In this document: positions 1 to 64,000 of the stretch, piece after piece | How positions within the stretch are numbered: the stretch's first letter is position 1 | Layout: the number at the start of each line of letters is the position of its first letter | DNA from: an uncultured candidatus Brocadiaceae bacterium | GTDB taxonomy: Bacteria > Planctomycetota > UBA1135 > UBA2386 | Assembly (NCBI GenBank): GCA_964469555.1 | Contig: CAYYAQ010000003.1 | Location: forward strand, 17,982 to 81,981 | Direction: 5' to 3' | Length of the DNA stretch: 64,000 bases | Notes under the pieces: generated by a model | What the model saw: the letters and a program-made list of their open reading frames with translations, nothing else | Told to the model about the DNA's origin: nothing | Database searches by the model: none | Position numbers and translations under genes: made by a program

Positions 1-1
1 C

Positions 2-769
2 CGGGTCAGCGGTCCACGGTTCGAGTTCTCGGACATCTACATTCCCAAGAACGTAACGGTCACGCTGCGGTCATCCCAACCGATCGAGCTGCTGTCGACG
101 GGTCGGATTCAGATCGACGGCGAGCTGATCCTGGACACCGTCCACGCCGCCGAGAAGGGCGATTTCGAGAGTGGGACCAGTGACGCGTATCTCCGCCGCG
201 TGCTCGAGACGAAGTTCGGGTGCCGGGTGATGGCAGCCGAGGACATCACGCTCCGGGGCGCGATCCGCCATGGGCGCATGAACGAGGAGGACTACCGTCC
301 TCCGCTGGTCTTGTGGGCCAAGTCGCTGTCGCTGCGCGGTCCGTTCCCGTCGCGGACCATCCGCGGGGAGGAGCCAGGTCGGATCGTCGGGGGGGCGGTG
401 CAGACCGGTTTCCCGTTGGCTCTGGACATGCCCCAGGGTTATCCCGAGGGCCATCGGACGACCGCAGAGGCGTGGACTCCCTGGGTTCGACTCCCCGTCG
501 ACTTCTCCGGGAGTCACATCAGCGCGAGGTACGACGGGATCGAAGGCGACAACCTGGACGTCCTGCTGCAGATCGCCGCCGCGGACTCGATCGATCCGTC
601 GCAACCCTACGACGATCCAGCTGGATTGTCCGCGCCGCAGAAGCTCCCTCTGAGAGAGCCCATCAAGGTTTCGGGTCGCGTGCACATCCGGTTCAAGTTG
701 CGCGCGAAGGTGATCGGTGGCCGCACACCGCTGCCCTCCGTCAAGGTGCTCGTCGTACTCGGTGGATAA
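2..769 (+). CDS. 3' part of a protein continuing from upstream of the window; possibly a distant relative of the large lipoproteins at 17371-23150
   Basis: Frame 2 is open from the window edge to TAA 767-769; the ORF track lists only the part after an internal Met at 200. Segment GPRFEFSDIYIPKNVTVTLRSSQPIELLSTGRIQIDGELIL parallels DGRFEFSKMEIPDGVEVHFIGSQPARIWVRGAVRIGGLL (gene 17371) and GGIFEFTRFVLGADLTMVFEGSNPVQIRVRGEAIIEGRI (gene 20466). No start codon in window. Confidence 0.5.
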   Translation, partial: RVSGPRFEFSDIYIPKNVTVTLRSSQPIELLSTGRIQIDGELILDTVHAAEKGDFESGTSDAYLRRVLETKFGCRVMAAEDITLRGAIRHGRMNEEDYRPPLVLWAKSLSLRGPFPSRTIRGEEPGRIVGGAVQTGFPLALDMPQGYPEGHRTTAEAWTPWVRLPVDFSGSHISARYDGIEGDNLDVLLQIAAADSIDPSQPYDDPAGLSAPQKLPLREPIKVSGRVHIRFKLRAKVIGGRTPLPSVKVLVVLGG

Positions 770-942
770 TCCCGCCGCGTCGGGCTAAGATCCGTCTCGT
801 CGTGGTGCCGGTCAGCACCACGTTTCGAATTGCGTAGGCGGTGGTCTTTCGAGAGATCTGCAGATCTGGACGAAGGCCCGAGTTTGGTTTTGTCGGGAGG
901 CTCTAGAGCGTCCCAGGTTGATCGACGCGGTGGTGGGCGAGG

Positions 943-1908
943 ATGTTTCAGACGCTGGTCCTAGTGGCGGTTGCACTGCTGGGCGCGTGTGTCGGCTCGT
1001 TCCTGAACGTCGTCATCTACCGCGTGCCCGCGCGCACCTTCCTCTCCGGTGGAAAGCGGAGCCACTGCCCGAAGTGCGGCGTGCAGATCAAGTGGATCGA
1101 CAACATCCCGATCGTGAGTTGGCTGATCCTCCGCGGGAAGGGACGTTGCTGCGGCAATCCGATCAGCCCTCGGTACCCGTTCGTGGAGGCGTTGACCGCC
1201 GGGGTGCTTCTCTGGGTGTTCTACGTGACGGTGGGCCACCGGCTTCCACAGACACTCGAGCTGGGATGGATCTCGCCAGGTTGGGAACACTGGGGCAAGT
1301 TCGTGTTCCACGCGTGGTTCCTCTCGATCCTGATCGCGTGCACGTTCATCGACTTCGATCACCGGATCCTGCCCGACGTGCTCACGAAGCCGACAATGGT
1401 AGTCGGCGTTGTCGGGGCCGTGCTGGTGCCGGGATTCGTAGGGGAGGGGTTTGCGAAGCAGGGCGTGCCCGACGCGTTCGAACGCGTGGCCTACAGCGTC
1501 GTGGGTTTGGTCTGCGGACTGGCGCTGACCCAGGGCATCCGCGTGGGGGCCTCGAAGGTCTTCCGCCGCGAGGCGATGGGGTTGGGGGACGTCAAGTTCA
1601 TGGGGGCGATCGGCGTGTTCGTCGGCTGGGACGGGACGCTGTCGACCTTCTTCATCGGGAGCCTGCTCGGTGCGCTGTACGGCGGCCTGCACCAACTGAT
1701 CACGAAGGAAGGTCAGATCTTCTTCGGTCCGTTCCTGGCAGTGGGCGCCGTGATCACTCTCTTCTTCAAACGCGACATCGTCACGTTCGTCACCCAGACG
1801 TGGCCGAACTGGCAAGCAGCCAACGCGGGATCTCCCTGGGTCATGGGGGGCATCGCTCTGGTCGCCGCCGCGCTTCTTTTCTTCATCATTCGACGTGGAC
1901 GTAGATAG
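943..1908 (+). CDS. pilD: Prepilin peptidase / N-methyltransferase (peptidase A24)
   Basis: 321 aa from ATG 943. GSFLNVVIYRVP, Cys cluster CPKCG...GRCCGNPISPRYPFVE, several TM segments, and the two Asp motifs (FIDFDHRILPD, GLGDVKFMGAIG) typical of PilD/GspO. Confidence 0.9.
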   Translation: MFQTLVLVAVALLGACVGSFLNVVIYRVPARTFLSGGKRSHCPKCGVQIKWIDNIPIVSWLILRGKGRCCGNPISPRYPFVEALTAGVLLWVFYVTVGHRLPQTLELGWISPGWEHWGKFVFHAWFLSILIACTFIDFDHRILPDVLTKPTMVVGVVGAVLVPGFVGEGFAKQGVPDAFERVAYSVVGLVCGLALTQGIRVGASKVFRREAMGLGDVKFMGAIGVFVGWDGTLSTFFIGSLLGALYGGLHQLITKEGQIFFGPFLAVGAVITLFFKRDIVTFVTQTWPNWQAANAGSPWVMGGIALVAAALLFFIIRRGRR

Positions 1909-1929
1909 ACACACCTCAAGGAGGAAAAC

Positions 1930-2595
1930 ATGAAATCGATTTGGATTCGAACCGCCGTGGTTCTCGCGGGCCTCACCCTGTTGCCGAGTTGCACCGCCAA
2001 GTATCAGCAGATGCTCCAGGAGAAGGACGACAAGATCAGGGACCTCTACACGCAGGTCGCGGAGCTCACCGCCACGAACCAGGATCTCGACTCGCGGGAG
2101 CGCGGCGCGCGCGCGCGGGTTCAGACCCTCGAGGAAAGGCTGGCCGCCCGAGTGGAGAACGGCCCGTCCGATCTCGACAAGCTCAGGAGCGAACTGCCGG
2201 GTGTCGACGTCCGGGTCTCTGGAAACCGACTCACCCTCGGCATCAACAACACGGTGACGTTCGGCTCTGGGAGCTCGTCACTCAAGACGACCGCTGGCAG
2301 CGTCCTCAAGGACGTCGCCCGCGTGCTCCAGCGCGACTTCCCGGGTCGTCGGATCATCATCGAGGGCCACACGGACGTGGATCCGATCCGCAAGACGAAG
2401 AACAAGTTCCGCAACAACCGGCATCTGTCACTCGAGCGCGCGGACGCGGTGGCCAACTACCTGATTGGACGCTGCGGGGTCCGCGATTCCAATGTCGTCG
2501 TGGCGGGGTACGGACAGTTCCAGCCCCTGAGCAGCGGCAAGTCGGCGAAGGCGCGGAACCGCCGGGTCGAGATCGTCGTCGCGGAATCGCTCTGA
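1930..2595 (+). CDS. OmpA/MotB-domain lipoprotein with coiled-coil segment
   Basis: AAGGAGG shortly upstream of ATG 1930. Signal peptide plus lipobox LTLLPSC. Coiled-coil-like stretch KYQQMLQEKDDKIRDLYTQVAELTATNQDL. C-terminal OmpA-like domain (FGSGSSSL, IIIEGHTD, NRHLSLERADAVANYL, NRRVEIVV). Confidence 0.85.
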   Translation: MKSIWIRTAVVLAGLTLLPSCTAKYQQMLQEKDDKIRDLYTQVAELTATNQDLDSRERGARARVQTLEERLAARVENGPSDLDKLRSELPGVDVRVSGNRLTLGINNTVTFGSGSSSLKTTAGSVLKDVARVLQRDFPGRRIIIEGHTDVDPIRKTKNKFRNNRHLSLERADAVANYLIGRCGVRDSNVVVAGYGQFQPLSSGKSAKARNRRVEIVVAESL

Positions 2596-2845
2596 GAGCC
2601 TCTCTCCCCGATCCGAGCGAGCCTCGGAGCCGGGGGTTGGTCATGCGTCGGCGGTCGAATAGACCGCTCGGTGGGTGACTCGTGCCCCCTCGGCGGCGAT
2701 GCCGTCGCCGACGAGGGGGAAGCCAGGGGATTGTTGGAGTGGGAACCAGTCTTCCTATAAACTCCGAGACGCAATCTTGCCTGCTCGGGTGGCTGAGCCC
2801 CTCTCAACCATGTGGCCACCGTAACCCCTCCCATTGGATAGCCTT

Positions 2846-4870
2846 ATGTCTCACCATGTCAGCGATCTTCGAAACGTAGCGCTGTTCGGCCACGGTGGTA
2901 GCGGCAAGACCGCACTGATCGACGCTCTCGCCCTGACAACCAAGGTGAGCAACCGCCACGGCGACTCCGCCGACGGCACGAGCATCAGCGACACCGAGCC
3001 GGAGGAGAAGGACAAGAAGCAAACCCTGATGTCACACCTCTTCGCGTTCCCGGTCGAGGGCGTGACGGTGAATCTGATCGACACTCCGGGTCACGCGGAC
3101 TTCATGGCCGACGCGATTTCCTCGCTTCACGTCGTGGAGACCGGCATTCTCTGTGTCAGCGCCAACGGTGGCGTCTCGTTCCACGCCCGGGCGCTCTGGA
3201 AGGCTGCCGGGGAGGCGAACCTCGGGCGCGCCGTCGTCGTCACACATCCCGACGGGGAGAACGCGGACTTCGAGAAGATCCTCGCCGAGTTGCAGGAAGT
3301 GTTGGGCAACGTCGTCGTGCCGATGACCTACCCGGACCAGGCGGGACTGGACTTCAGCGAGATCTACGACGTCCTCAGCGGGGATGGGCCGGAAGCCGCG
3401 ACATACAAAGAGCAGTTGGAAGAGCGTGTCGCGGAGTCGGACGACGCGCTCCTGGAAGCGTACTTCGAGAGCGGCGAGCTGACCCAAGCGCAGATGGCCG
3501 AGAACTTCCCGAAGGCGATCGCCAAGGGAACGCTGGTCCCGCTGTTCACGGTTTGCCCACCAAAGACCAAGGGCCTCAACAAACTGCTCCACCTGATGAA
3601 GGAGGACCTGCCGTCGCCGGTCTCCTACGGACCACGAGGCGCGGCGAAGCCCGAGACCGAGGAATACGGCGAGCTGGTCGAACCCGACGAGTCCGGTCCG
3701 TTCTTGGGTCAGGCATTCAAGGTCGTCGTCGACAAGCACGTCGGCAAGATCGTGTTCATGCGCTGCTTCCGCGGGAAGCTCAACGCGGAGGAAGGGTTCC
3801 TCAACGTGAAGACCGGCAAGCACGAAAGGGTCGGTGGCTTGCTCGGCTTGAAGGGCGAGAAGACCGAGTCGGTGACCGAAGTCGTCGCCGGAGATATTTT
3901 CGCAGTCACGAAGCTCGATAGCCTCGGACTCTGGGACACGGTGACGGCGGATAGCGCACCGCTCCAGATGCCGTTGCCCCAGTACCCGGCATCTACGTTC
4001 TCCTACGCGGTCACGCCGGCGTCCCGAGGTGACGAGCAGAAGATCTCGGATGCGCTCGAAAGGCTGTCCACCGAGGACCCGACCTTCCAGACCCAACGCC
4101 ACCTGGAGACCGCCGAGCTGCTGGTGTCCGGGCTGAGCCCGCTGCACCTCGATCTCCAGCTCGCCCGCCTGTTGCGACGCTTCGGCGTCGGGACCGTGAG
4201 CGCGATGCCGAAGATTCCGTATCGGGAGACGATCACCGGCAAGGCCGACGGTCATCATCGGCACAAGAAGCAGTCTGGCGGTCGCGGCCAGTTCGCCGAG
4301 GTCTACATGCGCGTTGCCGCCTGCGAGCGCGGCTCGGGTTTCGAGTTCATCGACTCGGTCGTCGGTGGTTCCATCCCGCGAAACTTCATCCCCGAGATCC
4401 AGAAAGGCGTCAGACGCTTCCTGGAGAAGGGCGGGATCGCCGGATTCCCCGTGGTCGACGTCAGCGCCGAGCTGTACGACGGCAAGTTCCACGCGGTGGA
4501 CTCGGACCAGCTGTCCTTCCAACTCGCAGGCGAGCGTGGCTTCCTCGACGGCTTCCAGAAGGCCAAGCCGGTCTTGCTCGAGCCGATCATGGACGTCGTG
4601 ATCACGGTTCCGGATCGATTCACCGGTGACGTCGCCGGCAACCTCTCGAGTCAGCGCGGTCGTCTGTCCGGCATGGAGTCCAAGGACGGGCTCCAGCACA
4701 TCTCCGCGCAGGTGCCACTGAAGGAGATGCAGGATTATTCGACACAGCTGCGTTCGATCACCGCCGGTGAGGGAACGTTCCACATGGAGATGTCGCACTA
4801 TGAGCCAGTGCCGGGCAACCTGCAGTCGGAGATCGTGAAGGCCTTCCAGAAGGCGCAAGAGAGCTCCTAG
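2846..4870 (+). CDS. Divergent elongation-factor-G-family GTPase (EF-G paralog, not the housekeeping fusA)
   Basis: Five-domain EF-G-like length (674 aa from ATG 2846; TTG 2834 also possible). G3 motif DTPGHADF. Domain IV/V-like HHRHKKQSGGRGQFAEV and LLEPIMDVVITVP. G1 is GHGGSGKT rather than AHxDxGKT, and G4 is THPD (3242-3253) rather than NKxD. No rpsL/rpsG/tuf context. Confidence 0.8.
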   Translation: MSHHVSDLRNVALFGHGGSGKTALIDALALTTKVSNRHGDSADGTSISDTEPEEKDKKQTLMSHLFAFPVEGVTVNLIDTPGHADFMADAISSLHVVETGILCVSANGGVSFHARALWKAAGEANLGRAVVVTHPDGENADFEKILAELQEVLGNVVVPMTYPDQAGLDFSEIYDVLSGDGPEAATYKEQLEERVAESDDALLEAYFESGELTQAQMAENFPKAIAKGTLVPLFTVCPPKTKGLNKLLHLMKEDLPSPVSYGPRGAAKPETEEYGELVEPDESGPFLGQAFKVVVDKHVGKIVFMRCFRGKLNAEEGFLNVKTGKHERVGGLLGLKGEKTESVTEVVAGDIFAVTKLDSLGLWDTVTADSAPLQMPLPQYPASTFSYAVTPASRGDEQKISDALERLSTEDPTFQTQRHLETAELLVSGLSPLHLDLQLARLLRRFGVGTVSAMPKIPYRETITGKADGHHRHKKQSGGRGQFAEVYMRVAACERGSGFEFIDSVVGGSIPRNFIPEIQKGVRRFLEKGGIAGFPVVDVSAELYDGKFHAVDSDQLSFQLAGERGFLDGFQKAKPVLLEPIMDVVITVPDRFTGDVAGNLSSQRGRLSGMESKDGLQHISAQVPLKEMQDYSTQLRSITAGEGTFHMEMSHYEPVPGNLQSEIVKAFQKAQESS

Positions 4871-4926
4871 TCGGGGCTGATTCCCCGGCCCCAACGCTGT
4901 TTCCTCGCAAGGTCACGGCTCAAAAA

Positions 4927-4954
4927 GCTCGCGAGCCGCGCTCGCGGGCTTTCT
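4927..4954 (+). terminator. Intrinsic-terminator-like hairpin downstream of the EF-G-like gene
   Basis: AAAAA, then GCTCGCGAGC-cgc-GCTCGCGGGC (10-bp GC-rich stem with one G-U pair), then TTTCT. Lies 57 nt after the stop at 4870. Confidence 0.45.
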
Positions 4955-5098
4955 CGCTTCGTGGGAACCCGGTGCCTCGGCACCAAATCCCCCGGGGTGC
5001 TCAATCTCGCCGGTCGTGCTGGTCGATAGCCCGGGTGCGTACACCCCCGTCGTTGGGGGTAGCTGGCCCGGAATCGACGAACGAGAGGAAGCACCTAC

Positions 5099-6199
5099 AT
5101 GGTTTCGATGGAAGAGTTGCTGACCATCATGGTCCAGCGAGGTGGGTCGGATCTTCATATCTCCGCGGGCTCTCCGCCAAAGATCCGCATCGACGGGAAG
5201 TTGTACGACACGGAGCACGACGTGCTCCGACCCGAGGTCACCAAGAAACTCATCTACTCGGTTCTCACCGCGGACCAGAACGCGAAGTTCGAGAAGATCA
5301 AGGAACTGGACTTCTCCTTCGGCGTCGCGAACCTCGGCAGGTTCCGGACGAACGCGTTCGTGCAGCGCGGCACGGTCGCGGCCGTGCTTCGCGTGATCCC
5401 GTTCGAAGTGCACGGCTTCGCCGAACTGGGACTGCCCGTCGATGTCTGCGAGTCGATTTGCGAGCTTCGCAAGGGGCTCGTGCTGTGCACTGGCTCCACC
5501 GGGTCCGGCAAGTCCACGACGCTCGCCTCGCTGGTCGACTGCATCAACGAGAAGCGCCAAGGCCACATTGTCACGATCGAAGATCCGATCGAGTTCCTGC
5601 ACAAGAACAAGAACTGTCTCGTCAACCAGCGCGAAGTCGGTGCGGATACCGCGGGCTTTTCCGGCGCGTTGCGGTCCGTGTTGCGGCAGGACCCCGACGT
5701 AGTGCTCGTCGGTGAGATGCGCGATCTCGAGACGATCGAGGCGGCGCTCACGCTCGCCGAGACGGGCCATCTCACGTTTGCAACCCTGCACACCTCGGAT
5801 ACTGCTCAGACGATCAACCGGATCGTCGACGTGTTCCCGTCGCACCAGCAGCAGCAGATCCGCACGATGCTCTCGTTCACACTGCAAGCCGTGCTGTGCC
5901 AACAACTCCTGCCGCTGAGTCAGGGGAAGGGCCGCGGTCTCGCGGCGGAAGTGATGCTCTCGACGCCGGCGATTCGCGCACTTGTCCGCGACAACAAGAC
6001 GCACCAGATCGCTTCCATCATCCAGACGAGTGGTAGCACGGGGATGCGCACGATGAACCAGTCGGTCTACGACCTCTACCGCGCCGGCTCGATCTCGTTC
6101 GACGATGCGCTGACGAACTGCACTGACCAGGCAGAGTTCCACAGACTCCTTCAACGGACAGGCGCGACCAGCGGGGCGGGAGCAGGCAGGCGTAGATGA
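5099..6199 (+). CDS. pilT: Type IV pilus retraction ATPase PilT
   Basis: GAGAGGAAG upstream of the ATG. SDLHISAGSPPKIRIDGKL, Walker A GSTGSGKSTT, IVTIEDPIEF, RSVLRQDPDVVLVGEMRD, TGHLTFATLHT and INRIVDVFP are classic PilT/PilU signatures. 366 aa. Confidence 0.92.
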   Translation: MVSMEELLTIMVQRGGSDLHISAGSPPKIRIDGKLYDTEHDVLRPEVTKKLIYSVLTADQNAKFEKIKELDFSFGVANLGRFRTNAFVQRGTVAAVLRVIPFEVHGFAELGLPVDVCESICELRKGLVLCTGSTGSGKSTTLASLVDCINEKRQGHIVTIEDPIEFLHKNKNCLVNQREVGADTAGFSGALRSVLRQDPDVVLVGEMRDLETIEAALTLAETGHLTFATLHTSDTAQTINRIVDVFPSHQQQQIRTMLSFTLQAVLCQQLLPLSQGKGRGLAAEVMLSTPAIRALVRDNKTHQIASIIQTSGSTGMRTMNQSVYDLYRAGSISFDDALTNCTDQAEFHRLLQRTGATSGAGAGRRR

Positions 6200-7905
6200 T
6201 CCAGTTCGCCAAGAAAGTCTGCCGCATTCTCGTCAAGGACGGGAAGCTCGACAAGGATCAGACCGCTTCGCTGCTCGAGCAGGCGCTGAAGTCCAAGCAG
6301 TCTCTCACCGAACTGCTCATCAAGAAGGACGTGCTCTCCGAGGGAGAGTTGCTCGCGAGCATGAGCAGGGCGGCGAACTTTCCTCCGATCGATCTCTCCA
6401 AGCTGAGTGTCAATCGCGAGATCCTGGATGGGATCACGGTCGAGGTCGCGATGGACTACCTCATCTACCCGATCGAGCGCATCGGCAACATCTTGACGAT
6501 CGCGATCGCGGATCCTTTCGACGTGCTGAAGCTCGACGACATTCGCATCATTACGCAGTGCCAGCTGAGGCCCGTGATCAGCACCGTCGAATCGATCACT
6601 CAAGCGATCGAGGCCGGCTACAAGTCCGAAGAGGCGTCGGTTGGGGACATCCTCGATTCGTTCGAGGACTCGGACGTTGAACTCGCCGAGGTCGAAGACG
6701 ACAGCGACGGCATGGACCTGACGGCCATCAACGACGAGGCATCGCCGGTCGTCAAGATGGTCAACAAGCTCATCGTCGACGCGGTTCAGGGAGGCGTGAG
6801 CGATATCCACATCGAGCCGTTCGAAAAGAGGGTGGTCGTCCGCTACCGCAAGGACGGTCGGATGATCGAGGTGATGCAACTGCCGAAGCGCATGCAGAAC
6901 AACATCTCCTCGCGCCTCAAGATCATGTCGAAGCTCGACATCGCCGAGAAGCACCGTCCGCAAGACGGCAAGTTCCAGATGAAGTTGGGCAACAAGGCGA
7001 TCGACTTCCGCGTCTCGATCCTCCCGGTCGTCTGGGGCGAGAAGACCGTGCTTCGTATTCTCGATTCGTCAAACCTCGCCGCCGATCTCACGACGCTCGG
7101 TTTCGAGGAGAAGTGCATGGAGGACTTTCTCTGGGCGTGTAGTGCGCCGTACGGGATGATCCTCGTCACAGGTCCGACGGGCTCCGGCAAGTCGACGACT
7201 CTCTACTCGGGTGTGCGCCACATCGCTAATCCGGAGATCAACCTCGTGACGGTTGAGGATCCGGTGGAGTACACCCTCGACGGCATCAACCAGGTGCCGG
7301 TGAATCCGAAGCGGGGGATGACGTTCGCGGGCGCTCTTCGGTCCATTCTGCGTCAGGACCCCGACGTCGTCCTTCTCGGCGAGATTCGCGACAAGGAGAC
7401 ACTCGAGATCGCGGTGAAGGCTGCCCTCACGGGACATCTCGTGCTGAGCACGCTTCACACGAACGACGCGCCGTCCACGATTACACGCATGGTCGACATG
7501 GGCATGGACCCCTTCATGGTCGCGAGCTCGACGCTCGTGATCTGTGCCCAACGACTGGGGCGCGTGTTGTGCACGCACTGCAAGAAAGAGACAGAACTCT
7601 CGAAGGAGGCACTCCTCGGAGTTGGTTTCACGGAAGAGCAGATGGCGGAAGAGGACTTCGGTGTGTACCAGCCCGTCGGATGCGGGCGTTGCACGAGCGG
7701 CTACAAGGGCCGGTTCGCCATCACGGAGACGATGCGCATGTCGGAGGGGATTCGCCGCATGGTGGTCGAGCGGGCACACATCCAAGACATCAAGAGTCTG
7801 GCCCTCAGCGAAGGGATGGTCACGCTCCGCAAGGCCGGGATGGCGAATGCGGGAAGAGGGAGGACGAGCGTCGAGGAAGTGATGCGCGTCACCATGGAAG
7901 ATTGA
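6196..7905 (+). CDS. pilB: Type IV pilus assembly (extension) ATPase PilB / GspE family
   Basis: ATGA overlap with the pilT stop. N-terminal T2SS-E N-domain-like region. Walker A GPTGSGKSTTLYS, VEDPVEY, LRQDPDVVLLGEIRD, TGHLVLSTLHTND. Tetracysteine motif CTHCKKE...CGRCTSGYKGR. Confidence 0.9.
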   Translation: MIQFAKKVCRILVKDGKLDKDQTASLLEQALKSKQSLTELLIKKDVLSEGELLASMSRAANFPPIDLSKLSVNREILDGITVEVAMDYLIYPIERIGNILTIAIADPFDVLKLDDIRIITQCQLRPVISTVESITQAIEAGYKSEEASVGDILDSFEDSDVELAEVEDDSDGMDLTAINDEASPVVKMVNKLIVDAVQGGVSDIHIEPFEKRVVVRYRKDGRMIEVMQLPKRMQNNISSRLKIMSKLDIAEKHRPQDGKFQMKLGNKAIDFRVSILPVVWGEKTVLRILDSSNLAADLTTLGFEEKCMEDFLWACSAPYGMILVTGPTGSGKSTTLYSGVRHIANPEINLVTVEDPVEYTLDGINQVPVNPKRGMTFAGALRSILRQDPDVVLLGEIRDKETLEIAVKAALTGHLVLSTLHTNDAPSTITRMVDMGMDPFMVASSTLVICAQRLGRVLCTHCKKETELSKEALLGVGFTEEQMAEEDFGVYQPVGCGRCTSGYKGRFAITETMRMSEGIRRMVVERAHIQDIKSLALSEGMVTLRKAGMANAGRGRTSVEEVMRVTMED

Positions 7906-7925
7906 GACGAAGGGGTAAGCACTAG

Positions 7926-9152
7926 ATGGCTACTACATTCAAGTACGCGGCGAAGGATGCATCGGGTCGGACGGTCACCGGCTCCATGAAGGCCGATTCT
8001 CAGAACGACGTTCTCACCGATCTTCGCCGCCGCCGGTTGACTCCAGTCGACATCGAGGAAACAGGTGGCGGACTGTTCTCCTCTGGAAAGAAGAAGGGCA
8101 GGTCCAAGTCGTCTTCGAGGAAGGGCGAGGTCGAGGTCTTCACGCGTCAGCTTTCGACGATGCTCAGCGCGGGTATCCCGATGCTCGAGGCCCTCGAGAT
8201 CCTGGCCGATCAGGCCGAGAGTCCCGGGTTTACGTATTGCCTTGAGTGCGTGGTCGAGGAGATTCGCGGTGGCGCTGACCTCTCGAAAGCCCTCGGTGGC
8301 CATCCGAGGGTCTTCAGCGACATCTACGTCAGCATGATCCGCGCCGGCGAGGTCTCTGGTCAAATCGATGTCATCCTGACGCGACTCGCCGAGTACCTCG
8401 AGGCGGCTGCTCACCTGCGGTCCGAGATCAAGTCGGCGATGACCTACCCGGTCGTTTCGTTGTTCCTGGTCATCGGTATCGCGAGCTTCCTGATGATCGG
8501 CATCGTGCCGAGTTTCAAGCCCGTGTTCCAGTCGCTCGAAGTCGAGCTTCCCGGCCTGACGTTGTTCACCATGGATATCGCGTTCTTCATGCGCGACAAC
8601 TGGTATCTGATCCTCGGTGGCATCATCGCACTGGTCGTTGTGCTTCGCGCGTATATCAAGACGGAGCATGGAAAGCTCGTCTACGACACGATCACGCTAC
8701 GCATCCCGGTCTTTGGACCGCTGTTCAAGAAGGTAGCCCTCTCACGGTTCGCCCGCACGTTCTCGACGCTCGTGAAGAGCGGTGTGCCGATTCTAGGCGC
8801 GATGGAGATCGTCTCGGAGACCGCGGGCAACAAGGTGATCTCCAGTGTCGTCGACGAAGCGCGTGAGAGCGTCAAGCAGGGCGACACGCTGATGGAGCCG
8901 TTCTCCAAATCGAAGGTCTTCCCGGCGATGGTGACGAAGATGATCGGTATTGGCGAACGGTCCGGTGCCCTCGACCAGCTGCTGGAGAAGATCGCCGAGT
9001 TCTACGACCAGCAAGTTGAGACGGAGGTCAAGGCACTCACGTCCCTGATCGAGCCGATCATGATCGCCGTGATGGGCTTCGTCGTGGGCGGCATCGTCCT
9101 GGCGGTCTTCCTGCCAATCTTCAAGCTGCAGGAGAAGCTATCCGGAGGATAG
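7926..9152 (+). CDS. pilC: Type IV pilus platform protein PilC / GspF family
   Basis: 408 aa with two GspF-type repeats (FTRQLSTMLSAGIPMLEAL... and FARTFSTLVKSGVPILGAM...), interspersed TM segments, and EPIMIAVMGFVVGGIVLAVFLPIF at the C-terminus. Confidence 0.9.
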   Translation: MATTFKYAAKDASGRTVTGSMKADSQNDVLTDLRRRRLTPVDIEETGGGLFSSGKKKGRSKSSSRKGEVEVFTRQLSTMLSAGIPMLEALEILADQAESPGFTYCLECVVEEIRGGADLSKALGGHPRVFSDIYVSMIRAGEVSGQIDVILTRLAEYLEAAAHLRSEIKSAMTYPVVSLFLVIGIASFLMIGIVPSFKPVFQSLEVELPGLTLFTMDIAFFMRDNWYLILGGIIALVVVLRAYIKTEHGKLVYDTITLRIPVFGPLFKKVALSRFARTFSTLVKSGVPILGAMEIVSETAGNKVISSVVDEARESVKQGDTLMEPFSKSKVFPAMVTKMIGIGERSGALDQLLEKIAEFYDQQVETEVKALTSLIEPIMIAVMGFVVGGIVLAVFLPIFKLQEKLSGG

Positions 9153-9255
9153 CGATCCTGTACGAACCCCAGCTCCGGGCATCGGCCCTAGCCGTCGCGT
9201 CTCCTTGAGGTGCGACGATCCGGTTTCGGAGCGCATGCAGACGAAGGAGTGAGAG

Positions 9256-10134
9256 ATGAACGACACTGGCAAACGAATCGGTGGTTACGGAGCGGCCGCG
9301 ATCGTGGTCGCAGGATTGATCTACGTGAGCTTCATCCGCGAGACGGACGCGGATCCCATGACCCTCCTCGGCTCCGCGAACGTCCAGATCAGCCTGGCTG
9401 CCGCGTTCCCGGAATTGGACAGGGAAGGCAAGCCGAACGAGGCGCGGATCAAGATCCTGAGAGATGCGAGTGAGTTCGTCGCGAGGGCGCGCAAGCAGAA
9501 TCCGAACCTGCACGCAGGCATTGAGCTCGAGGCGCACCTGTCGTACATGAACGGCGACTACAAGACGGCCGCTGGCCTGTTCAAGGAGGCGCAGGGGAGC
9601 AAGGAATCCACGCCGGAGAGCAGTGTCATCGACAGGCTCAACGAGGCCGGGATGTGGCGTGCGGCGGAGAAACCGGAGAAGGCGTTGGCGGTCCTGGATC
9701 AGCTCTCGGAGTTCCTGGTGACGCACGCGACGATGTCGCAGAATCAACGGGCGCACTTGTTGGTCGAGCTTGACCGCGCCGACGAAGCGGTGGATATCGC
9801 GACACGTCTCGCCTACTCGTGCACGGATCCCGTCGTCCTGGTAAACGTCGGGTTGCTGCTCGAGTCTCAAAATGAGATGGAGATCGCCGAGGCAGCGTTC
9901 AGTGCCGCTGCGGAGAGGGCGCCGTGGGCGAACTACTACTTGGCGAAGCTCAAGATCTACGAAGAGGAGTTCGATACGGGATTGGATCTATTGAAGCGAG
10001 CGGTTGCTGCCGATGGTCGCCGGATTCGAGCCATGCTCAAGCGTGATTCGACGACCTGGAAGTCCATTGAAGGGGACGCGCGTTTCAAGGATCTATTCAC
10101 CTCTGCGAGTAAACCGGCCAATCCTGGTCGCTGA
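9256..10134 (+). CDS. Membrane-anchored TPR-like protein (pilus accessory role is only positional inference)
   Basis: AAGGAG upstream of ATG 9256. One N-terminal TM (GGYGAAAIVVAGLIYVSF), then helical-repeat sequence with TPR-like pairs (YMNGDYKTAAGLFKEA, AEKPEKALAVLDQL, ANYYLAKLKIYEEEFDTGLDLLKRAV). Lies between pilC and the pilin gene. Confidence 0.5.
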   Translation: MNDTGKRIGGYGAAAIVVAGLIYVSFIRETDADPMTLLGSANVQISLAAAFPELDREGKPNEARIKILRDASEFVARARKQNPNLHAGIELEAHLSYMNGDYKTAAGLFKEAQGSKESTPESSVIDRLNEAGMWRAAEKPEKALAVLDQLSEFLVTHATMSQNQRAHLLVELDRADEAVDIATRLAYSCTDPVVLVNVGLLLESQNEMEIAEAAFSAAAERAPWANYYLAKLKIYEEEFDTGLDLLKRAVAADGRRIRAMLKRDSTTWKSIEGDARFKDLFTSASKPANPGR

Positions 10135-10214
10135 GTTGTTTGGGGAGTGGGGCGTGTGTCCCACGACACGCGGAGCGTGTGCTCCGTCACATGGCTGTTT
10201 AGGAAAAATTCATA

Positions 10215-10928
10215 ATGAACAATCGGCAAAAGGGCTTCACGCTCATCGAGCTGATGATCGTTGTCGCGATCATCGCTATCATCGCATCCATCGCTATTCC
10301 GAACCTGTTGAGCGCGCGCTTGAACGCCAACGAGTCGGCCGCGATCGCCACGCTGAAGAACATCTCTTCCGCACAGGCCCAGTGCCAGGCTTCCGGCGCT
10401 ATCGATACCAACAACAACGGCGCTGGTGAATACGGCTACTTCGGCGAGCTCGCCGGTGGCGTTGGCGTCCGCGACAGTGCTGGCTCCGCCAGCACCGACC
10501 ACTTGGCTCCCCCGGTCCTCTCCGGTGCGTTCGCGAACGTCGCCACGCAGTCCGGCATCACCGGTGGCGCCGTCACGCGTTCCGGCTACATCTTCCAGGT
10601 TTACCTCCCGGCCAGTGACATGCTCGGACTGAACGAACAGACCACCGGTGGCGTTGGCTCGACCGCTCCGGACGCCGCGCAGGCTGAGGTTCTCTGGTGC
10701 TGCTACGCTTGGCCGAGCTCATTTGGTAACAGCGGCAAGCGCACCTTCTTCATCAACCAGTCCGGTGACGTTCTGAGCACCAAGAACCTCGCGCAGCGCT
10801 ACAACGGCGCCGCGAAGGTTCCCGGTTGCACCGCCGCATTCCTGAAGGGCGCTGGCAACGAGATGGGTTCGACCGTCGCCGCCAACACCTCGGGCAATGA
10901 CGACCAGGTCTGGGTCGTCGTCAACTAA
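10215..10928 (+). CDS. pilA: Type IV (major) pilin-like protein with class III signal peptide
   Basis: AGGAAAA upstream of the ATG. MNNRQKG|FTLIELMIVVAIIAIIASIAIPNLL, i.e. Gly at -1, Phe at +1, Glu at +5 and a hydrophobic alpha1-N helix. 237 aa with four Cys, including a vicinal pair (WCCYAW). Followed by a strong hairpin. Confidence 0.85.
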   Translation: MNNRQKGFTLIELMIVVAIIAIIASIAIPNLLSARLNANESAAIATLKNISSAQAQCQASGAIDTNNNGAGEYGYFGELAGGVGVRDSAGSASTDHLAPPVLSGAFANVATQSGITGGAVTRSGYIFQVYLPASDMLGLNEQTTGGVGSTAPDAAQAEVLWCCYAWPSSFGNSGKRTFFINQSGDVLSTKNLAQRYNGAAKVPGCTAAFLKGAGNEMGSTVAANTSGNDDQVWVVVN

Positions 10929-10947
10929 GACCGCGATTCAATTCATG

Positions 10948-10988
10948 AAGAGGGTCTTGGACGAAAGTCCGGGACCCTCTTTGCTTGT
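10948..10988 (+). terminator. Strong hairpin / probable intrinsic terminator after the pilin gene
   Basis: AAGAGGGTCTTGGAC-GAAA-GTCCGGGACCCTCTT: a 15-bp stem (two G-U pairs) with a GNRA tetraloop, starting 20 nt after the stop and followed by TGCTTGT. The U-tract is weak. Confidence 0.5.
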
Positions 10989-11159
10989 ACCCGTGAAGAG
11001 GGGTTCCGGCCCTCCTTGCCAGTATCCCGGGGCCCCCGCGGTTGACCCGCCCGGTGCGGCCCGAACCCTGGTGGCAAGGCGGTTATCCGGCGCGGTGTGG
11101 GAGGATCGTACAGCCTATTCCTCAACCCTTTTGGTGATCGTGCCGATAGCCCCGATGGC

Positions 11160-12146
11160 ATGAGCATTTCTAATCCAGTCCGCGGGTACGACCTGCCCGG
11201 GTTGATGACGGGGGAGGTACCGGAGAAACGAGACCGGCGTCAGGTCCCGATCACGCGCCGCACCATCAAAAGCCTCAGCCTGGTCATCCCCGCGAAGAAC
11301 GAAGCCGCTGGCCTCCCCGGTCTTCTCGAAGAGTTGAACGGGGTGCTCGCCCAGCGCGAAGGCCTGCGCTACGAGATCCTGCTCATCGACGACGGTTCGA
11401 CGGACGAGACAGCGGAGATCGGTCTGGCTGCCGGAGCTCGGGTGATCACTCATCCCGAATCCCTGGGCAACGGCGCAGCGGTCAAACGCGGGATTCGTGA
11501 GGCGCAAATGGACTGGGTGGTGCTGTTGGATGGCGATGGCCAGCACCCGCCCGACCAGTTGCCCGAGCTGATCCGGCTGGCTGAGAGCCGCTACGACATG
11601 GTCGTGGGGTCGCGTGGCGGCAGCGGCGGCTCCGTGCACCGCAATCTCGCGAACCGCATCTACAACGGTCTCGCGAGCTACGTGACCAATCGACCCATCC
11701 CTGATCTCACGAGCGGGTACCGGTTGATTCGCGCCGACGTGGTCAAGGGATTCTGCTACCTGCTACCCAATACGTTCAGCTATCCGACGACGATCACGCT
11801 CGCCATGATGAGAGCGGGTTACTCCGTAGGTTTCGCTCCCATCGAGGTGCGAGAGCGGCAGGGGAAGAGTCACATCCGCGTCATTCGCGACGGCACTCGC
11901 TTTCTGATCATCATCCTCCGCATCGCGACGTTCTTCGCGCCGCTGCGCGTGTTCATGCCGCTGTCTGCCGTGATGTTCGCGATGGGTTTGATCTGGTACG
12001 CGATCACCTACTTTACCGGTGGCCGGTTCACGAACATGGGCGTTCTGCTGTTCACGCAGGCATCCGTCATCTTCGGACTCGGCCTCGTCTCCGAGCAGGT
12101 CGCAGCGCTCCGCTTCCAACGATCCGACGGAGACTTCCGGTCGTGA
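11160..12146 (+). CDS. GT2 glycosyltransferase, polyprenyl-phosphate sugar synthase type (DPM1/ArnC/GtrB-like)
   Basis: LSLVIPAKNEA...ILLIDDGSTDET...LLDGDGQHPP (GT-A DxD region), plus C-terminal TM helices (FLIIILRIATFFAPL..., VLLFTQASVIFGLGLVSEQ) as in polyprenol-P glycosyltransferases. Start uncertain: ATG 11160 chosen; GTG 11097 and ATG 11205 are possible. Confidence 0.75.
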   Translation: MSISNPVRGYDLPGLMTGEVPEKRDRRQVPITRRTIKSLSLVIPAKNEAAGLPGLLEELNGVLAQREGLRYEILLIDDGSTDETAEIGLAAGARVITHPESLGNGAAVKRGIREAQMDWVVLLDGDGQHPPDQLPELIRLAESRYDMVVGSRGGSGGSVHRNLANRIYNGLASYVTNRPIPDLTSGYRLIRADVVKGFCYLLPNTFSYPTTITLAMMRAGYSVGFAPIEVRERQGKSHIRVIRDGTRFLIIILRIATFFAPLRVFMPLSAVMFAMGLIWYAITYFTGGRFTNMGVLLFTQASVIFGLGLVSEQVAALRFQRSDGDFRS

Positions 12147-13321
12147 GCGAATTGCGGGTCCTCGCTTTCGGGGCCTGGGATACCGGCGCCGGCTACCCGC
12201 GCGCCGACGCCCTGCTTCTCGGTCTGCGAAGCAGCGGCTGCCTCGTGGACGAGTGTCGGTTCGAGTTGCCGTTCGCTGGAACAGAGAAGCGTCGTCTGTT
12301 GACTTCGCCCTGGTTGTGGCCCGGCTACTGGTGGTCGCTCCGGAAGGCGAAGCAGCAGGCGATCCGGGCCCTCACCGCGGCCGTCGAAGCACATCGTCCC
12401 GACGTGGTCCTCGTGCCGTATCCCGGGCATCTCGTCGTCCGATGGGTGCGCGAGGCGTTTGGGGGACCGATCGTGTTGGATCTCTTCCTGTCCGCGTACG
12501 ACACGGTGGTCATCGATCGTCAGATGTGCAAGCCGGGATCTCCGCTGGCCCGGTTCATGCGGCGCACGGACCAGCGTGCGTGCGAGGCTGCCGACTGCGT
12601 GCTCGTCGACACTCCCGCAAACGCCGTCTTCACCTCGGAACTGGTCGGGCTGCCGCCTGAGCGATTCGTCGCTATCCCCGTGTCGGATCCGATGGAGGCG
12701 GGGGAAGGGCTTCCGTATCGTCCCCCCGAAGTCGACGGGACGATCGAGCTCTTGTTCTTCGGCACCGGTGTGCCGTTGCACGGACTCAGCCACCTCCTCG
12801 ACGCCGTCGAACAGTGTGATCGGGTCCACCTCACGCTCATCTGCGGCGCGGCTGCTGACCGCGTGCGGGCGCAAGCGATACCTTCGAGTCGAGTGCGCGT
12901 CGTCGGCGAGTTCGTGGATCCTGAGGTCTTGCGGGATTACCTCGCCCGGTCGCACCTGGTCGCGGGTGTCTTCGGAACCTCGCAAAAGGCAGACCGCGTG
13001 ATCCCGTTCAAGGTCATGCAAGCACTTTCGGTGGGTCGACCGGTCATCACCGCGCGAACGCGCGCCACGAGCTCCGTGCTTCGTGAAGGCATCGACGCCG
13101 TGCTCGTCCCGCCCGGAAATGCGACCGCCTTGGCGGCGGTCCTTTCGAGTCTGGCCGAACAACCCGAGCGATTGGTGGAGCTGGCCGCGGGGGCGCGCAC
13201 CGTCTACGAGCGCCGGTTCTCGCTCGACGTCACCGGCGGGGCTCTGCGCGGTGCATGCCGCGCGTGCGTCGATCGTTCCTCCTCCCGCGCGGAGACCGTG
13301 GAACTCGTGGAGATGACGTGA
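12143..13321 (+). CDS. GT-B fold glycosyltransferase (GT4-like)
   Basis: GTG start overlaps the upstream stop (GTGA). The C-terminal half resembles the GT4 nucleotide-sugar-binding domain (GVFGTSQKADRVIPFKVMQALSVGRPVITARTRATSSVLREGIDAVLVPPGN). The usual EX7E Glu is Gln here. Confidence 0.65.
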   Translation: MSELRVLAFGAWDTGAGYPRADALLLGLRSSGCLVDECRFELPFAGTEKRRLLTSPWLWPGYWWSLRKAKQQAIRALTAAVEAHRPDVVLVPYPGHLVVRWVREAFGGPIVLDLFLSAYDTVVIDRQMCKPGSPLARFMRRTDQRACEAADCVLVDTPANAVFTSELVGLPPERFVAIPVSDPMEAGEGLPYRPPEVDGTIELLFFGTGVPLHGLSHLLDAVEQCDRVHLTLICGAAADRVRAQAIPSSRVRVVGEFVDPEVLRDYLARSHLVAGVFGTSQKADRVIPFKVMQALSVGRPVITARTRATSSVLREGIDAVLVPPGNATALAAVLSSLAEQPERLVELAAGARTVYERRFSLDVTGGALRGACRACVDRSSSRAETVELVEMT

Positions 13322-15153
13322 GCGACGATCGGAAGCGCGATCACCGCGGGATGTGGGTCATCGCCGTGGCCACTTTGCTCGCGTACTTCCTCTGCCTCGG
13401 CGGAGACTTCGTCTACGACGACGTGCACTCGGTTCGTGACAACAAGGCCGTGAGCTCTCTCGCGAACGTGCCTGGTTTCTTCGTGGACGTGTCCACCTTC
13501 AGCTCCGTCGACTGCCGGCTGTACCGGCCCGTGCTCTTGACGAGCTTCGCCATCGATGGGTTCATCGGCGACATGCGTCCATGGGCGTTCAAGCTCTCGA
13601 ATCTGCTACTGCATCTCGTGGCCGCGTTCCTCTTGTTCGGGATTGCCCGCCGGGTCGGCGCGCGTCGCAACGGCGCGGTGCTCGCGGCGTGTCTCTTCGG
13701 CGCGCACCCGATGGTGTCCGAGGCGGTGAACACGATCTCCGGTCGCAGCAACTTGATGATGGTCGTCGCGCTGCTCGGTGCGGTGCGTTGTCATCTCTCC
13801 GCGATGGAAGGACGGCGATACGCCGTCCTCGGCACGACGCTTCTCGGCCTCGTCGCGATGGGCTGCAAGGAGCCGGGGATGATCCTGCCAGTCTTGCTCG
13901 TCATTCTGGAGGCACTCCGCGTCTCCGATGGTCCGCGGGACTACCGCGCCGCCGCGTTGCGGGTCTTGCCGACCGTGGTGGTGGTCGTCCTCTATCTATG
14001 TGTTCGCTCACACTTCCTCGGCGTGGCGTCGCTCGGGGTCGGGGCGTGGGCAGGCACGGACGTCAGTAGTGGGCACGGGCGGGGACTCGCGACCCAACTC
14101 GCGACGATGGCCGTCTTGTTGCCACAGTCGTTGCTCAAAGTCGTCGCCCCGCACGGCATGACGATGGATCCAGTCATCGCCTTCACGAACGAATGGAGCT
14201 CGCCGGTGGTCCTCGGCGGCGTGTTGTTCCTCGCGGTGCTCACGGCGGCGGGGCTCTGGGCGCCGCGCCGACGTCCCGGGGTCTTTCTCGGCACCTGCCT
14301 CGCATGGGGCACGGCGGCGCCCTGGGTCCTGAAGCCACTGAACCTGCCCTTCCTGGAGCACCGTTTCTACGGAACCCTCGCTGGCCTGGCGTTGGTCGCG
14401 GCCGTGGCCTTGCGGGGCGCAGAGTCTCATCTCGCGCGGATGTCGTGGCGCGGCGCGTTCGCGATCCCCGTGCTGCTGTTCGTGATCATCTCGGGAGCGC
14501 GATCGCTGGAGTTCACGAGCGAAGAGAAGCTCTGGACCCTGGAGCTGTCCCGCAATCCGGACTCACGGGTCGCGATGGCGGGCATCGCGGTGGTTCGCAT
14601 GCAGCAGCATCGCTACGCCGAGGCGCGGCCCTATCTCGAGCAACTCGTGCAGGCCTACCCTCTGCGCCGCGACGCGAGGATGAATCTCGTGGAGGTCATG
14701 TTGCACACCGGCGATCCGGAGGCATCGGTCCCGCACACGCAGTTTCTCATCGAGACGTGGGAGCGAAATGCGTTCTACTGGTTGCTGCGGAGCCGCGTCC
14801 TGGCCGCGGTCGGCGTCTTGCGTCACGAGGATTCGTACTTCGACGCCGCGGTCGACGCCGCCCTGCACTGTCTGAAGATCAAGGAGCCGAAGGGTCTCGT
14901 GTATCGGACGGCTGCGAGCGCGCGTCGGTTGCAAGGCGATCTCGATGCGGCGATCGCCCTGCTGGACAGGAGTGTCGACCGCGGGCTCCATCACTCCTCG
15001 GTGTTGCTTGACCGAAGCGCGCTGTTGATCCGTCGCGGGAGGATCCGGGAGGCTCGGGCCGATCTCCACCGCGCGCGTGGCAACGAACCGTTCAATCCGC
15101 GGGTACTCCGCGCGTTGGAGGAACTCGACGGACGCGGTGCGACGCCGCGTTAG
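13318..15153 (+). CDS. Polytopic GT-C-type glycosyltransferase fused to C-terminal TPR repeats (TMTC/PMT_2-like)
   Basis: GTG 13318 overlaps the upstream stop (GTGA); ATG 13351 is the alternative. About 10 TM segments. First-loop motif GGDFVYDDVHSVRDN (DD at 13417-13422), as I recall for TMTC/PMT-type GT-C enzymes. The C-terminal ~190 aa are TPR-like. Confidence 0.6.
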   Translation: MSDDRKRDHRGMWVIAVATLLAYFLCLGGDFVYDDVHSVRDNKAVSSLANVPGFFVDVSTFSSVDCRLYRPVLLTSFAIDGFIGDMRPWAFKLSNLLLHLVAAFLLFGIARRVGARRNGAVLAACLFGAHPMVSEAVNTISGRSNLMMVVALLGAVRCHLSAMEGRRYAVLGTTLLGLVAMGCKEPGMILPVLLVILEALRVSDGPRDYRAAALRVLPTVVVVVLYLCVRSHFLGVASLGVGAWAGTDVSSGHGRGLATQLATMAVLLPQSLLKVVAPHGMTMDPVIAFTNEWSSPVVLGGVLFLAVLTAAGLWAPRRRPGVFLGTCLAWGTAAPWVLKPLNLPFLEHRFYGTLAGLALVAAVALRGAESHLARMSWRGAFAIPVLLFVIISGARSLEFTSEEKLWTLELSRNPDSRVAMAGIAVVRMQQHRYAEARPYLEQLVQAYPLRRDARMNLVEVMLHTGDPEASVPHTQFLIETWERNAFYWLLRSRVLAAVGVLRHEDSYFDAAVDAALHCLKIKEPKGLVYRTAASARRLQGDLDAAIALLDRSVDRGLHHSSVLLDRSALLIRRGRIREARADLHRARGNEPFNPRVLRALEELDGRGATPR

Positions 15154-15923
15154 GTGAATAGTCGGCGTCCGTTCTCCATCGTCAACGCGGCGGCGTCGTC
15201 GAACGCGATCCCGCGAACCTCGGCCAACGCGGCCAATGTGTGTACCAGGAACGCGGGCTCGTTCGATTCGCTCCGCCGCGGTTGAGGGGTGAGGAACGGC
15301 GCGTCGGTCTCCACGAGGATCCGATCCTCCGATGCGAACGCGGCGGCAGCCCTCAGATCCGTGGCCTTGGGATACGTCAGCGGGCCGGCGAACGACAAGT
15401 AGTAGCCGAGGTCGAGGGCTCTCCTCGCTTCGGCGACGCCGCCTGAGAAACAGTGGATCACGCCGCGGACTCCATCGTGCCCGGCGAGCACCGAGTAGGT
15501 GTCGTCGTGGGCGTCGCGCGAGTGGATGATCACGGGCTTGTCGCGATCCTTCGCGAGTTGAAGGTGCGCCTCGAGTGATCGTCGCTGCTCCTCGGGGGTC
15601 GTCCGGTCCCAGTAGTAGTCGAGACCAGTCTCGCCGATGGCGGTGCAATCGTCCTCCGAGCAGATCGCGGTGAGCGCAGCGAACTCCTCGTCGAACCGGT
15701 AGGCGCTGTTGGGGTGGAGGCCTGCGGAATAGAGCACCGAACACGCTGAGGAGGCGGACAGGCCGCGGCTGAATCCCTGGGCGTTCCGACTCGATGCCAG
15801 GTCGATACCGACAGTCAGCATCGTGGTGATGCCATCCGCGGCGGCGCGGGTCACCGCGGCAGTCGGGTCGTCGACCTCGCCGTCGGTGCGCAGACCCAGG
15901 TGACAGTGGGTGTCGAAGATCAC
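15150..15923 (-). CDS. tatD: TatD-family metal-dependent hydrolase/DNase
   Basis: MIFDTHCHL start, GLHPN, IGETGLDYYW, VIIHSRDA, GVIHCFSG, ETDAPFL: the standard TatD motif series. The 3' end overlaps the convergent gene by 4 nt. Confidence 0.85.
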   Translation of the reverse strand: MIFDTHCHLGLRTDGEVDDPTAAVTRAAADGITTMLTVGIDLASSRNAQGFSRGLSASSACSVLYSAGLHPNSAYRFDEEFAALTAICSEDDCTAIGETGLDYYWDRTTPEEQRRSLEAHLQLAKDRDKPVIIHSRDAHDDTYSVLAGHDGVRGVIHCFSGGVAEARRALDLGYYLSFAGPLTYPKATDLRAAAAFASEDRILVETDAPFLTPQPRRSESNEPAFLVHTLAALAEVRGIAFDDAAALTMENGRRLFT

Positions 15924-15944
15924 CGAACGAATGTAGCGCGACCG

Positions 15945-16994
15945 CTACTTATCGGCGAAGTCGAACTGCTTCTTGTAGTCGTTGAGCTTCGCTCGGATCC
16001 CCGCGTCGACTTCCTTCATGTCGACCTCCTTCAGGAACGGCACGGCATCCTGACCGAGGGCTTCGACGACGGCTACCATGCACTTGCGACGGAAGAGGGG
16101 ATTGGGCACCTGGCCTGGAACGGGCGCTTGCTGCCAGAACAGCTCCTTGATGCGGTTGGCGGACATGACGGACTTCATCCTGCCCAGCGCTTCAACGCAC
16201 CGTTGCACCGTGATCGTCTCGTAGTACTCGGTTCTTGTCAGCATCCGCAGGAGGGTCCTCTCCACCTCGGGATGACCCGTCGCCACGTAGTCGTCGATGT
16301 AGTTGAACAGTTGCTTGGGGTGTAGCCCCGGAGTCTGGCTTCCGGCACGCTGACTCGGGTTGGTGTGTTTTTCGGCGAGCAGCTCGTGCAGGATCTCGCC
16401 GGCGATCTTCTTGTCGGCCAGCAGCAACTCGCTCGCGGCGAAGCGGCGCAGTCGAAGACTGACCGCGAACTCCTTGCCACGCAGCACGCGGGCGAGGAGG
16501 TCCTTGCCCTTTGGAGGATCGGCGGACAGCGCGGCGATGAGGAGCCACTTGCGCAACTCGTCGTTGGTCGTCGCGTCCCCTCCGACACTCTGCTCGGCGA
16601 GGAACGCGCTCTCGATCTGCGCGGAGGCGTCCGGGAGGAAGGACATGGTCTCGACGATGTCCTTCATGCGTTCGTCGACGAAGAACCGATCGTCCGAACC
16701 CGGCTTGCTCTTTTCCAACCACGGGGCCCAGTACTGCAGGTGCTCGAGCAAGAGCAGGAAGCCGGCGCCTTCGTACTTGGCCGTCGCGAAGTAACCCCAC
16801 TCCCTCACGGAGTGTTGCAGGGCTCGCAATCGACCGTCGAGTTCATCGCGGGTCGCGTGGGCGTCGTGGACGAGGTACCCGGTGCCCGCGAGGTTCGCGA
16901 TCAGGAGGGCCACCAGCAGGCCGGGGACCAGTCGCGCGGGATTGGGAGCGTTGGAAGTCGGGTTGGTTGTCATCTCGGCGCCTTTTATGCCCAT
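15945..16994 (-). CDS. Hypothetical signal-anchored helical-repeat (HEAT-like) protein
   Basis: N-terminal hydrophobic anchor LVPGLLVALLIANLAGTGYLV, then alpha-helical repeat-like sequence. No motif I can name. Start could be ATG 16973 (MTTNPTS). Coding call rests on length, GC3 pattern and the absence of a better frame. Confidence 0.5.
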   Translation of the reverse strand: MGIKGAEMTTNPTSNAPNPARLVPGLLVALLIANLAGTGYLVHDAHATRDELDGRLRALQHSVREWGYFATAKYEGAGFLLLLEHLQYWAPWLEKSKPGSDDRFFVDERMKDIVETMSFLPDASAQIESAFLAEQSVGGDATTNDELRKWLLIAALSADPPKGKDLLARVLRGKEFAVSLRLRRFAASELLLADKKIAGEILHELLAEKHTNPSQRAGSQTPGLHPKQLFNYIDDYVATGHPEVERTLLRMLTRTEYYETITVQRCVEALGRMKSVMSANRIKELFWQQAPVPGQVPNPLFRRKCMVAVVEALGQDAVPFLKEVDMKEVDAGIRAKLNDYKKQFDFADK

Positions 16995-17255
16995 CGCGGG
17001 GCGCCGTCACAACCGTTCGATTGTGAACGGCTCCCGGCGTGGGATTCCGCACACTCCGGAGCGCCTCGGAGAGCGTGTTCTTGGGGATGCCCTACCGGCC
17101 CATAACATCGTGCGGTAAAGGCTTTTGCGAATTGCGCTGGGGCGGATATGCCACGATTTCTGCGGTGGCGATCTCCCCGTCGCACGGCATGGAACTTGAC
17201 CCTCCTGGCAGGTGCCCTGGCTCGACCCGAAATGGGGGCTCTAAAGCCCCTGTGT

Positions 17256-17288
17256 CCTGCTATCTTTGAGAGCCTGCCATCTTTGCGA
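17256..17288. promoter_or_regulatory. Tandem 16-nt direct repeat upstream of the first giant lipoprotein gene (candidate regulator site)
   Basis: CCTGCTATCTTTGAGA-g-CCTGCCATCTTTGCGA: 14/16 identical, period 17 nt, 83-115 nt upstream of ATG 17371 in a 376-bp divergent intergenic region. Confidence 0.25.
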
Positions 17289-17370
17289 GGATGGCCCGTC
17301 CGCAGACTCCGAAACGGGCTAGGGCTCACGATCGTGTCCCCAAATCCCTGATCTACCCCTCGAGCATCTC

Positions 17371-20300
17371 ATGCTGATTCGCCCGCTCACCATTCTCCTC
17401 GCCCTGAGCCTAACTCTCTTCTTCCCAGCGTGTTCTAGTAGTGGAACAAAGCCGGGGGAGACCGGGGTTTGTGGTTCGCAGCCCGGCAAGAACCTGTTTT
17501 GCCTGACGTCCTGCAACCTGGGTTGCTCCCTGGCCGGGTGCAACATCAACAAGATCAGTCAGAACGAACCGATCGAGTTGATCTTCAACCAGGACGTCGA
17601 CAAGTTCAGCGTGCCGCCGTACTCGACGAGCATCCTGCTGCGCACCGCGACGGGTGAAGAGCCCGTGGGCGATTGGCTCGTCAACGGGAACCGCGTGACC
17701 TTCTCTCCCGGCGTGTTGATCTCCGGCGCGAAGACGTTCTTCGGCTTCCGTCCGAACGAGACCTACCACCTCTACATGCCCGCGAGTATCGACCAGCCCG
17801 ACGTGATCCAGTCGATGGGTGGCGATCGACTCTCGACGCCGATCACGTGCACGCTCAACATCGGCAAGATCAAGGACCTCAACCAGGCGCGGCCAGCGGC
17901 GGAACTCATCGTCCCTCTGAAGCTCGCGAAGGGAGTGGACCTCGACACGGTGATCAAGATCGAGTTCAACGAAATCATCGATCCGGCGATCTTCGTGGGG
18001 ATCACGCCCGAGACGAGCCCTATCCGCTACGTCGTGAAGGCTGCCACTCTCGACGCCGAGAAGAATGTCATCTGTCGATCGTCGTCCGAAGCCATTCTGC
18101 TTCCCGGTGAACCGCGCATGACGATCGATCCGGTCCGCAGGATCAGCACCGTGACCTTCAAGCCGAAGGAGAACTTGCCCGGCAAGAAGTGCGTCGAAAT
18201 CCTGGTGACTTCCCAGGTCAAGGACCTCGCGGGAGTCCTCGCCCTCCCACACCTGATGTTCTTCACGACGAGGGACGTGGGCGTCCAGTCGTTCAATAAC
18301 ACGGAGGACTTCACCAGCAGCAAGTTCCTCGACAAGGAGCTTTCCGCCGGGACGTGGGGCAACGGCAAGCTCACGTTCAGCCCGATCGGGGGCTCAGGCA
18401 AGCACGGTGTGTTCGACCCGGCGCTCGGCAAGGACATCAGCGATCCGAAGATCAAGGTCGCGGTCTACGAGTGGGACCTGGACAAGCCTGGTGGCATCAA
18501 GATCCCGAAGATCTATACGACCACGGGCAAGGACGAGTTCGTCACCGACGGACGGTTCGAGTTCTCCAAGATGGAGATCCCCGACGGCGTCGAAGTCCAC
18601 TTCATCGGCTCCCAACCCGCCCGCATCTGGGTGCGGGGCGCGGTTCGCATCGGCGGGCTGCTCGCCTCGAATGGCGAGTCCTTGCCGACAATCGGTCGCC
18701 CGGGATCCGTACTCAGGTTGAAAGCGAAGTCAGCGCTGACCGGTGAGAAGGGTGGTCGCGCTGGCGCGATGGGCGGTTCCGGCGGTGACGGAGGCGACAT
18801 GGGCGGTATGGCCGTCATCACGGCAGGCAACTTCGGCATCGGCACTGAGTACGAAATCGACGCCGTCGGAACCACGGACTTCACGAAGATCGGTGCGGCG
18901 AGCAACACCCTTGGCCTCGTCTTCAAGGCGACCGGTCGCGGCGTGGGGTCGGGCCGGGCGCGTTCCGGTCCGATTGTGCAGGCCGACGGATTCGTCACCG
19001 GATCCCATTACCGGATCCTGACCTTGGGAACGACCGACTTCAGGTTGATCGGTGCTGCGAACAACACGCTCGGCGAGGAGTTCACGGCGACAGGCCGCGG
19101 CGCTGGAACTGGCACCGCACGCCACCTGGACTTCGACGGCAAGCCGGGTCAGGACGTTAACTTCTACAACGAATCCTCGACCGTGCGCCACTTCTACGAT
19201 GGCCAGTACAAGGGCTCGGGCGGGCGCGCCTCGCCGATGTGGCCGCCGTTGGGCTTCAACAACGCGATCAGCTACTCGTACTACTCCGTCATCGCGCAGC
19301 ACGCCAACCGGGGCGGGAGCGGTGGTGGCTTCACGTCGGCTGGCGGCGACGGATACACCCGCTGGATTGGCGCAAACTCTGTGAACGCCAAGTATCTCGC
19401 TCCCGGGAAGACTCCCGGCGGCAAGGGCGCCGCGTTCGCCTCGACGTTCCCCAACTACACGAACGGCTACACGCATCAGGACCACTTCGTGGCCGGTGGC
19501 GCCGGTGGCGGTGGTGGTGGGTCGTCGGCCGGCGGCGCGATCTTGAGCATTGTCGTCGACCGGTGGAAAGCCGGGCGCGCCGGCGGTGGCGGTGGTGGAG
19601 CCATGGCTCTGCGTATCGGCGGCGAGCTTGTGCTGCTGGCCTCTGGTCGACTTCAGGCCCTCGGCGGCGACGGAGCCTTCGACAACAGCAACTTCGCCAT
19701 CCGCGGTCTGATGACCCCGGGCGGCGGTGGCTCCGGTGGAGCATTGTTCCTGCAGGTCAATCAGGCCACCCGCAACGTGGGCTCGATCAGCGTCAAGGGC
19801 GGTATAGGCGGGAGGACCTTCGGCGGCCCTGGCGATCAGGTCTACGCCGGCATGGAGGCCTACGGTGGCGATGGCTCGAATGGCTTGCTCCACTTCGAGA
19901 CGACGCAGAGTCCCAATAGCTATTCGGTGGGCATCACGGTGCCGGCCAAGCCTCCGGTTTCCCTGCTCGATCCGGACGACAAGGACCTTGTGGTCACGAT
20001 TCGCTCCCTCTGGTACGCCGCGAGTCTGCTGTTCCCGCCGGAATTCAAGCGCTACACGATCGAGGCGATCGTCGACAACCAGCGTCGGGTCTACTCCGAC
20101 GACAAGGAGGTCGGCAACCCGGCTGCCCCGCAGTACGACAAGGACTACGCGGGCCTGGCCAACAACGGCTCCCCGATCGTATTCGCTGTCCAGGGCGCGA
20201 AACTCGAACTCGACCCCGCGGGCCAGCTGGCTCCGAAGGCGAACACCGCCATCAAGCCGTTCCGCAAGTACGTCGGGGACCACTCGACGACCGAACCGAC

Positions 20301-20406
20301 CCTCTTCGACGATGGTGCCACCGGCTACCGATTCGAACTCACTCTCGACCGCAGCCTCGGCAAGACGGTCGAGGTCAAGAAGGTCGTTGTCTACTGGGAT
20401 CTGTAG
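17371..20406 (+). CDS. Large glycine-rich lipoprotein, paralog A (putative surface protein, family unknown)
   Basis: 1011 aa. Signal plus lipobox LFFPAC. Cys motif FCLTSCNLGCSLAGC (17500-17541). Two regions with bacterial Ig-like (SbsA/Big_5-type) sequence pattern. Poly-Gly runs alternating with short hydrophobic strands (GGAGGGGGGSSAGGAILSIVV, GRAGGGGGGAMALRIGG, TPGGGGSGGALFLQV). Conserved C-terminal patch shared with paralog B. Confidence 0.8.
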   Translation: MLIRPLTILLALSLTLFFPACSSSGTKPGETGVCGSQPGKNLFCLTSCNLGCSLAGCNINKISQNEPIELIFNQDVDKFSVPPYSTSILLRTATGEEPVGDWLVNGNRVTFSPGVLISGAKTFFGFRPNETYHLYMPASIDQPDVIQSMGGDRLSTPITCTLNIGKIKDLNQARPAAELIVPLKLAKGVDLDTVIKIEFNEIIDPAIFVGITPETSPIRYVVKAATLDAEKNVICRSSSEAILLPGEPRMTIDPVRRISTVTFKPKENLPGKKCVEILVTSQVKDLAGVLALPHLMFFTTRDVGVQSFNNTEDFTSSKFLDKELSAGTWGNGKLTFSPIGGSGKHGVFDPALGKDISDPKIKVAVYEWDLDKPGGIKIPKIYTTTGKDEFVTDGRFEFSKMEIPDGVEVHFIGSQPARIWVRGAVRIGGLLASNGESLPTIGRPGSVLRLKAKSALTGEKGGRAGAMGGSGGDGGDMGGMAVITAGNFGIGTEYEIDAVGTTDFTKIGAASNTLGLVFKATGRGVGSGRARSGPIVQADGFVTGSHYRILTLGTTDFRLIGAANNTLGEEFTATGRGAGTGTARHLDFDGKPGQDVNFYNESSTVRHFYDGQYKGSGGRASPMWPPLGFNNAISYSYYSVIAQHANRGGSGGGFTSAGGDGYTRWIGANSVNAKYLAPGKTPGGKGAAFASTFPNYTNGYTHQDHFVAGGAGGGGGGSSAGGAILSIVVDRWKAGRAGGGGGGAMALRIGGELVLLASGRLQALGGDGAFDNSNFAIRGLMTPGGGGSGGALFLQVNQATRNVGSISVKGGIGGRTFGGPGDQVYAGMEAYGGDGSNGLLHFETTQSPNSYSVGITVPAKPPVSLLDPDDKDLVVTIRSLWYAASLLFPPEFKRYTIEAIVDNQRRVYSDDKEVGNPAAPQYDKDYAGLANNGSPIVFAVQGAKLELDPAGQLAPKANTAIKPFRKYVGDHSTTEPTLFDDGATGYRFELTLDRSLGKTVEVKKVVVYWDL
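18841..19122 (+). repeat. Intragenic tandem duplication (two 41-aa units, 53-aa period) inside paralog A
   Basis: GTEYEIDAVGTTDFTKIGAASNTLGLVFKATGRGVGSGRAR (18841-18963) versus GSHYRILTLGTTDFRLIGAANNTLGEEFTATGRGAGTGTAR (19000-19122): 26/41 identical by hand alignment. I found no counterpart in paralog B. Confidence 0.8.
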
Positions 20407-20465
20407 CCGTCGCCTCTGAACGAACCCGTATTACATACACCCCCCCCAAACCTAGTCTGACTCTC

Positions 20466-23150
20466 ATGCATCCTAGATCTATTATCAGCGCGTTGGCCTT
20501 GACCGCCCTCGCACTCGTCGGTTTTGGCTGTAGCGGCGGCGGCAGCGCGTCCGGTTTGAGCATCAAGGGGGCGTGCATGGACGGTGTGTTCTGCCTCACG
20601 AGTTGCAGCCTGGGTTGTACGAATCAAGGCTGTTCGGTGACGGACATCGCGCCCAACCAGCCGATTCGTCTCACGTTCAGTCAGCACGTCGACCTGACGA
20701 CCGTGGACTTCTCGACGATCTCCATCAAGACCGCGAGTGGCCGCACCCCAGAGGGCCGGTTCGTCGTCACGGGCAACATCGTCGAGTTCAAACCGGAGAT
20801 CAAGATCACCGGTGGCAAGACCGCTTTCGGTTTCATCGCCAACGAGACGTACCTGCTCAACCTCCCGGATGCGGGGGAGAGCGGCCAGGTGTTGAAGTCC
20901 ATCTCCGGCAATGCGTTGTCCACGCCGCTGGTGTGCAGTCTTCGCGTGTCGCAGAAGGTCGTCGACATCGACGGCGCCCCGCCGAAGGGTCGGTTGATCA
21001 CCCCGGTAGACGGCGCGACCAATGTTCCGAAGGACACCGTCATCGTTATCGAGTTCAGCGAGATCATCGACATCGCCCCGTTCCAGGGCGCGACGACTCA
21101 GACGAGCCCGGTGCAGTACCTGATTCGCAAGACGAAGCAGAAGCCAGGTGGTGCTCCGAACGAGCGTGTGTGTGACCAGAACTCCAACCGTCAGACGTTG
21201 GAAGGCCTGCCGCAGGCGGAGAACGATCCGATTCGAGGGGTCACGACCGTGACCCTGCGACCGACGGTTCCGTTGCCCAGCCAGATTTGCATCGAGGTCG
21301 TTGTGACAAGTCAGGTTCGCGACCTCTCGGGCAAGCCCGCCATCGAGAACAGCGAGAGCTTCACCACGCAGATCCTGGTCGCCGGCGAAGGCGAGATTCG
21401 CGAGCGGTTCAACACGGATGGACAGCTCGACAAGACGACTTCGAGTGGTCGCTGGAGTGGCGGCAAGGCCCTTCCGCCGCAGATCGGTGGCACGGGCGTC
21501 CTCGGCGAGTTCAACATCAGCGCGGGCAAAGCCGATCCCGCCAACCCGAACCGCTACGTGTGGAACACCGACTCGCAGAAGATCCCGGGCGCGTTCACGC
21601 CGACTGGCAAGGACATCATCGTCACTGGCGGAATCTTCGAATTCACCCGATTCGTTCTCGGCGCGGACCTCACCATGGTGTTCGAAGGCTCGAACCCCGT
21701 GCAGATCCGCGTACGCGGCGAGGCCATCATCGAGGGTCGTATCCACGCGAACGCTCCGGTGGCGCTGTACTTCGCCGCTGCTCCGACTCCCGGGACGCCC
21801 GTTGAGTTCGGGCAGAATGGCACCCTCGGCAACTGTGGTGGTGCCAAGGGTGGTCAGGGCGGCGACTCGTGCCAGAACAAGGGCACCGGTCCCAAGTTCG
21901 CCGGTCGCGCGGGCGAGGTCGTGAGGCTTCCGAGCGGCAATGCCTACAAGGTCGAATCCGCTACTACCGGCGGCAAGGGCGGTCCGTTCTTCCCCGCGAC
22001 GGGCGTGAACACCGACTACTGCGCGTTGACCGGCGTGTTCTGCGGCGTGGTCGGTACGGGTGGTGGTGGCGGGGGCTTCTCCCTGGTTGGGAAGAAGGGT
22101 TTCGTCACGCAGGATCCGTGCAACCTGGCCAGAAACCGGGGCGTCTCGGGCAACACCGGCGGCGGCACGTTTGACATCGGCTCCCTGAACCGTACGAACA
22201 AGACCGACCCGAACGGTTCGGTCAACTTCTACGGCGTCGGCGGATCGGGCGGCGGCGGTGGTGGTTCCCACCCGTTGCTCTCGCGCGGTTTCCCGTTCGA
22301 CAAGTGGCTTCCCGGGAGTGCGGGAGCTGGCGGTGGTGGCATCGTCATCATCCGCGTCGGCGGAGACCTGACCATGAACGGCCAGGCCACGATCCAGGTG
22401 AAGGGTGGCCGCGGCTACACCATCGACGCCGTGAGGCGCTTCCCCGAACCGAACGACAACCTCTTCAACGTTCCGACGCCTGGTGGCGGCGGTTCCGGTG
22501 GGGCCATCCTCTGCCAGGTGTTTGGCGCGACGAAAATGGCGGGCCTCCTCGACTGTTCCGGTGGCGACGGCGGCATCCTCGACAACTCCCCGACGAACCA
22601 GTTCGGTCTCCGGGCCAAGGCTCGCGGTGGTGATGGTGGAGCCGGTTACTACCGTCTCGAGACACCGAATGGTCCGACCGTCATCGACATCGGCTCTGGC
22701 ATCCCGGCCGCGAAGGCGGGGAACGGCGGAATCTTGACCGACTTCGAGTCCAAGGGCGTTTCCCAGTCGCTCTTCTACGCGACCAAGTTGACGTTCCCAC
22801 CGACCTTCCTGCGCTACACCCTGGAAGTCGAGATCAATGGCATCCGCAAGGTCTACTCGGACGACACCGAAGTCGGCAACCCGGCTGCCAAGCAGTACGA
22901 CAAGGACTACGCGGGCGTTGCAGGCCCGAACGAGCCGGTTTATCTCCAGCTGCAGGGTGCCAAGGTCAGTACGGTGACCGGCAAGCCTGACCTCGTCACG
23001 CTTGGCCCATGGCGCGATTACGTAAATAGGAAGGGCAATCAGGGTCTCAACGACGACGAGGCTACCGGATGCCGTTTCCGTCTGACGTTCGACTCGACCG
23101 GCACGACCTCGCTCGTGGTGAAGCGCGTCTCGGTGTTCTTCATCGAGTAG
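20466..23150 (+). CDS. Large glycine-rich lipoprotein, paralog B
   Basis: 894 aa, 59 nt downstream of paralog A. Lipobox LVGFGC. Same Cys spacing FCLTSCSLGCTNQGC (20592-20633). Collinear similarity to A along the N-terminal Ig-like parts, the FEF...VRG segment, poly-Gly strands (TPGGGGSGGAILCQV) and the C-terminal VYSDDTEVGNPAAKQYDKDYAG. Confidence 0.8.
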   Translation: MHPRSIISALALTALALVGFGCSGGGSASGLSIKGACMDGVFCLTSCSLGCTNQGCSVTDIAPNQPIRLTFSQHVDLTTVDFSTISIKTASGRTPEGRFVVTGNIVEFKPEIKITGGKTAFGFIANETYLLNLPDAGESGQVLKSISGNALSTPLVCSLRVSQKVVDIDGAPPKGRLITPVDGATNVPKDTVIVIEFSEIIDIAPFQGATTQTSPVQYLIRKTKQKPGGAPNERVCDQNSNRQTLEGLPQAENDPIRGVTTVTLRPTVPLPSQICIEVVVTSQVRDLSGKPAIENSESFTTQILVAGEGEIRERFNTDGQLDKTTSSGRWSGGKALPPQIGGTGVLGEFNISAGKADPANPNRYVWNTDSQKIPGAFTPTGKDIIVTGGIFEFTRFVLGADLTMVFEGSNPVQIRVRGEAIIEGRIHANAPVALYFAAAPTPGTPVEFGQNGTLGNCGGAKGGQGGDSCQNKGTGPKFAGRAGEVVRLPSGNAYKVESATTGGKGGPFFPATGVNTDYCALTGVFCGVVGTGGGGGGFSLVGKKGFVTQDPCNLARNRGVSGNTGGGTFDIGSLNRTNKTDPNGSVNFYGVGGSGGGGGGSHPLLSRGFPFDKWLPGSAGAGGGGIVIIRVGGDLTMNGQATIQVKGGRGYTIDAVRRFPEPNDNLFNVPTPGGGGSGGAILCQVFGATKMAGLLDCSGGDGGILDNSPTNQFGLRAKARGGDGGAGYYRLETPNGPTVIDIGSGIPAAKAGNGGILTDFESKGVSQSLFYATKLTFPPTFLRYTLEVEINGIRKVYSDDTEVGNPAAKQYDKDYAGVAGPNEPVYLQLQGAKVSTVTGKPDLVTLGPWRDYVNRKGNQGLNDDEATGCRFRLTFDSTGTTSLVVKRVSVFFIE

Positions 23151-23245
23151 TAGAAGCAGCCGAATCGGCGGAACTCGAGAGGCCGGACATCCGATCGCGG
23201 GTGCTCGGCCTCGTGCTTTGTGGCCCGGGCCGGTTCAATGTCACG

Positions 23246-24421
23246 ATGGACCAAGAGCGGGTTCAGAGATTTCGTGCCCGGTTCCTCTGGGTGGAACCAG
23301 CGCGTTGTTACGCACCCGGCGAGCTTCGCGTGTTGGGTGGACGCGTTGTGGGGGCAGGTCCAGCGCGCGGTGGGCGAATTCCCGCGCGGGCCATCCTCCC
23401 GGGCCTGGTCGATGCGCACGTGCACCTGCAGATCTCACCACTCGCGCGGGCGAGGCGGCAGTTTCTTCCGTGGGTTCAAGACGTGATGCGAATTCGTTCT
23501 GAGAGCGCCGTCGCGGATCATGCAAGGCTCGCCGTCGCCGCGATCCGTTCGCTGCTTGCCGACGGGGTCACGGCGGTTGGCGAAGTCGATTCGACCGGTC
23601 TCTCCCCACAGGTGCTGCGCGAGTTCCCGGTGGGTGGTGTGTGCTACCAGGAACTCACTGGGTTCCACCTCGGCGGAGCCGCGTCATCGGATCTCGTGAG
23701 ACGCAGAGAAACGCCGGGCTCGCGACACTGCCGGTCCGGTCTCTCGCCGCACGCGCCGTACTCCGTCTCCCGAGCCCTCTTTCGCGCGGCGCGTGCGCGT
23801 CGCGTCCCCCTCGCAGTGCACGTTGCGGAGACGCTCGAAGAGGTCCAGTTCCTCCGGCGTGGAAGCGGTCCGTTTCGCGAACTCCTCGAGAGTTTGGGTC
23901 GGCTCCCCGATGGCTATCGACCGCCCGGCATCGGTCCGGTCGCGCTGCTGGACCGTTTCGGACTCTTGTCGGAGAGTACCGCGTTGATCCACTGCCAGCA
24001 CATGACTCGCGAGGAGGCCAGCCTGGTAAACCGGCGGCGGGCACCCGTCGTCGTGTGTCCAGGTACCATCGACTACTTTCGACGGACCCCACCGCCGGTT
24101 CCCGCGTGGCTGAAGGCGGGGATCCGGGTTGGGCTGGGCACCGACTCCCTCGCGAGCAATACGCGCATGTCCCTCAGGCACGAGTTGACGCTGGCGCGTC
24201 GGATGTGGCCCTCGCTGTCCCCCGAGACATTGTTGTCGATGGCTACGGTTCACGGTGGCGCCGCGCTCCGATCACGAGGGCTGGGCACGCTGCGGCGAGG
24301 TGCGCCGGCGAGCTTCGTCACGCTACCGTTCGATCGAGATGTCCAGACATGTATCGAGGCGTTCACGACGGGCGAACTGGCACCGGACGGAGTCTTCTTG
24401 CGCGGAACCAGGATCCCGTAG
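23246..24421 (+). CDS. Amidohydrolase-superfamily enzyme (ATZ/TRZ chlorohydrolase / nucleoside-deaminase-like)
   Basis: Start moved to ATG 23246; the ORF-track start at 23069 overlaps the upstream gene. PGLVDAHVHLQ (HxH metal motif), HAPYS, AVHVAE, IHC, GLGTDS: the pattern of MTA/SAH- or aminofutalosine-deaminase-type amidohydrolases. Substrate not assignable. Confidence 0.7.
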   Translation: MDQERVQRFRARFLWVEPARCYAPGELRVLGGRVVGAGPARGGRIPARAILPGLVDAHVHLQISPLARARRQFLPWVQDVMRIRSESAVADHARLAVAAIRSLLADGVTAVGEVDSTGLSPQVLREFPVGGVCYQELTGFHLGGAASSDLVRRRETPGSRHCRSGLSPHAPYSVSRALFRAARARRVPLAVHVAETLEEVQFLRRGSGPFRELLESLGRLPDGYRPPGIGPVALLDRFGLLSESTALIHCQHMTREEASLVNRRRAPVVVCPGTIDYFRRTPPPVPAWLKAGIRVGLGTDSLASNTRMSLRHELTLARRMWPSLSPETLLSMATVHGGAALRSRGLGTLRRGAPASFVTLPFDRDVQTCIEAFTTGELAPDGVFLRGTRIP

Positions 24422-24488
24422 CCCAAAGTGGTTCAGGCTAGCCTGCCCGGTTAGTATCCTCTGCGACTCGTATCCGCTTGACAGCCAC

Positions 24489-25460
24489 TTGATCGAACCG
24501 TTCCTGGATCTCTTGCGCAGCCCCAGAAAGTTCTTGCTCAGTGGGCACGAGCATCCGGACGGAGACTGCATCGGCGCGGAAGTGGCTCTGTATCACCTGA
24601 TCCAGGCGATCGGAGGCGACGCGAACATCGTCAATCCGGATCCCGTCGCGCGCAGCTTGCGGTTTCTGCAAGATCGCACACCGATCAGCAACTATCGAGA
24701 GCTTCAGGCCTTGCCACCGTTCGACGTGTTCGTCTTGCTGGACTGCGCGATGCTGTCTCGACTCGGCGACATGCAGGATGCGGTTTGTGAGACCTCGGCG
24801 GAGATCGCGGTCCTCGATCACCACGTCGGCAGCGAGTTCGGCGACGGGTCGATCAACTACGTGGACGTGACCGCGGCGGCCAGCGGCGTGCTTGTCTACG
24901 ATCTCTACCGGGCGCTCGATGTCGAAGTCCAGGAAGCCGCGGCTGAAGCGATCTTCGTGTCGATCGTCTCCGACACCGGGTGGTTTCGGTACTCGAACAC
25001 GGATCAACGCACGATGTCGATCGCGGCGGAGATGATCCAGAAGGGTGTGAAGCCGGATCTGCTCTACGACAGGTTGTTCCGCGCGAATGATCCGCAGTCC
25101 GTCTCGTTGCTGTCCGAGGCGCTGAAGACGCATGAGTTCCGCCTGCGAGGTCGATATGTGTTCGCTACGCTCGATCAGAGCCTGATGGGCCGCATCATCC
25201 GCCAGGGGTTCGACACCGACGGCGTGCTAGAGCCGCTCCGGTCGGTCGAGGGCATCGAAGTCGCCGCCCTGTTCAAGGTCCATTCTCAGGGCGTCAAGTT
25301 GTCGCTTCGCGCGATGGGCGACGTCGACGTGCAAGCGATCGCCGCAGTGTTTGGTGGGGGAGGGCACGTCAAGGCTGCCGGCGCCACGATGCAGATGCCT
25401 CTGCGGGACGCGATCGCGGCAGTCGAGCGAGAAGTCAGCCGGGCCTTGAATGGGACGTAG
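24489..25460 (+). CDS. DHH/DHHA1 phosphoesterase, NrnA-like (oligoribonuclease / pAp phosphatase family)
   Basis: FLLSGHEHPDGDCIGA, VLDHH, SIVSDTGWFRYSNT, and C-terminal GGGGHVKAAGA (DHHA1 GGGH motif). There is no ATG after the upstream stop; TTG 24489 is the best in-frame start, and it is uncertain. Confidence 0.7.
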   Translation: MIEPFLDLLRSPRKFLLSGHEHPDGDCIGAEVALYHLIQAIGGDANIVNPDPVARSLRFLQDRTPISNYRELQALPPFDVFVLLDCAMLSRLGDMQDAVCETSAEIAVLDHHVGSEFGDGSINYVDVTAAASGVLVYDLYRALDVEVQEAAAEAIFVSIVSDTGWFRYSNTDQRTMSIAAEMIQKGVKPDLLYDRLFRANDPQSVSLLSEALKTHEFRLRGRYVFATLDQSLMGRIIRQGFDTDGVLEPLRSVEGIEVAALFKVHSQGVKLSLRAMGDVDVQAIAAVFGGGGHVKAAGATMQMPLRDAIAAVEREVSRALNGT

Positions 25461-25462
25461 GC

Positions 25463-26212
25463 GTGAGCACGTTTGCCCTCATCTCTGACCTGCACAGCAA
25501 CCTGCCAGCGCTCGAAGCTGTTTTTCGTCGGATCGATGAACTCGGCGTCGAGGAAGTCAACTGCCTGGGTGACGTCGTCGGCTACGGCGCCGAACCGGAT
25601 CCGTGTGTCCGTCTCGTGATGGAGCGCTGCAACTGGACGTTGCAGGGCAACCATGACTGGGGACTGTTTCACGACCCAGCGGAGTTCAATCCCCTGGCGA
25701 GCGAAGCCCTCGCCTACACGCGCAAGATCCTCCGCCCCACGATCTTCACTCCGCGACGGCGCGGCCCCTGGAATTTCCTTCAAGATCTACCAGATCGGCT
25801 CGCCGACCACGGCTACCTGTTCTTCCACGGTTCGCCGCGGGATCCCGTCATGGAGTACGTGCTCCGGACCGACGAGCACTTCGATCCCGAGAAGCTCGTT
25901 GAGAACTTCAAGCTGATCGATCGACCATCTTTCGTCGGGCATACCCACTACCCGGGGATCACGCGCGCGGACTTGCACTTCACCCCGGCGACCGACGAGG
26001 AGAGGGTCTTCAAGTTGGACGGTCCCTGCATCGTGAACGTGGGGAGTGTTGGACAGCCTCGCGACGGGGACCCGCGGGCGAGTTTCGCCGTGGTCTCGGG
26101 TCGCGAGGTCGAGATTCATCGCGTGCCCTACGACTACCACAAGACCCAGGCGAAGATCCTCGCTGCCGGACTCCACCCGGCCCTTGCCGATCGGCTTGGG
26201 CGCGGAAAGTGA
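25463..26212 (+). CDS. Calcineurin-like metallophosphoesterase
   Basis: GTG start 2 nt after the upstream stop. ISDLHSN, CLGDVVGYG, GNHD, FFHGSP, GHTH: the canonical metallophosphoesterase motif series. Confidence 0.75.
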   Translation: MSTFALISDLHSNLPALEAVFRRIDELGVEEVNCLGDVVGYGAEPDPCVRLVMERCNWTLQGNHDWGLFHDPAEFNPLASEALAYTRKILRPTIFTPRRRGPWNFLQDLPDRLADHGYLFFHGSPRDPVMEYVLRTDEHFDPEKLVENFKLIDRPSFVGHTHYPGITRADLHFTPATDEERVFKLDGPCIVNVGSVGQPRDGDPRASFAVVSGREVEIHRVPYDYHKTQAKILAAGLHPALADRLGRGK

Positions 26213-26219
26213 ATTCCAA

Positions 26220-26549
26220 ATGAGTGCGGATGACGACAGCGTGTTCCTCGTCCTGTGCACCGCACCGGAGAATGAGGCTGCCACTCTCGCCGATCAACTC
26301 CTCGAGGAGAGACTCGCTGCGTGCGTCAACCTCATCGGACCGATGACTTCGCGGTACCGTTGGGAAGGTCGGATCGAGGAGGGAAGGGAGATGCTCCTCC
26401 TCCTCAAGACGACGGCGGGAAAGAAGTCCGCTCTGCGGCGTCGCATCGTCGACCTGCATAGCTACTCGGTTCCCGAGGTGCTCGAGTTCGCGGTGGACTC
26501 GGGATTGCCGGCGTACCTGGGCTGGGTCGCTGATTCTTGCGAAAGCTGA
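26220..26549 (+). CDS. cutA: Divalent-cation tolerance protein CutA
   Basis: 109 aa from internal ATG 26220. LVLCTAPENEAATLADQLLEERLAACVNLIGPMTSRYRWEGRIEE...LLLLKT...HSYSVPEV matches the CutA1 fold signature. Confidence 0.8.
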   Translation: MSADDDSVFLVLCTAPENEAATLADQLLEERLAACVNLIGPMTSRYRWEGRIEEGREMLLLLKTTAGKKSALRRRIVDLHSYSVPEVLEFAVDSGLPAYLGWVADSCES

Positions 26550-26559
26550 CAGTCGAGCC

Positions 26560-28155
26560 GTGCCGAAACCCGACGATTTCACGCCGAGTCACCGCGAGGC
26601 CGAGATCGTCGACGTCCATCCTGCACGGCTCCTCCTGGGCCTGATCGTGGCGGGGGTCCTCGGTTTCGCGAGCCTCTACTTGCCATTCCCGAGCGATGTG
26701 AATGTGACAGTCGGCGGTCTCGCGGTCGGCGTGACCGTGCTCACGGCCTGGTGTTGGCTGACCCGCTGCCTGCCGATGGCGCCGTCTTCGCTGATTCCGC
26801 TGGCGGCGTTCCCGTTGCTCGGGGTCAGCAACACAAAGTCCGTCGCCACGTCCTACGCCCACCCGATCCTCTGGCTGTTCTTCGGTGGATTCATCCTCGC
26901 CATGGCCATCGAGCGATGGGGCCTGCACCGCCGACTCGCGTTGCACATCATCTCGCGCATCGGACTCCGTCCGCGGCGTCTCGTGCTCGGGTTCATCGTC
27001 TCCGGGTTGTTCCTCTCGATGTGGATCAGCAACACCGCGACGAGTCTGATGCTGCTTCCCATCGGTGTCGCGCTGATCGACCGGATCCGGCGGTTGGGCG
27101 TGTTGGGAGAAGCCGCATGCAAACGTCTTTCCACCGCGTTGCTCCTGGGATTGGCGTACGGGTGCTCTCTCGGGGGGATGGCGACTCCGATCGGAACGGC
27201 GCCGAACTTGCTCTTCCTCGCGAACTACCAGGAAGCCGTGTCCCCGACCGCGCCGGACTTCTCGTTCCCTCAGTGGATCATGCTGATGTTGCCGATCGCG
27301 CTCCTCTTCGGCGTGGTCATCTGGATCAGTCTCGTCTTCTTCACGTTCAAGCTTCCGAAGGGAGACAAGAAGTCGGGTCAGTTGATCAAAGAGGAATTGC
27401 AAGCCCTGCCGCGACTCACGGTCGCTGAGAAGCGGTTGATGCTCGTGTTCGGCGTCACCGTGATTCTCTGGGTGACGCGCAAGGACGTGCCGCTATCCGC
27501 CGGCAACGTGATACCTGGGTGGGCGACGCTTCTCGGTTTCACGGGGGAGTCGAAGAACTTCGTGCAGGACGGGTCGATCGCCGTGCTCATGGCAATCCTC
27601 ACGTTCTTCATCCCGTCGGCGGGACGCGGCAGTCCGCCGCTGATGGACTGGAAGACGGCGCGTGGGCTGCCGTTCGACATCCTGTTCTTGCTCGGTGGGG
27701 GCATCGCGATCGCCGCCGTGCTCCAGCAGAGCGGGGTGTCTGCTGCGATGGCGAACGTCTTGAAGCCGATCGTCGAGAACGTTCATCCGTTCCTCGCGGT
27801 GGTCCTGACGATTACGATGATGACGTTCCTCACCGAGGTCACGAGCAACACGGCGACGACGGCGCTCATGCTCCCGATCCTCTCCGTGACGAGCGTCGCG
27901 GCTGGCCTCGATCCACGGTTGCTGATGCTGCCAGCGACGCTCGCGGCGTCGTGCGCGTTCATGCTGCCGATCGCGACACCTCCCAACGCAGTGGTGTTCG
28001 CGTCTGGTCGGTTGAAGATGGGGGAGATGGCCCGCGCGGGCTTCCTGCTCAATCTCATCAGCATCGCGCTGCTCAGTCTCGCCACGTGGTGGATTTTGGT
28101 TCCCGCCCTCGGTATCGAGCCCAAAGTCGTTCCCGAATGGTGGTTACGACGATAG
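26560..28155 (+). CDS. DASS/SLC13-family anion (di/tricarboxylate or sulfate):cation symporter
   Basis: 531 aa, highly hydrophobic, with duplicated hairpin motifs (SNTATSLMLLPI and SNTATTALMLPI / ATPPNAVVF) characteristic of DASS transporters. Confidence 0.8.
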   Translation: MPKPDDFTPSHREAEIVDVHPARLLLGLIVAGVLGFASLYLPFPSDVNVTVGGLAVGVTVLTAWCWLTRCLPMAPSSLIPLAAFPLLGVSNTKSVATSYAHPILWLFFGGFILAMAIERWGLHRRLALHIISRIGLRPRRLVLGFIVSGLFLSMWISNTATSLMLLPIGVALIDRIRRLGVLGEAACKRLSTALLLGLAYGCSLGGMATPIGTAPNLLFLANYQEAVSPTAPDFSFPQWIMLMLPIALLFGVVIWISLVFFTFKLPKGDKKSGQLIKEELQALPRLTVAEKRLMLVFGVTVILWVTRKDVPLSAGNVIPGWATLLGFTGESKNFVQDGSIAVLMAILTFFIPSAGRGSPPLMDWKTARGLPFDILFLLGGGIAIAAVLQQSGVSAAMANVLKPIVENVHPFLAVVLTITMMTFLTEVTSNTATTALMLPILSVTSVAAGLDPRLLMLPATLAASCAFMLPIATPPNAVVFASGRLKMGEMARAGFLLNLISIALLSLATWWILVPALGIEPKVVPEWWLRR

Positions 28156-28243
28156 AGCGTGTGGGGAGGTAAAGCTCTCGGCCCCGAGTGTCGATGAGAA
28201 CACCAGGTACCCCCAAACCCCCCATACCGCCGAGATTTCCCCC

Positions 28244-29665
28244 ATGGTCCTGATCGCTGCCGCGTTGGCTCTCACCCTTTGGCAGGAGCCGCAAGCCGGC
28301 ACCCAGAAGAAACCACCACCGAAGGATGTCATCCATCTGGTGGGGGGCGAAGAGTTCGTTGGGACGATCCTCAAGCGAGTCGGCAACTACATCGAGATCA
28401 AGCTCGACCAGGGCACGATCGTCGGTTTCGAGCGTTCGCGGGTGTCCTTGATTTCTCGCGGCGCCGTACAGCCCGCGGCCACGAAGTCAGTTCTCGGTCC
28501 CCGGGATGAGTGGTACCTCCTCCACGATGCGAAGGGCATGAGCGCTGGCTACATGCACAGCCTGGTGCAGGTCGACAAGGACGGTTCCGCGCACATCAGC
28601 GAGGAGTGGTATTTCACGTCGCGCCGAGGACGCATTCAGGTCACCGTGCTCGAGACCGTCGATTCCGACCTACAGCCCCGGAAGAGCTTCTACCACGAGC
28701 GGGTGCTCTCGGACGACGATCGACTCGTATCCGAGCGGCTGCTCAATGCGGAAGTTGCCGGATCGCACATCATCGTCCAGCGGCGCAGCTTGAAGGGTCG
28801 AAAAGAGCAGAAGTACCGTTTCGCCGAGACAGCGAAGTTCCCGCTCAGCTACCGTGAACAGCTACGTCAGTCGCGGGAGACGGAACTCGTCACGGCGAAC
28901 CAGGAGCTCTTTGACTCGAGGACCGGTGAGTTTCGGATCTGGAACGCTTCCAGTGTTCCGCGTCGCAATGTCGAGATCGCGGGCAGGGAGGTCCAGGTGC
29001 GCGAACTCACGATGAACGACGGGACGGGAGCGAATACCGAGTGGATCGATGCCCACCATCAGGTGGTGCGGCGCGAGGTCAACGGTGCATCGCTCGTCGC
29101 CGTGCGCGTGAGCAAGGCGCGGGCACTTCGTGCGGTTGTGAGCCGCGGCCCGACCGGACACGACCCCGCGATCGTGGCAACGGAGACCGGTGACATGGCC
29201 CTGTGGTTGCCGAACCCGATCTGGCGGGCCGGTCGACCGGACGCGAACTGTGTTACGCTCGAAGCCCGGTTGTACAACGGCAAGGCGATGCTGCTGCCGT
29301 TGGACCAGGTCCCGGCGAATGTCCAACTCGAGACCGCTGTCGATCTCATCGTGCGTTGGTTGAAACTCTCGATCGGGAAGGGGATCAAGGTGCGGAAGCG
29401 CGAAGCGATGCAGGTCCAGCGCGTCCCGGCGATTCGCTTGAATCTCGCGTGGTCAGCGACCGGCGAGGGGAGATCGGTGCCGTGGCGAGGCGTTTGCGAC
29501 GTGTTCCGCGTGCGCGGCAAGTACGCGGCCCTGTTCTGCTCCGCGCCGCTCGAGACGTTCGACGACCTGGATGGCGACTTCCGACGCATCTTGCGGACCG
29601 TGCAGCTCGACAGCCAGGACATTGAACCCGTGCAGCAGGGTCCGTTGGCTCAGCGGAGAAGGTAG
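28244..29665 (+). CDS. Hypothetical secreted/periplasmic protein
   Basis: 473 aa. Short N-terminal hydrophobic segment MVLIAAALALTLW. No motif I recognise. Coding call rests on length and codon bias only. Confidence 0.5.
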   Translation: MVLIAAALALTLWQEPQAGTQKKPPPKDVIHLVGGEEFVGTILKRVGNYIEIKLDQGTIVGFERSRVSLISRGAVQPAATKSVLGPRDEWYLLHDAKGMSAGYMHSLVQVDKDGSAHISEEWYFTSRRGRIQVTVLETVDSDLQPRKSFYHERVLSDDDRLVSERLLNAEVAGSHIIVQRRSLKGRKEQKYRFAETAKFPLSYREQLRQSRETELVTANQELFDSRTGEFRIWNASSVPRRNVEIAGREVQVRELTMNDGTGANTEWIDAHHQVVRREVNGASLVAVRVSKARALRAVVSRGPTGHDPAIVATETGDMALWLPNPIWRAGRPDANCVTLEARLYNGKAMLLPLDQVPANVQLETAVDLIVRWLKLSIGKGIKVRKREAMQVQRVPAIRLNLAWSATGEGRSVPWRGVCDVFRVRGKYAALFCSAPLETFDDLDGDFRRILRTVQLDSQDIEPVQQGPLAQRRR

Positions 29666-29734
29666 CGGGTCAGAGAGCAGCGACTCCCCCGGGGTTGGTC
29701 CCTCACGGCTCGCGGAGTCCAGGTCCTCGACGCT

Positions 29735-31255
29735 TCAGGTAATCGACCCGTAGCCGCGCAGTCGCGCTGCCGCGTGGATGTCCGGAATCAGGACGTTGTC
29801 GCGGTCGTCGAGGTCCGCGATCGTGCGGGCGATACGCAGCAATCGCACGCGCGCGCGCCCAGACATCGAGTGGATGCGGAGGACGTCTTCGACCGCGTGG
29901 CGGATGTCGTCGCTGGTTCCGACCGCGTCTTCGAGCGCGGCATCGCGCAACCGTCCGTTGGGCCAGGCGGGGCAGCGCCGATTCCTTTGCCGCTGCCGGT
30001 CGACGGCGACCAGGACCCGATCTCTCACGTGAGCGGTGGACCATTTTGGATCGCTGGGACGGTGCAGCTCGGAGGGCGGTAGCGCAGGCACTTCGATCTG
30101 CAGATCCAGGCGGTCGAGCAACGGCCCCGAGATGCGGGATCGGTAGCGCTGCCGCTGTCCCGGGTTGCAGACGCAGGGTCTCTGCCCGTGTCCGTGGTAC
30201 CCACACTGGCACGGGTTCATCGCGCAGACGAGCAGGAAGTCCGCGGGCATCGTCACCGTCTGGCGCACCCGACCGATGGTCAGTTGGCCGTCTTCGAGCG
30301 GCTGGCGTAGTCCCTCGAGCACTTCCCGACGGAACTCCGGAAGCTCGTCGAGGAAGAGCACGCCGTGTTGTGCGAGGGTCACTTCGCCGGGTCGAGGATC
30401 GGTGCCGCCGCCGAGCAAGCTGGCGCTGCTGCTCGTGTGGTGGGGGCAGCGCACTGGCCGCCGGGTGTGGTCGGGCAGTGAGCCGTTGCCACGGCAGCTC
30501 ACGGTGTGGATCTTCAGCACATCGAGAGCCTCCTCCTCTGTCGTCGGGGGCAGCAGTCCTGGGAGCCGTTGCACGAGCGCGGTCTTGCCAGAACCGGGAG
30601 GACCGACCATGAGCAGGTTGTGTCGACCGGAGGCTGCGACCATCATCGCGGTCTTGGGGGTTTCGTGGCCGCGGATGTCGGCGAGATCCTGGTACCCGAG
30701 GGACGATCGCGCACTCGGTGGCTCCGCCGGTTGGATCTTCGCCTCGCCGCGCAGGAAGCGGAGTGCGTCCCGCAGTGTGGTCACCCCGTAGGATCGCACG
30801 CCGGGCACCAGGGCCGCCACGCGCGCGCTGGTGGTATCCGTGAGCAGATGGGTCCAACCCCGTTCTCGCGCGGCCAGGGCCACCGACACCACTCCAGGCG
30901 TCGGGAGGATGTCTCCACTCAGAGAAACTTCGCCGACTGCGGCGAGTACCGATGGCGAGTCGAATTGGCCGTTCGCTGCGGCGAGTCCCAGTGCCATCGG
31001 CAGATCGAATCCGCTGCCGGTCTTGCGGACGGTGGCCGGGGTGAAGTTGATCGTCGGAACTCCCCTTGGTGGCGGGATTCCCTGCGCGCCGAAGGCACCG
31101 AGGATGCGGTAGTACGCCTCGCGCACTCCGGCGTCGGCGAGGCCGAGAATGCGGGGTGTTCCCGTGCCATTTTGGAGAGAAACCTCCAGTACGACGGGAA
31201 CTGCGTCGACGCCGCGGATGGCGCCGCAGCCGATCTTGACCGGTTGGATGGGCAT
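29735..31255 (-). CDS. comM: ComM/YifB Mg-chelatase-like AAA+ ATPase
   Basis: Start moved to internal ATG 31255 (507 aa, typical length). Lon-like N-domain (RILGLADAGVREAYYRI, GSGFDLPMALGL), Walker A MVGPPGSGKTAL, VLFLDELPEF, and a C-terminal Mg-chelatase ChlI region. The 333-nt upstream extension in the track is probably not translated. Confidence 0.88.
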   Translation of the reverse strand: MPIQPVKIGCGAIRGVDAVPVVLEVSLQNGTGTPRILGLADAGVREAYYRILGAFGAQGIPPPRGVPTINFTPATVRKTGSGFDLPMALGLAAANGQFDSPSVLAAVGEVSLSGDILPTPGVVSVALAARERGWTHLLTDTTSARVAALVPGVRSYGVTTLRDALRFLRGEAKIQPAEPPSARSSLGYQDLADIRGHETPKTAMMVAASGRHNLLMVGPPGSGKTALVQRLPGLLPPTTEEEALDVLKIHTVSCRGNGSLPDHTRRPVRCPHHTSSSASLLGGGTDPRPGEVTLAQHGVLFLDELPEFRREVLEGLRQPLEDGQLTIGRVRQTVTMPADFLLVCAMNPCQCGYHGHGQRPCVCNPGQRQRYRSRISGPLLDRLDLQIEVPALPPSELHRPSDPKWSTAHVRDRVLVAVDRQRQRNRRCPAWPNGRLRDAALEDAVGTSDDIRHAVEDVLRIHSMSGRARVRLLRIARTIADLDDRDNVLIPDIHAAARLRGYGSIT

Positions 31256-31614
31256 GCTCTTTCGCCCCTCCGGTGGTCTGGAGTGTCCAAAAGTGTCGCC
31301 GAGTTGGGGACTTTCCGCATCTTTCGGATGCGCTACGCTTGAGTTGTGAAGGTCGCCAACCTCGAAACCATCCTGCTCGAACAAGACATCGCCGAGCGTG
31401 CCGATCTCTACTGCTTGTCGTGCCGCCGTCGATTGGCTGGTGTGATGCTCGCGGATCGTTTCGCCGAGAACGGAGATCCCGAGGCCGCGCTCTCGGTATC
31501 GCTGTTGTCCGAAGACCTGCGCGACTTCCAGCAGGAACGCGGCAGCGTCAGCCTCACGTGCGGCTGCAGCATCCGCTCGACGTTCCACCTGCTCTCGTAG
31601 CCTCTCCCGGCGGG

Positions 31615-31974
31615 TCAGGCCTGCGTGAGGGTGCAGGTGATCTTCTGGATCGCTCCGATTCCGGCGCGGGAGTCCGGATGGAAGCTCTTGATCCGGTGGA
31701 GGTGGGCGATCGACTCACCCCGCAAGGTCTCTTCGCCGAATACCGCCACCACCAGATCTTCGTCCACGCTGTGAAGCCGACGGATCAGGTCCCTCGCCCG
31801 TCCGGTCGCGACGTCCGGAGTGATCACGATCAGCGCGTGGCCTCCGCGCTCGAGGAAGAGCGATTGCGCACCGGCGATGGTCGTGGTGGCGTCGACGGTG
31901 AATCCGATCGCGTCGAGGTTTTGACACAGGTTGGTGGCCGTTTCCAGCTCGTTGGCGAGCACCAGGAGGTTCAT
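31615..31974 (-). CDS. Small protein with degenerate CheY-like receiver pattern (pseudo-receiver?)
   Basis: 119 aa with a beta-alpha alternation resembling a receiver (MNLLVLANE..., ALIVITPDV..., LVVAVFGEE..., RIKSFHP). The acidic pocket and phospho-acceptor Asp positions appear substituted (NE; T). Weak call. Confidence 0.3.
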   Translation of the reverse strand: MNLLVLANELETATNLCQNLDAIGFTVDATTTIAGAQSLFLERGGHALIVITPDVATGRARDLIRRLHSVDEDLVVAVFGEETLRGESIAHLHRIKSFHPDSRAGIGAIQKITCTLTQA

Positions 31975-32152
31975 CTGCTGGGTACATCGGCAATTGAGAT
32001 CGGCGACTGTCTAGGAAATCGACGGCCCCTCCTCGGGTTTCCCACCCCGAAGCGGTCGGGTTCGGCGAGCGTGATCTCGTCGTCGTTCGCACGGGCGGTT
32101 TCGTCTCTCGCGATAGCTGTCCACGATTCCGGAGACGCGAGGTGCGCGCGTG

Positions 32153-33103
32153 TCAGAGGATCGCCTTCAGCGCGGTCGTGTCGATGTTGGCTCCGCAGAG
32201 CACGATGACGACATCCTTGCCCGCCAATCGATCCCTTTCGGCGAGGAACGCTGCGACGGCCACAGCTGCCGCCCCTTCGATTATCGTGTGATGCCGCGAC
32301 ACCGTCTCGCGCAGCGCGTCGCGGATCTCGTCTTCGGAGACCAGCACGAATTGGTCGATCGCCTCACGGCACATCTCGAACGTGATCGCGTCGGACTCCA
32401 CGCCGCCAGCCGTTCCGTCCGAGAGCGTCGGCTCCGACGGCAGGTCCAGGAGCTCGCCTGCCTCGAGCGATGCGTGCATCACGGCGGAGTTGCGCGGGGA
32501 CGCCCCGACGATCGAAATGTCCCGATCCAACGCGTGGAGGTATCCGCCCACTCCCGAGATCAGGCCGCCGCCGCCGACGGCGATGAACACCGCGTCGACA
32601 TTGTCGAACTGCTGTTCGAGTTCGCGCCCGATCGTGCCCTGGCCCGCGACGATCATCGGATCGTTGTAGGGCGAGATGTAGATGAGGTCGTGTTCCCGCG
32701 CGTGGGCCCGCGCCGCCTCTTCGGCTCGGATGCAGTCGTCGCCCGCGCACCGGACCTCCGTGCCGAACGACCGGATCGCGTCCAGCTTGGCCGGAACCGC
32801 GTTCTTTGGGGCGAAGATGAGCGACGGGCAACCGAGCTCAGCCGCCCCTCTGGCGACAGCCGCGCCGTGGTTGCCGGTGGAGGCGGCGACGACTCCCCGT
32901 GCCCGCGCGGCGTAGTCGATCGTGAGGAGCTTGTTCATCGCCCCCCGGAACTTGAACGAGCCGGTGTGCTGATGGTTCTCCATCTTCAGGTGCACGCGGC
33001 AGTTGCCGGCGTCGCTGAGCCAGGGGGAGTGCTCGACCTTGGTCCGGTGCACGAAGGGGTCGATTCGGCTGTCGGCGGCGAGGACCTCGGCGTGGATGTC
33101 CAT
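32153..33103 (-). CDS. PLP-dependent threonine/serine dehydratase family enzyme (fold type II)
   Basis: Start at internal ATG 33103 (316 aa). PLP-lysine motif HTGSFKFRGAMNKL, STGNHGAAVA, and glycine loop AVGGGGLISG. Confidence 0.85.
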   Translation of the reverse strand: MDIHAEVLAADSRIDPFVHRTKVEHSPWLSDAGNCRVHLKMENHQHTGSFKFRGAMNKLLTIDYAARARGVVAASTGNHGAAVARGAAELGCPSLIFAPKNAVPAKLDAIRSFGTEVRCAGDDCIRAEEAARAHAREHDLIYISPYNDPMIVAGQGTIGRELEQQFDNVDAVFIAVGGGGLISGVGGYLHALDRDISIVGASPRNSAVMHASLEAGELLDLPSEPTLSDGTAGGVESDAITFEMCREAIDQFVLVSEDEIRDALRETVSRHHTIIEGAAAVAVAAFLAERDRLAGKDVVIVLCGANIDTTALKAIL

Positions 33104-33455
33104 GGTTGGCAGCCTACCTGAGAGCTTGTCCGATCCCCGCGGGATCTTTGTCGGTTCCGGATTGATCGGCCCGGCGACGGTGATCGTCAAGAACGGTGAT
33201 CATTACGCGTTCTTCCGGGGCAAGGGCGCCCACCAGCCGGCGCGTTGTCGCGTCCCGGCGCAGACGAACAAGACGTTCAAGGCCTGGGACAACAACCTCC
33301 AATTCAACGGCCAAAACCGCGTCCGCCAGGTCGAGTGGCTGCAGAGGAAGGTCCTCGAGAACAAGCAGGAGGGCGTAGAGGTGCTACCGCACCAAGTAGC
33401 ATCATTTCCCCCGCGGGAAGAGATCCCGCGAGGAGATTCGAGCGTTTTGGGGAGA

Positions 33456-34664
33456 ATGGCGTGCGTGTTGGTTCGGAAGCAGATCGAGATCGCCCGCGCG
33501 GCGATGCTTCGGGAGTTGTGCAGTCCCGTTCTCGGGTCCGGGAACAGCCTGGGCCGGCGCATCGTGGAATCTTGGGGGGTGGAACCCGTGGTCGAGACCC
33601 TCTCCGTTCGCAGCGCGTTCGACCTGTATCTTGCGGAGCGCGATTGGTCTGTGGGATCGGAGATCGTCATGTCCGGCGCGAACGTTCCGGACATGACGAT
33701 CATCGCCAAGCACCACGGGCTGCGTGTTCGCGCGGTCGACTTTGATCTCTGTGAGCTGGCGCCAAGCGCGGACGCGTTCGCGCAGGCGATCGGTGCGCGC
33801 ACGCGCGCAGTCGTGTTCACGCAGCTCTTCGGCGCCCTGGTCGACCTGACTCCGATTTCACGGCTCATCCGCGAACGCGACATCGATCTCGTCGAAGACG
33901 CGGCGCAGGCTTTCGATGGCAGCTATCGCGGATACCAACAAGCCACCGTGTCCATGTTCAGTTTCGGACCGATCAAGACCCTCACGGCGCTCGGCGGTGC
34001 CGTGTCGACGGTCCGCGACCCGAAACTCGCTGACGCGATGAGAGAGCGACTTCGGCGGCAACCCGCAGCCTCGGCGCTCGCGTTCCGCAAGCGACTCGCC
34101 AAGTACATCGTGCTGACCACCATGAGCAGGCCTTGGATCCTCGGCTTCATCTCCCGCCGTCTCGCTCGTCGTGGCCGCGATCTCGACGACCTCCTCTCCG
34201 AATCCGCTCGGAGCTTCGCCGGTCGTGATCTGATCTTCGCGATTCGGGAGCGACCGAGTCGACCGCAGCGAAGATTGCTGGCGCGTCGTCTGGCGGAAGC
34301 ACACGTGACCGAGTTCCTGGCCCGGGCCGCGAAGGGCCGCCGGCTGGCCCAACGTCTCGGGGACCATGTAGACGTGCCGGGTCGTCCCGGCGTGGACCAC
34401 GCGTACTGGGTGTTTCCCGTGCTGTGCGACAATCCTGGTGAACTCGTCGCCGCGCTACGGTCTCACGGATTCGACGCGACGCGACGCGCCACGCTCGCTC
34501 CGATCGGTGCGGGCCTGCCGCGGCTCGAACGCGACTTCGGGCGGCTCGTCTACCTTCCGTTCGCAGCTAGTTACACAGACGCGGACCTGGACCGACTCGC
34601 AGACGTGGTCGAGGTTCACGCCCGCGCGCGCGTCATCCCCGGGTCGTACAGCGGCGCGGTGTGA
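33456..34664 (+). CDS. DegT/DnrJ/EryC1/StrS-like PLP-dependent aminotransferase-fold protein
   Basis: Start uncertain (ATG 33456 chosen). DLVEDAAQAFDGSY and SMFSFGPIKTLTALGGAV (SF..K PLP-lysine context) resemble the DegT family. The 3' end overlaps the convergent gene by 49 nt. Confidence 0.55.
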   Translation: MACVLVRKQIEIARAAMLRELCSPVLGSGNSLGRRIVESWGVEPVVETLSVRSAFDLYLAERDWSVGSEIVMSGANVPDMTIIAKHHGLRVRAVDFDLCELAPSADAFAQAIGARTRAVVFTQLFGALVDLTPISRLIRERDIDLVEDAAQAFDGSYRGYQQATVSMFSFGPIKTLTALGGAVSTVRDPKLADAMRERLRRQPAASALAFRKRLAKYIVLTTMSRPWILGFISRRLARRGRDLDDLLSESARSFAGRDLIFAIRERPSRPQRRLLARRLAEAHVTEFLARAAKGRRLAQRLGDHVDVPGRPGVDHAYWVFPVLCDNPGELVAALRSHGFDATRRATLAPIGAGLPRLERDFGRLVYLPFAASYTDADLDRLADVVEVHARARVIPGSYSGAV

Positions 34665-37060
34665 ACCGAGCACGGGATCAAGGTTCCCGCGACTTCCAAC
34701 TCGTAGCGACCGCTCGTTACGAACTCACGATCCACTCCGCGTTCGTTTCGGATGTAACCGAGACCGATGGGCTTCCCGATGGTGTACCCAAACCCACCGC
34801 TCGTTAGCCAACCGACACGCTCGCCGTTTCGGACGATCGTCTCGCGACCGAGCAGCACGACCTCCGGGTCGTCGACCGTGAAGTAGACGAGGCTCTTGTC
34901 GACGCGGTCGCCTCGCTTCTCGAGGACCTCCCTTCCGCAGAACGGCTCCTCGCTCCCGAGTTTCACCGCGAACCCCAACCCGGCCTCGAGCGGCGTGTAA
35001 TCCGGGCTGATGTCCTTGCCCCAGATCTTGTAGCCCTTCTCGAGCCGGAGGGATTCGATCGCGCGATACCCCGCGTGTCGGATCCCAAACGCCCCGCCTG
35101 CCGCCAAGATCGCGTCGTAGACCCGTAGCGCGGACTCCGTCGGCACGTGAAGTTCCCAACCAAGCTCGCCGACGAACGTGACCCGCATCGCCAGGACATC
35201 TACGCCCGCGACTTCGATGTCTTGCCAGGTCATGAATGGGAACGAGTCATTCTCGAGATCGTTCGAGGACACCGTGCGGAGCAATTCCCGTGAGCGTGGT
35301 CCCATGACGCCGAGCACTGCGCGCTCCTCGGTCACGTCCACGAGCCGCACGTTCTGCCCGTCCTTGCATCCGCTGCGGATCCAGTGCGCATCATGCGTTG
35401 CGTATCCCGTCCCAGTCACGACGTAGAACTCTTCTTCAGCCAGACGTGCCACCGTGAGATCGCACTCGATGCCCCCGCGGCGGTTCAACATCTGCGTGTA
35501 GGTGATCCGTCCGACCGGCTTGCGCACGTCGTTCGCACAGATCCACGAGAGAACGTCCTCCGCATCGGGTCCGGACACGAGGTACTTCGCGAACGACGTC
35601 GAATCGAACAACGCCACGGCTTCGCGCGCCGCGCGGTGCTCGTCGCCGACGTGAGGGAACCAGTTCTGGTAGCCGTAGGTGTAGTTGTCCGCGGCGTCGA
35701 CTCCCTGAGGTGCGAACCAGTTTGCGCGCTCCCAGCCCATCTTTTCGCCGAAGCAGGCTCCGGCGGCCACGAGGCGGTCGTAGAGCGGTGACTTGCGCCG
35801 CGGACGCCCGACCTGGTGCTCCTCGTGGGGCCATGACATCGTGTAGTGGCGGGAGTACGCCTCCAGCGTTCGCTCTCGCGCCCAGTCCGCATCCCGGTGG
35901 TGTTCGCCGAAACGCCGTATGTCGACCGGCCACAGGTTCGTGGATGGCTCACCCCCGACGATCCACTCTGCGAGTGCCTTGCCGGCACCGCCCGCTGCAG
36001 CGATGCCGAACGCATTGAACCCTGCGCCCACGAAGTAGTTCTTCACTTCGGGAGCTTCTCCCAGGATGAACGTGCCGTCGGGAGTGAACGCCTCCGGTCC
36101 GTTGATCAGCTGGCGCACACCGGCGTTGCCGAGCGCCGGCATGCGCGTGAACGCCTGCTCACCCAACGTCTCGAAGTGATCCCAGTTCGGATCGATCAAC
36201 TTGAACACCCAGTTGGTCGGGATGCCGTTCTTGGCCCACGGAATCGGATCGAGCTCGTAGCCGCCCATGATGATGCCGCCGACCTCTTCCTTGAAGTAGA
36301 CCAGCCGATCCGGGTCGCGCAGCGTCGGGAGATCGGGTTTCACTCCATCGATGGGCTCCGTCACCATGAACTGGTGTTGCACCGGCTGGACCGGGACGCT
36401 GACACCGGCGAGTGCGCCGACTTCGCGAGCCCACATCCCCGCGCAGTTGACGAGGATCTCGCACTGGATCTCGCCCTGCGATGTTCGGACGCCCGAGACC
36501 GCGCCGTTCTCGAGGTGGACCGCCTCGACCGCGCAGCCCTCGATGCTGACGACGCCCACGTCTCGTGCGCCCTTCGCCATCGACCGCGCCAGATCGCTCG
36601 GACTGACCTGGCCATCCGTCGGCAGGAACGCCGCGCCGACGAGATCGGAGATGTCCATTAGCGGCCAGAGCTCGAGCGCTTCCTTCGGCGACAGAAGGTG
36701 CATCTCCAGTCCGAAGCTGCGGGCGGTTGTCGCCTGGCGGCACACTTCTGTCCACCGCTCCGCGTTGCAGGCGAGACGCAGTCCGCCGTTCTGACGCCAT
36801 CCGGTGGCTTGCCCGGTCTCCTCCTCGAGCTTGTCGTAGAGTTCGACGCTGTACTTCAGCAGCTGCGTGATGCTCGCCGAGCTGCGGAGCTGTCCGACGA
36901 GTCCCGCCGCGTGGAACGTCGATCCGCCGGTCAGCTGCCCACGCTCGAGGATGACGACGTCGCGGTGTCCCAGCTTCGCCAGGTGGTAGCCCACGCTGCA
37001 CCCCACGATCCCGCCTCCGACGATGACGGTCTGCGCGTGGGAAGGTAGTGGCGTGCTCAT
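34616..37060 (-). CDS. FAD-dependent dimethylglycine/sarcosine-dehydrogenase-family oxidoreductase fused to GcvT-like folate-binding domain
   Basis: Start at internal ATG 37060 (814 aa), in ATGA overlap with the upstream HAD gene. TVIVGGGIVGCSVGYHL dinucleotide fold, GGSTFHAAGLV, and a C-terminal aminomethyltransferase-like domain (VALFDSTSFAKYLVSGPDA..., GYRAIESLRLEKGY). Confidence 0.85.
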   Translation of the reverse strand: MSTPLPSHAQTVIVGGGIVGCSVGYHLAKLGHRDVVILERGQLTGGSTFHAAGLVGQLRSSASITQLLKYSVELYDKLEEETGQATGWRQNGGLRLACNAERWTEVCRQATTARSFGLEMHLLSPKEALELWPLMDISDLVGAAFLPTDGQVSPSDLARSMAKGARDVGVVSIEGCAVEAVHLENGAVSGVRTSQGEIQCEILVNCAGMWAREVGALAGVSVPVQPVQHQFMVTEPIDGVKPDLPTLRDPDRLVYFKEEVGGIIMGGYELDPIPWAKNGIPTNWVFKLIDPNWDHFETLGEQAFTRMPALGNAGVRQLINGPEAFTPDGTFILGEAPEVKNYFVGAGFNAFGIAAAGGAGKALAEWIVGGEPSTNLWPVDIRRFGEHHRDADWARERTLEAYSRHYTMSWPHEEHQVGRPRRKSPLYDRLVAAGACFGEKMGWERANWFAPQGVDAADNYTYGYQNWFPHVGDEHRAAREAVALFDSTSFAKYLVSGPDAEDVLSWICANDVRKPVGRITYTQMLNRRGGIECDLTVARLAEEEFYVVTGTGYATHDAHWIRSGCKDGQNVRLVDVTEERAVLGVMGPRSRELLRTVSSNDLENDSFPFMTWQDIEVAGVDVLAMRVTFVGELGWELHVPTESALRVYDAILAAGGAFGIRHAGYRAIESLRLEKGYKIWGKDISPDYTPLEAGLGFAVKLGSEEPFCGREVLEKRGDRVDKSLVYFTVDDPEVVLLGRETIVRNGERVGWLTSGGFGYTIGKPIGLGYIRNERGVDREFVTSGRYELEVAGTLIPCSVHTAPLYDPGMTRARA

Positions 37061-37782
37061 GGTTGTGCTCCGATGTCGGTGATGACCCAGCCCTCGTCGA
37101 GAGCGGTTCGTCGAAGGGCATGATCGGGTTGGATTGCCCACTTGATGTCCTGGCTGAGTCGCAACATCTCGACGTCGAGCCCCGAGTTGCCGGCTGCGAG
37201 AAACACCCCCGCGCACCCGGCGTCTCTCAGCCTCTGGGCCTTGCCTTCGCCGTACGTGGGCACGCCGGAGTGGCGACCGGTGAACCGACCGTCCGCGTCC
37301 ACTTCGAGCTCGAGCGCGAGGATCCGGTCCGGGAGAACCGGCAGGTGCCGCGGCAGCGGGTCCAGCACGATGCGCGGCGTTCCCGAGACGACGAACACGT
37401 CGAAGCCCAGGTCGTCCAACCACGAAATCGCGTCCACGACCGATTGGATCCACGCACGGCTTCCGGCCTCCTGCCAGAACGTGGAGACGTGCTGGCGAAT
37501 GGTGGCATCCTCGATTCCGGTGTAGAACCGCAGGATTTCCAAGCAGCCCGCCGCGGGGTCCGACGCGTTCGTCGCGACGTAGTCACTCCACAGAGCGCCA
37601 TCGAAGTGCCCCTTCTGGATCATCCATTGCACGAAGTCCTCGGACACGTCGCCGCTCCAGAGTGTCCCGTCGGCGTCGAAGACAGCTGCGCACGGTCCGC
37701 GGTGCGAAGAAAGCCGAAGGAGGGCGTCTGGAAACGTGGCTATTTTAGAACCTCGAGGATGTTGGAGTAGTCGTCGGTCCAC
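37057..37782 (-). CDS. HAD-IB (SerB-like) phosphatase-family hydrolase
   Basis: Motif I AVFDADGTLW, motif II VVSGTP, motif III GEGKAQRL...AAGNSGLDVEML. GTG 37782 is the only canonical start, giving a 43-nt overlap with the upstream gene. Confidence 0.7.
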   Translation of the reverse strand: MDRRLLQHPRGSKIATFPDALLRLSSHRGPCAAVFDADGTLWSGDVSEDFVQWMIQKGHFDGALWSDYVATNASDPAAGCLEILRFYTGIEDATIRQHVSTFWQEAGSRAWIQSVVDAISWLDDLGFDVFVVSGTPRIVLDPLPRHLPVLPDRILALELEVDADGRFTGRHSGVPTYGEGKAQRLRDAGCAGVFLAAGNSGLDVEMLRLSQDIKWAIQPDHALRRTALDEGWVITDIGAQP

Positions 37783-39983
37783 GTGCGCCTCTTTGGGTCT
37801 TTTTTGATCCAGAGCCAGCGTTGATCGGCTTCGATCGGTCCGAGGTCCGGGGCGCGGCGGGCGAGGACGACGTACTTCGTCTTTGTCTTCTTTCGCTGGA
37901 TCTTATCATCCTCGTCGATCACGCTGTCGTTCCGCGCTGCCGCGACGAGCCCGAGGTCCGCCGCGATGCCAGCGAGGACAGGCGTGAGTTGCAGGTATCG
38001 GTTCGTCACGTGGAAAGCGAGGATGCCGCCGGGCGCCAGCCTCTGTAGGTACAGTTCGACCGCCTCCTTGGTGATCAGGTGGACGGGGATGGCATCGGAA
38101 CTGAACGCATCCAGGATGATCGCCGTGTAGGTCGTGCCGGTCTTCGCCAACTGAAGGCGCGCGTCGCCGATGAAGAAGTCGATCTCGGCCTTGCTGTTCT
38201 GGATGTTCGTGAACAGCTCCGGGTTCGTGGCGATCTTCACGACTTCAGGATCGATCTCGTAGAACGTCATCTTCCAGCCCTCCCGCCCCGCGGATGCGAG
38301 CGTCCCGCTGCCGAGGCCGACGCACGCGAGGTGAATCGGGCCTGGTTTCTGGGCCGTAGCGGTGAGGATGTCGCCGATCGGTCCGGTCTTGGTGTAGTAG
38401 ACGGTGGTCTGCGACGCCCAGGGTTCCTGGGTGTACTGGCTGCCGTGCAGGGTTGTTCCGTGGTACAGGTGGTGCCAGTACCAGGTTCCGGACTGTTCGT
38501 TTACGACCTTGTAGACGCCGAAGAACGTGCGCTCCCGGTGCAGGCGATCCTCGAGGTTCAGGATCTCCGGCGCCGCGAACAGGATCGAGACCGCGACGAC
38601 GAAGCGCCATCGACCGCTCGCGACGAACAGGCATACTGCCGCCGTTACGAACGCCACCCCGGTTGCGAACGGTTGAGGTTCCATTCCGAAGAACACGAAG
38701 AGAATGAACAGGATCGCGACGACGTCGGTCAGGGTCGGCACGAGCGGGTTCCGAGGCACGGTCTTCCCGTCTTTGTTTGTGCGTTTCCGCGTCGGGCGCA
38801 AGATGCAGGCGGCCACGATCGCGATCGGGTATTCGGCGACCCAGTCGAACACAACTGGGGCGAGGAGGGCGTTGAACACCCCGCCGAGCGCTCCGCCGAC
38901 CGACACCAGCAAATAGAACTCGGTCAACCGGCTCGCGTGCGGTCGTTCCCGCGCCAGGCGACCGTGGCAGGCGAGTGCGATGACCGCGAGCGCTGACAAG
39001 TGCACCGCCGCGATCAAGAGGACTGCTCTCTCGTTGTTCGTGAACTCGGCGGTGATGGCCTTGAATCCGGCTGTGTCCGTGAACGCGGCGGCGATGGGTT
39101 TCCATCCGACTGTCATCACGGTGGCGATCGTCACCGCGACGACGGGGACGAGCGCTTCCATGCCCCGGGTCACCGGGCGTCCCCAACTCGTGAACGCGAC
39201 GACGAATGTCCCCAGATAGATCGCGAGCGGGATGACCCAGAACAATGGCGTGGTCGCGATATCAGTGGTCACGTGCTGAGTGACGCCGAGCATCAGGCTC
39301 GATGGCACGAAGGCGAGCGCGATCCAGAGGAGGCGTTGCTGGACGGAGACTCCGGTCGATCTCGGCTCTTCAGCTTGCTGGCTCGTGGCTTGGGCCGTCC
39401 CGCGGGAGGATGCGAGCCGGCCGCATGCCAGCGCGAGAAGTGCGAACACCCCGAAACCGATTGACCAGCTGTCGAGTTGGACGGGAATCGCCAGATTGGG
39501 CTCCACCAAGAACGGGTATCCGAGCAGCGCGAGCATGCTGCCGGCGTTGCTCGCGGCGTACAGGAAGTACGGATCGGACGCCCAGCGGTGGTTGGTCCCG
39601 GCGAACCACCGCTGCAACAGGGGGCTCGCCGATGCCAGGACGAAGAACGGCGCGCCGACGCTGGTCGCGAGCGTGGTCAGCGCCCAGGCATTTGGTGATT
39701 GGTCCGGTGCCGCGTTCTCTCCGATTCCGATAGGCAGCGTGATCGCTGCGACGACCATGACGCACACGTGCACGATCAACTCGACGCGGCAGCTCTTCAG
39801 CTTCGCGAGCAGGTGTGCGTAGAGGTAGCCGCCGAGGAGTGCGATCTGAAAGAACACCATGCAGGTGTTCCACACGGCTGGACTGCCGCCGAGCATCGGC
39901 AGCAACTCCTTCGCGATCATCGGTTGCACCAGGAACAACAGGCTGGCGCCGGAGAAGATGGCGATGACGAACAGGATCAGCAT
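37740..39983 (-). CDS. Fused polytopic membrane domain / spermidine-synthase-like (class I SAM-fold) protein
   Basis: Start at internal ATG 39983 (747 aa). About 480 aa of TM helices, then an aminopropyltransferase-like domain (VGLGSGTLASAG, FYEIDPEVV, IILDAFSSDAIPVHL, LAPGGILAFH). Architecture is often annotated 'fused MFS/spermidine synthase'. Confidence 0.72.
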   Translation of the reverse strand: MLILFVIAIFSGASLLFLVQPMIAKELLPMLGGSPAVWNTCMVFFQIALLGGYLYAHLLAKLKSCRVELIVHVCVMVVAAITLPIGIGENAAPDQSPNAWALTTLATSVGAPFFVLASASPLLQRWFAGTNHRWASDPYFLYAASNAGSMLALLGYPFLVEPNLAIPVQLDSWSIGFGVFALLALACGRLASSRGTAQATSQQAEEPRSTGVSVQQRLLWIALAFVPSSLMLGVTQHVTTDIATTPLFWVIPLAIYLGTFVVAFTSWGRPVTRGMEALVPVVAVTIATVMTVGWKPIAAAFTDTAGFKAITAEFTNNERAVLLIAAVHLSALAVIALACHGRLARERPHASRLTEFYLLVSVGGALGGVFNALLAPVVFDWVAEYPIAIVAACILRPTRKRTNKDGKTVPRNPLVPTLTDVVAILFILFVFFGMEPQPFATGVAFVTAAVCLFVASGRWRFVVAVSILFAAPEILNLEDRLHRERTFFGVYKVVNEQSGTWYWHHLYHGTTLHGSQYTQEPWASQTTVYYTKTGPIGDILTATAQKPGPIHLACVGLGSGTLASAGREGWKMTFYEIDPEVVKIATNPELFTNIQNSKAEIDFFIGDARLQLAKTGTTYTAIILDAFSSDAIPVHLITKEAVELYLQRLAPGGILAFHVTNRYLQLTPVLAGIAADLGLVAAARNDSVIDEDDKIQRKKTKTKYVVLARRAPDLGPIEADQRWLWIKKDPKRRTWTDDYSNILEVLK

Positions 39984-39986
39984 CGA

Positions 39987-40020
39987 GTGTTTCGGATCAG
40001 AACTTTCCCATCCGAAACAC
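39987..40020. promoter_or_regulatory. Perfect 11-bp inverted repeat abutting the start of the spermidine-synthase-like gene
   Basis: GTGTTTCGGAT-N12-ATCCGAAACAC, 4 nt upstream (minus sense) of ATG 39983. The loop contains GGGAAAG on the mRNA strand (possible SD). Confidence 0.4.
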
Positions 40021-40059
40021 CAGTGTGCGGTCGCGACTCGAAAAGTGCACTGACCATTC

Positions 40060-40096
40060 TTCTTTCGATACCGTGCCTCACACAGTATCGAAAGAA
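40060..40096. promoter_or_regulatory. Perfect 12-bp inverted repeat upstream of the aldehyde dehydrogenase gene
   Basis: TTCTTTCGATAC-N13-GTATCGAAAGAA, ending 20 nt before GTG 40116, in an unusually AT-rich patch. The half-site core TTTCG(G)AT is shared with the 39987-40020 repeat. Confidence 0.4.
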
Positions 40097-40115
40097 AAAC
40101 AGTCTGGGCTAGTCT

Positions 40116-41468
40116 GTGCGCGTGACGCTGATTGTGCGCAGTCCATTCTCCCGAGAGCTCGTCGCCGAGTTGCCGTTCACGTCTGACGACGAGCTGCGGT
40201 CGATCGTTGCGGATGCGCGCGAGGCGCTCTCCGGTTGGCAGCACGCCTCGGTCGCGGAGCGAGCCGCGCCGATCCTCGATGGCTTGCAGCATTTTCGCCG
40301 CCACCGCGACGAGATCGCGCGGGAGATTTCCCAACAGATGGGCAAACCCGTCCGCGAGGCCCTCGGCGAGGTCGATGGGATGCTCGAACGGGCGGAATAC
40401 ATGATCTCGATCGCCGAGGAGTGCCTGGCGGCAGACATCCTGCCCGAAAAGCAGGGCTTCCATCGGCGCATCGAGCACGAACCGCTCGGGGTCGTCCTCG
40501 ATCTCGCGGCCTGGAACTACCCTCTGCTGATCGCGGTCAACGTCGTCGTCCCGGCGCTGTTGGCAGGCAACGTCGTCCTGCTCAAGCACAGCGCGAAGAC
40601 GCCGCTGTGCGCCCGCCACTTCGGCCATGCGTTCCCGAACGTCTCCGTGCTCGTGTTGAGTCACGATCAGACGGCTCAGCTCATCCGTGGGCCGGACCTG
40701 GATCACGTCGCTTTCACGGGTTCGGTCGAGGGCGGTCGCAAGGTTCTTCGGCACGCGGCCTGCTCGGAACGGTTCCTCGATACCGGACTGGAACTCGGCG
40801 GGAAGGACCCGGCCTACATTGCCGCGGATGCCGACCTCGAGTTCGCGGTTCAGAACGTCGTGGAGGGCGCGTGCTACAACGCCGGCCAATCCTGCTGCGC
40901 CATCGAGCGCGTCTACGTGCACCGTGATCTCTACGAGGACTTCCTCGACCGCGCGGCAGTCGAATTACGCGCGTTCGAGCTCGGTGACCCGTTGCAGGAC
41001 TCGACGACGATGGGGCCCATGGCGAGCGCGAGCGCCCTCGGATTCCTCGAGGAGCAGGTGGCGGAAGCCGTCAAACGTGGCGCGCGCGTTCTGCTCGGTG
41101 GCAAGTCGGAGGGACCGTTCTTCCTGCCGACCCTCTTGGCGGACTGCGCGAACGACATGCGCGTCGTGCAAGAAGAGAGCTTCGGCCCGCTCGTGCCGGT
41201 GTTGCCCGTCGACGGCGATGACGACGCGCTCGAGAAGATGAATGACTCACGCTTCGGTCTCACCGCGTCCGTGTGGACGTCCGACCGCGAGCGTGCCGAA
41301 GTGTTCGCCCGCGAACTCCGCGCCGGCACCGTGTTCCAGAACCGATGCGACTACCTGGATCCGGCGCTGCCGTGGACGGGAGTGGGGGACAGCGGCAAGG
41401 GTTCGACCCTGTCGCGCTACGGCTTTTTGCACCTCACGCGGCGCAAGGCGATCCACTTCCGGGAGTGA
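40116..41468 (+). CDS. NAD(P)-dependent aldehyde dehydrogenase
   Basis: 450 aa. AAWNYPL, FTGSVEGG, catalytic Glu LELGGKDP, catalytic Cys GQSCCAIERVYV, EESFGP. Confidence 0.85.
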   Translation: MRVTLIVRSPFSRELVAELPFTSDDELRSIVADAREALSGWQHASVAERAAPILDGLQHFRRHRDEIAREISQQMGKPVREALGEVDGMLERAEYMISIAEECLAADILPEKQGFHRRIEHEPLGVVLDLAAWNYPLLIAVNVVVPALLAGNVVLLKHSAKTPLCARHFGHAFPNVSVLVLSHDQTAQLIRGPDLDHVAFTGSVEGGRKVLRHAACSERFLDTGLELGGKDPAYIAADADLEFAVQNVVEGACYNAGQSCCAIERVYVHRDLYEDFLDRAAVELRAFELGDPLQDSTTMGPMASASALGFLEEQVAEAVKRGARVLLGGKSEGPFFLPTLLADCANDMRVVQEESFGPLVPVLPVDGDDDALEKMNDSRFGLTASVWTSDRERAEVFARELRAGTVFQNRCDYLDPALPWTGVGDSGKGSTLSRYGFLHLTRRKAIHFRE

Positions 41469-41474
41469 GAGGCG

Positions 41475-42254
41475 TCACTCCGGAGTCACGTACGCCGCGG
41501 TGATCCCTCCGTCGACGTTGAACGTCGACCCGGTGATGTACGACGACTCATCGGACGCGAGGAACAGCGCGGATTGCGCCATCTCTTTGGCTTCGCCGAA
41601 CCGACCGATCGGGATGTGCACCAAGCGTCGCTGCTTCTTCTCCTCGGTGTCGAGGAACTTCATCAAGAGCTCTGTGCGCAGCGGACCGGGACAGAGCGCG
41701 TTGACCCGGATGTTCTCGCGCGCGTGGATCACCGCGAGCTCGCGCGTCATCGCGAGCACGCCGCCTTTGCTCGCGGTGTAGGCGAGCTGCGGCGTGGCCG
41801 CGCCGAGCTGAGCCACGAACGACGCGGTGTTGATGATCGATCCGCCGCCGGCGCGACGCAGCGCCGGGATGCCGAACTTGCAGCCCAGGAACACGCCTTT
41901 GAGGTTGACCGACATCGTCAGGTCCCACACGGCTTCCTCGGTGGAGGTGGCATCGCCGTCGTCCGTGTGCATGATTCCGGCGTTGTTGAACACGACGTCG
42001 AGTCGACCGAATGTGGACTCGGCGACCGCGACCATCGCTTCGCAATCCGCGGCGACGGACACGTCGGCCCGCTTGAAGATCGCCTCGCCGCCGGTCGCGG
42101 TGATCGATTCCACGGTCTTTTGCCCCTCGTCCTCGGTCAGGTCGACGGCGACGACGCGCGCGCCTTCCGACGCGAAGAGCAGGGCCGACTGCCGACCGAT
42201 GCCGCTCGCCGCGCCCGTGATCAATGCCACCTTTCCTTCCAGTCGTGCCGTCAT
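41475..42254 (-). CDS. Short-chain dehydrogenase/reductase (classical SDR)
   Basis: Start at internal ATG 42254 (ATGA overlap with the upstream gene). TGAASGIG, NNAG, and catalytic YTASKGG (YxxxK). Confidence 0.88.
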   Translation of the reverse strand: MTARLEGKVALITGAASGIGRQSALLFASEGARVVAVDLTEDEGQKTVESITATGGEAIFKRADVSVAADCEAMVAVAESTFGRLDVVFNNAGIMHTDDGDATSTEEAVWDLTMSVNLKGVFLGCKFGIPALRRAGGGSIINTASFVAQLGAATPQLAYTASKGGVLAMTRELAVIHARENIRVNALCPGPLRTELLMKFLDTEEKKQRRLVHIPIGRFGEAKEMAQSALFLASDESSYITGSTFNVDGGITAAYVTPE

Positions 42255-42958
42255 GAAACTCCTCGGGCCGTGTTCACCAGTTCGTCGAACAGACGTTGTT
42301 GGGTCGGGTCGTCCGCCGCCGTGAGCTCTGGGTGCCACTGCACGGCGAGCAGCCACGGATGGCCCGGCAGCTCCAGTGCCTCGATCGTGCCGTCGGACGC
42401 ATGCGCAACGACTTCAAAGCCTTCCGCGACGTCGCGGACCGCCTGGTGGTGCATCGAGATCGGCTCGACGTCGGTTGCGGCCATGACCTCGGCCAGCCTG
42501 GATCCAGGTCGGACGGTGATGGGGTGGGGGATAGGTCCTCGTTCCGCAGCGCGATGAGACAGCCCGTCGCCGGCGACGTCGGGAAGGTGTTCGATCAACG
42601 TGCCGCCGAACGCGACGTTGAGAACTTGCATCCCGCGACAGATCGCGAGGGCGGGAAAGCCGGTATCGACGACGTGACGCGCGAGAGCGATTTCATCGCG
42701 GTCGCGGTCCGCGTCCACCATGTACACCTCTCGGTGGTCGTCGCCGTCGTAGCAGGAGGGCGAGATGTCGCCCCCTCCGGGGAGGATCATCGCGTCGATG
42801 GTCGTCCACCATTCCTCGAGGCGCGGCTCACCTGGCGGGAGGACTACGGGGATTCCTCCCGCGCGCCGGACCGATTCGACGTACTCCGCGGGCAGCGTGT
42901 ATCGATTCTCTTCGTTGCGACCGTAGGTCGTCAGTCCGATGCGTGGCGCGTTCGTCAT
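42251..42958 (-). CDS. Gamma-glutamyl hydrolase of the class-I glutamine amidotransferase / peptidase C26 type (PuuD-like)
   Basis: IGLTTY..., ILPGGGDI, nucleophile context ALAICRGMQVLNVAFGG, and C-terminal VQWHPE. Start overlaps the stop of the GS-like gene by 1 nt. Confidence 0.82.
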   Translation of the reverse strand: MTNAPRIGLTTYGRNEENRYTLPAEYVESVRRAGGIPVVLPPGEPRLEEWWTTIDAMILPGGGDISPSCYDGDDHREVYMVDADRDRDEIALARHVVDTGFPALAICRGMQVLNVAFGGTLIEHLPDVAGDGLSHRAAERGPIPHPITVRPGSRLAEVMAATDVEPISMHHQAVRDVAEGFEVVAHASDGTIEALELPGHPWLLAVQWHPELTAADDPTQQRLFDELVNTARGVS

Positions 42959-44340
42959 CAGATCTGTTCGAAGTACCGCCGCCGTTCCCAGTCGGTGACA
43001 GTCGCTTCGTAGGCCGCGACCTCGTTGCGGAAGAAGTGGGCGTAGTGTTCGACGACGTCGACGCCGAAGCTCTCACGCGCGAACGCACTGTCCGCAAACG
43101 TGTCGACGGCGGCCCCGAGCGTGTGGGGGACCCGCGCCAGATGCTCCGCCTTGTACATGTCGCCTTCGAACATCGCGGGCGGCTCGGTCTTCTGCGCGAT
43201 GCCATCGAGACCCGAGGCCAGCGACGCGGCGTAGGCCAGGTATGGGTTGCAGTCGGCGCCGGGGATCCGGCATTCGATGCGGAGGCTGTTGCCGCTGCCT
43301 ACGACCCGGAACCCGGCGGTGCGATTGTCGAAGCTCCACGCGAGTCGGGTGGGTGCCCACGAGCTCGCCTGGTATCTCTTGTACGAGTTCACGGTCGGTG
43401 CGTAGAAGACCATCATCTCCGGCACGTGGGCGATCCACCCGCCGAGGAACCAGCGGAACGCGTCGCTGCAGTCGACGGGACCGAGCTTGCCGTCGCCGGG
43501 GAACGCGTTGGTGCCGTCATTCCACAGGCTGAGATGGATGTGGCAGCTCGACCCGGCCTGGTCTTCTGCGAACTTCGCCATGAACGTGACGCTGATCTCC
43601 TGCTGGTCGGCGACTTCCTTGAGGCACTGTTTGTAGATGCAGTGACGGTCGGCCATCGACAGGACGGCCGCGTAGTGGATGTTGAGTTCGTGCTGGCCGC
43701 GTCCCCACTCGCCCTTCGAGTTCTCGACCGGAACGCCTGAGTCGCGGAGGTGGCGTCGGACTTCGCCGTGGAACTCCTCCTCGCGCGCGCCCTGCAGCAT
43801 GTGGTAGTCCTCGATGTACCAGCCGACGGGCGCGAGGTCATGGTGGTTCTTCTCGGCGGCTTCCCTGTAGGAGTCGCAAAACACGTAGTACTCCAGCTCC
43901 GACGCGCCGAAGGCCTCGAAGCCCGAACCCGCGGCACTCTTCAGTTGCCGCCCCAGAATGGACCGTGGAGCGACCGACACCGGGTCGTCGGTTTTCGGAT
44001 CTGCGATGTCGCAGATCACCATCGCGGTCCGGTCCTGCCAACTGACTGTTCGGAGCGTGTCCATGTCCGGCACGAGGTGCATGTCGCCGTAGCCGCTCTC
44101 CCAGTTCGCGTAATCGTAGCCCGGCACCGGGTTCATGCCCATGTCGACGGTCAGCAGGTAGTCACAGGCGTGTGAACCGTCCGCGACCGCAGCCTCGAGA
44201 AAGAACTCGGCGTCGTAACGCTTCCCCATGAAGCGTCCGTAGAGATCGGTGAACACGACGAGCACTGTGTCCACCGTTCCGTTGCCGACGTGCTCTTCGA
44301 GTTCGGACCGCGTGAGCATCCCGTGGGTCTTCATGCCCAC
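42958..44340 (-). CDS. Glutamine-synthetase-family ligase (gamma-glutamyl-amine synthetase, PuuA/GlnA3-4/IpuC-like)
   Basis: 460 aa. GASELEYYVF, NSKGEWGRGQHELNIHY, GSSCHIHLSLW, NSYKR, AWSFDNRTAGFRV, RIECRIPGADCNPYLA: GS type-I catalytic-domain motifs in a non-glnA context. Confidence 0.82.
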   Translation of the reverse strand: MGMKTHGMLTRSELEEHVGNGTVDTVLVVFTDLYGRFMGKRYDAEFFLEAAVADGSHACDYLLTVDMGMNPVPGYDYANWESGYGDMHLVPDMDTLRTVSWQDRTAMVICDIADPKTDDPVSVAPRSILGRQLKSAAGSGFEAFGASELEYYVFCDSYREAAEKNHHDLAPVGWYIEDYHMLQGAREEEFHGEVRRHLRDSGVPVENSKGEWGRGQHELNIHYAAVLSMADRHCIYKQCLKEVADQQEISVTFMAKFAEDQAGSSCHIHLSLWNDGTNAFPGDGKLGPVDCSDAFRWFLGGWIAHVPEMMVFYAPTVNSYKRYQASSWAPTRLAWSFDNRTAGFRVVGSGNSLRIECRIPGADCNPYLAYAASLASGLDGIAQKTEPPAMFEGDMYKAEHLARVPHTLGAAVDTFADSAFARESFGVDVVEHYAHFFRNEVAAYEATVTDWERRRYFEQI

Positions 44341-44379
44341 CTTCTACCCGCACGGGTCCGTCGGGCCAAGCTCAGGCCG

Positions 44380-45255
44380 TCACGGGTGTCGCATCGCGAC
44401 CGCGCGAAAGGCAGAGAACTTCTCGAAGTTCTCGTCGCGGTAGCCGTCGTAGTCGAACTCGATCTTCGTCTGGCTCCCCTGGATGACCGCCCAGAGGCTC
44501 TCTCGAAGCGCGGCCATGGCTTTCATGATTTGGAATGCACGACCGGTGACGAACGTCTCGTCGTCGCCCGAGTACGTGCCCAGGAGCATCTCGTCCTGTT
44601 CCGCATCGAACCCGCAGTTGCTCGAGAGCCCGGCGAGATCGAACAGGGGATAGGCGCCGACCCCGCTGTATTCCCAGTCGATGATCCATAGCCGGTCCCC
44701 TGTATCGAGGAAGTTGCCGGGCATCATGTCGTTGTGGCAAAACGTCGGTTCGCTGGGACTCACGCTGCCCTGCAGCTGCCTGATGAACTGCAGAAGATCG
44801 TCTGCCGGGCGTGGCAACGCGAGGTCGTTGTCCGCCGCGAAGCGGACGTACGTGCGCGTCACCTGGAACGGCGAGAAGTACATCAGGTGCCCGGTGATCC
44901 CGGGCCCCGCCGCGTGGATCGCGCGGATCGCCTTGGCAGTGCGTTCGAGTGCCTCTTGGTCAGACAGGAGTTCTGGCGTCAACGGCGTGCTGTTCGTTAT
45001 GAAATCGGAGACGAGAATCCCCTCCTCTGCGTGCGCGATCCGGGGTGCGAAACCGAACTCCGCGGCCGCCCGCGTGCACGCGAGTTCGTTACTCCTGCTG
45101 ATGCCGAGCGCCGGATCGTCGGTCCCTTCGCGGACGGCGAACGCACTCTCGCCGTCCAGGACGAGGTAGTTCAAGTTCGTCAAGCCGCCGGACAACGGTT
45201 CGATCTGGATCTCGCCCCGCCAGATCGGGAGTGCGCGGATGGACTCTTCGGACAT
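44380..45255 (-). CDS. Choline/ethanolamine-kinase-like phosphotransferase (APH superfamily)
   Basis: LSGGLTNLNYLV (nucleotide-binding loop region), FCHNDMMPGNFL (Brenner motif HxDxxxxN), and LWIIDWEYSGVGAYPLFDLA (choline-kinase motif). Start ATG 45255 preferred over 45291. Confidence 0.7.
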   Translation of the reverse strand: MSEESIRALPIWRGEIQIEPLSGGLTNLNYLVLDGESAFAVREGTDDPALGISRSNELACTRAAAEFGFAPRIAHAEEGILVSDFITNSTPLTPELLSDQEALERTAKAIRAIHAAGPGITGHLMYFSPFQVTRTYVRFAADNDLALPRPADDLLQFIRQLQGSVSPSEPTFCHNDMMPGNFLDTGDRLWIIDWEYSGVGAYPLFDLAGLSSNCGFDAEQDEMLLGTYSGDDETFVTGRAFQIMKAMAALRESLWAVIQGSQTKIEFDYDGYRDENFEKFSAFRAVAMRHP

Positions 45256-45309
45256 GGCTCTGAACCATATCTGGACGGGGATTCTGGGCAAGCCAGTCCA
45301 CGACCAGCG

Positions 45310-46929
45310 TTACTGTCCGTAGTGGACGAAGACCCCGTGATTCTGCTTGGCGAGCTCGCGCATGAACGCGGCTCCCGTGCCGTCGCCCGTGAAGACCGTG
45401 TTGATGCGGATCTGCTGCAACCGGTTCAGCTTCCGGACGCGGGCGAGGATCTCCTTCACGTCCTCGACCGCACCGATCGAGGGCTCGCCGTCGGATAGGA
45501 AGAACACTTCGTCGACGCGGTCCACGGACTCCTGTCCGAACTTCGCGCGAGCGGTATCGAGGACGTAGGAGAGGGCCTCGAAGGTGTTCGTGAAGCCGCG
45601 TGGTCGAACCCGTTCGAACGATTTCATGAGAGCCTGAAGCGACCGGCGCCGCGCGGGGACTGGTTTCTTCTGCGGCGCGCGGACATCGTCCGAGAAGGTC
45701 ACGATGCGGTAGTTCGACCGGGGGCGCATCCCGGCGATGGCCACCAGGACCTGCTCTTTCGCCGCATCCAGGCGAGTCCAGGGCCGTCCCTTGATCCGCC
45801 TGCGCGATCGGCGAATGCGCTTCACGATCTTCGCGGACTTGCCTTCGGCCTTCACCCGCTCGACGGCGTCTCGCATGCTGTGGGACGTGTCGATGACAAA
45901 GATCACGTCGCGGCCTCTGACCGGGATGCCGAAGAACCCACCCTCAGCGCGCGTCGAAGCCCTGACCTTCAGGTCGTCGATCGCGGGCGCCATGGTCACG
46001 CGGTCCTTCTCCTTCTCCCAGAACGCGTGCCACTTGTCCGCGTCGCCAGGCAGCAATGCTCCCGTCAATCGGCGAAGTGACAACCATGCCTCGTGCGCGA
46101 GCAATGGCGAGGCGTCGCGGTTGACGAGCTTCAGCATCGGGTCTTCGGTCTTGGCCCTGTCCTCGGCGCGAAGTAGCGAGATCAGGACGGGAACCGCCGA
46201 GCGCCGCGGGTAGCGCCGCACGAGCCGCACCGTCGCGAGGTCGCTGCGCCAACCCGCCTGACCGAGACTGTCGATGCAAGCATCGACGACGGCAGCCCAG
46301 TCCGCTTCGGTGAGTTTGCCGCGGCGGCGTCGCAAGATCCGGTCGGCGGCGTCCAACACGGCCAGTGCGACCACGGGATGGCGCTCGCGTTGGATCGCCT
46401 CGACGAGGATCGGCAGCGACTTCGGGTGACCGATGTGCCCCAGCGCTTCGGCGGCAGCGAGCCGGACGCGGCCCTCGGCTGCTTCCAGCGCCGTCTCGAC
46501 CGGTGTCCGGAAACCCTCCGTCTGCTTCATGCCGAGTAGGCGAAGCGCGGCCAGGCGAAGGACGAGGTCCTCGGGGCGGGTGTTCGTCGCAGTCCTCTGT
46601 ACGAGCTTCCATACCGAAGGCTCGTCCATTCTCAACAGCGCGCTGTGTCCGGCGTCGCGCACGAGCATCATGTCGCGGCGGTAGAGGTCGTGGTCGTAGC
46701 CGGACGCGGCCAGTGGAAAGAGCGCGCTGGCGACGGTCTCCCCGGCGTGTTTCTCCGCGGCGGCGATCAGGCTCTGCAGGGCGATGAAGTGCGTCGACGT
46801 CTTCCCTCGCCGGTGACCGAAGCCTCGGTGGTCGAGTCCGATTCGGACGTACGCGTAGCCCGCGTCCTTGCGGAGCCACACCTGCTTCGCCATCCTGTTT
46901 CTCAAGAAGGCCGCCCTCCCGGTCGTCAC
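45310..46929 (-). CDS. HEAT-repeat + von Willebrand factor A (vWA) domain protein
   Basis: HEAT-like repeats (RLAAAEALGHIGHPKSLPILVEAI...). C-terminal vWA with MIDAS DxSxS (VIFVIDTSHSMRD), IVTFSD, GFTNTFEAL and FFLSDGEPS. Start GTG 46929 or ATG 46893. Confidence 0.65.
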   Translation of the reverse strand: MTTGRAAFLRNRMAKQVWLRKDAGYAYVRIGLDHRGFGHRRGKTSTHFIALQSLIAAAEKHAGETVASALFPLAASGYDHDLYRRDMMLVRDAGHSALLRMDEPSVWKLVQRTATNTRPEDLVLRLAALRLLGMKQTEGFRTPVETALEAAEGRVRLAAAEALGHIGHPKSLPILVEAIQRERHPVVALAVLDAADRILRRRRGKLTEADWAAVVDACIDSLGQAGWRSDLATVRLVRRYPRRSAVPVLISLLRAEDRAKTEDPMLKLVNRDASPLLAHEAWLSLRRLTGALLPGDADKWHAFWEKEKDRVTMAPAIDDLKVRASTRAEGGFFGIPVRGRDVIFVIDTSHSMRDAVERVKAEGKSAKIVKRIRRSRRRIKGRPWTRLDAAKEQVLVAIAGMRPRSNYRIVTFSDDVRAPQKKPVPARRRSLQALMKSFERVRPRGFTNTFEALSYVLDTARAKFGQESVDRVDEVFFLSDGEPSIGAVEDVKEILARVRKLNRLQQIRINTVFTGDGTGAAFMRELAKQNHGVFVHYGQ

Positions 46930-46945
46930 CGGCAGGCGCTGATCG

Positions 46946-48769
46946 TCAGAGGTCTGCCTTGATGGTGCCGCGCTCGTCGAGGGTCGAAGCCTTCACGCCT
47001 TGCAGCACCTTCTTCTTCGCGCCCTCCCCGACCTCGATCGTGTAGGTGCCCTTCGCAAAGACCTTGGGTCGGAACTTCGTGCCGCGGATGCGCAAGCAGT
47101 AGACCCAGTCGCCCGTCGCTTCGTCGACGATCTTGATGACAGGGTCGGTGGCGCCCGTCACCTCGACGGTCGGAAGGTAGGCGACGGCCTCTCGACCGTA
47201 GTTGTTCGTCTGGTCGATCGTCTTGGGCCAGCCGGGATAGGGTTTCGACGTTCCATCGCCGATCGTGACGTTGCGCGGCCAGCACACCATCTTGATCTTG
47301 CGCGTTCTCTTGTTGAGACGCATCACGCCGAATCCCGCGGCGCGGGTCGTCAGCTTGCCACCCGATCCGCCGGGATCAGGGTTGGCCACCGCCCAGCACG
47401 TGACCCGATTGCCGAACCCATCCAGGTGGTCCCCGAGGATCGGATCCATGCCCTCTGCGCGGTTCTTGCCCGGCTCGAGTGGCTTCCACCAACGAAGGTA
47501 GAGGTTCGCGATCGAGGGCACGCAGAACGAGAAGTTGCCGTCGCGCCACGCGTCGATCCCGTGGTGAAAGATCGTGGCGAGGTGCTGGTCTCCCGCGTAG
47601 TGCACGGCGAAGCACTTGCGCATCGCGTCGATCGCCTTGTTGCGCCCGGTCTGCGGCCACCCGTTCGAGTCCAGGTCCGCGTGCAGCCGCCCGCCGATCT
47701 TGCCGTGGATGTGAGCGCCGCCGCAGAAGATCGTCTGGGACAGCGCGACCTTCATGTCCGCGCCGCGCCAGTCCTGGCCCCAGTCGTCGAGGAACTTCAG
47801 CTGCCGCTTTCCGAGCAGTACAGCGATTGGCACATCCACGCTCTTCGGGTCGTAGTTCGGGTTGCGAATGTGGTCGGGTCGCGGCCCCTGCTTCGGGATC
47901 AGGCCCTTCGGTCCCGTCTTGAACTTCCGGTCCTCGAGGATCGCGAAGCTGATCCGGCCCCACCGGTACTTGGTGTAGTAGACCTGGATCCCGCGTTGCA
48001 CCGGGGTCGGGTCGTAGGGATCCGGCAGGTGGCTCGTCTGCGCGCGCTCGACCATCTTCACATACGCGGCGGGCATGAAGTACCCGCCGTCCGGCCCCGC
48101 GCCGCTGTTGGACTTCTTGCCGCTGGCGCCCCAGAGGTTCGCCTGTCCGACGTCGTGATCGTCCGGAATCGTCACGGTCGGTCGATCCTTGATGATCTCG
48201 CCGAACTCGCGACCGAACTTCAACCACGCTGCCAGGTGCTTCCGGTGGTTGTAGACCTGATCGCCGGAGAAGAAGAGCACGTCGGCGTCGATCGTCTTCA
48301 CGTTCGCGATGATGTCGTCCTTCGGGATCTCCCCGCCGTGCGCCTTCCGGATGGAGTTGCCCGTGAACCCCGCGACGACGATCTCCTCCTTGTCGATCGG
48401 GTTCTTGCGGATCAACCCTCCGAAGTACGCCGCCTTGCCGTGCGCGGCACGGTACTGCACGGCCTTGCTATCGTCCCAGTTTTGCACCTTGAACGTCGCT
48501 GTCCATCCGTCCTCGATCACCTTCTGTTCCGCGATCTTCTCCCAGGTGTCACCCTTCTTGATCTCCAACCGTACGGTGTGGCTCTCGCCATCCTTCAGCG
48601 GGTAGAGCTGGGCTGTCAACTTCAGGATCTTGTCGTGGACCGTGTAGAGGGTGAAGCAGATGACCTTGTCTCGGCTGACTTCGGGGATGATCAGGTTCTT
48701 CTGGGCGACGACGTTCGAAACGAGCCCGCAGATGAGCAGGGTTCCGATCCGGATAGGGGGGGTCTTCAC
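46946..48769 (-). CDS. Secreted PhoD-like metallophosphatase-domain protein
   Basis: Start set at GTG 48769, giving signal peptide VKTPPIRIGTLLICGLVSNVVAQ. Metallophosphatase series DADVLFFSGDQVY, IPDDHDVGQANLWG, ILEDRKF, HYAGDQHLATIFHHG, resembling PhoD-type phosphodiesterases/phosphatases. Substrate unknown. Confidence 0.6.
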   Translation of the reverse strand: MKTPPIRIGTLLICGLVSNVVAQKNLIIPEVSRDKVICFTLYTVHDKILKLTAQLYPLKDGESHTVRLEIKKGDTWEKIAEQKVIEDGWTATFKVQNWDDSKAVQYRAAHGKAAYFGGLIRKNPIDKEEIVVAGFTGNSIRKAHGGEIPKDDIIANVKTIDADVLFFSGDQVYNHRKHLAAWLKFGREFGEIIKDRPTVTIPDDHDVGQANLWGASGKKSNSGAGPDGGYFMPAAYVKMVERAQTSHLPDPYDPTPVQRGIQVYYTKYRWGRISFAILEDRKFKTGPKGLIPKQGPRPDHIRNPNYDPKSVDVPIAVLLGKRQLKFLDDWGQDWRGADMKVALSQTIFCGGAHIHGKIGGRLHADLDSNGWPQTGRNKAIDAMRKCFAVHYAGDQHLATIFHHGIDAWRDGNFSFCVPSIANLYLRWWKPLEPGKNRAEGMDPILGDHLDGFGNRVTCWAVANPDPGGSGGKLTTRAAGFGVMRLNKRTRKIKMVCWPRNVTIGDGTSKPYPGWPKTIDQTNNYGREAVAYLPTVEVTGATDPVIKIVDEATGDWVYCLRIRGTKFRPKVFAKGTYTIEVGEGAKKKVLQGVKASTLDERGTIKADL

Positions 48770-49011
48770 GCAGATGTCTCGCAGATGGTGTCGGGAGGGG
48801 TGGTTTGCGCGGCGAGTGTAGTCTGCGGGGCTGTCGTGCGCGATGATCGTGCAGATGAAGGAAGTTCGATCACGCCATCTCTTCCTCACGGTGTTCCCAG
48901 TTCGAGATCTCCTGACGGCTCCGGTCTGCACCGTGATCATCATCCGTGAGGTGGAGAGCTACGTCGCGGGGTAGGTTGTCTGTTCCGTCTCCTCGACCGA
49001 TAGAAGTTCTG

Positions 49012-50007
49012 ATGACCGGACCCCGCAATCTCCGCTGTGGCATCGTTGGCGCTGGCCGGACCCGACACGGTACGGGACCGTTCCTCGCCAGCTTCCTCGA
49101 GGGTGCCGACTGCGATGTCGTCGGCGTCGTCGGACGGAGTTTTTCGCGGGGCCGTTCCGCCGCAGAGGATCTGGCACAGCGGCTCGGGCATGCGGTCGAG
49201 GCCCACGCATGCGTCGAGGATCTGCTCGCCTCCGGACTCGATGCCCTCGTCATCGCGGCGCCGGACGAGGTCCATCTTCCGGCACTCCGGGCTTCGCTCG
49301 AGGCGCGGACTCCCGTGCTCTGCGAGAAACCCCTCGTGCAGGCCGAAGAGCACGAGGCCGTCGCCGCGCTCGTCGACGGGTTCCGGAGTCGCGACATCCT
49401 GCTGATGGAGGGCTGCCAGTGGCCGATGGCCATGGCTGCGTTCGACGGGCTCTACCCGGAACGGAGTCCGGAATCGACGCGATTCGCCATGCGGCTCTCG
49501 CCGATTGGCCCTGGCCCGTTGATGTTGCGCAACTCGCTGTCGCACCTCATCAGCCTGATCCAGGTCGAGTGGCCCGTCGGGCCCGACACCACGGTCGAGA
49601 GCCTGGCGTTCGAGGGTTCCGGCGGCGTCGAGGACGGGCTCGTGACGTCCTTCGACCTGCGGAATCGCCCTTCGGAAGTAGGCGACGAGTCGACCGACCG
49701 TGGTTCGGCGGCGTGCCGGTTGGAGCTCGTGGTCTGCCCCGATCAGCCCCGCCCCGCCTGGGTCGAGATCGATGGTCACCGCATGGGTCGAGAGGTCGAT
49801 CTCGTGACGTACGCGATCTCGTTCGTCGCTGGAGAGAGAAAGATCTCCGTCGATGATCCGACCAAGACTCTCGTGTATCGTTTCGCCGACTTGGTCAAGT
49901 CTCCGAGCCGTGAGCGATATCGAATCGAATCCAACCGCGTCGAGCAGCGCGCCCGACTCTACAGCCACATCGTCCGTGGGCTTGTCGAACACCTCGCCTC
50001 CAGTTGA
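49012..50007 (+). CDS. Gfo/Idh/MocA-family NAD(P)-dependent oxidoreductase
   Basis: Start at internal ATG 49012. Rossmann N-terminus LRCGIVGAGRTRHG, DALVIAAPDEVH, VLCEKPL. The C-terminal half is divergent. Confidence 0.65.
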   Translation: MTGPRNLRCGIVGAGRTRHGTGPFLASFLEGADCDVVGVVGRSFSRGRSAAEDLAQRLGHAVEAHACVEDLLASGLDALVIAAPDEVHLPALRASLEARTPVLCEKPLVQAEEHEAVAALVDGFRSRDILLMEGCQWPMAMAAFDGLYPERSPESTRFAMRLSPIGPGPLMLRNSLSHLISLIQVEWPVGPDTTVESLAFEGSGGVEDGLVTSFDLRNRPSEVGDESTDRGSAACRLELVVCPDQPRPAWVEIDGHRMGREVDLVTYAISFVAGERKISVDDPTKTLVYRFADLVKSPSRERYRIESNRVEQRARLYSHIVRGLVEHLASS

Positions 50008-50011
50008 GCGG

Positions 50012-51250
50012 GTGGCGGGGCCGCGCCGCGAGGAGGCGATCCACGACTTCACCGCGAAACTGCGGCAGCCGGACATCCTGCCCGGCATCAAGGAGTACGT
50101 CGCGTGGCGTCGCGAGTTGGCCGCGGCGCGGGCTGCAGGCGCATCGGATCCGGAGACTCCCGATCTCGTGCCGGTCTCGATCAACCTCGATCTCACGTTG
50201 GCCTGCAACTACAAGTGCGACCACTGCATCGACTGGGACATCCTCAACGGCCCGGCGAAGCACGCACAGGAAGAGCTCGAGCAAGCGATGCGGTTGATGG
50301 CGGAGAAGGGGCTGCGGAGCGTCATCCTGATCGGTGGCGGCGAGCCGACGCTGTATCCCGGGTTCGCGTCGTTCGTCAAGGTGTTGAAAGACCTCGGGCT
50401 GAAGGTCGCGATCGTCACGAACGGTAGCCGGGGTGACCGGCTCCTCGAGGTCGCACCGTTTCTCGGACGCGGGGATTGGATTCGTCTCTCCCTCGATTCG
50501 GGATCGAACGCGACGTTCCGCCGGATGCACAACCCGTCGAAGCCGAGCCTCGACCTCGACGAGATCTGTTCGTGGATTCCGAAGATCCGCGCTGCGAATC
50601 CTGAGATCGACCTCGGCTACTCCTACATCGTGACGTGGAAGGGCGGAGAGCGGGACGACACGAAGATCATCGAGAACATCGACGAGATCGTGCAAGCCAC
50701 GCAGCGTGCGCGGGAAGCAAGATTCAGCTACATCGCGTTCAAGCCGTTTCTCGAGCGGGCGGCGGACGGGTCCGAGGTCATGGACCCCAGCAAGACCGAA
50801 GACGACACGCGGAAGGTCCAGAAACGAATCGTGGCGATGATCGACCAGGCCAGGAAGTTCGAGCGCGAGGGCTTCCGGGTGATGGAGAGCACGAACCTGC
50901 GCGTCCTCGAAGAAGGTCGGTGGGACAACCTCAAGTGCCAACCCCGGACCTGCCACATGCAGGCGCTGCGTCAGGTCGTGACGCCGGTCGGGACGTTCAA
51001 CTGCCCTGCGTACCGGGGTGTCGGGCACGCCAGGCTCGGCGAGAAGGATGCGTACAAGGATCCAGAGACCGCGCGCTCGACGGCGGAAGCGACGAAGGCC
51101 CTGTTGGACCGCTTCGACGCAACCCACAATTGCCGCGAGATCACGTGTCTCTACAACGACACGAACCGGTGGTTGCAGCGCTCGATCGACTCCGACGAGG
51201 ACGTAGGAGCGATCTCCCCGTCGCCGGACCGGCAGGACTTCTTCCTCTAG
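50012..51250 (+). CDS. Radical SAM enzyme, function unknown
   Basis: GTG 50012 lies 4 nt after the upstream stop; the track start 49853 would overlap 155 nt. CNYKCDHC (CxxxCxxC, 50204-50227), ILIGGGEPTLYP, and extra C-terminal Cys (CQPRTCHM...FNCPAY, CREITC) suggesting an auxiliary cluster. Confidence 0.8.
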   Translation: MAGPRREEAIHDFTAKLRQPDILPGIKEYVAWRRELAAARAAGASDPETPDLVPVSINLDLTLACNYKCDHCIDWDILNGPAKHAQEELEQAMRLMAEKGLRSVILIGGGEPTLYPGFASFVKVLKDLGLKVAIVTNGSRGDRLLEVAPFLGRGDWIRLSLDSGSNATFRRMHNPSKPSLDLDEICSWIPKIRAANPEIDLGYSYIVTWKGGERDDTKIIENIDEIVQATQRAREARFSYIAFKPFLERAADGSEVMDPSKTEDDTRKVQKRIVAMIDQARKFEREGFRVMESTNLRVLEEGRWDNLKCQPRTCHMQALRQVVTPVGTFNCPAYRGVGHARLGEKDAYKDPETARSTAEATKALLDRFDATHNCREITCLYNDTNRWLQRSIDSDEDVGAISPSPDRQDFFL

Positions 51251-51259
51251 CAGGGTGTC

Positions 51260-51970
51260 ATGCAAACCCGCTGCGTCGGACTCCTACTTCTGGTTGGTGG
51301 CTGGTCCGCGTGCGACGACGCGAAGTCCCTTCGCCCCCGAATCCTCGTCGCCGCGAGCTTTCAGGACGCGGCGAGTCGGGTGGTGGGGGACGCGGCGATC
51401 GTCGTGCCCAGCTCTTCGTCGACTCTCGCGCGGCAGATCGTCGCGGGCGCGCCGGCGGAGTGCTTCATCTCCGCGGACGCTGACTGGATGGACTACCTGG
51501 CGGAGCGTGAGTTGTTGCAAGCCGGTAGTCGGCAGGAACTCGTCCGCAACGCGATCGTGGTCGTCGCGCCCAGGGGGAGGCCGGGCACTGTCTCGCTCGC
51601 GACGTTCAAGGGGACGATCGCGATGGGGGATCCCGAGCACGTCCCGGCTGGAAAGTACGCGCGGCGGGCGTTGGAAGCCGAGGGCGTGTGGCGAGGTCTC
51701 TCGGGGAGCATCGTGCCGACGGGCGACGTCCGCCAGGCGCTCGTCTTGGTGGAGCGGAACGAGGTCGATCTGGGCATCGTCTACGAAACGGACGCCGAGG
51801 CGAGTTCGCGGGTCTTGATCGTGCACCGCTTCGCAGAGGGCAAGACTCCAGCGGTGCGTTACGAGATCGCTATCGTTCGCGGCGGCGACCCGGCGTTCCT
51901 GCGCATGCTCACCAGCGATTCCGCCCGCAGGGTGTATCGCGAATTGGGATTCAAACCGGTGTCGCGCTGA
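51260..51970 (+). CDS. modA: Molybdate/tungstate ABC transporter periplasmic binding lipoprotein
   Basis: Lipobox GGWSAC. ILVAASF, SSSSTLARQIVAGAPAECFISADADWMDYL, GDPEHVPAGKYARRAL, VRQALVLVERNEVDLGIVYETDA: ModA signature blocks. Confidence 0.82.
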   Translation: MQTRCVGLLLLVGGWSACDDAKSLRPRILVAASFQDAASRVVGDAAIVVPSSSSTLARQIVAGAPAECFISADADWMDYLAERELLQAGSRQELVRNAIVVVAPRGRPGTVSLATFKGTIAMGDPEHVPAGKYARRALEAEGVWRGLSGSIVPTGDVRQALVLVERNEVDLGIVYETDAEASSRVLIVHRFAEGKTPAVRYEIAIVRGGDPAFLRMLTSDSARRVYRELGFKPVSR

Positions 51971-52659
51971 TGCTCGCCGCAACCGAAGTCTGGCCTGCCC
52001 TCTACCTCTCACTCAAGGTGGGTTTCGTCGCGACCCTCGTCGGTCTGTTGCCGGCGCTGGCGCTCGCCTGGTGGTTGGCGCGGACGCGCTCACGGTTGCG
52101 ACCGTTCGTCGAGGCCATCGTGATCCTCCCCATGGTGTTGCCGCCGGTCGTCGTCGGCTACTTCCTGCTGGCGTGGTTTGGGCGAAACGGAATCCTTGGC
52201 GAGTGGATGCTCGACGCGCTCGGTGTTCGACTCGCCTTCGTGTGGCCAGGTGCCGCGCTCGCCGCGATGATCATGGGGTTTCCGCTGATGGTGCGGACCA
52301 TGCGGCAGGGATTCGAGGCCGTGGACCCCGGGCTCGAAGAGGCCGCGGCGGGGCTTGGGGCGGGGCGCTGGCGGACATTCAGGTCCGTGACGATGCCGCT
52401 GGCGGGGAGAGGGATCGTGGCGGGCGCCGCCCTGTGCTTCGCCCGCAGCCTGGGCGAGTTCGGCGCGACGATCACGTTCGCCGGCAACGTGCCCGGCGAG
52501 ACGCGGACGTTGCCGCTCGCGATCTGGACGGCGCTTCAGCGCGCGGACGGCGAGGAAGCGGCCTGGCAACTGACCTGGGTGTGCGTCGGCGTGGCCGTTT
52601 CGGCGACGGTGTTGTGTGAGCTGCTGGTGCGGCGTCCCACGAACGGAGGTCGATCATGA
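51970..52659 (+). CDS. modB: Molybdate ABC transporter permease
   Basis: Start at internal ATG 51970 (TGATG junction with modA). 229 aa with 5-6 TM segments and an EAA-like loop (LEEAAAGLGAGRWRTFRSVTMPL). Confidence 0.82.
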   Translation: MLAATEVWPALYLSLKVGFVATLVGLLPALALAWWLARTRSRLRPFVEAIVILPMVLPPVVVGYFLLAWFGRNGILGEWMLDALGVRLAFVWPGAALAAMIMGFPLMVRTMRQGFEAVDPGLEEAAAGLGAGRWRTFRSVTMPLAGRGIVAGAALCFARSLGEFGATITFAGNVPGETRTLPLAIWTALQRADGEEAAWQLTWVCVGVAVSATVLCELLVRRPTNGGRS

Positions 52660-53729
52660 AACTCCGAGTGAAGGTCGCTCTGCGTCGCGGGAGTTTCGAT
52701 CTCGACGTCGACTTCCGGTTGACCTCGGACATCACCGCGTTGTTTGGTCCTTCCGGATCCGGCAAGACGACGCTCCTGCACGCGATCGCTGGAATGGTGC
52801 GACCGGACCGGGGCCTCATTGCGATCGATGACCACATCTTGTTCGATTCGCAGAACTCGATCTGCATGCGTCCACCGCAGCGGCATGTGGGCATGGTGTT
52901 TCAGGATCTTCGGCTCTTCCCGCATCTCACCGCGGAGGGGAACCTGCTGTTCGGCTACCGACTGACCGCGGAGCGCGAACGAAAGCTGACTCCAGATGAT
53001 GTCGTCGAAGCGCTGGAGCTCGGCGCTCTGCTCTCGCGCCGACCCGACCAGTTGTCAGGCGGGGAGCGGCAGCGCGTGGTGTTGGGCCGCACGCTGTTGT
53101 CGATGCCGCGGTTGTTGTTGATGGACGAACCGCTCGCGGCGCTCGACGTGCGGTTGCGGCGACAGATCCTCCCATACTTGCGGTGGGTTCACGAACGTCT
53201 GTCGATCCCGATCGTCTACGTGAGCCACTCGTTGCCCGAAGTCCTCGAGTTGACAGACCAGGTCGTCGTGATCGATCAGGGGAGAGTCACGGGACAGGGC
53301 GAGGTCTTCGATGTGCTCGGCAAGACGCTGCGCGGCGACGAGGAACCGTTCAGCATCGCCAGCCTCGTGCCCGTAATCGTCGAGTGGATTCACGAAGAGG
53401 GTGACTTCATCCGTGGCCGGATCGGTGAACAAGAAGTCCTCCTGCCGTTTGCTCAGATGTCTCCGGGCCAGTCGGGCCGCGTCGCGCTCCGGCCCGAGGA
53501 CGTGATGCTCGCCCGTGAGCCACTGGAGGATATCTCTGCGCGGAACCAACTTCGCGGTGTGGTTGAACGCATCTCGTCGCTGCACGGTCGCCTCCTCGTG
53601 CACCTCCGCATCGGTCCCGACGCCGTGATCCGCGCCGAACTCACACGCTCCGCCCAGCACGACCTCGAAGTCGTCGAAGGCGCCGAGTTCCGCTGCGTCA
53701 TCAAGACTTCCGCCTTTCTGTGGCAATAG
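52656..53729 (+). CDS. modC: Molybdate ABC transporter ATP-binding protein with C-terminal TOBE/Mop domain
   Basis: ATGA overlap with modB. Walker A GPSGSGKTT, Q-loop, signature LSGGERQRV, Walker B LLLMDEPLAALD, and a C-terminal TOBE-like ~120 aa. Confidence 0.85.
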   Translation: MKLRVKVALRRGSFDLDVDFRLTSDITALFGPSGSGKTTLLHAIAGMVRPDRGLIAIDDHILFDSQNSICMRPPQRHVGMVFQDLRLFPHLTAEGNLLFGYRLTAERERKLTPDDVVEALELGALLSRRPDQLSGGERQRVVLGRTLLSMPRLLLMDEPLAALDVRLRRQILPYLRWVHERLSIPIVYVSHSLPEVLELTDQVVVIDQGRVTGQGEVFDVLGKTLRGDEEPFSIASLVPVIVEWIHEEGDFIRGRIGEQEVLLPFAQMSPGQSGRVALRPEDVMLAREPLEDISARNQLRGVVERISSLHGRLLVHLRIGPDAVIRAELTRSAQHDLEVVEGAEFRCVIKTSAFLWQ

Positions 53730-53939
53730 GCGTGGGCGTTGTCGCGCGTTGCAGCCCCCCAGGTCGCGCATCGTCGTGATCCCGCGAACGGCCTTCTTGT
53801 CGGAGGCGCCACCGCGGTCAACCTGCTTGCGCAAGCGTTCTTCGCGGACAGCGCGGCTGTTCAGGGAGTGTCCGCGACGAACGGGTTGAAGATCGTCATC
53901 CCCTAGTTGGTCAGCACCTCGATGTTCCAGTGGATGACT

Positions 53940-55613
53940 TCAGCGGCGGTAGCCGGGGCCGCGGACCACGCGACCGGGGAGGGCGCCGGTGTGGTCGCCG
54001 TCCTTCAGGACCTGCTCGCCGTTGACGAAGACGTCACGGACGCCGACCGCGAGTTGGTGGGGTTTGTCGTATGTGGCACGGTCCGAGACCGTTGCCGGAT
54101 CGAAGATGACGACATCGGCGAAGTTGCCGGTCGTCAGGCTGCCGCGGCGGCGCAGCTTCAGGTTGCTCGCCGGTAGCCACGTCAGCTTGCGGATCGCTTC
54201 CTCGAGCGGGATGAGCTTCTCGTCGCGGCAGTACTTGCCGATGACTCGCGCGAAACTCCCGTAGGCGCGCGGGTGGGTGTTCGACTTCAGGAAGGCGCCG
54301 CTCGGCGTGGGCGCACCGGAGTCGGAGCAGAAGCTCAGCCACGGCAGCTTGATCTTGCGGCGCACGTTCTCCTCCGACATCAGGAAATACACGCACTGCA
54401 CGCGTGACCCGTCCTCGATGACGAGATCCATCGCGGTGTCCTCCGGCGACTTGTTCCGGAGCTTGGCGACCTCCTCGAGCGTCTTGCCCGTGTACTGCTT
54501 CAACGCCGCGTTCTTGAACCCCACGAGCAACACGTTCTTCGCGCCGCCGGCGGCGAGGTACAGGTTCTCCCACTTGTCTGTCGGAGTCGTCATCTCCTTG
54601 CGCACCAGCTCCCGCACCTTCGGCTTCTGCAATTGGTGCCGCCACCGCGGGTATCCGCCGGCCTGCACCCAAGGGGGCATCGCGGCGTCGAGACCGGTGG
54701 AGCCGGCCGTGTAGGTGTACATGTCCGCGGTAATCTTCAATCCATCGGCTCGCGCCGCCTCGACCTTCGCGATCAGCTTCTCGAGCTTGGGCCAGTTCGC
54801 CGCGCCCGCCGCCTTGAGGTGGTAGATCTCGGCGGCGACCCCGCTCACCCGGGCGATGTGGATCAGTTCGTCCAACGCCTCGAGCAGCTGGTTGCCCTCG
54901 CTGCGCATGTGCGAGATGTACATGCCGCCATACTCTCCGACGATCTGCGCCAGCGCGACGAGCTCGGATGTCTTGGCGTAGAACGCCGGGGCGTAGATCA
55001 GCGAAGTGCCGAGTCCGAGAGCGCCGTCCTGCATCGCCTGCCTGCAGAGCGCCCGCATCCGTTTGAGCTCGCCCGCCGTCGGTGCGCGGTTTGCGTAGCC
55101 GACTTCGTGAATCCGCAACGTTGCCGCCCCGACGAAGGACGCCACGTTGATGCCGACGCCGGTCGCCTCCAGATGCTCCAGGTATTCGGCGAGCGTCGTC
55201 CATGACACGCCGAACTTGAGGTCGCCCTGGTTCGTGCGCATCGCGGACTTCATGTCGTCGTTGAGCGGCCCCATCGACGTCCCTTCACCGAAGATTTCCA
55301 GCGTGACGCCCTGCTTGATGTCGCTCATCGCCCGCCGGTCGACCAGCAACGTGCGCGTCGCCCAGCTGAGCATGTTGATGAATCCCGGTGCGACCGCCAT
55401 GCCCTTCGCGTCGATGACCTGCGCCGCTGTTCCGCTGACATCACGACCGACCGCCACGATGCTGTCGCCGTGGATCGCGACATCGCCGACGAATGGCCGC
55501 CCGCCCGTGCCGTCGTAGATCGTCCCGCCGCGAATGACGGTGTCGAATGTGTGCGTTCGGCAAGCGGGGAGCAGGGCGCAGAGAACGAGAGCGGATCGAA
55601 CGAGGGCGTGCAT
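53940..55613 (-). CDS. N-acyl-D-amino-acid deacylase (D-aminoacylase) family amidohydrolase, lipoprotein
   Basis: Signal plus lipobox LLPAC. DTVIRGGTIYDGTG...GDVAIHGDSIVAVG...IDAKGMAVAPGFINMLSW N-terminal pattern. HMRSEG, SFCSD. C-terminal FADVVIFDP...GVRDVFVNG. Confidence 0.78.
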   Translation of the reverse strand: MHALVRSALVLCALLPACRTHTFDTVIRGGTIYDGTGGRPFVGDVAIHGDSIVAVGRDVSGTAAQVIDAKGMAVAPGFINMLSWATRTLLVDRRAMSDIKQGVTLEIFGEGTSMGPLNDDMKSAMRTNQGDLKFGVSWTTLAEYLEHLEATGVGINVASFVGAATLRIHEVGYANRAPTAGELKRMRALCRQAMQDGALGLGTSLIYAPAFYAKTSELVALAQIVGEYGGMYISHMRSEGNQLLEALDELIHIARVSGVAAEIYHLKAAGAANWPKLEKLIAKVEAARADGLKITADMYTYTAGSTGLDAAMPPWVQAGGYPRWRHQLQKPKVRELVRKEMTTPTDKWENLYLAAGGAKNVLLVGFKNAALKQYTGKTLEEVAKLRNKSPEDTAMDLVIEDGSRVQCVYFLMSEENVRRKIKLPWLSFCSDSGAPTPSGAFLKSNTHPRAYGSFARVIGKYCRDEKLIPLEEAIRKLTWLPASNLKLRRRGSLTTGNFADVVIFDPATVSDRATYDKPHQLAVGVRDVFVNGEQVLKDGDHTGALPGRVVRGPGYRR

Positions 55614-55630
55614 CGCGGCACGATACCCGA

Positions 55631-57361
55631 CTAACTCTCCTGCTCCTGGTACTGCAGCTGGTAAAGACGCCAGTAGACGCCGCGCCGTTTCATCAACTCT
55701 TCGTGAGATCCCTGCTCGACGAGCTTGCCCGCGTGAAGGACGAGGATCCGGTCGACGTCATGAATCGTGGACAGGCGGTGCGCGATGATCAGGGACGTGC
55801 GTTCTGTCATCACCCGGTGGACCGCGCCCTGGAGCAGGTGCTCGGTGTGCGAGTCGACGTTCGACGTCGCTTCGTCCAACGCGAGGACGCACGGCGCGAC
55901 GACGAGCATCCGCGCGAATGCGATGAGCTGCTTCTCTCCGGCGGAGAGGTTCTTGCCCCTCTCGGCGATGGGCTCGTGGTAGCCGAGGGGGAAGCGCCCG
56001 ACGACGTCGTCGAGATGCAACTCGTCGGCGGCCCGGATTGCGTCGGCGTCGGCGATTCCCGGATGGCCGAGCCGAATGTTGTCGAGCACCGTGCCCTGGA
56101 ACATGAATACGTCCTGGGGGACGATGCCGATTCTGCGGCGCAGGTCGCTTCTCGCGAATTGGCGGATGTCGACGCCGTCGAGGAGGATCTGCCCCGACTG
56201 CAGTTCATACAGTCGCGTGAGGAGACTGAGGATCGTCGTCTTGCCCGCGCCAGTCGCACCGACGAGCGCGATCCGTTCCCCCGGTCGGGCTTCGAAGGAG
56301 AGGTTGGAGAGGACCGGCAGGTCATCGGAGTAGCCGAACGTGACATCGCGGAACTCGATATGTCCGTCGCCCGCGGGTTGTGCAGGCGAACTCGGATCCG
56401 GTTCCTCGGCGGTTTCGTCGAGCAGGTCGAAGATGCGGTCGCTCGCGACCATCGCGTTCTGCATGACCGTGTACTTCAGACTCAAGTCATTCAACGGGAT
56501 GAAGAACCGCCCCATGTAGTCGACGAATGCCACGAGTGTCCCGAGCTTGATCGCGTCGTCCATCTGCAGGATGCCGCCGTAGTACAGGATGAGCGCGGTC
56601 GTGAACGCGGAGAGCATCTCGGTCGCCGCGGACAGCGTGGACTCCCACCAGACGGACCGCAGTTGGGAGTCGCGGAGACCGTGATTGATCTCGGCGAATG
56701 CCGCGACGCGGTTCTCCTCCTGGGCGAACATCTGCACGATGGGCATGCCCGAGACGTGTTCGTGCAGGAAGCTGTTCATCCGAGACAAGCGCTCGCGCAT
56801 CGCGGTGTAGGCCCGCCGCACCTTCTGTCTCACGAACAGGGTCGTGACGACGAGGACGGGGATGATCAGGACGGTGGAGAACGTGAGCTGCGCGCTCAGG
56901 CTGAACAGGATCACGAGCGCCGCGACCAGAAACACGAAGTCGCCCAGGATCGTGACGAGGCCGGAGGAGAACACTTCCTGCAGTGCTTCGACGTCCGTCG
57001 TCACGCGTCCGACCAGTCGACCGAGCGGGGTGCGGTCGAAGAAGCGGGCGGGGAGTTGTTGGAGGTGCCGGAACAGCTTCAACCGGAGGTCGAAGAGCGA
57101 GCCCTGGCCGGCGGTCTCGAGCGCGATCAACTGCCACCGTCGGCACAGCGTCTCGACTCCCGCGACCAGGAGGTAGAGGCCTGCGAGCGTCCAGAATCCG
57201 TCGAGTTTGTTCGGCACGAGGTGTTCGTCGATAGCGACGAGCACGATGTAGGGGAGCGTCAGACGGCACGCCGCGTTCACGAGGAGCAACAGCAGTCCCA
57301 ACCAGATGAGACCTTGATGCGGTCGAATCACCTCCCAGAGCCGTCGGGTGTTTCGCCTCAT
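55631..57361 (-). CDS. ABC exporter, fused permease/ATPase (type I exporter half-transporter)
   Basis: Six-TM N-terminal domain plus NBD: GATGAGKTT, LSAGEKQLIAFAR, LALDEATSNVD, IAHRLSTI. ATGA overlap with the upstream partner. Confidence 0.88.
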   Translation of the reverse strand: MRRNTRRLWEVIRPHQGLIWLGLLLLLVNAACRLTLPYIVLVAIDEHLVPNKLDGFWTLAGLYLLVAGVETLCRRWQLIALETAGQGSLFDLRLKLFRHLQQLPARFFDRTPLGRLVGRVTTDVEALQEVFSSGLVTILGDFVFLVAALVILFSLSAQLTFSTVLIIPVLVVTTLFVRQKVRRAYTAMRERLSRMNSFLHEHVSGMPIVQMFAQEENRVAAFAEINHGLRDSQLRSVWWESTLSAATEMLSAFTTALILYYGGILQMDDAIKLGTLVAFVDYMGRFFIPLNDLSLKYTVMQNAMVASDRIFDLLDETAEEPDPSSPAQPAGDGHIEFRDVTFGYSDDLPVLSNLSFEARPGERIALVGATGAGKTTILSLLTRLYELQSGQILLDGVDIRQFARSDLRRRIGIVPQDVFMFQGTVLDNIRLGHPGIADADAIRAADELHLDDVVGRFPLGYHEPIAERGKNLSAGEKQLIAFARMLVVAPCVLALDEATSNVDSHTEHLLQGAVHRVMTERTSLIIAHRLSTIHDVDRILVLHAGKLVEQGSHEELMKRRGVYWRLYQLQYQEQES

Positions 57362-59256
57362 CGCGTCCCATCCTCGTCCGGGTCGGAGTGGCCCGATGCA
57401 TCGGGCCCCAGTTCGTCAAGGCCCAGCTCCCGACTCAGCTGCGACCGGCGCGTCTGCCTCCGGTGCAGCGACGCGTAGATCCCATCCTGGCGCAGCAGGG
57501 CGGCGTGGTCTCCGCGTTCGACGATCTCGCCCTCGTCCAGCACCAGGATCTCGTCGGCGTGCGCGAGCGTGGACACACGGTGCGCAACGAGGATCGTGGT
57601 GCATTTCCGCATGATGGGCCGCAACGCCAGGAGGATTTTATCGGCGGTGTGGGTGTCGACAGCTGAGAGCGTGTCGTCGAGAAGGAGGATCTTCGGTTGC
57701 AACAGAAGCACGCGGGCGAGGGCTGTCCGCTGGCGCTGACCTCCACTCAGGTTCACGCCGCGTTCTCCGATCATCGTGTCGAGTCCGTCCGGAATCTGGT
57801 GCAGGTCTTTCTCGAGTTCGGCAGCCGTTACCGCGGCGTGAATCTCCTCGCGCGTGGCGTCTGGGCGACCCAGCGCGACGTTGTCGGAGAGCGTCATGTT
57901 GAACAGGAATGTCTCCTGTGGGACGGTGCCGACAGCTCTGCGGTGTTGTGCGAGACGGATATCGTTGACGTCCAAGCCATCGATGAAGACCCGGCCCGGC
58001 TCCACCTCCAGCAGGCGTCCGATCGTGCGGAGCAGCGTCGTCTTTCCCGAGCCCGTGGCGCCGATGATGCCGATCGTCTGACCAGGTTCGGCGCGAAACG
58101 AGACGTCGCGCAGAACCTCACGGCCATCGATCTGGTCCTTTGCCTCGGGGGGCAGGCTGCCGCTGAGGTGAGGTTGATCGCGCAGTGCTGGGAAGAAGAC
58201 CGACAGGTTGCGCACTTCGAGCGCGCCGCGCTGGATGGCGCGCCCGGGACCTTCGCCACTCTTCGCAGGCTCCGGATCCACGAGGTCGGCTGGCATGTCG
58301 AGGACCTCACAGATCCGCTCGAGGGCGACCGCGCCACGCTTGAGCGAGCTGATGACGAACCCCAGGATGCCCGTCGGTGCCGCGAGGATCATCATCCAGT
58401 AGATCATCGAGATGAGTTCACCCAGCTCGATGTCGCCGCGCGTCACCATCGGGCCGCCGACGGCCAGCAGGATGAACGTGCTCAGCGAGGCCAGGAACAT
58501 CATCATCGGTTGCAGCGATGCCCGCAGCTTCGCGACGTCGAGCATCGTGTCCCTGTAGGCGAGACTCTGACTCCGGAACTGGTCGTAGTCGTGGTCTTCG
58601 AGCGTGAGGCTCTTGATCACCTTCTGGCCGCTCAGGCTCTCGTCGACCTTCGCGCTCAGCTTTGCGAGTTTCTCCTGCGCGGCTCGCGTGCCCTGCTGAA
58701 TGCGACCGGCGAGCTTGCGCGCCAAGTAGAGGAACGGCGGAAACGGCGCGAGGATGCAGAAGGTCAGGAACGGATCGACCGAGAGCATGAAGCAGAGACC
58801 AACCGCGTACACGACCACCGTCTCGGTGAGGTACATGAACACCGGTCCGAGCAGGCCCTGCACGTTTTGCATGTCGTTCACGCAGCGCGACATCACGTGG
58901 CCGGTCTGGTGTCGCACGTAGAACGAAGGCGAGAGCTTGACGAGGTGGTCGAACAGATCCTTGCGGACGTCGCTGACGGCTCGCCGGCTGTTGCCGAGGA
59001 TCATCAGGCGGCTGAGCGTGCGAATCACTGCGCCCAGCGCGGCCGCGCCGACGATCAAGAGCGCGGCGCGCAAGATGAGGTCCGGCGTCGCGGTTGCCCC
59101 GCCGTCGCCCCGGCCCAACTGATCCATGGAATCTCCGAGCAGTTTCGGAATGCACATCTTCAGCACGACCGCGAGCACCACGCACAAGGCGCCGAGCGCG
59201 TACCGGGCTCGGTAGCGCTTCATGTACGGCAGGAGTCGGCGAAGAGGTCTGTCCAT
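57358..59256 (-). CDS. ABC exporter, fused permease/ATPase (partner of 55631-57361)
   Basis: TMD plus NBD: GATGSGKTT, LSGGQRQRTALAR, LLLDDTLSAVD, VAHRVSTL. Probably forms a heterodimeric exporter with the downstream gene. Confidence 0.88.
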   Translation of the reverse strand: MDRPLRRLLPYMKRYRARYALGALCVVLAVVLKMCIPKLLGDSMDQLGRGDGGATATPDLILRAALLIVGAAALGAVIRTLSRLMILGNSRRAVSDVRKDLFDHLVKLSPSFYVRHQTGHVMSRCVNDMQNVQGLLGPVFMYLTETVVVYAVGLCFMLSVDPFLTFCILAPFPPFLYLARKLAGRIQQGTRAAQEKLAKLSAKVDESLSGQKVIKSLTLEDHDYDQFRSQSLAYRDTMLDVAKLRASLQPMMMFLASLSTFILLAVGGPMVTRGDIELGELISMIYWMMILAAPTGILGFVISSLKRGAVALERICEVLDMPADLVDPEPAKSGEGPGRAIQRGALEVRNLSVFFPALRDQPHLSGSLPPEAKDQIDGREVLRDVSFRAEPGQTIGIIGATGSGKTTLLRTIGRLLEVEPGRVFIDGLDVNDIRLAQHRRAVGTVPQETFLFNMTLSDNVALGRPDATREEIHAAVTAAELEKDLHQIPDGLDTMIGERGVNLSGGQRQRTALARVLLLQPKILLLDDTLSAVDTHTADKILLALRPIMRKCTTILVAHRVSTLAHADEILVLDEGEIVERGDHAALLRQDGIYASLHRRQTRRSQLSRELGLDELGPDASGHSDPDEDGTR

Positions 59257-59390
59257 CGGTGGAGATTGGGGCTGGCGAAGTCTCCCCGGACCGGGGGCGC
59301 TGATCTACTTCGAACTGAGGACCACGAACATCCCGACCGGAAGGTACGTGCCGGCGTTGCGCTGCTTGGTCTCGGCCCTACCCTGGCGCC

Positions 59391-60869
59391 ATGGATCGCA
59401 TACCCGGGAGGGCCCCGCGCCCGACGAAGTCTGCCCTGCTCGTCCTCGCCGCGCTGGCGGGCTGTGCCGTCCCCGGATCGGGACCCACGCGACCACCCAA
59501 CATCGTCATCATCTTCATGGACGACATGGGATACGCCGACATCGGCCCGTTTGGTTGCAAGGCATACCCCACGCCGAACCTCGACCGGATGGCCAAGGAC
59601 GGGCGCAAGTTTACGGATTTCTACGTCACCCAGGCGGTGTGCTCCGCCTCTCGAGCCGGGTTGATGACAGGGTGCTACAACGTTCGCGTCGGCATCTTCG
59701 GCGCGCTCGGTCCGAAAGCCCGACACGGCTTGCACCACGATGAGGTCACAATCGCCGAGATCTGCAAGCAGAAGGGCTACGCGACAGCGTGTTACGGCAA
59801 GTGGCACCTGGGCCACCACGAGCAGTTTCTGCCGATGCAGCACGGGTTCGACGACTACTACGGGCTGCCCTACTCCAACGACATGTGGCCGTACCACCCG
59901 GCCGTGCTGCACCTGCCGATGGAACAACGACTGAAGCGGTGGCCGAACCTGCCGCTCATCGACAAGAACAGGGTGATCAATCCGAAAGTCACCGGCGAGG
60001 ATCAAGAGAAGCTGACGACGCAGTACACGGAGCACGCGGTGAACTTCATCGCCGAGAACCGCGATCGGCCTTTCTTCCTCTACGTGCCGCACAGCATGGT
60101 GCACGTCCCGTTGTTCGTCTCGGACAAGTTCAAGGGTAAGAGCGGCGCGGGTCTCTTTGGCGACGTGATGATGGAAGTCGACTGGTCCGTCGGGGAGATT
60201 CTCGGTGCGCTTCACAAGCACGACCTCGACAGGAACACCCTCGTGATCTTCACTTCGGACAATGGACCGTGGCTCAGCTACGGAGATCACGCAGGCTCCG
60301 CTGGTCCGCTGCGCGAGGGCAAGGGCACGATGTTCGACGGTGGGTGTCGCGAGTCGACGATCATGTGCTGGCCGGGCACCGTTCCGGCAGACTCCGTGTG
60401 CCACACTCCGGCGATGACGATCGACATCCTGCCGACGGTCGCACATCTCGTCGGGGCAAAGGTGCCGGACCACACGATCGACGGCAAGAACATCTGGCCG
60501 TTGATCAAGGGCGTCGAGGGTGCGAGGAGTCCGCAGGAGGCCTACTACTTCTACTATGGTCGCGCCCTGCATGCGATGCGAATGGGCGACTGGAAGCTGC
60601 ACTTCCCGCACGGCTACCGGACGATGGCGGGACGTCGAGGCGGGACGGACGGAACGCCGAAGAGATACGAGCAGGCGAAGATCGGATTGTCCCTGTTCAA
60701 TCTCTCCACGGACATCGGCGAGACAACGGACGTGAAAGACCAACATCCGGAAGTCGTGAAGAGGATGCACTCCCTTGCGGAAGCAATGCGACAGGAACTC
60801 GGTGATGGTCGGGATCGCATTGGCGTGGGTGCGCGTCAGGCCGGTCGAATCGGACGGAAGGGGGAGTAG
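59391..60869 (+). CDS. Cys-type (formylglycine) sulfatase, arylsulfatase-A-like, lipoprotein
   Basis: Lipobox LAALAGC. NIVIIFMDDMGYADIG. FGly motif CSASRAGLMTG. GKWHLG. TSDNGP. Confidence 0.88.
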   Translation: MDRIPGRAPRPTKSALLVLAALAGCAVPGSGPTRPPNIVIIFMDDMGYADIGPFGCKAYPTPNLDRMAKDGRKFTDFYVTQAVCSASRAGLMTGCYNVRVGIFGALGPKARHGLHHDEVTIAEICKQKGYATACYGKWHLGHHEQFLPMQHGFDDYYGLPYSNDMWPYHPAVLHLPMEQRLKRWPNLPLIDKNRVINPKVTGEDQEKLTTQYTEHAVNFIAENRDRPFFLYVPHSMVHVPLFVSDKFKGKSGAGLFGDVMMEVDWSVGEILGALHKHDLDRNTLVIFTSDNGPWLSYGDHAGSAGPLREGKGTMFDGGCRESTIMCWPGTVPADSVCHTPAMTIDILPTVAHLVGAKVPDHTIDGKNIWPLIKGVEGARSPQEAYYFYYGRALHAMRMGDWKLHFPHGYRTMAGRRGGTDGTPKRYEQAKIGLSLFNLSTDIGETTDVKDQHPEVVKRMHSLAEAMRQELGDGRDRIGVGARQAGRIGRKGE

Positions 60870-60986
60870 CCCTGGTAGATGCAGGACGTCGACTGGGCGC
60901 AGCTGTACACGACCGCGAGCCTCCTGACTGGCTCGGGGGAGAGATGAGAGGGATGCGCTCGCGGGGTCTTCGTCGACAAGTAGCGC

Positions 60987-62600
60987 CTACTGCAACCCCG
61001 CGAACGGACGGGTCGCGGGATCGCCGATCAGTACGTTGACGAGTTGGTTGGCGCGGCGGGCTTTGGGTGTCATGTTCTTCGGACCACCTTTGACCGGCTT
61101 CGTGTATGCGTTTGCGAAGCCTTCGGTACCGAGCTGTGCGTTGATTACGCGCTGGAATGCCTCACCGACGGTCAGCCCCTTCAGGCAATCTTCGAAGATC
61201 GGGAGCAGGAAGTTCACGCCGCGGCTGAACGCCATGTTGCCGATCACGATCACGCTACCGTCGTCGATGGCCTTCAGTGCGAAGCGCGGCTTGTCTTCGA
61301 TCTTCTCGCCGGGACGAGTTCGTGGAATCACCAGATCGCTCCGAGGAGCGGACGCCGCGAAGCAGGCTCCGCAGAAGATGATCTTGTTCGAGAGGTTCAT
61401 GTCGGTGTAGGCCGACACCTTGGCGCAACATGCCATGCCGGGTTTGCCGTGGCCGAGGACCCAGAGGAACGCGGATTCTTCGATCGCGGTCTGCACGTCC
61501 TTCGGGAAACCATCGAGCAGGTCCCGTCGTTTCTTCTTCCGGATCTCGAAGCGGCCTTCACCCTCGATCTTCGGGTAGTCGCTGCGGGCGCTGATCTCCT
61601 CGCTCGCGGCGATCGTCAGGTCGCGCATCGTCACGCCCTTGGCCGCGAAGAGCTTCTTGAGCAGGCCGCTCGACTCGAAGGATTTGTAGAGGAGGTCGGG
61701 CGGAACTTCAGCGAGGCTGAACGCGCGGAAGTCCTCCTTCTGGACAGGCCGGTAGGCGATCGAGCGGTCGACCAGCGCGGCGAGACTCTTCGGCGTCGAA
61801 GCGACGAGGAACCCGGGCAGCACGTCCAATTGCGGATCCTCGTCGAGGTGGGACAGGATCTCCCACATGCTGAGTACGGTGTTCTCCCCGTAGCTCGCGA
61901 GGCGAGGGGCGATCGCGACGTACCGCGGTATCTGTTCGCGGATCTTGTCGCGCAGGGCGTGCCGGGCCTTCTCGTTCTTCGCGAGCACGGCGAGGTCGTC
62001 GAGGACCAGGACCCGGCCACCGCGGTGGGCGGCGAGCTTCTCGAGGGCGCGCAACGCGACGGCGTCGACGTGGTCGGTCAGGACGAGGTAGCCCTTCTCG
62101 GCGACCGCGTGGGGCTCCGTCTTCAACACTCGCAGTCCCCGCCGACCGCCGCGATTGCCGGCGCCTGGCGTGACGCGGACGATGTCCTTCGGATCGAGAT
62201 CACGGGGTCCACGCTGCGATCGGCTCGTTCCTCGCCGGCGATCGCTCGTCTGTGGTTTTGCGGACCCGATCTTCTCCCACCTCTTCTTCTGTTCGTCCGT
62301 GAGTTTCGCCAGGGCGGACTCCATCGCCTTCTTGCGCAGGCCTGTCGCTTGCGTCCGCAGTGCGCGGCGGTCGCCGCCCTCCTCGGACCGAGCGCGCCGC
62401 ATCAGTGAGTTGAACTTCGTCCTCGTCGTGTCGACGATCGCGCGGATCTCCTCCTGTTGCTCAACCGTGAGGCGAAGCGTCTTGACGGTGTCGTCGCTCA
62501 GGAGGGCAATCGCGCCTGTCCGCCGCGACTGACCCGTCGCGGGGATGGTCAGGAGGAGTGCGAAAGACAGGGAGCCGAGGGTGCGGAAAGGGATCTTCAC
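60987..62600 (-). CDS. Secreted hypothetical protein: LTXXQ-type helical N-region plus C-terminal domain with clan-CD-like His/Cys pair
   Basis: Start set at GTG 62600 (signal VKIPFRTLGSLSFALLLTIPATGQS), which avoids overlap with the divergent AKR gene. LTVEQQEEI and LTDEQKKRW motifs. FLWVLGHG (His codon 61449-61451) and KIIFCGACF (Cys codon 61362-61364). Confidence 0.6.
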   Translation of the reverse strand: MKIPFRTLGSLSFALLLTIPATGQSRRTGAIALLSDDTVKTLRLTVEQQEEIRAIVDTTRTKFNSLMRRARSEEGGDRRALRTQATGLRKKAMESALAKLTDEQKKRWEKIGSAKPQTSDRRRGTSRSQRGPRDLDPKDIVRVTPGAGNRGGRRGLRVLKTEPHAVAEKGYLVLTDHVDAVALRALEKLAAHRGGRVLVLDDLAVLAKNEKARHALRDKIREQIPRYVAIAPRLASYGENTVLSMWEILSHLDEDPQLDVLPGFLVASTPKSLAALVDRSIAYRPVQKEDFRAFSLAEVPPDLLYKSFESSGLLKKLFAAKGVTMRDLTIAASEEISARSDYPKIEGEGRFEIRKKKRRDLLDGFPKDVQTAIEESAFLWVLGHGKPGMACCAKVSAYTDMNLSNKIIFCGACFAASAPRSDLVIPRTRPGEKIEDKPRFALKAIDDGSVIVIGNMAFSRGVNFLLPIFEDCLKGLTVGEAFQRVINAQLGTEGFANAYTKPVKGGPKNMTPKARRANQLVNVLIGDPATRPFAGLQ

Positions 62601-62682
62601 AGCGGGATTGTAGCGGCCATCGTGTGGTGCGCCGACGATTCTGTGGTTCTGAGGGCGTGACCCGGGCGCTAATGTACCAGTC

Positions 62683-63636
62683 ATGCAGTACGTCAACCTC
62701 GGTCGGTCCGGCTTGAAGATCAGCAGGGTCAGCCTCGGCTCTTGGCTGACCTACGGCAACTCGGTAGGGCAGGACACTACCGACCGGATCGTTCGCCGCG
62801 CGGTCGACCTCGGCATCAATCTCCTCGATACGGCCGACGTGTACAATCGCGGCGAAGGTGAGAAGGCCCTCGCCGGAGCCACCGAAGGGATGCGTCGGGA
62901 GAACCTCGTCATCGCGAGCAAGTGCTTCTTCCCGATGAGCGACGACGTCAACGACCGGGGGTTGTCGCGCAAGCACATCTTCGAGAGTGTCCACCAGAGC
63001 CTCTCGCGCCTGCGGACCGACTACCTCGATCTCTACCAGTGCCACCGGCACGACCCCGACACGCCGCTCGGCGAGACGGTCATGGCGATGGACGACCTCA
63101 TCCGCCAGGGCAAGGTCCTCTACTGGGGAGTCAGCGAATGGCCCGCCGAGGCGATCATCGAGGCGGTGGAGATGGCGCGCGAAGGCGGCATGCACCCGCC
63201 GATATCGAATCAGCCCAAGTACAACCTGTTCGACCGTGAGATCGAACGCGACGTGATTCCCGCCAGCGAGAAGTATGGCGTCGGCCAGATCGTGTTCTCT
63301 CCGCTCGCCCAGGGAGTCCTCTCCGGGAAGTACAGCCCCGGTGGGGACCCCGCCAAGGACACCCGCGCCGGCAACGACAAGGTCAATATGTTCATCGATC
63401 GGTACCTGGACGCCGCCCGGCTCGGCCAAGCGGCGCGGTTCGCCGAAATGGCCGCCCGGATCGGGGTGCCACCGTCGCAAGCCGCCCTGGCGTGGTGCCT
63501 GCGCAAGCCGAGCGTCAACAGCGTGATCATCGGCGCGAGCCGCCTGGAGCAGATCGAGGAGAATGTAGTGGCTGGCGAACTCACCCTCTCCGCGGAGCAC
63601 ATCCAGGAGCTCGAAGAACTGTTTCCCCTGTCGTGA
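62683..63636 (+). CDS. Aldo/keto reductase (Kv-beta / YghZ-Tas-like)
   Basis: LGSWLTYG, INLLDTADVYNRGEGE (catalytic Asp/Tyr), ASKCF (Lys), DLYQCHRHD (His), YWGVSEW, FSPLAQGVLSGKY. Confidence 0.88.
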   Translation: MQYVNLGRSGLKISRVSLGSWLTYGNSVGQDTTDRIVRRAVDLGINLLDTADVYNRGEGEKALAGATEGMRRENLVIASKCFFPMSDDVNDRGLSRKHIFESVHQSLSRLRTDYLDLYQCHRHDPDTPLGETVMAMDDLIRQGKVLYWGVSEWPAEAIIEAVEMAREGGMHPPISNQPKYNLFDREIERDVIPASEKYGVGQIVFSPLAQGVLSGKYSPGGDPAKDTRAGNDKVNMFIDRYLDAARLGQAARFAEMAARIGVPPSQAALAWCLRKPSVNSVIIGASRLEQIEENVVAGELTLSAEHIQELEELFPLS

Positions 63637-63646
63637 TCGAACTTGA

Positions 63647-64000
<354 letters not shown>

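Follow-up and report, generated by a model that had tools for sequence, protein, structure and literature searches.

In a 64-kb stretch of DNA from an uncultured planctomycete, analysed as a whole and referred to here as the window, three glycosyltransferase genes are tightly packed on the + strand behind the gene of a type IV major pilin. This raises the question of what these enzymes make and which molecule receives it. The trio is most likely a lipid-sugar system, in which a sugar is loaded on a membrane lipid and then put onto the pilin outside the cytoplasm.

The pilus cluster and the glycosyltransferase trio

The pilus genes of the window all lie on the + strand. They encode a PilD-type prepilin peptidase of the A24 family (943–1908; A24_N_bact 4.5e-32, Peptidase_A24 1.7e-19), a PilT-like retraction ATPase whose position is kept in orthologous loci (5099–6199; T2SSE 8.8e-43), a PilB-like assembly ATPase (6196–7905; T2SSE 5e-134, MshEN 6e-15) and the platform protein PilC (7926–9152; T2SSF 2.7e-68). 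These are followed by TPRx, a membrane-anchored TPR protein of unassigned role with weak TPR, PilW and GltE matches (9256–10134), and by the 237-aa major pilin (10215–10928; N_methyl 4.2e-11, DUF2950 1.7e-5), the proposed acceptor. The pilin carries a GFTLIE motif and contains 15.7% Ser+Thr and 11.7% Gly.

The 231 nt separating the pilin gene from gene 1 contain a strong, GC-rich hairpin with a 16-bp stem and a GAAA loop (10947–10982, + strand), located 19 nt past the pilin stop codon. The fold of 10926–11060 reaches -63.2 kcal/mol (z = -3.6), and an equivalent hairpin, differing in sequence, follows the pilin gene in 47/47 loci. A simple terminator scan did not flag the element, because it has no T-run; it may be terminator-like or a 3' stabiliser. 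With the hairpin between them, co-transcription of the pilin and the module is not required. The first-pass annotation placed the module directly behind the pilin gene, which holds for its position, but a single transcript at equal dosage is not implied.

Within the trio, a GTGA at 12143–12146 combines the stop codon of gene 1 with the start codon of gene 2, and another at 13318–13321 does the same for genes 2 and 3, as had been annotated for these same-strand genes. Among the gene overlaps of bacterial operons, those of four bases occur most often; they point to co-transcription, possibly with translational coupling, and to nothing more unusual. The junctions differ among orthologous loci, with overlaps of 1, 4 or 8 nt and elsewhere short gaps of 11–78 nt, so tight packing is typical while exact overlap is not universal.

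Genes 1 and 2

Gene 1 (11160–12146, + strand) matches the Pfam family Glycos_transf_2 (PF00535) at 1.5e-31 and the structure of ArnC (9hwj) at 3e-19 over residues 35–314 of 328, a range that covers its two C-terminal membrane helices. It also matches the structures of DPMS (5mlz) and GtrB (5ekp) as well as the PgfS model (7.6e-18), and its best NCBIfam match is AglJ (3.8e-29). The core residues of its DDG and DGDGQHP motifs are invariant among 54 orthologues. The start codon is ambiguous (ATG at 11160 or GTG at 11097), and the first ~36 residues are unconserved. By these matches, gene 1 is predicted to be a polyprenyl-phosphate sugar synthase of the ArnC/GtrB/DPM1/AglJ type, in agreement with the initial assignment to such a synthase, membrane helices at the C-terminus included.

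Gene 2 (12143–13321, + strand) encodes a divergent GT-B (GT4-like) glycosyltransferase, with matches to Glyco_trans_1_4 (3.8e-13), Glyco_trans_4_4 (6.8e-9) and the HepE structure 4xso (4e-5). Across 55 orthologues, the canonical E-x7-E residues are absent, and a conserved K..VIPFK..GRPVIT stretch is found where that region is expected.

Gene 3

Gene 3 (13318–15153, + strand, GTG start at 13318) encodes a 611-aa product identical to NCBI protein P0001. Residues 1–400 (13318–14517) form a membrane domain with 11 transmembrane helices and residues 401–611 (14518–15153) a TPR domain, for which residues ~400–611 match TPR_19 (1.1e-12) and TPR_16 (1.8e-9); the full-length structural model also matches TPR structures. 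The positive-inside rule gives an N-in/C-out topology, which therefore places an acidic pair, D34-D35 (codons at 13417–13422), in the first periplasmic loop. The TPR domain, being positioned after the 11th helix, likewise lies outside the cytoplasm. The pair is part of the acidic motif GGDFVYDDVHSV (residues 28–39, 13399–13434) and is invariant in two homologue alignments (37 and 43 aligned). R70, P71, P131 and K184 show the same invariance, and H130 and E185 come close to it, in homologues of as little as ~21% identity. The architecture originally read from the sequence, a polytopic membrane protein with a first-loop acidic motif and a C-terminal TPR array, is thus borne out, including the outward orientation of the motif.

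The AlphaFold2 model of gene 3 has a pLDDT of 92.3, and its top 38 Foldseek matches in the PDB are all GT-C enzymes, AglB, STT3, Pmt4, ArnT, PglB and EmbC included, with TMq values of 0.5–0.59. ArnT (5f15) is among the best fold matches (rmsd 7.0). The N-terminal domain therefore passed the fold comparison on which its GT-C assignment had been made to depend. The Pfam search proposed alongside it came out almost negative for gene 3, which reached only 17.5 bits for PMT_2, under the cutoff of 26.1, and had no DUF1736 match. The N-terminal 400 residues alone gave zero Pfam matches, and a sequence profile of the membrane domain found none of the solved structures, Pmt in the PDB included. Relatives of gene 3, on the other hand, pass the Pfam thresholds for TMTC_DUF1736, PMT_2 and PMT, with the homologues P0038 and P0087 above the TMTC_DUF1736 gathering score, and its motif in the TM7–TM8 loop, P-x2-[LM]-x-x-[DE], can be aligned to bacterial proteins scoring above the TMTC_DUF1736 threshold. 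Gene 3 is thus a predicted GT-C enzyme by modelled fold and by homology through its relatives, without a direct Pfam match.

The GT-C/TPR superfamily comprises 32,475 clusters of 50% identity at E<=1e-3, and the 58 clusters at E<=1e-30 represent the pilin-linked clade. The majority of members in other phyla have no pilin neighbour. Some sources label relatives of gene 3 'PilF' or 'TadD' on account of the TPR domain.

Conservation of the locus

We compared 57 orthologous loci, all from one Planctomycetota clade. The trio was intact throughout (GT4 in 54/54, GT2 in 51/51), and in 43/44 informative loci it follows the order PilT-PilB-PilC-TPR-pilin, with the pilin gene upstream of the GT-C gene by <=5.5 kb. 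TPRx is present in 37/39 loci and co-occurs with the module. Where the pilin is duplicated, the module sits behind its last copy. LPS/EPS genes were found beside the trio in none of the 57 loci, so that the expected association with pilins and not with such genes was confirmed. Upstream of the module, the EF-G gene, which is unrelated to it, is conserved as well; together with the single-clade sample, this means that the conserved pilin-module order could reflect phylogenetic inertia.

The region downstream of the module is variable. In the window it contains two large lipoproteins with Ig-like Big_5 domains (17371–20406 and 20466–23150, + strand; 1.9e-9 and 1.7e-14) and, outside the module, a HEAT-like protein that travels with them (15945–16994, - strand; HEAT_2 matches in orthologues). 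The lipoproteins adjoin the module in 20/39 loci and are elsewhere displaced by 8–11 kb or missing from the flank; the HEAT-like gene also adjoins in 20/39 and is otherwise displaced along with them, while TatD adjoins in 24/32. It had been suggested, by analogy with TMTC enzymes and cadherins, that the Ig-like lipoproteins are acceptors, a suggestion to which synteny lends no support (20/39, against 43/44 for the pilin).

Three loci depart from this arrangement. In the sister-lineage locus L086, the same pilin and lipoprotein adjoin one another and both the module and TPRx are missing; absence of the module despite the same pilin is what an accessory modification system would be expected to show. 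At a single locus, L026, the trio is present and pilus genes are missing. Finally, a pilin-seeded scan identified L127, a proteobacteria-like contig on which a classical PilA is followed by a GT-C/TPR-like protein, a GT2 and a GT4. The first of these enzymes matches gene 3 over its full length (BLASTP, 2e-11), and the GT2 shares 44% identity with gene 1 (9e-88) and has AglJ as its best NCBIfam match (1.4e-33). This locus contains no Big_5-type lipoprotein. L127 is thus an independent recurrence of GT-C/TPR, GT2 and GT4 next to a pilin.

Proposed pathway and alternative acceptors

We consider it probable that the trio performs lipid-carrier-dependent extracytoplasmic glycosylation tied to the type IV pilus cluster, with the adjacent major pilin as the main acceptor. 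By homology, gene 1 would charge polyprenyl phosphate, on the cytoplasmic face, with a sugar taken from a nucleotide sugar. Gene 2, also cytoplasmic, would most plausibly extend the lipid-linked sugar to a disaccharide, or perform another glycan step; this is the weakest step of the scheme. In haloarchaea, soluble glycosyltransferases act after AglJ, extending the lipid-linked sugar. The 64-kb window holds no flippase gene, and either an unlinked flippase or the GT-C protein itself may flip the donor. Gene 3 would then transfer the sugar to Ser/Thr of the pilin in the periplasm, an acceptor suggested by synteny and by the TfpW precedent, with its TPR domain recruiting the protein acceptor. The post-pilin hairpin would allow pilin expression to far exceed that of the enzymes.

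Gene 3 might instead serve general periplasmic O-glycosylation, on the model of actinobacterial PMT or Neisseria PglL, acting on many secreted and surface proteins with the pilin and the Big_5 lipoproteins among its clients. We regard this as possible but a good deal less probable. It accords with the nature of TPR domains as generic protein-binding modules, with a very large superfamily (32,475 clusters) mainly without a pilin link, with an inferred ancestral layout in which the module lies between pilin and lipoproteins, and with the L026 trio away from pilus genes. However, the clade with the pilin link is a small, distinct group (only 58 clusters), the module keeps its place by the pilin gene as other neighbours vary, and the independent L127 arrangement adjoins a pilin again. 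The last observation, together with TfpW, also makes recurrence beside pilA hard to ascribe to accident, as it would have to be if the trio decorated LPS/O-antigen, exopolysaccharide, peptidoglycan or lipid A and its location were historical. Such a non-protein acceptor is unlikely, given the absence of LPS/EPS genes from the 57 loci as well as the TPR domain at the C-terminus and motifs of the TMTC/PMT type, which suggest protein acceptors, even though gene 1 matches ArnC and GtrB, ArnT (5f15) is among the best fold matches of gene 3, the unrelated EF-G gene shares the conserved synteny, and a terminator-like hairpin parts the pilin from the module.

That the two lipoproteins are the dedicated acceptors, by the TMTC/cadherin analogy, seems very unlikely. 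Their Big_5 domains are confirmed, the TMTC_DUF1736 signature is present in homologues of gene 3, and in roughly half of the loci, as in the window, the lipoproteins adjoin the module; in the other half they are displaced or off the flank with the module staying by the pilin, L086 retains a lipoprotein by the pilin without the module, and L127 combines module and pilin without such a lipoprotein. We give least credence to gene 3 being a non-catalytic scaffold for pilus assembly, its TPR domain acting like PilF/PilW and the glycosyltransferase genes belonging to an unrelated pathway. Its scores below every Pfam GT-C threshold and the occasional naming of relatives as 'PilF' or 'TadD' would fit such a role, but the six invariant residues (D34, D35, R70, P71, P131, K184) and the nearly invariant H130 and E185, kept to ~21% identity, the GT-C fold predicted with high confidence, and the strict coupling to a lipid-sugar synthase (51/51 loci) all argue against it.

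Comparison with known systems

The proposed glycosylation of the pilin by the trio can be set beside several known systems. PglL/TfpO (PilO) enzymes modify pilins and are encoded directly downstream of the pilin gene, the same genomic logic as here. They are, however, unrelated to gene 3, being Wzy_C proteins whose substrates are O-antigen units linked to Und-PP; in Pfam, gene 3 gives no Wzy_C match. Three-component periplasmic systems (GtrA/GtrB/Gtr*, ArnC/ArnEF/ArnT, CsbB/YfhO and the pentofuranose systems described in PMC11127046) share with the trio a membrane GT2 that charges polyprenyl phosphate and an outward-acting GT-C. Unlike the three-component systems, which are linked to O-antigen, lipid A or teichoic acid loci, the trio is linked to a pilin gene, has no flippase in the cluster or window, and includes an additional cytoplasmic GT-B and a TPR domain on the GT-C. 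The GT4 gene is unaccounted for by the simple three-component model.

Actinobacterial Ppm1/Pmt and streptococcal Pgf (PgfS/PgfM1/PgfE/PgfM2) combine a polyprenyl-P-sugar synthase with a GT-C that acts on secreted or surface proteins, as proposed here. Here there are no MIR domains and, as its profile finds no Pmt in the PDB by sequence, gene 3 has no GT39-level similarity; the GT-C subfamily and accessory genes differ. In the haloarchaeal AglJ pathway, a Dol-P-hexose made by AglJ is extended by soluble glycosyltransferases on a monophosphate carrier before GT-C transfer, and by this analogy the combination of GT2, soluble GT and GT-C would fit the assembly of a short oligosaccharide on such a carrier. 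At 102 bits, the AglJ match falls far short of the 325 bits of the equivalog cutoff, and the archaeal transferase, AglB, is an N-oligosaccharyltransferase whose WWDYG domain is absent from the trio.

Metazoan TMTC1-4 (CAZy GT105) and bacterial 'DUF1736 / protein O-mannosyl-transferase' proteins combine, as gene 3 does, a GT-C domain with C-terminal TPRs. The TMTC model has 11 transmembrane helices, an inside N-terminus, outside TPRs and a DD motif in loop 1, and gene 3 has in common with it FxYDD in loop 1, HPxxxE in TM3 and a long TM7–TM8 loop with a small non-membrane helix (PMC7801869). Unlike that family, the window protein has no DUF1736 match and lies in a pilus operon; TMTC enzymes use Dol-P-Man and act on cadherin EC domains, whereas donor and acceptor of gene 3 are only proposed.

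The closest precedent is TfpW rather than TMTC/cadherin. This pilin D-arabinofuranosyl transferase of P. aeruginosa group IV (Pa5196/PA7) is an 11-TM GT-C whose loop 1 carries an essential DDX motif and whose TPR domain is periplasmic; its gene lies immediately downstream of pilA, and it is required for pilin glycosylation (bioRxiv 10.1101/2020.04.19.049825). At 646 aa, it is near gene 3 (611 aa) in size and, by its published description, has the same architecture, ArnT as a structural neighbour and a location downstream of the major pilin gene, with the DDX motif as the equivalent of D34-D35. The YX6PFX7P motif of TfpW, by eye, is not seen in gene 3 at the corresponding PF site, a TfpX homologue is absent here, and the phylum differs. 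In Pseudomonas, furthermore, the PRPP-derived polyprenyl-P-Araf donor pathway (DprE1/E2-type) is encoded elsewhere, whereas the trio keeps a GtrB/AglJ-type GT2 and a GT4 inside the operon, implying a donor of hexose type that derives from a nucleotide sugar. Overall, the locus most likely encodes a TfpW-like, TMTC-related pilin glycosylation system, whose novelty lies in its lineage and layout, the principle being already known from Pseudomonas TfpW.

Organization of the three-gene module and its surroundings

Three consecutive ORFs on the forward strand occupy the region between 11.1 and 15.2 kb of the window: gene 1 (GT2, 11160-12146), gene 2 (GT4-like GT-B, 12143-13321) and gene 3 (GT-C/TPR, 13318-15153). 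Reading of the sequence confirmed both junctions described in the first-pass annotation. In the GTGA at 12143-12146, the TGA stop codon of gene 1 overlaps the GTG start codon of gene 2, and in the GTGA at 13318-13321, the stop codon of gene 2 is shared with the GTG start codon of gene 3, which from this position encodes a 611-aa product identical to the NCBI protein P0001. The start of gene 1 is ATG 11160 or GTG 11097, an uncertainty that stems from the lack of conservation over the ~36 N-terminal residues. At the corresponding junctions of orthologous loci, neighbouring genes overlap by 1, 4 or 8 nt or are 11-78 nt apart; close spacing is conserved without a fixed overlap length. The GC3 of genes 1-3 (0.79-0.84) equals that of the neighbouring genes; the trio is therefore native, and horizontal acquisition of the module was dropped as an explanation.

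The module (11160-15153) lies behind the gene of a 237-aa type IV pilin (10215-10928). Upstream, the window carries, in this order, a prepilin peptidase (A24, 943-1908), an OmpA-like protein (spanning 943-2595 together with the prepilin peptidase), EF-G, PilT, PilB, PilC, a membrane-anchored TPR protein and the pilin. EF-G, a translation-factor gene, splits the pilus cluster and is found directly ahead of PilT across the clade. Gene 3 is followed by TatD and a HEAT-like gene, both on the opposite strand, two Big_5 lipoproteins (1011 and 894 aa) and an amidohydrolase. The window gene annotation lists no LPS or EPS genes in or near the cluster, and no flippase gene (GtrA, SMR or MATE) was found between 9 and 24 kb or among 20 other window proteins scanned. 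A DegT/DnrJ/EryC1 aminotransferase domain (9.5e-20) occurs in a 553-aa protein encoded about 18 kb downstream of the module (33003-34664); members of this family frequently synthesize amino sugars.

Direct folding revealed a 16-bp GC-rich hairpin at 10947-10982, 19 nt past the pilin stop codon. A consensus terminator scan reported nothing after the pilin gene, the hairpin being missed because it has no T-run. An equally strong hairpin is present at the same place in 47 of 47 loci (the window and 46 fetched orthologous loci, L001 to L078), with unrelated sequences and energies of -24 to -47 kcal/mol in 46 nt, compared to -15 to -30 for shuffles. Most simply, the hairpin is a terminator, an attenuator or a 3' stabiliser, which would permit the structural pilin to be present in large excess over the enzymes. 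While the module does lie behind the pilin, as had been noted at first pass, equal dosage of the two is improbable given the conserved hairpin.

Glycosyltransferases encoded by genes 1 and 2

Gene 1 matches Glycos_transf_2 (PF00535, 1.5e-31) and aligns with solved ArnC structures (9hwj) from residue 35 to residue 314 of its 328, a span that takes in both C-terminal membrane helices; it also aligns with archaeal dolichol-P-mannose synthase and GtrB structures. All 54 orthologues retain the core residues of its DDG and DGDGQHP motifs. These results bear out the architecture originally proposed for gene 1, a GT-A (GT2) domain with TM helices at its C-terminus, and show a DxD-QHP motif within that domain. 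Its best matches among the curated NCBIfam families are AglJ, ArnC, a haloarchaeal Dol-P-hexose transferase, PgfS and PpgS, all of them polyprenyl-phosphate sugar synthases; the scores are far under the curated cutoffs (102 versus 325 for AglJ, 81 versus 529 for ArnC), and gene 1 belongs to no single equivalog. Judged by homology, the class of the predicted enzyme, a GtrB/ArnC/DPM1-type polyprenyl-phosphate glycosyltransferase, is clear, while its sugar is not readable from the matches.

Both GT-B/GT4 halves are recognized in gene 2 by Pfam, Glyco_trans_4_4 at the N-terminus and Glyco_trans_1_4 at the C-terminus, and the protein weakly matches the GT4 enzyme HepE. The positions of the canonical E-x7-E glutamates read D/K...Q, within a conserved K..VIPFK..GRPVIT stretch. 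Gene 2 is conserved, and its atypical product is presumably functional.

Predicted fold and topology of gene 3

As the TPR domain swamped the full-length fold and profile searches of gene 3, with only TPR proteins as top matches of the full-length AlphaFold2 (AF2) model (pLDDT 91.6), we modelled residues 1-400 alone (pLDDT 92.3, pTM 0.92). In a Foldseek search against the PDB, the first 38 matches of this model were all GT-C enzymes (E 1e-5 to 3e-2, TMq up to 0.59), among them AglB, STT3, Pmt4, ArnT, PglB, EmbC, ALG3, DPY19, AftA and PIG-M; beneath them, unrelated transporters followed with a probability < 0.2. The model and its 38 leading matches support the GT-C fold that the first-pass annotation had assigned to the N-terminal domain. 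HMMER does not reveal this link to solved structures: the N-terminal-domain profile found nothing among PDB sequences at E<=10.

The sole GT-C match of gene 3 in Pfam was a sub-threshold one to PMT_2 (17.5 bits, under the 26.1 cutoff), and the N-terminal 400 aa alone had no Pfam match at E<=0.01. Gene 3 itself does not match TMTC_DUF1736 (PF08409), whereas the bacterial homologues P0038 (29.8 bits) and P0087 (42.6 bits) pass its gathering score (27). Among the relatives of gene 3, 7 of 43 pass or approach PMT_2 and 4 of 43 match PMT. PMT_2 and TMTC_DUF1736, the GT-C families named for checking at first pass, are thus reached by relatives, but by gene 3 only below threshold or, for DUF1736, not at all. 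The acidic pair of the first loop, D34-D35, is invariant in alignments of 37 and 43 homologues. Alignments reaching down to ~21% identity keep D34, D35, R70, P71, P131, K184 and P278 without exception, and H130 and E185 in nearly all sequences. Taken together, the predicted fold, the conserved motifs and the matches of its relatives identify gene 3 as a putative GT-C enzyme. Its co-occurrence with a GtrB/ArnC-type synthase is strict (51 of 51 loci), and by this co-occurrence alone a polyprenyl-phosphate-linked donor is supported for the predicted enzyme.

The AF2 helix map and the distribution of Lys and Arg give gene 3 11 membrane helices with the N-terminus inside. A positive-inside count on this map places the DD loop, the TM7-TM8 loop and the TPR domain outside the cytoplasm, in agreement with the orientation anticipated for the acidic motif. 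TPR matches in Pfam cover residues ~400-611. The same topology, with 11 TM helices, a cytoplasmic N-terminus and a non-cytoplasmic TPR domain, has been derived for the metazoan O-mannosyltransferases TMTC1-4 (PMC7801869). The 61-residue TM7-TM8 loop of gene 3 contains a helix and the motif P278-x2-M-x-x-D and aligns with the DUF1736 segment of P0038 and P0087, with which the motifs FxYDD, HPxxxE, (S/T)KE and E[HR]xxY also align. These motifs, together with homology through the relatives, place the predicted GT-C enzyme on a TMTC-related branch; because the direct DUF1736 test fails, we call it TMTC-like and not a member of the TMTC family. The superfamily of its membrane domain comprises 32,475 clusters at 50% identity at E<=1e-3 and 6,460 at E<=1e-10, and the clade of this locus only 58 at E<=1e-30. 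Named relatives usually appear in the source records as 'tetratricopeptide repeat protein' or 'protein O-mannosyl-transferase'.

Conservation of the module behind the pilin gene

For the synteny survey, we scanned one genome per species with the close-family alignment of gene 3 as query. This yielded 57 distinct orthologous loci with a GT-C identity of 34-56%, nearly all from records whose titles name Planctomycetota MAGs (a few titles say no more than uncultured bacterium), and 24 distant GT-C/TPR loci from other phyla. Counts were restricted to orthologues with enough flanking DNA. The GT4 gene lies immediately upstream of the GT-C gene in 54/54 loci and the GT2 gene upstream of the GT4 gene in 51/51. 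A pilin gene is present within 5.5 kb upstream in 43/44 loci and is directly adjacent in 35/44. PilB and PilC accompany the trio in 38 of 39 loci and the membrane-anchored TPR protein in 37 of 39. TatD adjoins downstream in 24 of 32. In four loci (L010, L028, L043 and L051), the additional DNA that separates the pilin from the GT2 gene consists of another pilin paralogue; the pilin is tandemly duplicated there, and the module stays behind the last copy. Only in L026 (CANEYR010000095.1, 1-13323) is the trio not preceded by pilus genes; it stands next to unrelated genes, with a 968-aa ORF upstream, on an 18.7-kb contig, and may have arisen by rearrangement or as a second copy. Pilins do not adjoin the distant homologues of other phyla, except in PVC genomes full of pilin-like genes.

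We also scanned metagenomes with a pattern seeded on the pilin. As this generic N-terminal pilin motif recovered 80 loci, mostly of unrelated pilins with ~6 orthologues, they represent a sample of pilin neighbourhoods blind to glycosyltransferases. One of them, L086 from a sister lineage (Ga0194131_10001868, 5575-14165), carries PilT-PilB-PilC, a full-length orthologous pilin (53% identity), a HEAT-like gene, a 1228-aa lipoprotein and an amidohydrolase, and has no TPR protein, GT2, GT4, GT-C or TatD in the locus. This makes the module an accessory unit, inserted or lost between the pilin and lipoprotein genes. The membrane TPR protein (9256-10134 in the window) co-varies with the glycosyltransferases and may be part of the module.

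Another locus, L127 (MRWG01000091.1, 4596-11537), lies on a low-GC, non-planctomycete contig and contains a classical type IVa PilA (PF00114). Downstream of pilA, it encodes a 642-aa protein homologous to gene 3 from end to end (23% identity, 2e-11), then a GT2 sharing 44% identity with gene 1 (9e-88), its gene having a 4-nt overlap with the one before it, and lastly a canonical GT4. The three families of the trio thus recur beside a pilin in another phylum, in a different order. Upstream of pilA, L127 also carries a TMEM260-like GT-C (PF11028, 1.6e-30), so that two different GT-C enzymes surround one pilin gene. Several beta-proteobacteria-like contigs (L117, L119, L138 and L141; GC 0.64-0.68) encode a ~380-aa GT2 with C-terminal membrane helices within ~100 nt after pilA, followed by very large polytopic proteins. 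A second GT2 of ~364 aa comes next, its hydrophobic C-terminal half resembling a GtrA-type fusion, along with a DUF2723-like protein that bears an EDD motif. Pilin-adjacent clusters for lipid-sugar glycosylation may be common.

Proposed mechanism and acceptor

By homology and predicted fold, the module combines a GtrB/ArnC/DPM1-type synthase with a GT-C enzyme whose acidic loop and TPR domain both face the periplasm; the enzymatic interpretation of the first-pass annotation is upheld in the synthase class of gene 1 and in the fold and topology of gene 3. The synthase would charge polyprenyl phosphate with a sugar, and the lipid-linked donor would then be flipped either by an unlinked flippase or by the GT-C enzyme itself, as has been suggested for TfpW (bioRxiv 10.1101/2020.04.19.049825). 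The GT-C enzyme would move the sugar onto Ser/Thr residues of the pilin, which its TPR domain would recognise as acceptor. Our best guess for the GT4, and the weakest link of the scheme, is that it would extend the lipid-linked sugar before flipping. In haloarchaea, soluble glycosyltransferases extend the lipid-linked sugar after AglJ. The classical three-component scheme leaves the role of the GT4 unaccounted for (PMC11127046). We consider the general chemistry of this scheme highly probable.

The pilin is favoured as acceptor by the synteny, by the independent recurrence of the arrangement and by the TfpW precedent. Part of the synteny is inertia within one clade, since an unrelated EF-G gene is also conserved upstream in the orthologous loci, and we regard the pilin as the main acceptor with moderate confidence. 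The Big_5 lipoproteins (17371-20406 and 20466-23150), proposed earlier as alternative acceptors by analogy with the cadherins modified by TMTCs, are not favoured, given their looser linkage: the HEAT/lipoprotein pair adjoins the trio in only 20 of 39 loci and is otherwise 8-11 kb away or missing from the flank. N-glycosylation of the pilin at a near-conserved C-terminal A-x-N-x-[ST] was also considered and dropped, as the sequon is not conserved in orthologues and gene 3 has no OST-type periplasmic domain.

The two lipoproteins are paralogues of ~900-1000 aa. Both are Gly-rich over long stretches, with YSDD.EVGNPAA.QYDKDYAG as a conserved segment at the C-terminal side. They are always accompanied by the divergently transcribed HEAT-like protein (15945-16994, reverse strand) and remain near pilus genes even in the lineage without the glycosyltransferase module. 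They may be associated with the pilus.

Significance and comparison with known systems

Glycosylation of pilins alters pilus stability, adhesion, phage susceptibility and antigenicity. The routes known to us are PglL/TfpO, which uses Und-PP-linked glycans, and TfpW, which uses polyprenyl-P-arabinofuranose. It is conceivable, though we think it unlikely, that the trio represents a distinct bacterial protein O-glycosylation route, in which an AglJ-like step and GT-B extension on polyprenyl monophosphate precede transfer to the type IV pilin by a TMTC-related GT-C enzyme. If so, the pilin-linked clades of Planctomycetota and of the proteobacteria-like L127 would provide the first bacterial TMTC-like enzymes for which a natural substrate can be identified, and would offer a tractable model for the TMTC family, of which no member was among the solved structures matched here. 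To our knowledge, the bacterial GT-C/TPR superfamily is almost entirely uncharacterised. With an obvious candidate substrate next door, the function of this clade is directly testable, providing a substrate-linked entry into the superfamily, and the locus may shed light on TPR-mediated substrate choice by the metazoan TMTC O-mannosyltransferases.

Unlike the classical three-component periplasmic systems, the window cluster contains no flippase gene. Gene 3 is not of the PglL/TfpO type, as no module gene has a Wzy_C match in Pfam. Likened by published description, the closest known system appears to be TfpW of P. aeruginosa, a 646-aa protein that combines 11 TM helices with a periplasmic TPR domain, has an essential DDX motif in loop 1 and finds its best structural template in ArnT; tfpW directly follows pilA, and arabinosylation of the pilin in group IV strains requires it (bioRxiv 10.1101/2020.04.19.049825). 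NCBIfam returned no TfpW-type match for gene 3 or the L127 protein, a tblastn search of plasmids gave no match, and the name TfpW did not occur among the matches. Compared by description, the two would work alike and share the predicted GT-C architecture with 11 TM helices, a loop-1 DD(X) motif and a periplasmic TPR domain, and a position downstream of the major pilin, here in 43 of 44 orthologous loci. They differ in that two glycosyltransferase genes separate the pilin and GT-C genes in the window, that the lipid-sugar synthase and a GT-B enzyme are inside the operon, and that the window system belongs to another phylum and implies a nucleotide-sugar-derived donor instead of the PRPP-derived Araf of TfpW. 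This analogy suggests that a TfpW-style solution, a GT-C enzyme with a TPR domain behind pilA, also exists in Planctomycetota, drawn from a TMTC-related GT-C branch and with the synthase built into the operon.

Follow-up and report, generated by a model that had tools for sequence, protein, structure and literature searches.

A tandem pair of predicted lipoproteins sharing an uncharacterised glycine-rich module in an uncultured Planctomycetota bacterium

Two neighbouring genes in the window, the whole stretch of 64,000 nucleotides that was analysed, encode proteins A and B, which on sequence evidence appear to be exported, lipid-anchored members of an uncharacterised family and to form a pair that arose by ancient duplication, was retained together and is probably co-transcribed.

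17371..20406, + strand: gene A, the position-1 paralog, 1011 aa; open reading frame identical to NCBI protein P0001, placed in the position-1 clade
20466..23150, + strand: gene B, the position-2 paralog, 894 aa; open reading frame placed in the position-2 orthologous clade

The genes lie on the same strand and are separated by 59 nt. The coordinates, strand and lengths of this tandem in the first-pass annotation were exact; its description of the proteins as giant was too strong, as 0.9-1.0 kaa makes them large only. BLASTP aligned A and B along 414 aa at the N-terminus with 40% identity (E 9e-81) and along 269 aa at the C-terminus with 38% identity (E 3e-36). The form of the family that carries Big_5 domains formed a tandem pair of constant order at each of 11 genomic loci (one fused read-through and one third-copy locus aside), and the position-1 and position-2 genes of seven genomes split into separate orthologous clades, indicating that the duplication is ancient. 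An amidohydrolase gene sits between both copies in locus L010, and a third copy is present in L016. Protein P0026 (1743 aa) was considered as a Rosetta-stone fusion of A and B and rejected; its second half retains its own signal peptide and lipobox, so that it looks like a read-through artefact.

The features at the N-termini of both proteins are as follows.

17371..17433, + strand: signal peptide of A with the lipobox-like sequence FFPAC (Cys21), recognised from its hydrophobic N-terminus
17500..17541, + strand: Cys motif of A, CLTSCNLGCSLAGC, found by regex scan; four Cys invariant in a 19-row alignment
20466..20531, + strand: signal peptide of B with lipobox LVGFGC (Cys22)
20592..20633, + strand: Cys motif of B, CLTSCSLGCTNQGC; C43, C47, C51 and C56 invariant in the 19-row alignment

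Lipoboxes had been proposed for both proteins. For B this was borne out by a match to PROSITE PS51257, whose pattern requires [LIVMFWSTAG]2-[LIVMFYSTAGCQ]-[AGS]-C at the end of the signal peptide, with the Cys among the first ~35 residues. The lipobox of A is non-canonical and fails the rule at position -2 (Pro), yet Cys21 aligns with the canonical lipoboxes of its orthologs. The rule was satisfied at the signal-peptide cysteine in 13 of 19 aligned family members, and both A and B are predicted to be lipidated. Further downstream, the spacing C-x3-C-x3-C-x4-C begins at residue 44 of A and residue 43 of B. This motif, already recognised in both genes, was carried by 19/19 aligned members (with x5 in one), and in a six-frame translation of the whole window it occurred only at the A and B sites. 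The four cysteines probably form a disulfide knot.

Each protein continues with two Ig-like domains.

about 17542-17868, + strand: first Ig-like domain of A, placed by homology to B
17887..18270, + strand: second Ig-like domain of A (Big_5, aa 173-300; Pfam E 1.9e-9), aligned with B
20634..21368, + strand: tandem Ig-like Big_5 domains of B, at about aa 57-165 and 171-301 (Pfam, AlphaFold2, Foldseek)

PF13205 scored 38.6 bits in A and 54.8 bits in B (171-301, E 1.7e-14, in two stretches), both above the gathering score of 23.6 bits. The Ig-like domains of B were modelled by AlphaFold2 as beta-sandwiches with a pLDDT of ~85-93, and when the full model of B was searched with Foldseek, the matches were to tandem Ig-like domains only (domains A/B of the enzyme LdtMt2, E 4e-8). 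The earlier recognition of two N-terminal SbsA/Big_5-type segments was thereby upheld. Although A and B share this pair of domains with other Big_5 (PF13205, SbsA-type) proteins, Big_5 accounts for about 250 of their 900-1000 residues, and their defining 590-aa module lies outside any described Big_5-containing family. LdtMt2-type proteins are lipid-anchored periplasmic enzymes in which two Ig-like domains are followed by a C-terminal YkuD domain. A/B resemble them in the order of N-terminal anchor, tandem Ig-like stalk and C-terminal functional domain; however, B resembles the Ig stalk alone (TM 0.1-0.25), and A/B are without a YkuD domain. LdtMt2 itself is a lipid-anchored L,D-transpeptidase, and by this likeness the two Ig-like domains of A/B would likewise form a stalk.

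The remainder of each protein is a glycine-rich module of ~590 aa, which was divided into three parts in B.

18283..20403, + strand: C-terminal glycine-rich module of A (aa 305-1011), aligned with the B module and 55 relatives
18802..19170, + strand: lineage-specific insert in a core loop of A, 123 aa, with two ~55-aa 'GTTDFT' repeats; a gap in 17 of 19 alignment rows
21378..21752, + strand: B module part 1, beta domain (module residues 1-125) with a conserved DGxFxF...VRG...I.G block; AlphaFold2 strands, pLDDT 88-98
21753..22667, + strand: B module part 2, glycine-rich core (module residues 126-430) with at least 8 near-invariant Gly motifs
22668..23147, + strand: B module part 3, C-terminal beta-sandwich of ~160 aa, jelly-roll-like; AlphaFold2 strands

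The module was without a Pfam, NCBIfam or PDB sequence match. Searches of complete A and B against Pfam and NCBIfam yielded Big_5 as the sole family (Pfam, E<=1), PHROGs gave nothing significant (one match, E 0.19), and searches of PDB with a single sequence and two profiles returned no match beyond GGSGGG-linker noise, in agreement with the first-pass view that no named family could be assigned. Counter-evidence as named there would be an autotransporter, RTX, RHS or PKD class matching over the full length, and none was found; in Pfam at E<=1, A and B contained no Chlam_PMP (PF02415), autotransporter or HemolysinCabind (PF00353) domain and no RHS/YD repeats or PKD domains. The family comprised 2354 cluster representatives, 422 of them at E<=1e-30, which exceeds the estimate from a word-index search. 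All named sources of its members were Planctomycetota, to which the family is restricted as far as sources are named. The module was also found behind Kelch, FG-GAP, LamG or short N-termini, and because these forms carry ordinary cleavable signal peptides, it can be regarded as an exported unit. No module relatives were found in the IMG/VR contigs scanned. The GTDB genome scan, which gave at least 6 loci, was seeded on low-complexity Gly patterns and is no gauge of taxonomic breadth.

Over the whole module (590 aa), 33 columns were invariant; 25 of these were Gly, mostly within the core, where the Gly content was 26% over 305 residues in B and 22-29% across the family. The Gly motifs of the core are separated by variable segments of low conservation with indel hot spots (up to 77 aa), the 123-aa insert of A likewise falling between motifs, and repeated three-strand units occupy its C-terminal third. 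The RFEFS..VRG block, the Gly runs preceding hydrophobic strands and the common tail, all noted earlier in A and B, proved to be conserved family-wide. Within the insert of A, the two repeats are identical to each other at 23/49 positions, and the homologs of the insert included two structural proteins of phages, the others being small and unannotated. The Kelch proteins P0024 and P0025 were rejected as matches to the insert; the region aligned was the module.

Since Foldseek on the full-length B model saw Ig domains only, the module was modelled separately. AlphaFold2 (57 sequences) predicted one rigid unit with a pLDDT of 94.5 and a pTM of 0.92; within the core, pLDDT was mostly 84-98, with one ten-residue block at 69. 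Long stretches had no DSSP secondary structure, yet their pLDDT exceeded 90. The model contains repeated short-strand triplets, each following invariant Gly runs, which fits the solenoid-type architecture proposed earlier. Foldseek of the module model against PDB gave no significant fold match and no beta-helix enzyme at E<=1e-3. Weak, non-significant matches (E 0.03-0.5) were ~150-aa jelly-roll lectin, ephrin-LBD or CBM chains, and these probably belong to the C-terminal beta-sandwich. The only significant fold-library matches came from BFVD (E 1.7e-10 to 3e-4, 350-680 aligned columns) and were glycine-rich 'collagen-like' or uncharacterised proteins of giant viruses and phages, but with TM-scores of 0.14-0.34 and an rmsd of 8-24 A they reflect local Gly-rich repeat similarity and not the same fold.

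Chlamydial Pmps, autotransporter beta-helix passengers and RTX beta-rolls are like A/B in having GGA[ILV]-like repeats followed by a hydrophobic strand, in being exported, in the PVC-group host and in their solenoid-like prediction. In contrast to Pmps and autotransporters, the C-terminus of A/B is a predicted ~160-aa soluble beta-sandwich, not a barrel, and the anchor is an N-terminal lipobox. The Gly motifs of the A/B family are not GGxGxDxUx nonapeptide arrays as in RTX proteins, and the module matched no solved right-handed parallel beta-helix of the enzyme or tailspike type.

Several elements upstream of A bear on the possible regulation and the possible partners of the pair.

10215-10928: pilin gene, separate from A/B
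15945..16994, - strand: divergent HEAT-like gene, 349 aa, with one N-terminal hydrophobic segment; probable partner, upstream of the pair in 10 of 11 loci
17015..17028, no strand assigned: palindrome GTTCGATTGTGAAC (family consensus GTTCG-N4-CGAAC), candidate regulator-binding site at a conserved position in 10 loci
17186..17198, + strand: GGCATGGAACTTG element, candidate sigma-54-type -24/-12 promoter for A-B

Sigma-54 promoters consist of -24 GG and -12 GC elements at a fixed spacing (TGGCACG-N4-TTGC). The GGCATGGAACTTG element was the sole GGYATG-N4-TTG match in the window (0.34 expected), and a motif of this type preceded paralog 1 on the + strand in nine independent loci (eight besides the window), with a one-mismatch variant in L006; elsewhere, exact matches occurred only inside a coding region of L006 and in the Kelch locus L012. 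Of the canonical features, GG, TTG and the distance between them are kept, but the -12 C is not. By its pattern, the motif points to possible sigma-54 control of A-B; the window showed no gene for RpoN or for an enhancer-binding protein. The GGAAC core was also considered as an ECF-sigma element, a reading that was rejected since GG...TTG is invariant whereas L001, L011 and L015 differ in GGAAC. The palindrome lies 118-247 nt upstream of the promoter-like motif in the 10 loci, in a pattern that is common by chance (11 window sites at <=1 mismatch). Simple sigma-70 and terminator scans were at chance level, and Rfam and tRNA scans of the window were empty. The HEAT-like protein has a TM segment at 20-38; no Pfam match was found for it here, with a faint HEAT_2 match in its orthologs. 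This membrane gene and the sigma-54-like motif are the firmest partners of A/B.

The explanation that we consider best, and hold tentatively, is that A and B are paired lipid-anchored proteins with an Ig stalk and a module head, which serve in envelope or surface binding or as a structural scaffold, probably as a heteromer. The module would be the functional head, in which the invariant glycine motifs would build a rigid solenoid-like scaffold, and the variable insertion-tolerant segments together with the terminal beta-sandwich would form a ligand-facing surface. The ligand would be polymeric (glycan or protein), bound or scaffolded at the envelope or cell surface. Joint action of A and B, probably as a heteromer, is proposed because they are retained side by side in a core-syntenic region with the HEAT-like gene and the sigma-54-like motif. 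The stalk-and-head logic, the heteromer and ligand binding are what we infer from this arrangement.

The first-pass annotation had instead suggested that A/B could make up one surface system together with the nearby pilus machinery and a GT-C/TPR module. In that case, A/B would be components or substrates acting with the type IV pilus and a GT2/GT4/multi-TM-TPR glycosylation module, for example pilus-associated adhesins or lipoproteins with periplasmically glycosylated Ig domains, which we regard as improbable. The co-localisation stood in part: nine of the 11 loci had pilin or PilC no more than 10 kb upstream of the pair, across genomes so divergent that TatD identity is only 42-53%, but the GT2-GT4-TPR trio occurred in 6/11 and was absent from five. 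A glycosylation role would agree with the best NCBIfam matches of GT2, which are polyprenyl-phosphate sugar synthases, all below cut-off, and with the at least 7 hydrophobic segments and FVYDDVHS loop of the TPR protein. For a GT-C identity of the latter, searches of Pfam and PDB gave no support, and BLASTP gave no more than a weak similarity with a PMT_2 protein (E 0.007, single comparison). Pil genes are absent upstream in L005 and L016, and unrelated genes intervene between pilin and pair in L017. In the window, the pilin gene ends 6.4 kb and the TPR gene 2.2 kb upstream of A, and two opposite-strand genes (TatD and the HEAT-like gene) split the clusters. Unrelated downstream housekeeping genes (NrnA-like DHH, phosphoesterase) are more constantly linked (11/11 loci), so the pil linkage is not specific and looks like inherited synteny. 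The promoter-like motif was looked for at the pilin gene and not found, being present upstream of A only; in addition, A and B showed no N_methyl/prepilin motif or pilus-family match in Pfam and NCBIfam, and Kelch-type and short-type module proteins occur in unrelated contexts, unlinked to pil genes. The single surface system was thus not established, the linkage of A/B to the nearby pilus genes is weak, and we do not think that A/B are part of a type IV pilus.

Accessory binding modules beside catalytic domains are common in CAZymes and tailspikes, and the module could itself be catalytic, with a beta-helix-type domain acting on glycans or polymers, a carbohydrate-binding-like sandwich at its C-terminus and the N-terminal domains as accessories. 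Such an enzyme, which seems unlikely to us, would account for the constant ~590-aa module beside interchangeable domains (Big_5, Kelch, FG-GAP, LamG), for the weak lectin/CBM-like matches attributed to the C-terminal domain, and for a layout of anchor, two Ig domains and C-terminal domain as in LdtMt2. About a dozen invariant or near-invariant polar residues (module numbering: E9, S22, H188/Y190 in 'GHAY', R326, Q380, R426, E428, D495, Q526 and R566) could equally mark a catalytic site. Against this, Foldseek found no PDB beta-helix enzyme at the threshold given above, profile searches of Pfam, NCBIfam and PDB gave no similarity to catalytic families, and the invariant positions are mostly glycines, which fits a structural scaffold. 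It is likewise doubtful that A and B are redundant paralogs or independent surface proteins that are merely adjacent, with no heteromer and no joint function. Each protein does have its own signal peptide and lipobox, the amidohydrolase gene in L010 and the third copy in L016 depart from a strict pair, and the sole 'fusion', P0026, is likely an artefact. Redundant gene copies are usually lost over long time spans, however, whereas here both copies persist in the same order in every locus and in two clades despite 35-40% identity, and such long retention would be unusual for redundant copies.

For the core of the module, polyglycine-II (PGII) scaffolds provide a further comparison. In the phage S16 gp38 adhesin, a PGII sandwich with a glycine content >50% over 73 residues, Gly-rich loops leave a small beta-helix and variable loops bind the receptor, and the same sandwich has been proposed for PE_PGRS domains (PMC6851490, PMC7830552). 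Sandwiches of the gp38/sfAFP type are defined by conserved Gly motifs with hypervariable segments, a left-handed helix lattice and Gly at more than half of the residues. The module shows the motif pattern, as its invariant Gly motifs (25 of the 33 invariant columns, in runs such as GGGGGG) alternate with variable segments that tolerate indels of up to 77 aa, but its core has a lower Gly content than gp38 (26% over 305 residues vs >50% over 73). No PGII proteins were found in the sequence and profile searches of the module, and neither gp38 nor another PGII protein was among the 50 Foldseek PDB matches listed. It is as an improbable, far-reaching option that we note a core with a fold of its own, in which at least 8 polyglycine motifs would form a PGII/beta-solenoid hybrid lattice with variable loops. 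The lattice would be carried by two lipoproteins that form a heteromer under sigma-54 control and belong to the core envelope of a clade of uncultured Planctomycetota, and the scaffold would be reused with Kelch, FG-GAP and LamG for exported recognition.

To our knowledge, the examples of display on a PGII lattice are so far a small domain of a phage adhesin and an antifreeze protein. Should the core turn out to have a lattice of this type, a rare architecture found in a phage adhesin would reach into a large family of cellular proteins; as an ordinary beta-helix adhesin or enzyme, the module would bring an annotation but no new principle. The ~590-residue module is a well-populated domain without a family model, with a confident predicted structure and with no solved-structure analogue found. 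As far as we know, the envelope biology of Planctomycetota is poorly understood. Defining the module would annotate hundreds of 'hypothetical' exported proteins of this group, and the paired, core-syntenic Big_5 form, with its conserved partner gene and promoter motif, offers an experimental handle on them.

Two genes lie on one strand, 59 nt apart, and encode an exported, paralogous pair of proteins, each combining an Ig-like stalk with a large glycine-rich module whose structure was predicted with confidence and which belongs to an undescribed family:

17371-20406, + strand: A, ORF of 1011 aa
20466-23150, + strand: B, ORF of 894 aa

These coordinates agree with the first-pass annotation, whose finding is real and for the most part described well, except that "giant" is too strong for proteins of this size. 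Identity between A and B was 40% in the N-terminal ~414 residues (E 9e-81); in the C-terminal ~269 residues it was 38% (E 3e-36). The C-x3-C-x3-C-x4-C motif begins at residue 44 in A and residue 43 in B; this common Cys spacing was borne out in 19/19 aligned family members, and the six-frame translation of the window contained it at two sites only, A and B. Every sequence block listed earlier was likewise conserved family-wide. A lipobox had been proposed for both proteins: that of B (Cys22) fits the PROSITE-type rule, whereas FFPAC in A fails it owing to Pro at -2, though its Cys aligned with canonical L-[AST]-[GAS]-C-S-G-G sites. The rule was passed at the signal-peptide Cys by 13/19 family members, and both A and B are probably lipid-anchored. 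The only Pfam family detected was Big_5, at residues 173-300 of A (E 1.9e-9) and in two stretches of B (E 1.7e-14), in agreement with the N-terminal Ig-like segments noted before. Sequence and profile searches of NCBIfam, PHROGs, and PDB with A and B returned nothing meaningful, consistent with the earlier remark that they could not be assigned to a named family.

Full-length B was modeled with AlphaFold2 from 19 sequences (pLDDT 81.8). Residues 1-36 (signal peptide and linker) were disordered, the Cys motif was packed against the first of two Ig-like sandwiches (~41-165 and 171-301), and a large C-terminal region followed the second. In a Foldseek search of PDB with this model, the Ig tandem alone was matched, best to domains A and B of LdtMt2 (E 4e-8). 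The C-terminal region (B residues 305-894, numbered 1-590 and hereafter called the module), modeled alone with AlphaFold2 from 57 diverse sequences, formed a single rigid unit (pLDDT 94.5, pTM 0.92) with three parts:

1-125: beta domain holding the DGxFxF...VRG...I.G block
126-430: glycine-rich core
431-590: beta-sandwich with weak jelly-roll-like matches only

The first two thirds of the core were mostly without DSSP secondary structure although pLDDT was high, and in the last third a three-strand unit recurred, each copy following a Gly run. Glycine made up 26% of the core in B (22-29% family-wide) and 25 of the 33 invariant columns over the entire module, while the segments between Gly motifs were poorly conserved and prone to indels, with hot spots reaching 77 residues. 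Foldseek against PDB gave no match to the module at E<=1e-3. The best sub-threshold matches (E 0.03-0.5) were ~150-residue jelly-roll lectin, ephrin-LBD, or CBM chains, which came without query coordinates and were attributed to the C-terminal sandwich. In the BFVD viral library, proteins that were glycine-rich and "collagen-like" or else uncharacterised matched significantly, with E-values as low as 1.7e-10; these matches were taken as local repeat similarity because their TM-scores were just 0.14-0.34. The module family is uncharacterised, and the modeling and Foldseek check suggested earlier found no solved analogue with these tools.

A word-index search yielded only ~25 relatives; an exhaustive profile search of cluster representatives yielded 2354 at E<=1e-3, of which 1063 passed E<=1e-10 and 422 passed E<=1e-30. 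The module (profile positions ~303-874) recurred C-terminally in homologous proteins behind Kelch propellers (P0024, P0087, P0093, P0125), FG-GAP propellers (P0137, P0150), LamG (P0208), or a short ~150-aa region (P0094, P0173), and in reversed order, before Kelch, in P0116. These non-Big_5 relatives had ordinary signal peptides without lipoboxes, typically ending in A-Q (including P0024, P0087, P0093, P0137, P0208, and P0094). The A-Q cleavage context (LHAQS, PALPAQG, SLNAQT) was unusually uniform, occurring in nearly all non-lipoprotein relatives. Sources naming the organism were all Planctomycetota/Planctomycetes or unclassified "bacterium", relatives were named "hypothetical", "Ig-like domain-containing", or "LamG domain-containing", and none was found in IMG/VR contigs.

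The core of A contained an additional insert:

18802-19170 (A residues 478-600): two ~55-aa repeats, repeat core Y.I...GTTDFT.IGA..N..G..F.ATG.G.GTG.A

This insert was lineage-specific, being present only in A and its ortholog P0002 (76% identical). Its relatives were small unannotated proteins from other phyla, and two phage matches were obtained (cyanophage S-TIM54 "virion structural protein" and Caudoviricetes "phage stabilization protein"). The homolog P0014 carried a ~70-aa insert (…TSNTLTDTTKTWITAPQEWANQRVRIVSGPGTGQERLV…; alignment A1 columns ~760-835) in a different core loop; several core loops therefore accept extra domains.

Upstream of A, the following genes were identified:

5099-6199, + strand: PilT
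6196-7905, + strand: PilB
7926-9152, + strand: PilC
9256-10134, + strand: TPR-like TM protein
10215-10928, + strand: pilin with prepilin N-methylation motif and DUF2950-like region
11097-12146, + strand: GT2, best NCBIfam matches to polyprenyl-phosphate sugar synthases
12143-13321, + strand: GT4
13255-15153, + strand: multi-TM and TPR protein with at least seven hydrophobic (TM) segments, an FVYDDVHS loop, and C-terminal TPRs
15150-15923, - strand: TatD
15945-16994, - strand: HEAT-like TM protein (349 aa) carrying a single hydrophobic segment at the N terminus along with HEAT-like helices

Given the best matches of GT2 (AglJ and ArnC among them, none reaching the cut-off) and the hydrophobic segments and FVYDDVHS loop of the TPR protein, the genes at 11097-15153 plausibly form a periplasmic glycosylation module directly after the pilin gene. 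The label "GT-C" previously given to the TPR protein was unsupported by Pfam and PDB, with one weak BLASTP similarity. In some relatives, a PMT_2 (GT-C family) gene followed a Na/sulfate symporter (related loci L016, 17745-19484, and L017, 16595-18385); no counterpart was seen in the window. L003 carried two tandem copies of the pilin gene. A family match was looked for with the HEAT-like protein, and none was found. Downstream of B were genes for an aminofutalosine-deaminase-like amidohydrolase, an NrnA-like DHH protein, and a phosphoesterase. The longest amidohydrolase ORF (23069-24421) overlaps B by 82 nt; the start at 23246 supported by homolog gene calls (391 aa) leaves a 95-nt gap.

The divergent intergenic regions were poorly conserved overall (39% column identity), yet two elements were common to them:

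17186-17198, + strand: GGYATG-N4-TTG, 173 nt before the ATG of A
17015-17028: palindrome GTTCG-N4-CGAAC, 21 nt from the start codon of the HEAT-like gene

GGYATG-N4-TTG occurred once in the 64-kb window (chance expectation 0.34) and was also present ahead of paralog 1, again on the + strand, in L001, L003, L004, L005, L011, L015, L016, and L017. L006 had a one-mismatch variant at the same position, and its exact match within a coding region was regarded as chance. The sigma-54 -24/-12 promoter consensus is TGGCACG-N4-TTGC; the motif, in which GG...TTG is fixed and the middle varies, fits this spacing, the -12 C not being conserved. The palindrome lay 118-247 nt upstream of the motif in 10/10 loci and could either serve as a site for an enhancer-binding protein or belong to the HEAT-like gene. 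Both elements kept their position in orthologous loci having the divergent region, while flanking sequence was unconserved. Neither was present at the pilin gene, and the window contained no RpoN or activator gene.

Overall, GC content was uniform (60-66%), and no tRNA genes or Rfam families (gathering threshold) were detected in the 64-kb window. Four large ORFs (422-1060 aa; 37740-40922, 46946-48943, and 48940-50208 on the - strand, 55547-57478 on the + strand) had no Pfam match at E<=1e-5 and, by tblastn, no relationship to A or B.

Two paralogs were present in 11/11 independent Big_5-form loci (the window, L001, L003, L004, L005, L006, L010, L011, L015, L016, and L017) and adjacent in 10/11; in L010 (4503-11995), a divergent relative with ~25% identity, an amidohydrolase gene separates them. 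L016 encoded a third Big_5-type paralog (2921-5647) upstream of the HEAT-like gene. P0026, a metagenome protein of 1743 aa, appeared to fuse both paralogs, but its second half retains a signal peptide and lipobox, and it was rejected as a natural fusion; read-through or faulty assembly is its likeliest origin. In a neighbour-joining tree of seven genomes, position-1 and position-2 genes formed two separate clades, with the divergent L010 pair outside both. Compared with the proteins of the window, the first three relatives examined had TatD at 43-48% identity, DHH at 45-61%, and PilB at 75%. Separate clades across such distant genomes indicate that the duplication is old and both copies were kept, which argues for non-redundant, probably joint, functions; that A and B are independent paralogs seems improbable.

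The first-pass annotation placed the pair in one surface system with the pilus and glycosylation genes, and proposed co-localisation in relatives as a check. A pilin or PilC gene did lie within 10 kb upstream in 9/11 loci (missing in L005 and L016; unrelated genes intervene in L017), but GT2-GT4-TPR was present in 6/11 only, versus 11/11 for the downstream DHH and phosphoesterase genes; the divergent HEAT-like gene was found in 10/11. Module proteins of the Kelch type (L012) and short type (L013) had unrelated contexts, and the HEAT-like gene was absent beside them. Because the housekeeping linkage is stronger and these module proteins occur elsewhere, the pil/GT linkage, which exists, behaves like inherited synteny; the single-system claim gained no specific support, and membership of A and B in a pilus/glycosylation system is quite unlikely.

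The closest analogy to the module is phage S16 gp38, a polyglycine-II sandwich in which conserved glycine-rich motifs alternate with hypervariable loops from a small beta-helix (PMC6851490); such a sandwich has also been proposed for PE_PGRS (PMC7830552). The module likewise alternates conserved glycine-rich motifs with variable segments, but its glycine content is lower and no polyglycine-II protein appeared in the sequence searches or among the 50 PDB fold matches listed, so that polyglycine-II membership is not established. An enzymatic nature of the module is doubtful. We favor a binding role for A and B, in which the Ig tandem, like that of LdtMt2, would hold the module at a distance from the membrane, a rigid scaffold would be built by the invariant Gly motifs, and the variable, insertion-tolerant segments between them, together with the terminal sandwich, may face a ligand.
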